Below are positions 1 to 24,000 of a stretch of DNA of 24,000 bases, one piece after another (within the stretch, counting starts at the first letter, position 1; each line of letters starts with the position of its first letter). A program made the position numbers and the translations under genes. The notes below the pieces were generated by a model that was given only the letters and a program-made list of their open reading frames with translations, searched no databases and had not been told where the DNA came from. Source of the stretch: Candidatus Woesearchaeota archaeon (GTDB lineage: Archaea > Nanobdellota > Nanobdellia > Woesearchaeales > UBA9642); NCBI GenBank assembly GCA_026002815.1, contig BPGB01000004.1, forward strand, positions 106,676 to 130,675, written 5' to 3'.

Positions 1-435
1 ACTTCCTCTTCCAGATTTCCATGACTTAGAGTATGACGCACAAAATTCTGCAGCCTCAATAAGAGTTCTTTCAGGTATCTCTATTTCAGAAGGATTTTTT
101 ATAACTACAAAAGGGCTTCCAGGAAGTTCAGTATGAAATACTATATCAAATTTTTCTGTGTATTTTTTTATTATTATATCATTTGTTGTTGCGTCCCTAC
201 CACCTATTACTAGAAAATCGTCGCTTGAGATAAACCATCTGAATTTTTCATACCATTCTTTCTTTTTTATAATATTTTTCTTCTTTTCAGGTAATTTTAT
301 ATTTAATAGTTTTTGTTCACTTTTTTCTATTATTTCTTTTATTCCCGTTAATTTTTTTTTAAGCTTTTTTGCTTTATCAAAATAATCCCCAGCATTTTTT
401 TCCAATGATTTTGATAGATCTAAGCTTATTTCCAT
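1..435 (-). CDS. DUF814 / NFACT-R_1 domain protein (RQC Tae2/YloA-like); N-terminal 145 codons only, runs off the window start
   Basis: Absent from the ORF track because there is no stop in the window. Manual translation of the complement from the ATG at 435-433 gives 145 codons with no stop: MEISLDLSKSLEKNAGDYFDKAKKL...EWYEKFRWFISSDDFLVIGGRDATTNDIIIKKYTEKFDIVFHTELPGSPFVVIKNP. This matches the DUF814 core pattern (W-F-x-S-x-D...GGR-x-A-x-x-N...D-h-h-F-H...GS-x-h-V). A GGTG lies 7 nt upstream of the ATG. Confidence 0.7.
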   Translation of the reverse strand, partial: MEISLDLSKSLEKNAGDYFDKAKKLKKKLTGIKEIIEKSEQKLLNIKLPEKKKNIIKKKEWYEKFRWFISSDDFLVIGGRDATTNDIIIKKYTEKFDIVFHTELPGSPFVVIKNPSEIEIPERTLIEAAEFCASYSKSWKSGRGS

Positions 436-544
436 AATTAGCACCATTTTATATTATGAGTTATGTTTTATATTATTGTTTATTGTCATGTTTTATCAAT
501 GTCATAAGTATATTTGAGAAGAGATTTAAAAATTTAATTAGTTG

Positions 545-1018
545 TTAGTTGCATGATTTTATTGTTTCCTCTACAACTGCTGCATTAAAACAAGCCATTT
601 CTTTTCCAGAAGCAATTATTATTGGGATTAATTCACTCTTAAAGCTTTCTGCTTGATAATAATCAACACTTTTTATTATTGTCTTACCTGATTTAAGAGC
701 ACTATCTTCTATGTTTAGTTCCTCATGATTAAAATTAAGAGTAGTGATTCCTAGCCGTAAATATTTTATATCTACCGCGCCAGTGTTTTTTATCATCATA
801 TTTATCTTTCTATTTGCCTCATCATAGCAAAATAATTGCCTTCCATTTACAGTTTGTACTTCTAGCTTTACCTCGTTGCAATCTCCTACATTTGCTATAA
901 CGTCTTTTCCAATATTCATTATTAAAGTACCTATAGATACTGCAAAAGCTATCAACAACACCGTTGCTATTAATGGAGAAATGCCTTTTTTACCTCTTTT
1001 TAACATAATTTTAATCAT
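545..1018 (-). CDS. Archaeal type IV pilin-like protein with class III signal peptide (archaeal flagellin N-terminal-like domain)
   Basis: The N-terminus is MIKIMLKRGKKG|ISPLIATVLLIAFAVSIGTLI, a basic stretch plus KG followed by a hydrophobic helix. This is the classic PibD/FlaK-type prepilin peptidase substrate. A TTTAAATA box on the minus strand (1033-1026) sits ~26 nt upstream of the internal ATG at 1006, so the true (leaderless) start may be M5. Four Cys residues lie in the mature part. Confidence 0.8.
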   Translation of the reverse strand: MIKIMLKRGKKGISPLIATVLLIAFAVSIGTLIMNIGKDVIANVGDCNEVKLEVQTVNGRQLFCYDEANRKINMMIKNTGAVDIKYLRLGITTLNFNHEELNIEDSALKSGKTIIKSVDYYQAESFKSELIPIIIASGKEMACFNAAVVEETIKSCN

Positions 1019-1249
1019 TTGTTTTTATTTAAATATGTTTCTGTTATTAAATGTGTTTCTTTTATAAACTATGTTTCTGTTATTTATTTCTATTTTTTAA
1101 TATTTTTATGTTCTGTACTATGTTTTTTGGATGTATAATTGATTTAGTTTAGATTATAATCTGTTAGATTTATTATACTTATTATCTGTTTTAGATTGTT
1201 AGTTTCTATATTTTTTATTTTAATATATTTATTTACTTTTCTGCTGTTA

Positions 1250-1268
1250 TTTATAAAAATTTATAAAG
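1250..1268 (+). promoter_or_regulatory. Tandem archaeal TATA boxes (TTTATAAAAATTTATAAAG) for the acyltransferase gene
   Basis: The second TTTATAAAG is centred ~27 nt upstream of the ATG at 1291. This fits a leaderless archaeal transcript. Confidence 0.4.
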
Positions 1269-1290
1269 AATTGTTTTTTTTCATTCTTGA

Positions 1291-2271
1291 ATGATTAATG
1301 AAGAAAGTATAGACGTTAAGGTTCATAAAAGAATCCCATTAATATATGATATCGTTGAAAATATTGTGATGACTTTGTATAAGAAAACTTCAACAATTTA
1401 TACTGATATTCCTGATTCAACACTTAAGATTATCAATTCTGAAGCACCTAAATTATATGTTGGATTACACAAAAGTTTGTGGGAAACTATGGGAATACCT
1501 GTAGTTTTGAAAAGTAATAATGCAAAAGTGCCATATGTAGTTATAGGTAAAAATCTGGTTAAGGGCGTATCGAAATTTTTTATGCAATCAATAGGAGGTA
1601 TATATGTTGAACGTGCATCTAAAGAAAAATCAAGACAAAGCTATGCTAGTGCTCTAGAGATTAAAAAGAAAATAATACTGGCATTAGATATTGGATATGA
1701 TGTTTTAATATTTCCTACTGATGGAAGAACTAAAAATGGTCAAACCAATTTTTTCTATTCAACACCTTTCGATGCTGCTCTTTCGCTTTCAAGAAAGAAT
1801 CCGGTATATATAATTCCTGTAAATGTAGATTATGAAAAATTACCTGATATGCCAAGAATGTTAAAATCAATTGAAAAAGAAAAATCTTATACTTTTAGAA
1901 TATGGCATTTTTCAGATTGGTTAAAAAACCTAGGAACTGAGTATGTTAGCTTTGGTGAGCCTATATTGGTAGATTGTGGTTTTAATAGGAAGGAATTAAA
2001 CAGAATTGTATTAGAAAGAGCAAAGGGTTTAGTAAAAATACTGCCTGTTAATATTTATGCCGAGGCAGCAATACGTTTTAAAAAAAATAACGGAATATTT
2101 GAGAAACATGTAGAAAAAGTTCTTAAAGAATTAGATCCTCATAAAGAAAAATTTAGGGGATTTCGGGATTTAGAAGATATAATAAATAATTCTGGAATAA
2201 CACTTAATGATTCGGAACGAAAATATGTTATTTATTCAGGGTATATTTCTCATTATTTATATAACTCTTAA
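1291..2271 (+). CDS. GPAT/PlsB-like glycerolipid acyltransferase (LPLAT superfamily)
   Basis: All four GPAT blocks occur in order with PlsB-like spacing: I GLHKSLWETMG (H-x4-E instead of H-x4-D), II GGIYVER, III IFPTDGRTKNG (cf. FxEGGRSRTG), IV IIPVNVDYE. Confidence 0.7.
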   Translation: MINEESIDVKVHKRIPLIYDIVENIVMTLYKKTSTIYTDIPDSTLKIINSEAPKLYVGLHKSLWETMGIPVVLKSNNAKVPYVVIGKNLVKGVSKFFMQSIGGIYVERASKEKSRQSYASALEIKKKIILALDIGYDVLIFPTDGRTKNGQTNFFYSTPFDAALSLSRKNPVYIIPVNVDYEKLPDMPRMLKSIEKEKSYTFRIWHFSDWLKNLGTEYVSFGEPILVDCGFNRKELNRIVLERAKGLVKILPVNIYAEAAIRFKKNNGIFEKHVEKVLKELDPHKEKFRGFRDLEDIINNSGITLNDSERKYVIYSGYISHYLYNS

Positions 2272-2300
2272 TATTTTAAATATTTTTTAATATTAATGTT

Positions 2301-2333
2301 TAATGTATTTACATATTTTTAATGTATTTACAT
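2301..2333. repeat. Direct repeat TAATGTATTTACAT x2 (19-nt period)
   Basis: Identical 14-mers at 2301-2314 and 2320-2333. Confidence 0.9.
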
Positions 2334-2439
2334 TTATTCTTATATTTTAATGATGTACGTGCGTATTTATATTCAGTATATTTTTAAAGATTAAATTTAA
2401 AAACTTATTAGTAGAAACGATATCTTATCAACAATAAAA

Positions 2440-2477
2440 TATATGTTTCAGTAATATAAATTATATGTTTCAGTAAT
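2440..2477. repeat. Direct repeat TATATGTTTCAGTAAT x2 (22-nt period)
   Basis: Identical 16-mers at 2440-2455 and 2462-2477. Confidence 0.9.
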
Positions 2478-2620
2478 TTATTATTTAATATTATTGCTTA
2501 ATATTTACTGTTTTACGATAATTAACTTTTTTACAATATCATATGTTAAATAGTATAATAATATTTATAATGCAATTGTATTTACTTATAGTATATTTTA
2601 CTTATATTATATTTAAGTTA

Positions 2621-2680
2621 TTATATACCTATAATTTATAATATATACCTATCATTTATAATATATACCTATCATTTATA
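2621..2680. repeat. 20-bp tandem repeat x3 (ATATATACCTATCATTTATA)
   Basis: Units 2641-2660 and 2661-2680 are identical. Unit 2621-2640 differs at 2 positions. Confidence 0.95.
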
Positions 2681-2716
2681 AACCTGTTGCTTATACTAAG
2701 CCTGTTGTTTATATAA
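2681..2716. repeat. 18-bp imperfect tandem repeat x2 (AACCTGTTGCTTATACTA / AGCCTGTTGTTTATATAA)
   Basis: 14/18 identity by eye. It lies directly next to the 20-bp array. Confidence 0.8.
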
Positions 2717-2798
2717 TATTTATACATCTATTATTTATGTAATTTTTAATATACTTTTTATTTACGTGGTTTTTAATACTTATTTTAAGGGAGATATT

Positions 2799-3509
2799 AT
2801 GAGAAAAAGTTCATTAAAAAATTCGCTGAAGAAATCGCCTAAAAATTCAAGAAAAGTAGAATCTGATCCTGATAGTATTATGATTGTTTGTGCTCATTCT
2901 GACGATCAAATATTTGGTCCTGGAGGAACAATAGCAAAATATTCTAAAGAGGGAAAGAAGCTATTCACAATAATATTTTCTTATGGTCATATTTCTGCAC
3001 CTTTGTTAAAGAAAGAAGTAATAATATCTGCAAGAGTAAAAGAAGCGAAAGATGTAGATAAATTAATGGGTGGAACTGGCGTCGTTTTTCTTGGTCTAGA
3101 TGAAAATAAATTTATAGAGCAGTTTAGATCGAAAAAAATGTATCCTAAACTCAAAAAATTAATATTGGAAAAAAGACCTTCAAGAATATTTACTCATAGT
3201 CATGACGATCCTCATCCTGATCACAGGGCATTGAATAATTTATTGATGGAAACACTTGATAGGATGAGATATAAATGCGATGTTTATGCATTTGATATAT
3301 GGACTGTTTTTAATACAAAAAGAAGAAATTATCCTAAAATAGTTATAGATATCTCTGATACTTTTAAATTAAAGATAAAAGCTTTGAGAATGTTTGAGAG
3401 TCAAAAATTAAGTTTATTTTCATTAATGTGGTCTGTTTATTTGAAGGCATGGATTTTAGGTAAGAAAAATGGTTTTAAATATGCTGAGGCCTTTTATAAA
3501 ATAAGATAA
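2799..3509 (+). CDS. PIG-L / LmbE family N-acetylglucosaminyl deacetylase
   Basis: Family motifs are present: IVCAHSDDQIFGPGGT (AHPDDE-type) and HSHDDPHPDHRA (HPDH). The track ORF begins at GTG 2766. I prefer the ATG at 2799, which is preceded by AAGGGAGAT (SD-like). Confidence 0.85.
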   Translation: MRKSSLKNSLKKSPKNSRKVESDPDSIMIVCAHSDDQIFGPGGTIAKYSKEGKKLFTIIFSYGHISAPLLKKEVIISARVKEAKDVDKLMGGTGVVFLGLDENKFIEQFRSKKMYPKLKKLILEKRPSRIFTHSHDDPHPDHRALNNLLMETLDRMRYKCDVYAFDIWTVFNTKRRNYPKIVIDISDTFKLKIKALRMFESQKLSLFSLMWSVYLKAWILGKKNGFKYAEAFYKIR

Positions 3510-3627
3510 TTATTATTTTGACATAATTGTTATTTTAAGATAATCATTATTTATAATAGAACATAGGAATAAATAATTATAATATAAATAATATTTTTAT
3601 ATTATTAAAATGTTTTAGATTATTAAA

Positions 3628-4797
3628 ATGGGCGATATACAAAAAAGAAAAGTGCTTATAGCAACAGATAATTTTCTTCCTAGATGGGATGGTATAAGTA
3701 GATTCTTGTCAGAAATTATTCCAAGACTTAGTGAAAAATATGATATAACTGTTATCGCGCCGGATTTTGGTACCTACGAGGATCCCAATATAAAACTAAT
3801 AAAAATACCTGTTTTTAAATTCCTTAAAATCGGAGACTTCAACATTCCAAAATTTAAATCAAAAAGAATCAATGATGTCGTTAAAAATTCAGATATTGTT
3901 TTTTCCCAAACAATAGGTCCAATTGGCGCTTTAGCAATAAAAGCATCAAAAAGATATCATAAGCCAATAGTTTCCTTCATTCATAGCATAGAATGGGAAC
4001 TAGTTCCCAAAGCAATGAAAAGTAATTTTCTAAAAAAATATTCTAAAATAATAACCAAGAGGGTTGCAAAAAGATTATATAATAAGTGTGATTTATTAAT
4101 AATGCCATCTCAGAACGTAGTTGAACTCTTCATATGGAACAATATACGAACTAGAAACAAGGTTGTTAATCTTGGTGTAAATGTTGATAAATTTAAGCCA
4201 GCAGATGAATTTACAAGGATAGAGAAAAGAGAAAAAATCGGAATAGGAGATAAAGATATTGTAATAGGCTATCATGGAAGGATAAGTAGAGAGAAAGATC
4301 TAATAACTTTGCTCAGAGCATTTACTAGGATTCAGAATAACTATGATGATGTAAAACTTCTAATAGTAGGAGAAGGTTTAAAAGAGATTAAGGAACAATT
4401 ATCTTCAAGAAAAAACGTCATCTTAACAGGTCCTAAAAATGATCCAGTACCTTATCTTCAAGTTATGGATATATACTGTATAACCTCATTAACAGAAACA
4501 ACATGTTTAAGTCTTTTGGAAGCTATGAGTTGTGAAGTTGCGCCAATTAGCACTGAAGTAGGTTTCATAAAGTCATACATAAAGAATAATTTCAACGGAT
4601 TATTTTTTCAAAAACAAAACCCTTATCACTTGTCTAAACAAATTGAATATTTGATAAAAAATCCTGATATAAGAAGGAAAATTGCCAAAAATGCAAGAGC
4701 AACTGTTATAGAAAGATTTTCTTGGGATAACACGGCAAAAGGAATAATAGATGCTATAGAGTCAACAATAGAACTTTTCGAAAGTAAAAAGAATTAA
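3628..4797 (+). CDS. GT4-family (GT-B) glycosyltransferase
   Basis: The N-terminus KVLIATDNFLPRWDGISRF is the typical GT4 N-domain start. The C-domain carries GRISREKD...LLIVGEG...TSLTETTCLSLLEAMSCEVAPISTEVG (E-x7-E region). A TTTTTATATTA box lies ~27 nt upstream of the ATG. Confidence 0.85.
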   Translation: MGDIQKRKVLIATDNFLPRWDGISRFLSEIIPRLSEKYDITVIAPDFGTYEDPNIKLIKIPVFKFLKIGDFNIPKFKSKRINDVVKNSDIVFSQTIGPIGALAIKASKRYHKPIVSFIHSIEWELVPKAMKSNFLKKYSKIITKRVAKRLYNKCDLLIMPSQNVVELFIWNNIRTRNKVVNLGVNVDKFKPADEFTRIEKREKIGIGDKDIVIGYHGRISREKDLITLLRAFTRIQNNYDDVKLLIVGEGLKEIKEQLSSRKNVILTGPKNDPVPYLQVMDIYCITSLTETTCLSLLEAMSCEVAPISTEVGFIKSYIKNNFNGLFFQKQNPYHLSKQIEYLIKNPDIRRKIAKNARATVIERFSWDNTAKGIIDAIESTIELFESKKN

Positions 4798-4900
4798 AAA
4801 GATTATGTATAGAAAAATCCTGTATTAAATACACGTTATTATTCAATATTATATGTCGTAAATATATATTATTATATAATAAGTTCTTTATAAAATTATT

Positions 4901-5848
4901 TTATATTTTTAAACTAGTTACTTTAGAGATTCCATGTTCATTCATACTTACGCCATAAAGATTATCTGCTTCTGAGATTATTGCATCATTGTGGCTTATT
5001 ATTATATACTGTGCCTTGTTAGAATAACTCTTTATTAGTTTAGATAGTTGTTCAGAATTCTTTTTATCTAATGCAGCATCAACTTCGTCAAATATATAAA
5101 ATGGTGCAGGGCTATATTCTTGTACCGCGAATATAAATGCAATAGCGGCCATCGATTTTTCTCCACCTGATAATGATTTTATATCTAGGAATTTTGTTCC
5201 AGTTATTCTAACTTTAAGTTGTACTCCTCCATTAAATGGATCGTTAGTGTCTTCGAGTTCTAGGCTTGCTTCTCCTTTATTAGATAACGCGCCAAATATC
5301 ACTTTAAAATTATGATTGAGTATTTCATAAGTTTTCATGAACAATTCTTTCTTTTTGGAATCAATCTCATTAATCATTATAAGCACTGATTCTCTTTCTG
5401 TTTTTATTTTCTCTTTTTTCTCTATGAATGTTTTATACTCTTTTTCTATTACATCATAGATTTCAAGAGCCCTCATATTTACTGCACCAATATCAAGTAA
5501 TAGTTTCTCAAACTGTGCTATCTCTCTTAAGATCTCTGATTCTGGTTTATTATTGAATAGTTCTATTCCTTCGTATTGTTTAAATTCTTCCATCATTCCA
5601 GATAATTGTGCTCTTACTTCTGCAAGTTGAAGTGATAATATGTTCATTTTTTGTTCTATTGTTCTAGCATCTTCTTGTTTTTTACTAACTTCGGATTCTT
5701 GTTTTGCAATTTCTTCTGACAACTTGTTTCTTTTATTGAATAACTCTTTAAATTGTGCGAAGAATTTTGCCTCGGCTTTTTCTTTCTCTTCTAATATCTT
5801 TTGTTGTTCAGAAATCTTTTTTTGCAGCGTTGTTTTTTTCGTTTTCAA
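4901..5848 (-). CDS. smc: SMC chromosome segregation ATPase, C-terminal fragment (coiled coil, signature motif and Walker B head half)
   Basis: Contains LSGGEKSMAAIAFIFAVQEYSPAPFYIFDEVDAALD. The apparent start is a TTG inside the overlap with the upstream fragment, so this is not an independent gene. Confidence 0.9.
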   Translation of the reverse strand: MKTKKTTLQKKISEQQKILEEKEKAEAKFFAQFKELFNKRNKLSEEIAKQESEVSKKQEDARTIEQKMNILSLQLAEVRAQLSGMMEEFKQYEGIELFNNKPESEILREIAQFEKLLLDIGAVNMRALEIYDVIEKEYKTFIEKKEKIKTERESVLIMINEIDSKKKELFMKTYEILNHNFKVIFGALSNKGEASLELEDTNDPFNGGVQLKVRITGTKFLDIKSLSGGEKSMAAIAFIFAVQEYSPAPFYIFDEVDAALDKKNSEQLSKLIKSYSNKAQYIIISHNDAIISEADNLYGVSMNEHGISKVTSLKI

Positions 5849-8432
5849 AGTTTTGTTTGTCTTTGTCTTGCTGTTTAATTATCTTCTGTATATTATCTCT
5901 TTCTGGATTTAAAATATTTACTATTTGTGAATCATTATTTTTAATCTCTACTTTTATATTATTTATTTCTTCTTTTAATTGTTCTTTTTTTTGTTCAAAA
6001 GCGTTAAGTTCTGCTAGTAATGAGGGATTTCTTAACTCAGTTATTTTGTCTCTTAATTGTTGTTTTCTTATTTTTAGTTGCGCTAACTGTTTATTCTTTT
6101 CAGAAGTTTTTAATATTATTTTTTCTATTTCTTCTTCTATATTTTTTAATTGCTTATTTAATTCAGTTTTTTGTTTTTTGCTAATATCTAAATCGTTCGA
6201 ATCTATGTGTAATGTTTTCTCCATTGCTTGGATTTCTCCATCTAGAGTAGATTTTAATTCTCTAAGTCGCGCTATTAATTCTTCATTATCCTGTCTTTTT
6301 TGTTCTAAATTATTAATTATTTTTTGGTTGTCTTCTATTTCTTTATTGAGCTTATCTATATCATCACGTAATTCTTTTTCTTGGAATCCTAATCCTGTTT
6401 TTTGTCTGAAACCTCCCTGCATTGCACCACTTGTTTCTACTAAATCCCCTGTTATGGTTACCATACGATAATTTCCTATTCCTATTTTTCTTGCTGTTTC
6501 AATATCATCTACAACTAGTGTGTTTTCAAAAACGTAACTGAATATTTTTTCAAACTTAGGATCATAAGATATAAGGTCTATTGCGAGCCCCCTTATTCCC
6601 TTTCCTTTTATATTTCTTAGTTCAGATCTTATTTGCACACTTTTTATCTTATTTAAAGGAAGAAACGTTACTACTCCTAGCTTATTGTCTTTTAAGTATT
6701 TTATGCATTCAGAGGCAATCATATCATTTTCTACAACTATGCTCTTCAATCTTTGTCCAGCTGCAACCTCAAGAGCTAGGCTATACTCAGAATTCACTCT
6801 TCCTAATGAACTTACTAAACCATACACTCCTTCTTTTTTTAATTCCAGTATTTTCTGAACTGCAACTCCCGCTGCGACACTTTCTTTTAACGACATATCT
6901 TTTGCATTTAATTTTACGAGTTCTTCTTTACGACTCAATATTTTTGAACGTGCAGTATCTATTTGTGCAGCAAGGCTAGAATTTTCTGCTAATTCTTTAT
7001 TCAATTCTAATGTTATTTTTTTGAATTGTTCCTTCTTGTTTTTTAATTTTTCAATTTGTTCTTTATTATCTTTTTCTACTTTTAGTACATTTTTTATTGT
7101 TTCATCTATGTTTTTTATTAGTATCTCTGTTTTGTCTTTTTCTCTTAAAAGATTTTGTTGTTCCTCTCTCAATTTTTGTATTTCTTCATTTAAGGATTCT
7201 GCGTTTTTGTCTATATCTTCTATTTCCTTATCTATTTGACTTATATTGTTGAGATTGTTTTTTTCAGTAAATGATTTTATTTTACTTTCAACTTGTGATA
7301 ATTCCTTTTCTTTTTCTAGAATTATTTTTTCATATTCTTTGTTTTGTGATTGTAATTGTTTTATTTTTTCTGTTATTCCATCAAGGTTTTTTTCAAGTTG
7401 CAATCTTCTATCATTTATTTTGTTTATTTCCAAATCTATAGAGTTACTTCTTTGATTGCTTAGTGCAAGTTCTATTTTTAACCTTTCAACTTCTTTATGA
7501 ATCTCTACTTGTTCCTTTTCACCTTTTTCTTCTATTTCTTTGTTTATTTTTTCTATTTCTTTCTTTTTTTGTTCTATTGATTCTTTTATTTTATCTGTTT
7601 CTTCTTTTATTTTAGTTATTGATGAATTCCCATCTTCTATATCTTTTGTGAGTTTTTCTTTATCTATGGTCTTTGTTTTTATTTTATTGTTTAATATTGT
7701 TGCTTTGTTTTGTTTTATTTTATTGTTTAGGTCTTTGAATTTGAGTGCTTGATCTCTGTCTTTTTTTAGTTCTTGTAAGTGTGTTTTCCTCTCTGCAAGT
7801 ATTATTTCAACCTCGTTCATTTTTTCTTCGACTCTCTGAAGTTCTCTTAACGCTTTCTCTTTTTTTTCTTCATACACAGATAGTCCTGCTATTTGTTCTA
7901 TCATTTCTCTTCTTTGAACAGGACTCATTTCTATTAGATTTATTATCTCTCCTTGTAGAACTATATTGTATCCATCTGGATCTATTTTTGCTATTGCTAG
8001 TAGGTCAAGAACTTCTTGTCTTGTTTTTATTATGTCGTTTATTTTGTATTGGGATTGTCCGTTTTCTTTTATTATTCTTGTTATTTTTACTTCGTCAACA
8101 TATTCTTTGATGTTTTTTTTGGTTCTTGGTGGAGGACTTATTTGTGGAAATATTTTCGATGTATTATCAAAATATATGCTTACTTCTCCTTCTTTTGCTG
8201 GATTCTTGAGCTTTCCTCCATTATATATAAGATTAGAACTTTTCTCTGCACGCATCTCTTTGCTCGATCCTTTACCAAGTACAAAGCATAGAGCGTCCAT
8301 TACATTACTCTTCCCTGAACCGTTTGGTCCAAGAACACAGTTAAAACGCTCTCCAAATACTAGCTCTGTCTTGTTGGCGAATGATTTGAATCCTTTAATT
8401 TCTAGCTTTGTTATTCTTGTAAGTCTAGACAT
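5808..8432 (-). CDS. smc: SMC chromosome segregation ATPase, N-terminal fragment (Walker A head, coiled coil, hinge)
   Basis: Starts MSRLTRITKLEIKGFKSF...GPNGSGKSNVMDALCFVLG. The hinge reads GVYGLVSSLGRVNSEYSLALEVAAGQRL...VTFLPLNKI. It ends in a TGA at 5810-5808, 41 nt inside the next fragment. 874 + 315 aa minus the overlap gives ~1175 aa, a normal SMC length. Confidence 0.9.
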   Translation of the reverse strand: MSRLTRITKLEIKGFKSFANKTELVFGERFNCVLGPNGSGKSNVMDALCFVLGKGSSKEMRAEKSSNLIYNGGKLKNPAKEGEVSIYFDNTSKIFPQISPPPRTKKNIKEYVDEVKITRIIKENGQSQYKINDIIKTRQEVLDLLAIAKIDPDGYNIVLQGEIINLIEMSPVQRREMIEQIAGLSVYEEKKEKALRELQRVEEKMNEVEIILAERKTHLQELKKDRDQALKFKDLNNKIKQNKATILNNKIKTKTIDKEKLTKDIEDGNSSITKIKEETDKIKESIEQKKKEIEKINKEIEEKGEKEQVEIHKEVERLKIELALSNQRSNSIDLEINKINDRRLQLEKNLDGITEKIKQLQSQNKEYEKIILEKEKELSQVESKIKSFTEKNNLNNISQIDKEIEDIDKNAESLNEEIQKLREEQQNLLREKDKTEILIKNIDETIKNVLKVEKDNKEQIEKLKNKKEQFKKITLELNKELAENSSLAAQIDTARSKILSRKEELVKLNAKDMSLKESVAAGVAVQKILELKKEGVYGLVSSLGRVNSEYSLALEVAAGQRLKSIVVENDMIASECIKYLKDNKLGVVTFLPLNKIKSVQIRSELRNIKGKGIRGLAIDLISYDPKFEKIFSYVFENTLVVDDIETARKIGIGNYRMVTITGDLVETSGAMQGGFRQKTGLGFQEKELRDDIDKLNKEIEDNQKIINNLEQKRQDNEELIARLRELKSTLDGEIQAMEKTLHIDSNDLDISKKQKTELNKQLKNIEEEIEKIILKTSEKNKQLAQLKIRKQQLRDKITELRNPSLLAELNAFEQKKEQLKEEINNIKVEIKNNDSQIVNILNPERDNIQKIIKQQDKDKQNFENEKNNAAKKDF

Positions 8433-8648
8433 TCTATTGATATTCCCTCACCGTAAAACTGAATAAAAAATCAACTAATAATATATAAATTTGATGTTTT
8501 AAAAATTTTCTTTAAGGCAGAGACACTTTTCATGAGCAACCAATGCCCCATGAAGGGATAAATCTTTCCGATATAGCATCACCAAAAACCATATCAAGCA
8601 TTGAGATGGACAATGCATGATTTTCAATAATTTAAGGTCAGAAATCAT

Positions 8649-9302
8649 TTATAAATCTTTGGGCTTTATAATCATTAGGCTTGCATTGTCTAAATCTGCA
8701 TATGCTGAAGCGTATAAACCGTAAAAGAAGTCTTTTTTCTCATATTTTTTCTCCCCGCCTCTCTCATCCCATAAAGGATCATTCACATATATGTAAGATT
8801 CATCGATTCCAGTAATGACGTTGAAATGGAAATTGAATAAAGGGTCTTTCCCGTAAAGAAAATTAGTTGTCATCAATGCTGCAAGCGGTCTTTTAGATTT
8901 GATTTCATCAATAATGTCCTTTTCATCAGGTATCTTTACATCTATATTTCCACCAAATTTCAGGAATTCCTTAAAATATCCTAAGACTTTCTTGTTCTGA
9001 TCAGTATTTGCTTTAGATATAAGATAGTCCATCCTAGCAATTAATTTACTATGGTTTAATCCAACATCATTATTTGTAAACATTGCCGGATGCTGAGTTA
9101 TGATTGTTACATCAAACCCGTTCTTCATCAAGTAAACACCTAATTGTGGAGCATAAGTACCAACAGCATCTGTGATAATGTGTTTCTTGTTATATTCAAA
9201 CGAGAACTTCTTATTGTAATAGTTCATAATCATTGTTATTCCTGCTATTCCACAATCTACAGAGTCTACTGGTTGAGTAATTAATGGCACGTCTAATTTC
9301 AT
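8649..9302 (-). CDS. Papain-like cysteine peptidase, C39-like domain protein
   Basis: The N-terminal QPVDSVDCGIAGITMIMNYY fits the Q...CG catalytic Cys context. FHFNVITGIDESYIYVNDP fits the His plus D/N context. There is no signal peptide. A GAGGT SD lies upstream, and the gene starts 12 nt after the rnhB stop. Confidence 0.6.
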   Translation of the reverse strand: MKLDVPLITQPVDSVDCGIAGITMIMNYYNKKFSFEYNKKHIITDAVGTYAPQLGVYLMKNGFDVTIITQHPAMFTNNDVGLNHSKLIARMDYLISKANTDQNKKVLGYFKEFLKFGGNIDVKIPDEKDIIDEIKSKRPLAALMTTNFLYGKDPLFNFHFNVITGIDESYIYVNDPLWDERGGEKKYEKKDFFYGLYASAYADLDNASLMIIKPKDL

Positions 9303-9314
9303 ATTAACCTCTTA

Positions 9315-9989
9315 TTAATACTCTCCTATGCTCCTCTGTTTGCCTTTATCTGCTAGGTTTTTGTATGTTTGCCAGCTCTTCCTGAATAAATGTTGATATT
9401 CTTTCTTGTTCCAATTATTTTTCAAAAAGGATATTGTTTTCGGATCTGAAGGATATCCTGATCCGAAGTCTATTTTAAATTTCTTTTTTAGCTTTTCGAG
9501 TTCTTTTTCACGTGTAACTTTAGCAATTATTGATGCCGCGCCAACTATAAGATGATTAAGGTCTGCTTTATGTTCAACTATTAAATCTATATCCTTATTA
9601 TTTATTAATTCCATCAATTTTTGTTTATACGCATTTGTATTCGTTGATGGGCAATCAACTATTACTTTGGTTATATCATTATATAGCTTAGCATCCATTT
9701 TATTGATTAAATCTGCGGCTTTGTCTGCTTCAAGCCAATTAAGATTTGTAGATCTAGAATTTACGGCATCATCTATTTCATCAGGAGAAACAATTATTAA
9801 TTCATATTTTATTATATGTTCTATGCTTTTGAATATTTCCTCTCTCTGTTTTTGAGATAATAATTTTGAATCTTTTACATTATTTTCTTTTAAAGAATTT
9901 ATTCTTTCTTCAGATATTGCCGCACATACAATAACCAATGGACCAATTATAGGACCTCTTCCTGCTTCATCAATTCCTAAAATAAACAT
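9315..9989 (-). CDS. rnhB: Ribonuclease HII
   Basis: MFILGIDEAGRGPIIGPLVIVCAAI is the canonical RNase HII N-terminus. DSKLLS and GAASIIAKVTRE are also present. Confidence 0.95.
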   Translation of the reverse strand: MFILGIDEAGRGPIIGPLVIVCAAISEERINSLKENNVKDSKLLSQKQREEIFKSIEHIIKYELIIVSPDEIDDAVNSRSTNLNWLEADKAADLINKMDAKLYNDITKVIVDCPSTNTNAYKQKLMELINNKDIDLIVEHKADLNHLIVGAASIIAKVTREKELEKLKKKFKIDFGSGYPSDPKTISFLKNNWNKKEYQHLFRKSWQTYKNLADKGKQRSIGEY

Positions 9990-10047
9990 TAAGACACACC
10001 TTCATTTTAAAATCATTTTAAAATATACTTTTTCCTTTCAAATATGC

Positions 10048-10080
10048 TTTAAAATATATTATTTTTAAAATATATTATTT
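10048..10080. repeat. Direct repeat TTTAAAATATATTATTT x2 in the rnhB upstream region
   Basis: 17-mers at 10048-10064 and 10064-10080 share one base. The region is TATA-rich on the minus strand. Confidence 0.8.
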
Positions 10081-10126
10081 TAATTTATATTTTAACTTTT
10101 AACTTTTTTTAAATACTTAGTATACT

Positions 10127-11086
10127 TTAAATAATTTGTTTAAATAATTTGTTAAAAATTCTTGTTAGTTCATTAATGTCTTTTGTTATTGTTATCGCTT
10201 TTCTTAATTTTGAACCACCAATCATGCCTTTTGTATAATCCATCGCATGGTCTTTTATTCTAGAGAATGATATATTGTAGTCTTTTGTATATTCCAAATA
10301 TTTGAAGAAGTATGATATTCTATCTGCATCGTTTAATGTATTATATGTCCCCTTTTCAAAATAATCATTCAATTGTTTGAATATATATGGATTACCTTGT
10401 GCTGCTCTTCCTATCATAACATAATCGCACCCTGTTTCCTTAATCATTCTCTCTGCATCTTCAGGACTTTTTACATCACCATTTCCAACCACTGGGATAC
10501 TAACTAATTCTTTTAATTCTTTAATCCATGTCCATTGTTGTTGTGCATTTCCAGAATACCCTTGTTTTAAAGTTCTTGCATGCAAAGTAATCATCGAAAC
10601 TCCTGATTCTTCAGCAATCCTTGCAATATTCTTGAATAGATAGCATGAATCATTGCTTATTCCTGCACGGACTTTTACAGTTACTGGTTTATCAACAGAT
10701 TTCACTAGCTTGCTAAAGAGTTCTTTTACATGTTCAGGTTTTTGTAGAAGAGCAGCACCTGCTTGTTGCGCGGTTATATGATCTGCAGGACAGCCCATAT
10801 TGAAGTCGATAATATCAAAATATGGTTCAACTATTTTTGCGGCTTTTATTGTTTTTTCAATATCGAAACCAAACAATTGAATGCTTCTAGGAGATTCTTT
10901 TTCAGAGTATTGAACAAATTCTCTTATATCACTTATTGTTCCCTTATGAGTTATTGCATGAATGCTTGTTAATTCTGTTGTTGTCAAACCTGCACCTAAT
11001 TCACTGCAAAGTAACCTAAATGCAGGATCAGTTATTCCTGACATTGGTGCAAGAAAAAATCTTGACTTGAATTTAGGAAGTTTCAT
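10127..11086 (-). CDS. dus: tRNA-dihydrouridine synthase (Dus family, FMN TIM barrel)
   Basis: FLAPMSGITDPAFRLLCSELGAGLTTTELTS, FNMGCPA (catalytic Cys context) and ITLHARTLKQGYSG are present. Confidence 0.9.
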   Translation of the reverse strand: MKLPKFKSRFFLAPMSGITDPAFRLLCSELGAGLTTTELTSIHAITHKGTISDIREFVQYSEKESPRSIQLFGFDIEKTIKAAKIVEPYFDIIDFNMGCPADHITAQQAGAALLQKPEHVKELFSKLVKSVDKPVTVKVRAGISNDSCYLFKNIARIAEESGVSMITLHARTLKQGYSGNAQQQWTWIKELKELVSIPVVGNGDVKSPEDAERMIKETGCDYVMIGRAAQGNPYIFKQLNDYFEKGTYNTLNDADRISYFFKYLEYTKDYNISFSRIKDHAMDYTKGMIGGSKLRKAITITKDINELTRIFNKLFKQII

Positions 11087-11130
11087 TTTAGAAGATAATC
11101 TTGTTAAAAGAGATTATTATTAAAATAGAC

Positions 11131-11205
11131 TAGCGGGGGTTGGATTTGAACCAACGACCTCAGGGTTATGAGCCCTGCGAGCACTCCTGTCTGCTCTACC
11201 CCGCT
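11131..11205 (-). tRNA. tRNA-Met(CAU), archaeal initiator type
   Basis: The reverse complement folds by eye as AGCGGGG-TA-GAGC-AGACAGGAGT-GCTC-G-CAGGG-CTCATAA-CCCTG-AGGTC-GTTGG-TTCAAAT-CCAAC-CCCCGCT-A (75 nt). It has an A1:U72 pair and three G:C pairs at the base of the anticodon stem. No encoded CCA. Confidence 0.9.
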
Positions 11206-11228
11206 ATGATAAAGAAGAAATAGAATTC

Positions 11229-11238
11229 TTTTATAAAT
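11229..11238 (-). promoter_or_regulatory. TATA box (TTTATAAAA on the minus strand) for tRNA-iMet
   Basis: The box ends 23 nt upstream of tRNA position 1, so its centre is at about -27. Confidence 0.45.
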
Positions 11239-11655
11239 CTTTTCGTAGTAGAGAAGGGAATATCAAAATATTCTGTTCTCATGAATCTAATGGATTGTTC
11301 ACATAGATATTTTTTTGCTTCTTGCATGTGTATTCTTCAAAATCCTCTCTACAATTAGCAAATGTTTTTATTAGAATTTCTTTTTTTGCAATCTGGACAA
11401 TTTTTAGGTTAACTTTCATCGGGATAATGAACCCGCTCATTACATTTATTGTATATATACCAAATTCTTGGCCTTACGATACCATCTATCAAAGGAATTC
11501 TTCAAACTTTATACTTTTATAGGTCAGCATATTCGTTTCTTGCCTTTCAATAAGTCTTTTTTCAATCGTGTAATATGTGTATTTTTTTATTTATAAATTT
11601 ATGGCTAATAAAAATAGATTAACTTTAAATAATACTATTATTAGAATATATTATT

Positions 11656-12312
11656 ATGAATAATAATAAAAAAAGAGAATTTAGTGTCGTATGGATAATA
11701 ATTATTGTTGTCGCAATAGTTTTTATATTAGTTTTGGGAATTCTAAGAGGGGTATTTTGGAAGAGCAATCCTGAAAAAGTAAATGAGTATATAGATAGTG
11801 TAATCGACTCTGTCAAAGAGATTATTGGTGTGCAAGATTCTCCTGAACAGTTAAAGAATGATAGCATCTTGCAAAATAAATCTATTGGATCGTCAGTAGA
11901 AGAACCTCAAGATATTTCAGTTTCAGGTGGCGGAGGTGGTGGAGAATCTACTGGAGTAGTTAATGTAGTATCTAATGATGTTAATTATACACAATATAAT
12001 AATGAATCTTATGAGACCTTGGAGGAACTCTTTGATAGTGATAATCCAATGGGAGGAAGAGTTAATCTTTATGGTGTAGCTTTTCAAATATCGGGTGTTG
12101 ATATGTTTGATTATTTTTTATTTACAGATGACGATATTATAATAGAAAATCCTATAAATATGTTGCTGAATGGAGCTAATTTTCATATTAACGTATATAA
12201 TTCCATAGTTAATATTACTCCTCAAAGCATTGTGAGAGTAAAAGGAGTGGTCGTCGATTGTATTAATGGTGTTCAGGGACGTTATTGTATTAGTGCAAAT
12301 GAAATTAATTAA
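11656..12312 (+). CDS. Hypothetical membrane-anchored/secreted protein with N-terminal TM helix and Gly6 tract
   Basis: Features are the VVWIIIIVVAIVFILVLGIL anchor, the SGGGGGGEST tract (11926-11943) and a C-terminal ~110-aa domain with 2 Cys. A TTTAAATAA box lies ~26 nt upstream of the ATG. I recognised no family. Confidence 0.6.
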   Translation: MNNNKKREFSVVWIIIIVVAIVFILVLGILRGVFWKSNPEKVNEYIDSVIDSVKEIIGVQDSPEQLKNDSILQNKSIGSSVEEPQDISVSGGGGGGESTGVVNVVSNDVNYTQYNNESYETLEELFDSDNPMGGRVNLYGVAFQISGVDMFDYFLFTDDDIIIENPINMLLNGANFHINVYNSIVNITPQSIVRVKGVVVDCINGVQGRYCISANEIN

Positions 12313-12450
12313 TAAATAATAGTGTAACAGCTAAATAAATTAATAGATAATAATGAGTATAATAACATTATTTAATATATATTTTTACTATGTATTTTTA
12401 ATATTTTATTTATTATATATTCTTAATATTATTTTTTTAATATTATTTTT

Positions 12451-13098
12451 TTAATTATTTCTATCTTTATGTTTTGCTATGATAAATCCGCCCATTTTTA
12501 TATATTCCTTATTGTGTTTAGTATAAACTCCTAATGACATACCTTCCCTTTCAAAGATAGGAATTAATTCTGATGGATGATACTCTCTGCATGGAAACGG
12601 GTCGTTCTTTAATTGTTCTCGTAATGTTCTCATAGGATTTTTTGATTTTTTCTTTTTGAGTAAAGTAGATATTATTACTGCTTTTGATGATACTCTTATT
12701 AGTTCTTTAATGAATTTTTCATGTTCTACTAAACATTGTAATGCACCTATAGAAATAACTATGTCGAATTGTTTATCTTTGAATGGCAGATTATATCCGT
12801 CTGCTACAATAAATTTTAAGTGTGGATAGTTTTTCCTGGCATATTCTATGATATTTTTAGAATAATCAACACCTGTCACTTCATAACCTTTTTGTTTTAA
12901 AATTTCACAATATAGTCCCGGTCCACAACCCACATCTAGTATTGTTTTTGCATCTTTGATTTTGCTTATTAGGTAAAGTGTTACTTCGAGTAATTGTTTT
13001 TGTCCTTCCTCATTCCAGAAACTTTTTTCATAATCCGGAATGTTTAACTTAGCTCTCTTTTCGTACTGTTTCTTCCATGATTTTTCCATGTCTTTCAT
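12451..13098 (-). CDS. Class I SAM-dependent methyltransferase
   Basis: Motif I is ILDVGCGPGLY. The post-I acidic residue is in VTGVDYS, followed by FDIVISIGAL. Confidence 0.85.
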   Translation of the reverse strand: MKDMEKSWKKQYEKRAKLNIPDYEKSFWNEEGQKQLLEVTLYLISKIKDAKTILDVGCGPGLYCEILKQKGYEVTGVDYSKNIIEYARKNYPHLKFIVADGYNLPFKDKQFDIVISIGALQCLVEHEKFIKELIRVSSKAVIISTLLKKKKSKNPMRTLREQLKNDPFPCREYHPSELIPIFEREGMSLGVYTKHNKEYIKMGGFIIAKHKDRNN

Positions 13099-13308
13099 AG
13101 TCTTTCTTTTAATATTTAATATTATTTTTTTTAATTATTTTATATATCTGCGATGCGTATTATTTCTTTTTTTATAATATATGATTATGTTATCTTTATA
13201 ATTGTTGATTTATATTTATGATTATTCTATGTTTATAATTATTAATCTTGTTAATATATATTAATAATTTTAGAAAAGTATATAAGATGTATGCTTTTAT
13301 TAATTCAT

Positions 13309-13476
13309 ATGGTTAAAAAGATTAACGAATTATATCAATGTGATGAGTGTAAATTGTTGTATTCTGATATTTCTTGGGCTAAAAGGTGCGAGGAATGGTG
13401 TAAAAGTAATAATTCTTGTAACTTAGAAATAATTAGGCATTCTATTAAAAAAATGAACGATTATATTGAGGAATAA
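13309..13476 (+). CDS. Small Cys-rich (putative zinc-binding) protein, 55 aa
   Basis: Sequence is MVKKINELYQCDECKLLYSDISWAKRCEEWCKSNNSCNLEI, with a CxxC plus three further Cys. The track ORF starts at 13291. A GTATATAAG box centred at ~13282 favours a leaderless start at 13309, though both starts are possible. Confidence 0.5.
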   Translation: MVKKINELYQCDECKLLYSDISWAKRCEEWCKSNNSCNLEIIRHSIKKMNDYIEE

Positions 13477-13486
13477 TATGTATTAA

Positions 13487-13610
13487 CGCCGAGGGTGGGA
13501 TTTGAACCCACAAATCCTTTCGGAACTGGATAAATGCGCGTAATGCGTGGTAATCATAAGCACGCCTGTGCTTAGCAATCCAGCGCAGTACCAGGTTGTG
13601 CCACCTCGGC
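13487..13610 (-). tRNA. tRNA-Ser(GCU) with a ~41-nt intron in the anticodon loop
   Basis: The reverse complement reads: GCCGAGG acceptor, GCA/TGC D stem, CTGGA-TTGCTA[intron]A-TCCAG anticodon arm, long variable arm TTCCGAAAGGATTT, GTGGG-TTCAAAT-CCCAC T arm, CCTCGGC, and discriminator G. The intron is about 13532-13572. The mature length is ~83 nt. Confidence 0.8.
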
Positions 13611-13759
13611 TTGTTAGTTTTATAAGGTTGTTTATTGTATTGTTTTTAGCTTTTATTCTGGTTTTTAGTGTATTATTCTGTTGTATTATTATTCTTTTTA
13701 TAAAGGTTTTTCTTATTATTTTTTTATCAAATCAAAACATTTATAAATAATATTGTATA

Positions 13760-13817
13760 TTTTTTGCTATACAAAAATATTTATAATATAGCATATGCTA
13801 TTTTTTGCTATACAAAA
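13760..13817 (+). promoter_or_regulatory. Operator/promoter-like region: 17-nt perfect direct repeat TTTTTTGCTATACAAAA x2 flanking a 14-nt perfect palindrome
   Basis: The repeats lie at 13760-13776 and 13801-13817. The palindrome ATAGCATATGCTAT lies at 13788-13801. GCTATA (13766-13771) and TATAGC (13787-13792) form an inverted pair. The region sits immediately upstream of the RHH gene. Confidence 0.4.
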
Positions 13818-13847
13818 TTACTATACAATAAATATCTATTTTTTGAA

Positions 13848-14021
13848 ATGAACGGGAAAAATAAGAAATCAACGGAACAATTCAATATAAGAATGCCCAA
13901 AGAACTTCTTGAAGATATAGATGAGATATCAAGAATTTTGAGAGTTAATAAATCAGAGTGGATAAAAATAAAGCTTTCGGAAATAGTTTATGAAGAAAAA
14001 AATCGTTTAAAGAAAAAATGA
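13848..14021 (+). CDS. Ribbon-helix-helix (CopG/Arc/MetJ-type) DNA-binding protein, 57 aa
   Basis: QFNIRMPKELLEDIDEISRILRVNKSEWIKIKLSEIV fits the beta-strand/helix/helix RHH pattern. The track ORF begins at 13764 but its first 28 codons are AT-rich junk. The stop overlaps the next start (ATGA at 14018-14021). Confidence 0.65.
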   Translation: MNGKNKKSTEQFNIRMPKELLEDIDEISRILRVNKSEWIKIKLSEIVYEEKNRLKKK

Positions 14022-15892
14022 ATGAAAGAAAAATTTTGGAATTTGCAGTATACTTATTATTATTAATAAATATATTGTCATTTATATATTTGCAATTCGA
14101 AATATCAAATATTGTAGATAAAAAAACACCAACAGCTATGGCTCTTGGAAGAAGCTATATATGTGTAAATCATGCACCGAACGACATAGATGTTGGAACA
14201 TGTAATTTTACAATGCCATGGGGTATAGATATAAATTGTACGGTTAATGCCACCGATCCAGATAATGATAGTATATATTACTATTCATACTTTGTATCAC
14301 CAGAAAATCTATTCACAATAAACTCATCAGGACAAATAAATGTTAATCTTCCTAGAACTGCAATAGGAAATCATACAATAAGAATAACTAGCGCAGATTT
14401 AAGCGGTTGTGACAATAATGTTTATTTTGAAGATTTCAACATAGAAGTATATCATATAAATCATGCACCCTACCTTTATCAAATAATACCCAATAGAAGC
14501 CTTTTATGGGACACTGTTTTCGTGTTCTATCTTAACGATTATTTCAGAGATATAGATGAGGATAATATGACATATCTATTATCTCAGGAAGATAATTTAA
14601 CATCTATAAATATTGTTGATGATTTGGTAACAATAAGGGGGGTAAATTGCGGAGAATCAAGATTCTTTTTCATAGCATCAGATCCTGAAGGTTTAACCGC
14701 AACCAGTAACATTGTGACATACACCATAGTTGGTTGTCCCATAATTTCAGGAAATAATGAAAATGCTGGCAGAGGAGGTGGCGGTGGCGGTGGAAGTTAT
14801 TCAGAATGCATCCCTGATTGGAGATGCTCAAAATGGTCGGAATGCCAGGAAAATGGAACGAGACAATTAAGATGTATAGATTATAATGGGTGTAATCCTA
14901 ATAATTATATAAAATATTTTACAGAGAATTGTACTTATATACCCGAAGAAGTATTATGCGAGGAAAAATGGGAATGTACCGAATGGAGTTTATGTATAAA
15001 TCAGACACATACAAGAACATGTGTTGATAAGAATGAGTGTGGAACAGAAAAAAATAAACCTGCAGAAACAGAATCATGCACACCTATACCTTCATGTTTC
15101 AATGGAATACAAGACGGAGATGAAACAGGAGTTGATTGCGGGGGTCCTTGCGGTGCATGTAAGAGCATAGAACAACCATTACAAGCAGGAGGAATAGATA
15201 ATAGACTAATACTAGCAGCTATAATACTAGTTGCCTCATTAACAATAGTAATACTTTCAGTGAAAAAACAATTGAAAGAGTTTATAGATAAAATAATCGC
15301 TTTATCAAGAAGAAAAAAACAGCCTACTTACATAACCGAACATCAGAAACAGAAATTACTAAACATATTATTTAAATTACAGGATGATATCAATAACGAA
15401 GAAACCAAAGAATTCCAATATTATATTAACCAGTTAGTAAACTTATTTTTTGTAGAACTTTTAGGTTTAGAAATAGTAAATTATGAAAAAGTAAAATTAT
15501 CAATCAAAAAAATTAAGAATAAGCAATTAGAGGATATGCTATTAGACTTTTACAAGAATATGAATTCATTAAAATTGAAAGGAAAAAACCATATACAAGA
15601 GGTAATTGATAGTATCTCAGATCATATATATTTAATATCAGAATTTCATGATAAAGATGCTTTAGTGTTGCCCAAAGAAAGAGAAATCAATGCCGAGGGA
15701 ATTGACAGATTTTACCAAAAATTATCTAATATTCACATAGCGCTTGAATTCAAGGAAATTTTAGAGGCAAAAAATTTATATAAGGAGTTATTAGATGAAT
15801 ATAATAGATTAAGTCATGAAAAGAAAGCCGAACTATATGATGAAATGATGACTGTATATAATATAATATTATATTTAGATAGGTTTTATTAA
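14018..15892 (+). CDS. Bitopic membrane protein: cadherin-like repeats, Gly7 hinge, Cys/Trp-rich repeats, TM helix and a ~210-aa helical cytoplasmic tail
   Basis: The N-terminal anchor is FAVYLLLLINILSFIYL. Repeat boundaries are VNHAPND and INHAPYL, followed by GRGGGGGGGSY. Two C-x2-W-x-C-x2-W-S-x-C units and CFNGIQDGDETGVDCGGPCGAC follow. The TM helix is LILAAIILVASLTIVILSV (~15206-15262). Confidence 0.85.
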   Translation: MNERKILEFAVYLLLLINILSFIYLQFEISNIVDKKTPTAMALGRSYICVNHAPNDIDVGTCNFTMPWGIDINCTVNATDPDNDSIYYYSYFVSPENLFTINSSGQINVNLPRTAIGNHTIRITSADLSGCDNNVYFEDFNIEVYHINHAPYLYQIIPNRSLLWDTVFVFYLNDYFRDIDEDNMTYLLSQEDNLTSINIVDDLVTIRGVNCGESRFFFIASDPEGLTATSNIVTYTIVGCPIISGNNENAGRGGGGGGGSYSECIPDWRCSKWSECQENGTRQLRCIDYNGCNPNNYIKYFTENCTYIPEEVLCEEKWECTEWSLCINQTHTRTCVDKNECGTEKNKPAETESCTPIPSCFNGIQDGDETGVDCGGPCGACKSIEQPLQAGGIDNRLILAAIILVASLTIVILSVKKQLKEFIDKIIALSRRKKQPTYITEHQKQKLLNILFKLQDDINNEETKEFQYYINQLVNLFFVELLGLEIVNYEKVKLSIKKIKNKQLEDMLLDFYKNMNSLKLKGKNHIQEVIDSISDHIYLISEFHDKDALVLPKEREINAEGIDRFYQKLSNIHIALEFKEILEAKNLYKELLDEYNRLSHEKKAELYDEMMTVYNIILYLDRFY

Positions 15893-15941
15893 AAGTAATA
15901 ATAATAAAAATACTAATAACAAAAGTACTAATAAAAATAAA

Positions 15942-18900
15942 ATGTTAAAAAATAAAATAATAAAATCAGAATTTAAAAAAATAAAAATAGGGCGAAATTT
16001 ATGGCGGAACTTAATAAAAAGTATCATATTAGTTATATTTATATTATTATCATTATTGACTTCTTTGTTCTATGTTTCAGGATTATTCATAAACAATCCA
16101 GAAATAAATCCTGGAATTACCACTATATACACTGATCAAGATCTTGAATGTAGATGGATGATAGATGTTAGCACAGAATCCAATGTTACTTGGTATGTAA
16201 ATAATGTTGTTAATAAAACATATAGTAGAATGTGTAATGCAGGCATTGAATGTTTAACAGAGGGAGCAGGTAATATACCTCAATCATTAACAGTAAAAGG
16301 CCAGTCATGGACTTGTTCAGTTGTTTATTTTAATGGCACTAGCTTAGAGGAAAAGAATGATACAATAACAATTCAAGATTCAGTTCCTACCATTCCTTTG
16401 ATTTATTTTGAAAACGGTACACAAATAAATAATGGAACAATAGTTGAAATATCTGAAGATAGCACTACAATGTTTATATTAAATTCTACTGATGCAGATA
16501 ATGATGTTATAATATATACTCTTCAGTCAAATACTGCTAATTGTTCTATAAATCCAGTAACAGGTTATATAACATGTATGCCTTATGATGAATCGCATGT
16601 TGGATTGAAAGAACTTCGCTTTAGATCTGAAGACTCAATTAGTGGTGCGACTAGGGGATATGTTAATTTAACATTGAATGTAACCCCAAATAATGATCCT
16701 CCTTATTTTAGTCCAGCACTAACATATCAGCACGTTTATGAGGGTCAGCCTTTAAATTATGTAATACACGGTTCTGATCCTGAAAATGACGTTCCTTTTA
16801 CTTTCTTCATACAGTCTGATCTTTCTAGTCTAATTATAGTACAGTTGAACAGCACATCTGCTGAAATAAGGTTCAACAATTCTGGAATGAATTTAGCACA
16901 GTTTAACGATAAAGGAAATCACACTATTACGGTGATAATAAATGATTCAGGAACTCCTATAAGAGGAAACCAATCAAGCTTTATATTAGAAGTAACTCCT
17001 ATAAATCACAAGCCAAATATGACTATAACTGTTATAAATCCAGATAGTTTAATACAAGGAAGTTCTCTTACAATATTAGTTAACGCTACAGATTTAGATA
17101 ATGATACAATAACATTTTCTACGAGTAATATCCAATTATATAATATTACATACAGTTCAACAAATAAGTCTGATCCCAGTGGCGTAAGTTTTGCAAATGC
17201 AACAATTCATGTTGATGTATTAACAAATGATCATGTAATCAATCGTAATATTACAATATCTGCATTCGATGGAAAAGAAAATTATTCTATCAATATTCTT
17301 TTAAATATAACTAATGTGAATGATGCGCCGATTATTCATGATATAAGTACTGCTCCTATTAACACTTTAAATAATTCTAATATAAGTAATCTTACTGCAT
17401 ATACAGGGGTTCTTTTTAGATATGCTGTTAATGCAACTGATATAGACAAATTAACATACGCAGGCGATAATCTAACATATTATTCGAATGATACTAATTT
17501 TAATATAGATAATGTCTCTGGAGTTTTAAGCTTTATAAGTAATCAAGTAGGAACATACTATGTTAGTATAAATGTAACAGATTCTGGTGGTTTATCTGAT
17601 GAAAAGACGGCAATAATAAACATATATCCAAATACAAACCCTTATTTTAATGGATCACTAGTATTTAATTGTGCAGAATATGATCCTGACAATTATCCTT
17701 TTAATTGTTCATTAAACTTGAGTAATTATGTTGGAGATGCAGATTTAGGAGACTATGTTAGTAACTTTTGGACTAATAGCACAATATTTTCAATAAATGA
17801 ATCTACAGGAATAATAAGTTTTGTCGCAAATCAATCCATGTTAGGAAATTATTCAATATTAGTTAATATCACAGATTCAAGAGGAGGAATGAATAGCACT
17901 ATAATGCAGTTATTGATAAACAATACAAACAATAAGCCAGTAATGGTAGAAACTTCTGCACCCTCTGGAAGAATAATTGTTGGAGATTCATATACTTATG
18001 GAATAATTGCAAATGATTCAGACTTATACCTTAATAATTCTTACGAAAATTTATCATTTAATTATTCTGTGGTAGGTCCGAACGCATCTATATTTTCTAT
18101 AGAAAAAGTTTCAGACAATAGTGCTGTTTTAAGAATAAATCCAACAACACCTCAACACGCAGGAAGTTATAATGTAACAATAACTGTTTATGATTATTAT
18201 AATAACATGACTAATACAACAATAAATATTTTTGTTTATAACATTACCTCACCTCCAAATATAACTATGATAACTCCATTCGGAACACCTATAAATTCTG
18301 ATTCTGTAAATACTTCTTGGATTAATACCTCACAAGTAGGATTAAACACCACAATAACAATATATGAGAATACAACATATTTATTTAATCATACAACAAC
18401 ATATGATATTTCTTATCCAAATTTTTTAAACTACAAATGGTATTATGATGGTTCTTTAGTAGGGACTTCTTATGAGTATAGCAAATATTTTGATTTCTTT
18501 TCATCAGGAAATCATAACATAACACTAATAGTAACAGATGATTTCAACAAGAGCGCATCGTTTAATTGGAATATAGTTATTATAAATGTTAATAGGCCTG
18601 TTGTTTTAATTAATCCGTTAACTAATTTAACAGGTCTTAATGCTGTTAATGGGACAACAACATATTCAAATTATATGACGTATTATTCTTCTCAAGTAAA
18701 ATTTTATGATCCTGACGATGATATTAATACTAATGGGGTTGTTGAAAGTAGCGAGAACACTATAATTTACTCAGTGACAAGCTGTCCATATGCAGCATTT
18801 ACTTTCATAAATAATTCTTTAAAAGTTCAGAGTTTAAGTATTGGCAGTTGTATTGTGAATTTTACTGCAACAGATTCAATGAATAATTCAATAAATGTAA

Positions 18901-19700
18901 CTTCCTATGATGTATTAGTAAATGTTACATATGTAAGTAATGAAACAATACCACAGGTTGTGCCAGTAACAAATCGTGGAGGAGGTGGTGGAGCAAGCAG
19001 AACTGTAACTATTCCCATACCAGAAGAAATAGAGAAACCTAAACCCTTAGAAATAATAACTCCAAAATTAGTTACCATATACAGAAATGCCACAGTCGTT
19101 GTTCCTATTGTTTTAAACAATACATGGAATGATACTCTAGAGGGAGTAACGTTAACTGCTCAAACAAATGCAAGTAATGTTTCAATATCATTAGACAGAA
19201 CATATTTTTCAAGAATCTTTAAGAATAAAACAGAAGAAGTAACATTAACTATAAGTAATTACAAGAGCGAAGGACATTATGAAATACAAGTTAAGGCGAA
19301 TGTTGTAAATCCAGATTTTACTGATACAGCAACAATATATGTTAATTCTGCAGACACTAGTTCAGAAGGGGAAACATTAGATACTAAGATAAGTTTTGCA
19401 AGAGATTTGTTAAGCAGTAATCCTGAATGTCAAGAATTAACAGAATTATTAAATCAAGCCAAGAGGGAATTATCGTTAAATAATTATGAGGGAACAGCCA
19501 AACTAGTTGATAGTGTTATTAATGGATGTAAATACTTAGTTAGTTCTAAATCACAAGTAGAAAAGCCAAGCAGAGATGTTATAAAAAGATTTGTGTGGAA
19601 AGAAAAATATAACGAGTATATCGTAGTTGGAGTGTTTGTAGTTCTATTTTTTGCTGCATTAGTATATATTATTAGAAGAGATAAAGAGCAAGAAGTGTGA
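15942..19700 (+). CDS. Giant (1252 aa) surface protein: N-terminal signal/anchor, ~8-10 cadherin/Ig-like repeats, Gly5 hinge, S-layer/CARDB-like domain and C-terminal TM anchor
   Basis: The N-terminal anchor is SIILVIFILLSLLTSLFYV. Repeat linkers are NNDPPYF, INHKPNM, VNDAPIIH, NTNPYFNG and NNKPVMV, followed by NRGGGGGASRT. The C-terminus is YIVVGVFVVLFFAALVYIIRRDKEQEV. My manual count gives roughly 70 N-x-S/T sequons. Confidence 0.9.
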   Translation: MLKNKIIKSEFKKIKIGRNLWRNLIKSIILVIFILLSLLTSLFYVSGLFINNPEINPGITTIYTDQDLECRWMIDVSTESNVTWYVNNVVNKTYSRMCNAGIECLTEGAGNIPQSLTVKGQSWTCSVVYFNGTSLEEKNDTITIQDSVPTIPLIYFENGTQINNGTIVEISEDSTTMFILNSTDADNDVIIYTLQSNTANCSINPVTGYITCMPYDESHVGLKELRFRSEDSISGATRGYVNLTLNVTPNNDPPYFSPALTYQHVYEGQPLNYVIHGSDPENDVPFTFFIQSDLSSLIIVQLNSTSAEIRFNNSGMNLAQFNDKGNHTITVIINDSGTPIRGNQSSFILEVTPINHKPNMTITVINPDSLIQGSSLTILVNATDLDNDTITFSTSNIQLYNITYSSTNKSDPSGVSFANATIHVDVLTNDHVINRNITISAFDGKENYSINILLNITNVNDAPIIHDISTAPINTLNNSNISNLTAYTGVLFRYAVNATDIDKLTYAGDNLTYYSNDTNFNIDNVSGVLSFISNQVGTYYVSINVTDSGGLSDEKTAIINIYPNTNPYFNGSLVFNCAEYDPDNYPFNCSLNLSNYVGDADLGDYVSNFWTNSTIFSINESTGIISFVANQSMLGNYSILVNITDSRGGMNSTIMQLLINNTNNKPVMVETSAPSGRIIVGDSYTYGIIANDSDLYLNNSYENLSFNYSVVGPNASIFSIEKVSDNSAVLRINPTTPQHAGSYNVTITVYDYYNNMTNTTINIFVYNITSPPNITMITPFGTPINSDSVNTSWINTSQVGLNTTITIYENTTYLFNHTTTYDISYPNFLNYKWYYDGSLVGTSYEYSKYFDFFSSGNHNITLIVTDDFNKSASFNWNIVIINVNRPVVLINPLTNLTGLNAVNGTTTYSNYMTYYSSQVKFYDPDDDINTNGVVESSENTIIYSVTSCPYAAFTFINNSLKVQSLSIGSCIVNFTATDSMNNSINVTSYDVLVNVTYVSNETIPQVVPVTNRGGGGGASRTVTIPIPEEIEKPKPLEIITPKLVTIYRNATVVVPIVLNNTWNDTLEGVTLTAQTNASNVSISLDRTYFSRIFKNKTEEVTLTISNYKSEGHYEIQVKANVVNPDFTDTATIYVNSADTSSEGETLDTKISFARDLLSSNPECQELTELLNQAKRELSLNNYEGTAKLVDSVINGCKYLVSSKSQVEKPSRDVIKRFVWKEKYNEYIVVGVFVVLFFAALVYIIRRDKEQEV

Positions 19701-19702
19701 AA

Positions 19703-19722
19703 TTTTTATTACCTGTTTTTTT
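19703..19722 (+). terminator. Oligo-T tracts (T5, T7) after the giant gene: putative archaeal intrinsic terminator
   Basis: TTTTT at 19703-19707 and TTTTTTT at 19716-19722. These are not distinctive in this AT-rich background. Confidence 0.25.
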
Positions 19723-19827
19723 AATATATTATTACTTGTTTTTCTTTTAATATATCTTTTTTTACGATTTATTTTATGTTTTTTTTTAATATTTTTTATT
19801 TTTAATGTTTTTTAATATTTCATAATA

Positions 19828-20355
19828 TTACTTTTTGGAGATTATTTTATTATATAAATCGTAAAGTGTTATATATATTTTGGTTTTTTTATCATAATCA
19901 AAACTATCATATAAGGAAAGAGCTCTTAAATAAAATATTTTTGAAGTTTCTATTTTGCCAGAATATAAATATTCATAAGACATCTCTATATATTCTTTTA
20001 TTTTTATAATCTCAGGATCATCATCTTCTAAAATTATTGAATTTTTGTTATACCCTCTCTCACCATATTTATTATACTCTTGATTTGTAAGTGTTTCTTT
20101 TTTTTCTTCAACTTCATCTTCTGATGCAAGGAACAGATTATTTGAAAATTCTGAGTCAACGTTCAATGTATTTGTTTTAGTACTTTTTCTGGATTCTGTT
20201 ATGAATTCTTTTTGGAGTTCTTCTTTCATTAATTCATTATTTTCCTTTACTGATTCAATATTTAATTTTGGCAACGCATCTTCTTCTATTTTTTCTGTAT
20301 GGTTTTTTTTGGGTGTTTTCTTTATTTTTTCCCCTTTTTCCAAATATTTTTTCAA
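19828..20355 (-). CDS. Hypothetical K/E-rich protein, C-terminal fragment; paralogue of the 624-aa protein's tail end
   Basis: The apparent start is a TTG inside a 101-nt overlap with the upstream ORF. The C-terminus SKIFYLRALSLYDSFDYDKKTKIYITLYDLYNKI resembles AKNLYKELLDEYNRLSHEKKAELYDEMMTVYNII at the end of the 624-aa protein. Confidence 0.6.
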   Translation of the reverse strand: MKKYLEKGEKIKKTPKKNHTEKIEEDALPKLNIESVKENNELMKEELQKEFITESRKSTKTNTLNVDSEFSNNLFLASEDEVEEKKETLTNQEYNKYGERGYNKNSIILEDDDPEIIKIKEYIEMSYEYLYSGKIETSKIFYLRALSLYDSFDYDKKTKIYITLYDLYNKIISKK

Positions 20356-20728
20356 AAAAAGATACTTTAGATTCTTTTTCCAGGTCTATTATTAATTGAG
20401 ATATTAAATCTTTAAAATCGTTAAGTATTCTTTTCTTTTCTTCATTACTCAATTCATGATCAGAATTATATTCTAGAAGAGATAAGTCTTCTAACATTTT
20501 ATCTATTCTTTTTTTCAATGCCTGTTTAATGAATATTTTATTTAATTCTTGACTTAGTTCTTCGTATGTGAACTCGTATTCAAGTTTAAGAAAGTCTGCA
20601 AAAAATTTTCTTATTAAGGAGTATAGCTCTTTATCAGATATCTCTTTATCAATAATTGAAGATATCTTTTCAGAATATACTTTTTTTATATTACTTCTTC
20701 TCTCTAACTCTGACACCTCTTTTTCCAT
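20255..20728 (-). CDS. Hypothetical helical protein, N-terminal fragment; paralogue of the 624-aa protein's tail start
   Basis: KELYSLIRKFFADFLKLEYEFTYEELSQELNKI...IDKMLEDLSLLEY resembles KEFQYYINQLVNLFFVELLGLEIVNYEKVKLSIKKI...LEDMLLDFYKNM in the 624-aa tail. The last ~30 codons (GKRGKNKENTQKKPYRKNRRRCVAKIKY) look out of frame. Confidence 0.6.
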   Translation of the reverse strand: MEKEVSELERRSNIKKVYSEKISSIIDKEISDKELYSLIRKFFADFLKLEYEFTYEELSQELNKIFIKQALKKRIDKMLEDLSLLEYNSDHELSNEEKKRILNDFKDLISQLIIDLEKESKVSFFEKIFGKRGKNKENTQKKPYRKNRRRCVAKIKY

Positions 20729-20793
20729 AATAAAAATACCAATTAATATATATATAAATTTTGTTATTTTGGCTAAATTGTTTTTTATTTTTA

Positions 20794-20856
20794 CTTATAT
20801 TTTTATTTATACTGCTTATATTTTTATTTATACTGCTTATATTTTTATTTATATTA
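20794..20856. repeat. 21-bp tandem repeat x3 (CTTATATTTTTATTTATACTG)
   Basis: Units 20794-20814 and 20815-20835 are identical. Unit 20836-20856 differs in its last 3 nt. The array lies in the divergent intergenic region between 20728 (-) and 21001 (+). Confidence 0.95.
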
Positions 20857-21000
20857 TTTATATTATTTTTATTTTATATTATTTATATTATTTTATGTGT
20901 TATTATGTTATTTGGTAATCCATAAACTGTATTAAAAAAGAATTAAAAACAAAATATATTTAAATAACAATAGTCAATAGTCTTAAAAAAGAGGTGTTTG

Positions 21001-22011
21001 ATGCATTCTGACTATAGTAGGCCTACAAAGGATAAAGAATTTGATGAGCTTTTAAAAAAGTATAGTTTACAATTTAAGATTATAAAAGAGGAAATGGCAA
21101 AAGTCATAGTAGGTCAGACAGAAATAATAAACAGTTTAATAGAAGCATTATTATGTAATGGTCATGTTTTAGTTGAGGGTGTTCCAGGAATAGCAAAGAC
21201 TATGACTGTAAGGACTCTTTCTACAATAACAGGAGGTCAGTTTTCAAGAATTCAATTTACTCCTGATTTGCTTCCTACAGACATTATAGGAATAACCACT
21301 TATGAAGAGGGCAGAGGATTCTATTCTGTTAAAGGACCTATATTTGCTAATTTTGTTCTTGCAGATGAGATAAATAGGGCCCCTCCAAAAGTACAGTCTG
21401 CCCTTTTAGAAGCAATGCAGGAACGTCAAGTAACTATAGGAAAAGAATCTTTCGCATTACCAAACCCTTTTTTCGTAATGGCAACACAGAATCCAATAGA
21501 GAGTTTGGGAACCTATAAACTGCCAGAAGCTCAGATAGATAGATTTATGTTCAAGCTTCAAATGAATTATCCTAATATTGAAGATGAATTAAAAATACTC
21601 CATCAGAATGTCACATTAAAAAGGTTTGAGGACTTTAAACTAAATGTCGTTATTAATCCTGAAACAATATTGAAAGCACAGCAAGATGTTAAAAGAATAT
21701 ATTTAGATAAAAAAGTAGAGAAGTACATAGTAAGCATTGTAGAATCAACAAGGAATCCTGAAAAGTATAAACTTGAGACAGGAAAATTCATAGAATATGG
21801 AACTTCTCCAAGGTCAAGTATTGCTTTATTTATAGCCTCGAAGGCCCATGCACTAGTCAAGGGTAAAGGTTTTGTAACTCCTATGGATGTAAAAGAGGTT
21901 GCACACAATGTTCTTAGACATAGAATAATATTAAATTATGAAGGTCAAGCAGAAGAGATATCTACTGATAAGATAATAGATGAAATACTTAAAAAAGTTC
22001 CTATTGAGTGA
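21001..22011 (+). CDS. MoxR-family AAA+ ATPase
   Basis: Walker A is EGVPGIAKT and Walker B is FVLADEINRAPPKVQSALLEAMQE, followed by VMATQNPIE..G.Y.LPEAQIDRF. The ATG at 21001 is preceded by GAGGTG; the track begins at TTG 20998. Confidence 0.95.
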   Translation: MHSDYSRPTKDKEFDELLKKYSLQFKIIKEEMAKVIVGQTEIINSLIEALLCNGHVLVEGVPGIAKTMTVRTLSTITGGQFSRIQFTPDLLPTDIIGITTYEEGRGFYSVKGPIFANFVLADEINRAPPKVQSALLEAMQERQVTIGKESFALPNPFFVMATQNPIESLGTYKLPEAQIDRFMFKLQMNYPNIEDELKILHQNVTLKRFEDFKLNVVINPETILKAQQDVKRIYLDKKVEKYIVSIVESTRNPEKYKLETGKFIEYGTSPRSSIALFIASKAHALVKGKGFVTPMDVKEVAHNVLRHRIILNYEGQAEEISTDKIIDEILKKVPIE

Positions 22012-22328
22012 GTTCTAAAATGCCAATAAACAAATTTGAAGCAGAACTTCTTCCTAAGATAAGGAAATTAGATGTATATGCAAAACAACAAGCTTTAAGT
22101 GAAGTAATAGAAGGAAACTGGACAACAACCTTTAAGGGTCATGGAATGGAGTTTTCTGGTTATAGAACCTATCAATATGGGGATGATGCTAGTTTAATCG
22201 ATTGGAAGGCGTCTTTAAGGTCTAAAAGTTTGCTCGTTAAAGAATATGAGCAAGAAAAAAGTGTTAATGTATTTTTCTTATTTGATGTAAGCAATAGTAT
22301 TGGTTGTTCAGTTCAACAAGAAAATTAA
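22008..22328 (+). pseudogene. DUF58 domain protein, fragment 1 of 3 (frameshifted)
   Basis: Contains GHGMEFSGYRTYQYGDDASLIDWKASLRSKSLLVKEYEQEKSVNVFFLFDVSNS, the DUF58 core. The family sequence then continues in another frame. Confidence 0.8.
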
Positions 22329-22433
22329 AAGCAGAATTTGGCGCAGAATTGGTTTCAAGTTTAGCATTCGCAATATTAAGAAGTGGTGATGCTGTTGGTT
22401 TAAGTATGGTTCACTGATAGATTAGTAACCAGA

Positions 22434-22676
22434 ATGCCTTTAAATGTTGGAAGAAAAATGCACTATATGATTGTTAAAGACTTGAGTAATGTTAATAATT
22501 ATGGCGGAAACTTTGATTTTGGAAGATCACTTAACTTATTATTCTCTTTCTTAAAGATGCGTGCGGTAATAATTATTATTTCAGACTTTATAGGACTAAG
22601 TGAAAATTGGTATAAATATCTAAGAATAGCATCACAAAAATACGAGGTTATAGGTATAATGGTTAGAGATCCCTAG
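22434..22676 (+). pseudogene. DUF58 domain protein, fragment 2 of 3
   Basis: Contains RAVIIIISDFIGLSENWYKYLRIASQKYEVIGIMVRDP, the typical DUF58 SDF...h.V.DP block. The open frame extends upstream to VWFTDRLVTR. Confidence 0.8.
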
Positions 22677-22710
22677 AGACAGACGCCTTCCTGAAGAATT
22701 AGGACAATAT

Positions 22711-22920
22711 ATGCTTGAAGATCCTTACACTGGAGAGAGAATATATATTGATACAAAAAGGTATTCAAAAGCATATGAAGAATATGTTGCTAAGGAAGAA
22801 GCCGAAATAGAAAAACATTTTAAGGCAACAAAATCAGATTTATTAAAATTAGATACTAGCAAAGACTTTTATAAAGATGTAATGACTTTTTTCAAGAGAA
22901 GAGCATTAACACATAGGTAA
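22711..22920 (+). pseudogene. DUF58 domain protein, fragment 3 of 3
   Basis: The frame is open from IPRDRRLPEELGQYMLEDPYTGERIYIDT, which is the DUF58 P-x-E-x-x-LP-x-x-G...D-x-E-T-G block. Confidence 0.8.
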
Positions 22921-22984
22921 GTTAGTTTATTAGATGGTTATTAATCGTTTATTTTATTAGAAGGTTATTTTATTAGGTGGTTTA

Positions 22985-23941
22985 ATGTATTTAACATTTG
23001 ATAATCCGGAATATTTATGGTACCTTTTTAGTATTCCTGTTCTAATAGTTAGTCATTATGCTTTCTTGAAGTATAGTAGAAGAAGGGCAATTCGTTTTGC
23101 AAATTTTGAAGCATTAAAGAAAGTGACTAATCAGAGTATAATGACTAAAAATAATACAATTTTGCTTATTAGAATGGTAATATTGTTCTTTTTAATTCTT
23201 GCAATAGCCGGAACTAAGTTATGGTATGAGGGATATACTAACGAGAATGATTTCGTAATAGCAATAGATACTAGCTCCTCAATGTCCTCAGCAGATTTGA
23301 AACCAAACAGGCTTGATGCTTCAAAAGCATATGCAAAAGAATTCACTAATAGAATAGGTTTAGATTCTCAAATAGGTTTAATATCTTTTTCAGGAGCATC
23401 ATTCGTTGAGAGGGTTCCAACTAGAAATAAAGAATTTGTAAAATCTGCTATAGATAATATTGATTTCGCTCATGTTGGTGGAACAAACATTCCTGATGCA
23501 CTAGTTACAGGTACAAATCTGCTTCTCTCTTCAGAAAAGGGTAGAACTTTAATATTATTATCTGATGGAAGCAATACTGCATCTTATTTTATAAAGGATC
23601 CAATAGGAGAGGGAATAAAATATGCACAGAACAATAATGTAAAGGTTTATACTATCGGTGTAGGTAGCGATACTGGTCCTATAGGATATCTTCCCGAATA
23701 TTATAACATAAGCGCAGTTTATGATGAAAATACTTTACTCAGAATTGCTAATGAAACGGGCGGAAAATATTATGATGCAAAAAACAATGACCAATTAAGA
23801 GCGGCATTTGATGATATAGCAGCTGCAAGTAATGAGGCTTTCATAAGCATCGACCTAGGACCTGGTTTATTAATTATTACATTAGCATTATTATTCTTAG
23901 AATGGGGCTTAATATCTACAAGATTCAGAGCATTACCATAA
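22985..23941 (+). CDS. VWA domain membrane protein (BatA-like)
   Basis: An N-terminal TM pair (YLFSIPVLIVSHYAF and LIRMVILFFLILAIAG) is present. The MIDAS motif is AIDTSSSMS, followed by GGTNIPDAL and LILLSDGSNT. A C-terminal TM helix and an AGGTGG SD are also present. Confidence 0.9.
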   Translation: MYLTFDNPEYLWYLFSIPVLIVSHYAFLKYSRRRAIRFANFEALKKVTNQSIMTKNNTILLIRMVILFFLILAIAGTKLWYEGYTNENDFVIAIDTSSSMSSADLKPNRLDASKAYAKEFTNRIGLDSQIGLISFSGASFVERVPTRNKEFVKSAIDNIDFAHVGGTNIPDALVTGTNLLLSSEKGRTLILLSDGSNTASYFIKDPIGEGIKYAQNNNVKVYTIGVGSDTGPIGYLPEYYNISAVYDENTLLRIANETGGKYYDAKNNDQLRAAFDDIAAASNEAFISIDLGPGLLIITLALLFLEWGLISTRFRALP

Positions 23942-24000
23942 TTTCTAAAAATAATTTTTTTTAATTAATTTATTATATTTAATTACTTTATATTATGTAT

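Follow-up and report, generated by a model that had tools for sequence, protein, structure and literature searches.

The DNA analysed here, a 24-kb window from a Candidatus Woesearchaeota (DPANN) MAG of a tiny hot-spring archaeon, raises the question of why a gene for a 57-aa RHH-like protein should stand at the head of genes for two large membrane-anchored proteins. The answer that we favour, with a probability of about 0.6, is that positions 13734-19815 form an autorepressed three-gene operon for glycosylated cadherin-like envelope proteins.

Layout of the locus and its conservation

Three ORFs follow one another on the forward strand (KatS3mg002_0803, _0804 and _0805, Candidatus Woesearchaeota, at NCBI). 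They encode the RHH-like protein, the candidate autorepressor (13848-14021), a 624-aa membrane protein (14018-15892) and a 1252-aa C-terminally anchored protein (15942-19700). As the initial annotation had it, the TGA of the first overlaps the ATG of the second, as ATGA, and 49 nt separate the stop of the 624-aa ORF from the start of the 1252-aa ORF; this gap holds neither a TATA-like box nor a T run of six or more. The word giant, used there for both large proteins, does not suit one of 624 aa. Only three T runs of six or more occur within the 5.85-kb coding stretch, and an oligo-T cluster (7, 7, 9, 6 and 6 T; 19716-19815, forward strand) lies right behind the 1252-aa stop codon. Because such a cluster is found only there, we placed the boundary of the operon at this likely archaeal terminator.

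On the other side, the intron-bearing tRNA-Ser reported beside the unit is real, but it lies on the minus strand and thus diverges from the operon (tRNA-Ser(GCU), 13487-13610, long variable arm, intron of about 41 nt; Rfam 44.7 bits, missed by ARAGORN). It marks the upstream boundary of the unit and is no functional part of it. Downstream, a soluble-protein gene (MEKEVSE...FFADFLKLEYEFTYEEL..., 19828-20728, minus strand, interrupted by a frameshift in a region of A/T homopolymers) converges on the trio, and it is found right behind the 1252 gene in 11 loci. The last ~60 aa of its product are homologous to the end of the cytoplasmic tail of the 624-aa protein (hhalign probability 97%, E 8.6e-11).

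The order of an RHH gene, a gene for 620-680 aa and one for ~1250 aa recurs in relatives, with an orthologous RHH in 9 independent loci. The 624 and 1252 genes themselves are neighbours in 16 independent loci, at identities as low as ~23%, and 14 of these loci carry an RHH gene. Across loci, the RHH genes fall into three types: that of the window (type 1, 9 loci), a different RHH in the same position (type 2, 2 loci) and one in front of the 1252 gene (type 3, 5 loci). No RHH was detectable in three loci of the family (L006, L013 and L045), so that RHH control is not a fixed feature of the family. Several relatives have a separate promoter and a separate RHH pair for the 1252 gene; the single-operon layout is therefore specific to the clade of the window. 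The module is real and conserved, it is built from known kinds of parts, and it was not found in the literature searched. As the trio and its control site recur across related uncultured archaea, it is a good candidate for their cell-surface or host-contact machinery.

Architecture of the two predicted surface proteins

A cadherin-like nature had been proposed for both large proteins from their repeated linkers. All six N-[DHNK]-x-P linkers quoted are present, two in the 624-aa protein (VNHAPN at residue 51, INHAPY at 148) and four in the 1252-aa protein (NNDPP at 250, INHKPN at 355, VNDAPI at 460, NNKPVM at 663), and so are the Gly hinges, as a G7 and a G5 run, respectively. The AlphaFold2 models of both proteins are chains of beta-sandwiches, for which Foldseek returned SraP cadherin-like modules, cadherin-23, protocadherin-15 and E-/N-cadherin. 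A cadherin-like character is supported by the predicted fold for both, and by the sequence profile for the 1252 family. The N-terminal hydrophobic segments described as anchors exist in both (residues ~5-30 and ~20-52), but they may be cleaved signal peptides.

The 624-aa protein, of which there are ~40 full-length homologues, starts with a signal/anchor helix (residues 2-33), followed by two cadherin-like beta-sandwich domains (~50-240; AF2 and Foldseek, pLDDT ~90), a Gly-rich linker (243-263), Cys-rich modules including SCFNGIQDGDETGVDCGGPCGAC (264-381), a TM helix (395-414, within a hydrophobic segment at 393-420) and an all-helical cytoplasmic domain of 210 aa (416-624). This last domain is found only in the 624 family: among 1.84 billion representatives it has only 21 matches, nearly all of them C-terminal in proteins of 620-780 aa. 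The ectodomain holds 22 Cys, mostly invariant, and all 12 sequons of the protein, with none in the tail.

The 1252-aa protein carries a signal/anchor (~26-46) and ~11 beta-sandwich domains (mean pLDDT 82), which are cadherin-like over ~165-790, with conserved DxD and NxNDxP positions. Beyond them come a Gly5 linker (~1000-1032), an additional beta-sandwich (~1036-1134), a helical bundle with two invariant Cys (~1142-1203) and a TM helix (~1225-1245; hydrophobic segment 1223-1248) with a short basic tail. More than 80 full-length homologues (1190-1300 aa, 27-79% identity) provided a family profile that matched solved cadherins in the PDB by sequence (CELSR1, E 3.8e-27). Pfam Cadherin, Big_9 and He_PIG matches were already precomputed on homologues, and the family alignment has invariant D/E/N/P columns at the linkers. 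Sequons for N-glycosylation number 73, as against 29 +/- 4.6 expected.

The sequon counts, together with the largely invariant ectodomain Cys of the 624-aa protein, argue for an extracytoplasmic location of both proteins, which would probably be glycosylated. Since the most conserved ectodomain residues are the acidic linker positions, the rods are probably stiffened by Ca2+. Several linkers in the proteins of the window have NH.P or NK.P in place of ND.P, and Ca2+ binding may therefore be incomplete.

Two groups of known proteins come close to this pair. The prokaryotic CHDL, Big_9 and 'tandem-95' proteins share the beta-sandwich fold, the acidic linkers and the extracellular location, and an example is given by the cadherin-like modules of Staphylococcus SraP (PDB 4m00 and 4m03; for 4m03, Foldseek E 3e-9, TMt, the TM-score normalised to the target, 0.66). 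Unlike CHDL proteins and SraP, the pair is anchored by TM helices, not by cell-wall or secretion-system signals, domain number and length are fixed within its families, one partner has a private cytoplasmic domain, and the pair comes with a dedicated regulator. Metazoan cadherins, classical or CELSR/Flamingo, have the same type I layout of signal, cadherin repeats, TM helix and cytoplasmic tail, and a tail that may bind a soluble partner, as may that of the 624-aa protein; CELSR adds the profile-level similarity given above, and it combines its repeats with EGF-like modules much as the 624-aa protein combines cadherin-like repeats with Cys-rich ones. However, the cytoplasmic domain and the Cys-rich modules of the archaeal proteins are unrelated to the metazoan ones, several linkers lack the full DxNDN, and homophilic adhesion or Ca2+ dependence would be putative in the archaeal pair.

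The RHH-like protein and its candidate operator

The mechanical ORF (13764-14021) has a TTG start and 85 codons' worth of protein (85 aa), but the start common to all homologues in the alignment is the internal ATG at 13848, which yields the 57-aa protein. Its proposed RHH identity is backed by seven RHH models (Arc, RHH_3, RHH_1, HicB-like, CopG antitoxin, aCcr1 and BrnA) that match in one register, but every match is sub-threshold: Arc, the best among Pfam and NCBIfam, reaches 20.0 bits where 20.4 are required. In the PDB, a profile search gave no match. Invariant within the family are Q11, N13 and R15 on the predicted beta-strand, where base-contacting residues of an RHH protein would be expected to lie, and NKSEWIK at the start of helix B. 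We consider the protein a candidate DNA-binding autorepressor.

The family is restricted to the 624/1252 module. Only 39 homologues were found among 5.8 billion proteins, each at least 59% identical. In all nine independent loci examined, this RHH type lies directly upstream of the 624-family gene; at least 13 homologues come from contigs of the same length as contigs with 624/1252 homologues, and the trio is present in all four additional RHH loci looked up. Within the same genomes, the RHH protein is 70-78% identical, against 35-47% and 48-56% for its neighbours.

The repeat and palindrome noted upstream of the unit are both there, in a promoter/operator region (13734-13845, forward strand) of two 41-bp tandem units (TRF: ~2.1 copies, 84% matches, score 117), each with a TATA-like box and GCTAT-type half-sites. 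The boxes are TTTATAAA (13740-13747) in the distal unit and TTTATAAT (13780-13787) in the proximal one, the palindrome ATAGCATATGCTAT occupies 13788-13801, and exact copies of TTGCTATACAA occur in the whole window only at 13764 and 13805. The proximal candidate operator reads ATAGC (13788-13792) N4 GCTAT (13797-13801) N5 GCTATAC (13807-13813), with an extra half-site, ACTATAC (13820-13826), beside it; a degenerate copy, TTGTATA (13753-13759) N6 GCTATAC (13766-13772), forms the distal one. Exact GCTAT-N5-GCTAT occurs nine times on both strands of 1.41 Mb of loci (~10-20 kb around each), and all nine occurrences lie upstream of an RHH start, within ~220 bp, mostly directly behind TTTATAAATA; in L004, L007 and L008 the motif is directly 3' of the TATA box. 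This suggests that ATAGC-N4-GCTAT-N5-GCTATAC is a conserved candidate operator private to the RHH promoter, with the 57-aa protein, by co-occurrence, as its putative ligand.

Proposed autorepression of a surface operon and its alternatives

Counted from the TATA box at 13780, transcription would start ~25 nt further downstream, and RHH dimers would bind the half-site array at 13788-13813, which covers this predicted start, as well as the second, degenerate unit 41 bp upstream. Binding might then block formation of the pre-initiation complex, as shown for the archaeal RHH protein aCcr1; it is from the position of the operator that we assume repression and not activation. As the RHH gene would be the first cistron of a common transcript and coupled in translation to the 624-aa gene by ATGA, the operon would repress itself and keep both surface proteins at a fixed level. 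Both would be exported via their N-terminal hydrophobic segments, glycosylated at their many NxS/T sequons and anchored to the membrane through their TM helices, with rods of cadherin-like repeats as ectodomains that could serve host contact or envelope structure. The 624-aa protein would expose its disulfide-rich modules outside and its 210-aa helical domain inside. Since its tail shares a C-terminal module with the convergent soluble protein, this domain may link the surface structure to a cytoplasmic partner.

Such a logic has parallels in Arc, Mnt, CopG and omega of phages and plasmids, where a small RHH gene is also the first of the unit that it controls, by negative autoregulation, through half-sites of 5-7 bp, repeated or inverted, at a spacing of about one helical turn. 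In contrast to these, the RHH gene of the window sits in the chromosome, is kept across an archaeal order, would act at an archaeal TATA/TFB promoter, and would control 5.6 kb of envelope genes, not a cassette for replication, lysogeny or toxin-antitoxin functions. That the protein is an antitoxin or the remnant of a mobile element with coincidental neighbours is a negligible prospect: the sub-threshold matches do include HicB-like, CopG antitoxin and BrnA, but a small toxin ORF is absent, with the ATGA-overlapped 624-aa gene coming next, no mobile-element genes occur in the window, and the arrangement is kept in 9 independent loci over deep divergence. Synteny effectively refutes this candidate. 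Closer in kind are two small transcription factors of archaea, aCcr1 of Sulfolobales and CdrS of Halobacteria, likewise RHH proteins of ~57 aa; CdrS is co-transcribed with the structural gene ftsZ2, an archaeal precedent for an RHH gene leading a structural-gene operon. The protein of the window differs from them in sequence family and operator sequence, and it seems to target the surface-protein operon that encodes it, not cell-division genes. It might be an activator or a broader regulator, for instance of the cell cycle like aCcr1 or CdrS, and stand before surface genes by chance. The weak aCcr1 match (E 3.3e-4), the hundreds of genomic sites bound by aCcr1 (PMC9976878) and the restriction of our motif scan to the surroundings of the loci speak for it. 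We consider this improbable, as the aCcr1 score (20.5 bits) is far from the equivalog cutoff of 60, the family is seen only with the 624/1252 module, the motif occurs nowhere else in the 1.41 Mb, and an operator at or behind the TATA box, over the predicted start, is in a repressor position.

Two further readings concern the role of the pair. It could be an S-layer, with the 1252-aa protein as lattice glycoprotein, the 624-aa protein as anchoring or organising partner and the RHH protein setting high, steady expression. The analogy would be with SlaA/SlaB of Sulfolobales, likewise two adjacent, probably co-transcribed genes, one for a heavily N-glycosylated, multi-Ig-like protein of ~1200-1400 aa, the other for a smaller partner that is anchored in the membrane and has a helical stalk. 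From 79% to 27% identity, the 1252 family hardly varies in length, and it is better conserved than the 624 family, as one would expect of a structural protein more than of a fast-evolving adhesin; its very high sequon density, multiple Ig-like domains, helical stalk and C-terminal TM anchor, and the S-layer proteins SbsB and SbsC among the fold matches, point the same way. The DPANN S-layer candidates proposed so far, none determined experimentally, are also large, Ig-like in fold and multiply glycosylated (bioRxiv 10.1101/2023.10.27.564410). We nevertheless regard this role as unlikely. In a structure-prediction survey, the S-layer protein assigned to DPANN phyla, Nanoarchaeota among them, is an orthologous beta-sandwich protein of MSTP-like type (bioRxiv 10.1101/2024.05.28.596244), and neither large protein matches that family. 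Both have their own TM anchors, unlike SlaA, and lack sequence similarity to SlaA/SlaB; the gene order differs, an RHH gene is present, and both lattice contacts and abundance would be putative. Moreover, L006 keeps a 624 gene with no adjacent 1252 gene. Less likely again is a surface appendage with the pair as base, anchor or tip. In most relatives, genes for small secreted proteins (~85 aa, one to three of ~200 aa, ~400 aa with CARDB-like domains and C-terminal TM, ~145 aa) form a cluster that directly precedes the RHH-624-1252 genes. This cluster, in which WxL-interacting-protein and CARDB domains are weakly matched, adjoins the locus upstream, in the same orientation, in L004, L006, L008, L009, L010, L011, L012, L087, L088 and L090, and in L006 its last gene ends on the first base of the 657-aa gene. 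However, a search for homology to solved pilin or fibre subunits found none, and the cluster is missing from the window, L002 and L089, where the trio is intact; on this reading, the clade of the window would have moved it elsewhere. Where the cluster is present, the RHH promoter and operator lie between it and the 624 gene, which makes them separate transcription units.

Organisation and candidate control region of the proposed operon

Our data are best read as showing an autoregulated operon, which would supply the cell envelope with two conserved glycoproteins made of cadherin-like repeats. Its layout is as the initial annotation had it: an ORF for a 57-aa ribbon-helix-helix (RHH)-like protein (ATG at 13848, end at 14021, + strand), whose TGA overlaps the ATG of a 624-aa ORF (14018-15892, +), is followed after a gap of 49 nt by a 1252-aa ORF (15942-19700, +). 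The window belongs to a Candidatus Woesearchaeota metagenome-assembled genome. The three products are entered at NCBI as KatS3mg002_0803, KatS3mg002_0804 and KatS3mg002_0805, and Logan run DRR290133 contains a contig identical to that of the window, which is AT-rich (22-33% GC). A mechanical ORF list starts the small ORF farther upstream, at TTG 13764; we retained ATG 13848 because all homologues begin there and because promoter elements overlie the TTG extension. The 49-nt gap before the 1252-aa gene holds neither a TATA-like box nor a long T run, and five T runs of 6-9 nt each lie within 100 nt past the stop codon of this gene, as against only three of such length within the 5.85 kb of coding sequence. 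These boundaries, as read from the sequence, fit a single autoregulated operon.

Phylogenetic footprinting 5' of the orthologous RHH genes revealed ATAGC-N4-GCTAT-N5-GCTATAC immediately after a TATA box (usually TTTATAAATA). In the window this candidate operator lies at 13788-13813 (+), after a TATA-like box at 13780, and the promoter-operator unit is wholly duplicated as a 41-bp tandem repeat (13734-13845), with exact copies of TTGCTATACAA at 13764 and 13805 only. The exact core GCTAT-N5-GCTAT occurs 9 times in the 1.41 Mb of compared loci (both strands counted), each time no more than about 220 bp 5' of an RHH start, and versions with one mismatch are found in two more loci. At two of the loci from relatives (L004 and L008) the TATA box stands 33-43 nt from the RHH ATG, so that the motif overlies the expected start site. 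The candidate operator, located by sequence, thus has the short repeated or inverted half-sites near the regulator's own promoter that are a trait of the RHH superfamily, and by analogy we infer that the RHH protein would negatively regulate its own operon.

The intron-bearing tRNA-Ser that had been proposed to adjoin the unit is real. It is a tRNA-Ser(GCU) gene (13487-13610, - strand) whose variable arm is long and whose intron measures about 41 nt; it is divergent from the operon and not detected in an ARAGORN run. Between this gene and the RHH promoter lies a 38-nt direct repeat (13611-13726; 71% identity, copies 78 nt apart), each copy of which contains TTTTATAA(A)GG; these repeats may serve the divergent tRNA gene as promoter elements. 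A 61-aa Cys-rich ORF (CDEC...C..WC; 13291-13476, +), located between a methyltransferase gene and the tRNA gene, has a sub-threshold match to DUF7128 (E 3.5e-4) and probably encodes a small zinc-ribbon protein.

The RHH-like protein and its association with the surface genes

The 57-aa protein scores below the cutoffs of seven curated models, namely Arc (20.0 bits, cutoff 20.4), RHH_3 (18.2, cutoff 21.6), RHH_1 (17.1, cutoff 20.5) and the HicB-like, CopG-antitoxin, aCcr1 and BrnA models, with all seven alignments in one register and the strand beginning at residues 11-14. A profile search of the PDB with the family gave zero matches, and the JGI annotation of two homologues is CopG/Arc/MetJ regulator. 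The family alignment contains an invariant Q-x-N-x-R-x-P pattern followed by two amphipathic stretches, which is compatible with a beta-strand, helix, helix fold; the invariant Q11, N13 and R15 fall on the predicted DNA-reading strand. A ribbon-helix-helix fold is likely. Membership of the aCcr1 family of cell-cycle regulators (NCBIfam NF053762; 20.5 bits, E 3.3e-4) was rejected, as an equivalog match requires 60 bits.

Among 5.8 billion proteins we found 39 homologues, each at least 59% identical, of which at least 13 are on contigs equal in size to contigs bearing homologues of the 624-aa or 1252-aa protein. Four further homologues were looked up, two of them picked because there was no such same-size contig match, and all four head the same order of genes, RHH, then a gene of 624-675 aa, then one of about 1250 aa (cut at the contig end in L089). 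Within the same genomes the RHH protein is 70-78% identical, versus 35-56% for its neighbours, and in all 9 independent loci with this RHH type the gene 3' of it encodes a 624-family membrane protein. No toxin gene adjoins it and the synteny is deeply conserved, on which grounds we discarded the possibility that it is the antitoxin of a type II toxin-antitoxin system.

We then surveyed synteny in six-frame translations of 19 independent loci, searched with family profiles. In 16 of the 19, a 624-family gene has a same-strand 1252-family gene directly 3' of it, the exceptions being L006, where other genes follow, L011, which reaches the contig end, and L017. At least one RHH gene is present in 14 of these 16 loci, and the conserved arrangement of regulator and two large genes postulated in the initial annotation recurs in independent loci. 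The initial annotation's reading, a dedicated and self-regulated surface module new to description, withstood both refuting conditions that we checked, lack of cadherin-like folds and lack of a conserved arrangement.

The regulator is not always the same one. In L016 and L025 a different, CopG-like RHH gene stands in its place and overlaps the beginning of the gene that follows, which looks like a non-orthologous replacement. These are the most distant of the loci, with large proteins of 830/1036 and 1660/1591 aa; their RHH genes (L016, 8379-8516; L025, 9736-9900) carry LLHIRVxKxMKKxMxELIDSGLF.NQAEIAREAIR. A third type, of 41-45 aa, occurs as tandem pairs directly 5' of the 1252-family gene in L004 (10210-10536), L008 (13143-13506), L009 (12062-12363), L010 (12088-12356) and L012 (12120-12376), where a TATA box and CTAAGT/ACTTAG-type repeats of its own accompany it. 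With a gap of just 49 nt at this point, the window has no counterpart. Proteins of this third type show the pattern MxNINIxIPDELHKKLK... and are FitA/ParD/HicB-like. Profile-profile comparison of the window's type (A5) with the third (A6) did not support homology (probability 6%), and the three types were thus treated as separate families. That three non-orthologous RHH types have been recruited to the same genes suggests that regulator and surface genes are functionally linked and did not come together by accident of history.

Two cadherin-like membrane proteins

The AlphaFold2 model of the 624-aa protein (24 family members, mean pLDDT 77) starts with a helix, after which come two beta-sandwich domains (residues 50-240, pLDDT ~90). 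A Gly-rich linker, which is disordered, connects these to small beta modules rich in Cys, and beyond the TM helix (residues 395-414) the model ends in an all-helical domain (residues 416-624, pLDDT ~88). That of the 1252-aa protein (residues 47-1246, 28 sequences, mean pLDDT 82) has, in order, about eleven beta-sandwich domains, a disordered Gly linker, one additional beta-sandwich, a three-helix bundle and a TM helix. Beta-sandwich repeats with the fold of cadherins, each about 100 aa long, are present (pLDDT 82-90 in these domains), and the top Foldseek matches across both models are SraP modules, cadherin-23, protocadherin-15, E-/N-/C-cadherin and protocadherins. For the 624-aa model searched against the PDB the cadherin-like modules of SraP come first (4m00, E 3.3e-9; 4m03, TMt 0.66), and then desmocollin, E- and N-cadherin, protocadherin-15 and cadherin-23; the 1252-aa model matches long proteins with many Ig domains, namely Nup210, contactins, protocadherins, classical cadherins and SbsB, an S-layer protein. 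The family profiles compared with the PDB gave a weak match for the 624 family (protocadherin-15, 4e-4) and CELSR1 (3.8e-27), cadherin-23 (1.5e-15) and protocadherin-15 (3.9e-15) for the 1252 family. The window's own sequences score under the Pfam cadherin cutoffs, and PF00028, PF17963 or PF05345 is present in many homologues. The initial annotation had called both proteins cadherin-like and had named a lack of such folds as refuting its reading; given the fold matches and the matches of the 1252-family profile to solved cadherins, the term holds at the level of both fold and sequence. The N-[DHNK]-x-P linkers, Gly runs and hydrophobic segments that it described are likewise all found, several of the window's linkers reading NH.P, NK.P or NN.P rather than the full Ca2+-binding linker motif (xEx, DxD, DxNDNxP). 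Columns that are invariant, or nearly so, in the 1252 family mostly hold D, E, N or P where repeats end (e.g., N412, N414, D415 and P417; D138, D140 and D142).

The 1252-aa protein, which has an N-terminal hydrophobic signal and a C-terminal TM helix following a helical stalk, contains 73 NxS/T sequons, versus 29 +/- 4.6 in composition-matched shuffles (z ~9.5), an excess absent from the cytoplasmic proteins of the window. All 12 sequons of the 624-aa protein are in its ectodomain and none is in its tail, and its 22 Cys residues, mostly invariant, are all in the ectodomain as well. The sequon excess and the confinement of sequons and Cys to the ectodomain are evidence for an extracytoplasmic location of both proteins.

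The 624 family counts about 40 full-length members of 620-680 aa, with identity down to 25%. The 1252 family, with more than 80 full-length members, keeps a length of 1190-1300 aa all the way from 79% to 27% identity, longer relatives being found in other DPANN groups, and is the more conserved of the two in the same genome pairs (56% vs 47%, 49% vs 35%, 48% vs 38% and 50% vs 35%). This constant length and relatively slow evolution would fit a structural or architectural role of the 1252 family better than that of a rapidly diversifying adhesin.

When all 1.84 billion representatives were searched with HMMER, the cytoplasmic tail of the 624-aa protein had 21 matches, nearly all of them C-terminal in proteins of 620-780 aa; it matched no Pfam family. 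In 11 loci a convergent gene for a soluble protein lies 3' of the 1252-family gene, and the last ~60 residues of its product match the end of the tail (hhalign probability 97%, E 8.6e-11). This shared C-terminal module is visible by profile-profile comparison only (BLASTP of the tail against the soluble protein, not significant, E 0.14). Pfam searches with isolated segments (Cys-rich region, cytoplasmic tail, C-terminal anchor region and N-terminal domain) gave nothing usable.

The Cys-rich motif SCFNGIQDGDETGVDCGGxCxxC (residues 354-381 of the 624-aa protein, 15077-15160 of the window), which no Pfam model matched there, is also found beyond archaea, with 332 relatives in a pattern scan of species genomes, mostly in large proteins from Bacteroidota, such as Saprospiraceae and Aquimarina, and also in CPR bacteria and Myxococcota. 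Most of the 80 loci returned by a locus scan with the A2 alignment, whose patterns are the motif itself, hold unrelated proteins of Bacteroidota, CPR bacteria or Myxococcota that share this motif alone.

Possible roles and genomic neighbourhood

Could these proteins form the S-layer of this archaeon? The 1252-aa protein is large and, by prediction, secreted, membrane-anchored and heavily N-glycosylated, as S-layer proteins are, and the constancy and slow evolution of its family would suit a structural protein. In a structure-prediction survey, DPANN phyla, Nanoarchaeota among them, were assigned an S-layer protein that is MSTP-like and orthologous between them (bioRxiv 10.1101/2024.05.28.596244); neither of our proteins resembles this family. 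According to a study of Nanobdella, experiments have yet to determine an S-layer protein for any DPANN archaeon (bioRxiv 10.1101/2023.10.27.564410). Moreover, each of the two carries its own TM anchors, Pfam and NCBIfam searches matched neither to S-layer families (MSTP/DUF1608-like, SlaA/SlaB, halobacterial csg), and the PDB matches of the 1252-family profile are to cadherins only, the bacterial S-layer proteins SbsB and SbsC being low-ranked fold matches. We consider an S-layer unlikely. Another alternative arises from a cluster of small secreted proteins, which could build a surface appendage, filament or complex and which directly precedes the RHH and 624-family genes in most relatives (L004, 4290-7533; L006, 4871-8001; L008, 5638-9513; L009, 5391-9896; L012, 6725-9954; also L087, L088 and L090); against it, the cluster is missing from the window, L002 and L089. 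It includes TM proteins of about 85 and 145 aa, one to three ~200-aa proteins (MDISNKTLALVLVAA...), for which sequence searches of the PDB gave nothing meaningful, and one or two of about 400 aa with a signal, a C-terminal TM segment and weak matches to CARDB and WxL-interacting proteins. A 218-aa ORF of the window (11656-12312, +) was tested as a member of the ~200-aa family and is not one; it has an N-terminal TM segment, a Gly6 run and a weak T4SS_pilin match alone, and L089 has a 220-aa gene at the equivalent position.

A putative role of the two cadherin-like proteins in host contact, as the initial annotation proposed, would be compatible with all observations. One might go further and speculate, although we hold it to be distinctly improbable, that the three genes specify a conserved trans-envelope contact apparatus of Woesearchaeota with its own regulator and cytoplasmic adaptor. 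The 1252-aa protein, as a long cadherin-like rod, would act jointly with the 624-aa protein, a shorter cadherin/Cys-rich receptor, whose private cytoplasmic domain would pair with the convergent soluble protein via the shared C-terminal module, thereby coupling surface events such as host contact to the cytoplasm, with production gated by the family-private RHH protein. MoxR-DUF58-BatA genes, which come next after the convergent gene in six loci, the window included, may take part. If true, prokaryotes would have here a system of cadherins plus cytoplasmic adaptor that is under a transcriptional switch of its own.

Woesearchaeota belong to the most widespread of the DPANN archaea. To our knowledge, cultures have not yet allowed any of them to be characterised well, none of their envelope or host-contact proteins has been defined, and no host-contact machinery is known in this lineage; a literature search for Woesearchaeota or DPANN with cadherin or adhesin found no relevant paper. 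The parts of the proposed operon, an RHH repressor and cadherin-like surface proteins of the prokaryotic sort, are each of a known kind, which makes the result useful rather than startling. What appears to be new is their conserved combination, in four respects: the RHH protein, the operator and the cytoplasmic domain are each private to the family, and the soluble partner is paralogous. It provides a candidate set of two co-inherited, membrane-anchored, predicted glycosylated cadherin-like proteins with a unique cytoplasmic domain, a candidate soluble partner and a dedicated regulator, and thus a precise, testable starting point for studying the cell envelope in an archaeal lineage that is common worldwide but uncultured. 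With its precisely predicted operator, the regulator may also be a compact, orthogonal archaeal repressor-operator unit.

The MoxR (AAA_3), DUF58 and BatA/VWA genes lie at 20998-23941 (+) in the window and are also found in L002, L009, L012, L013 and L045. Three genes, each a single ORF in the relative L002, appear in pieces in the window, either by assembly or homopolymer errors or by real pseudogenisation: SMC (4901-8432, -; 315 + 874 aa vs 1179 aa), the convergent gene (19828-20728, -; 157 + 175 aa vs 330 aa, with the break in an A/T homopolymer at ~20340-20360) and DUF58 (22008-22920, +; 106 + 80 + 69 aa vs 298 aa). The divergent intergenic region between the convergent gene and moxR contains AT-rich tandem repeats (20782-20912), among them a 21-bp unit in 3.8 copies with 91% matches (20794-20872) and overlapping periods of 24-25 bp.
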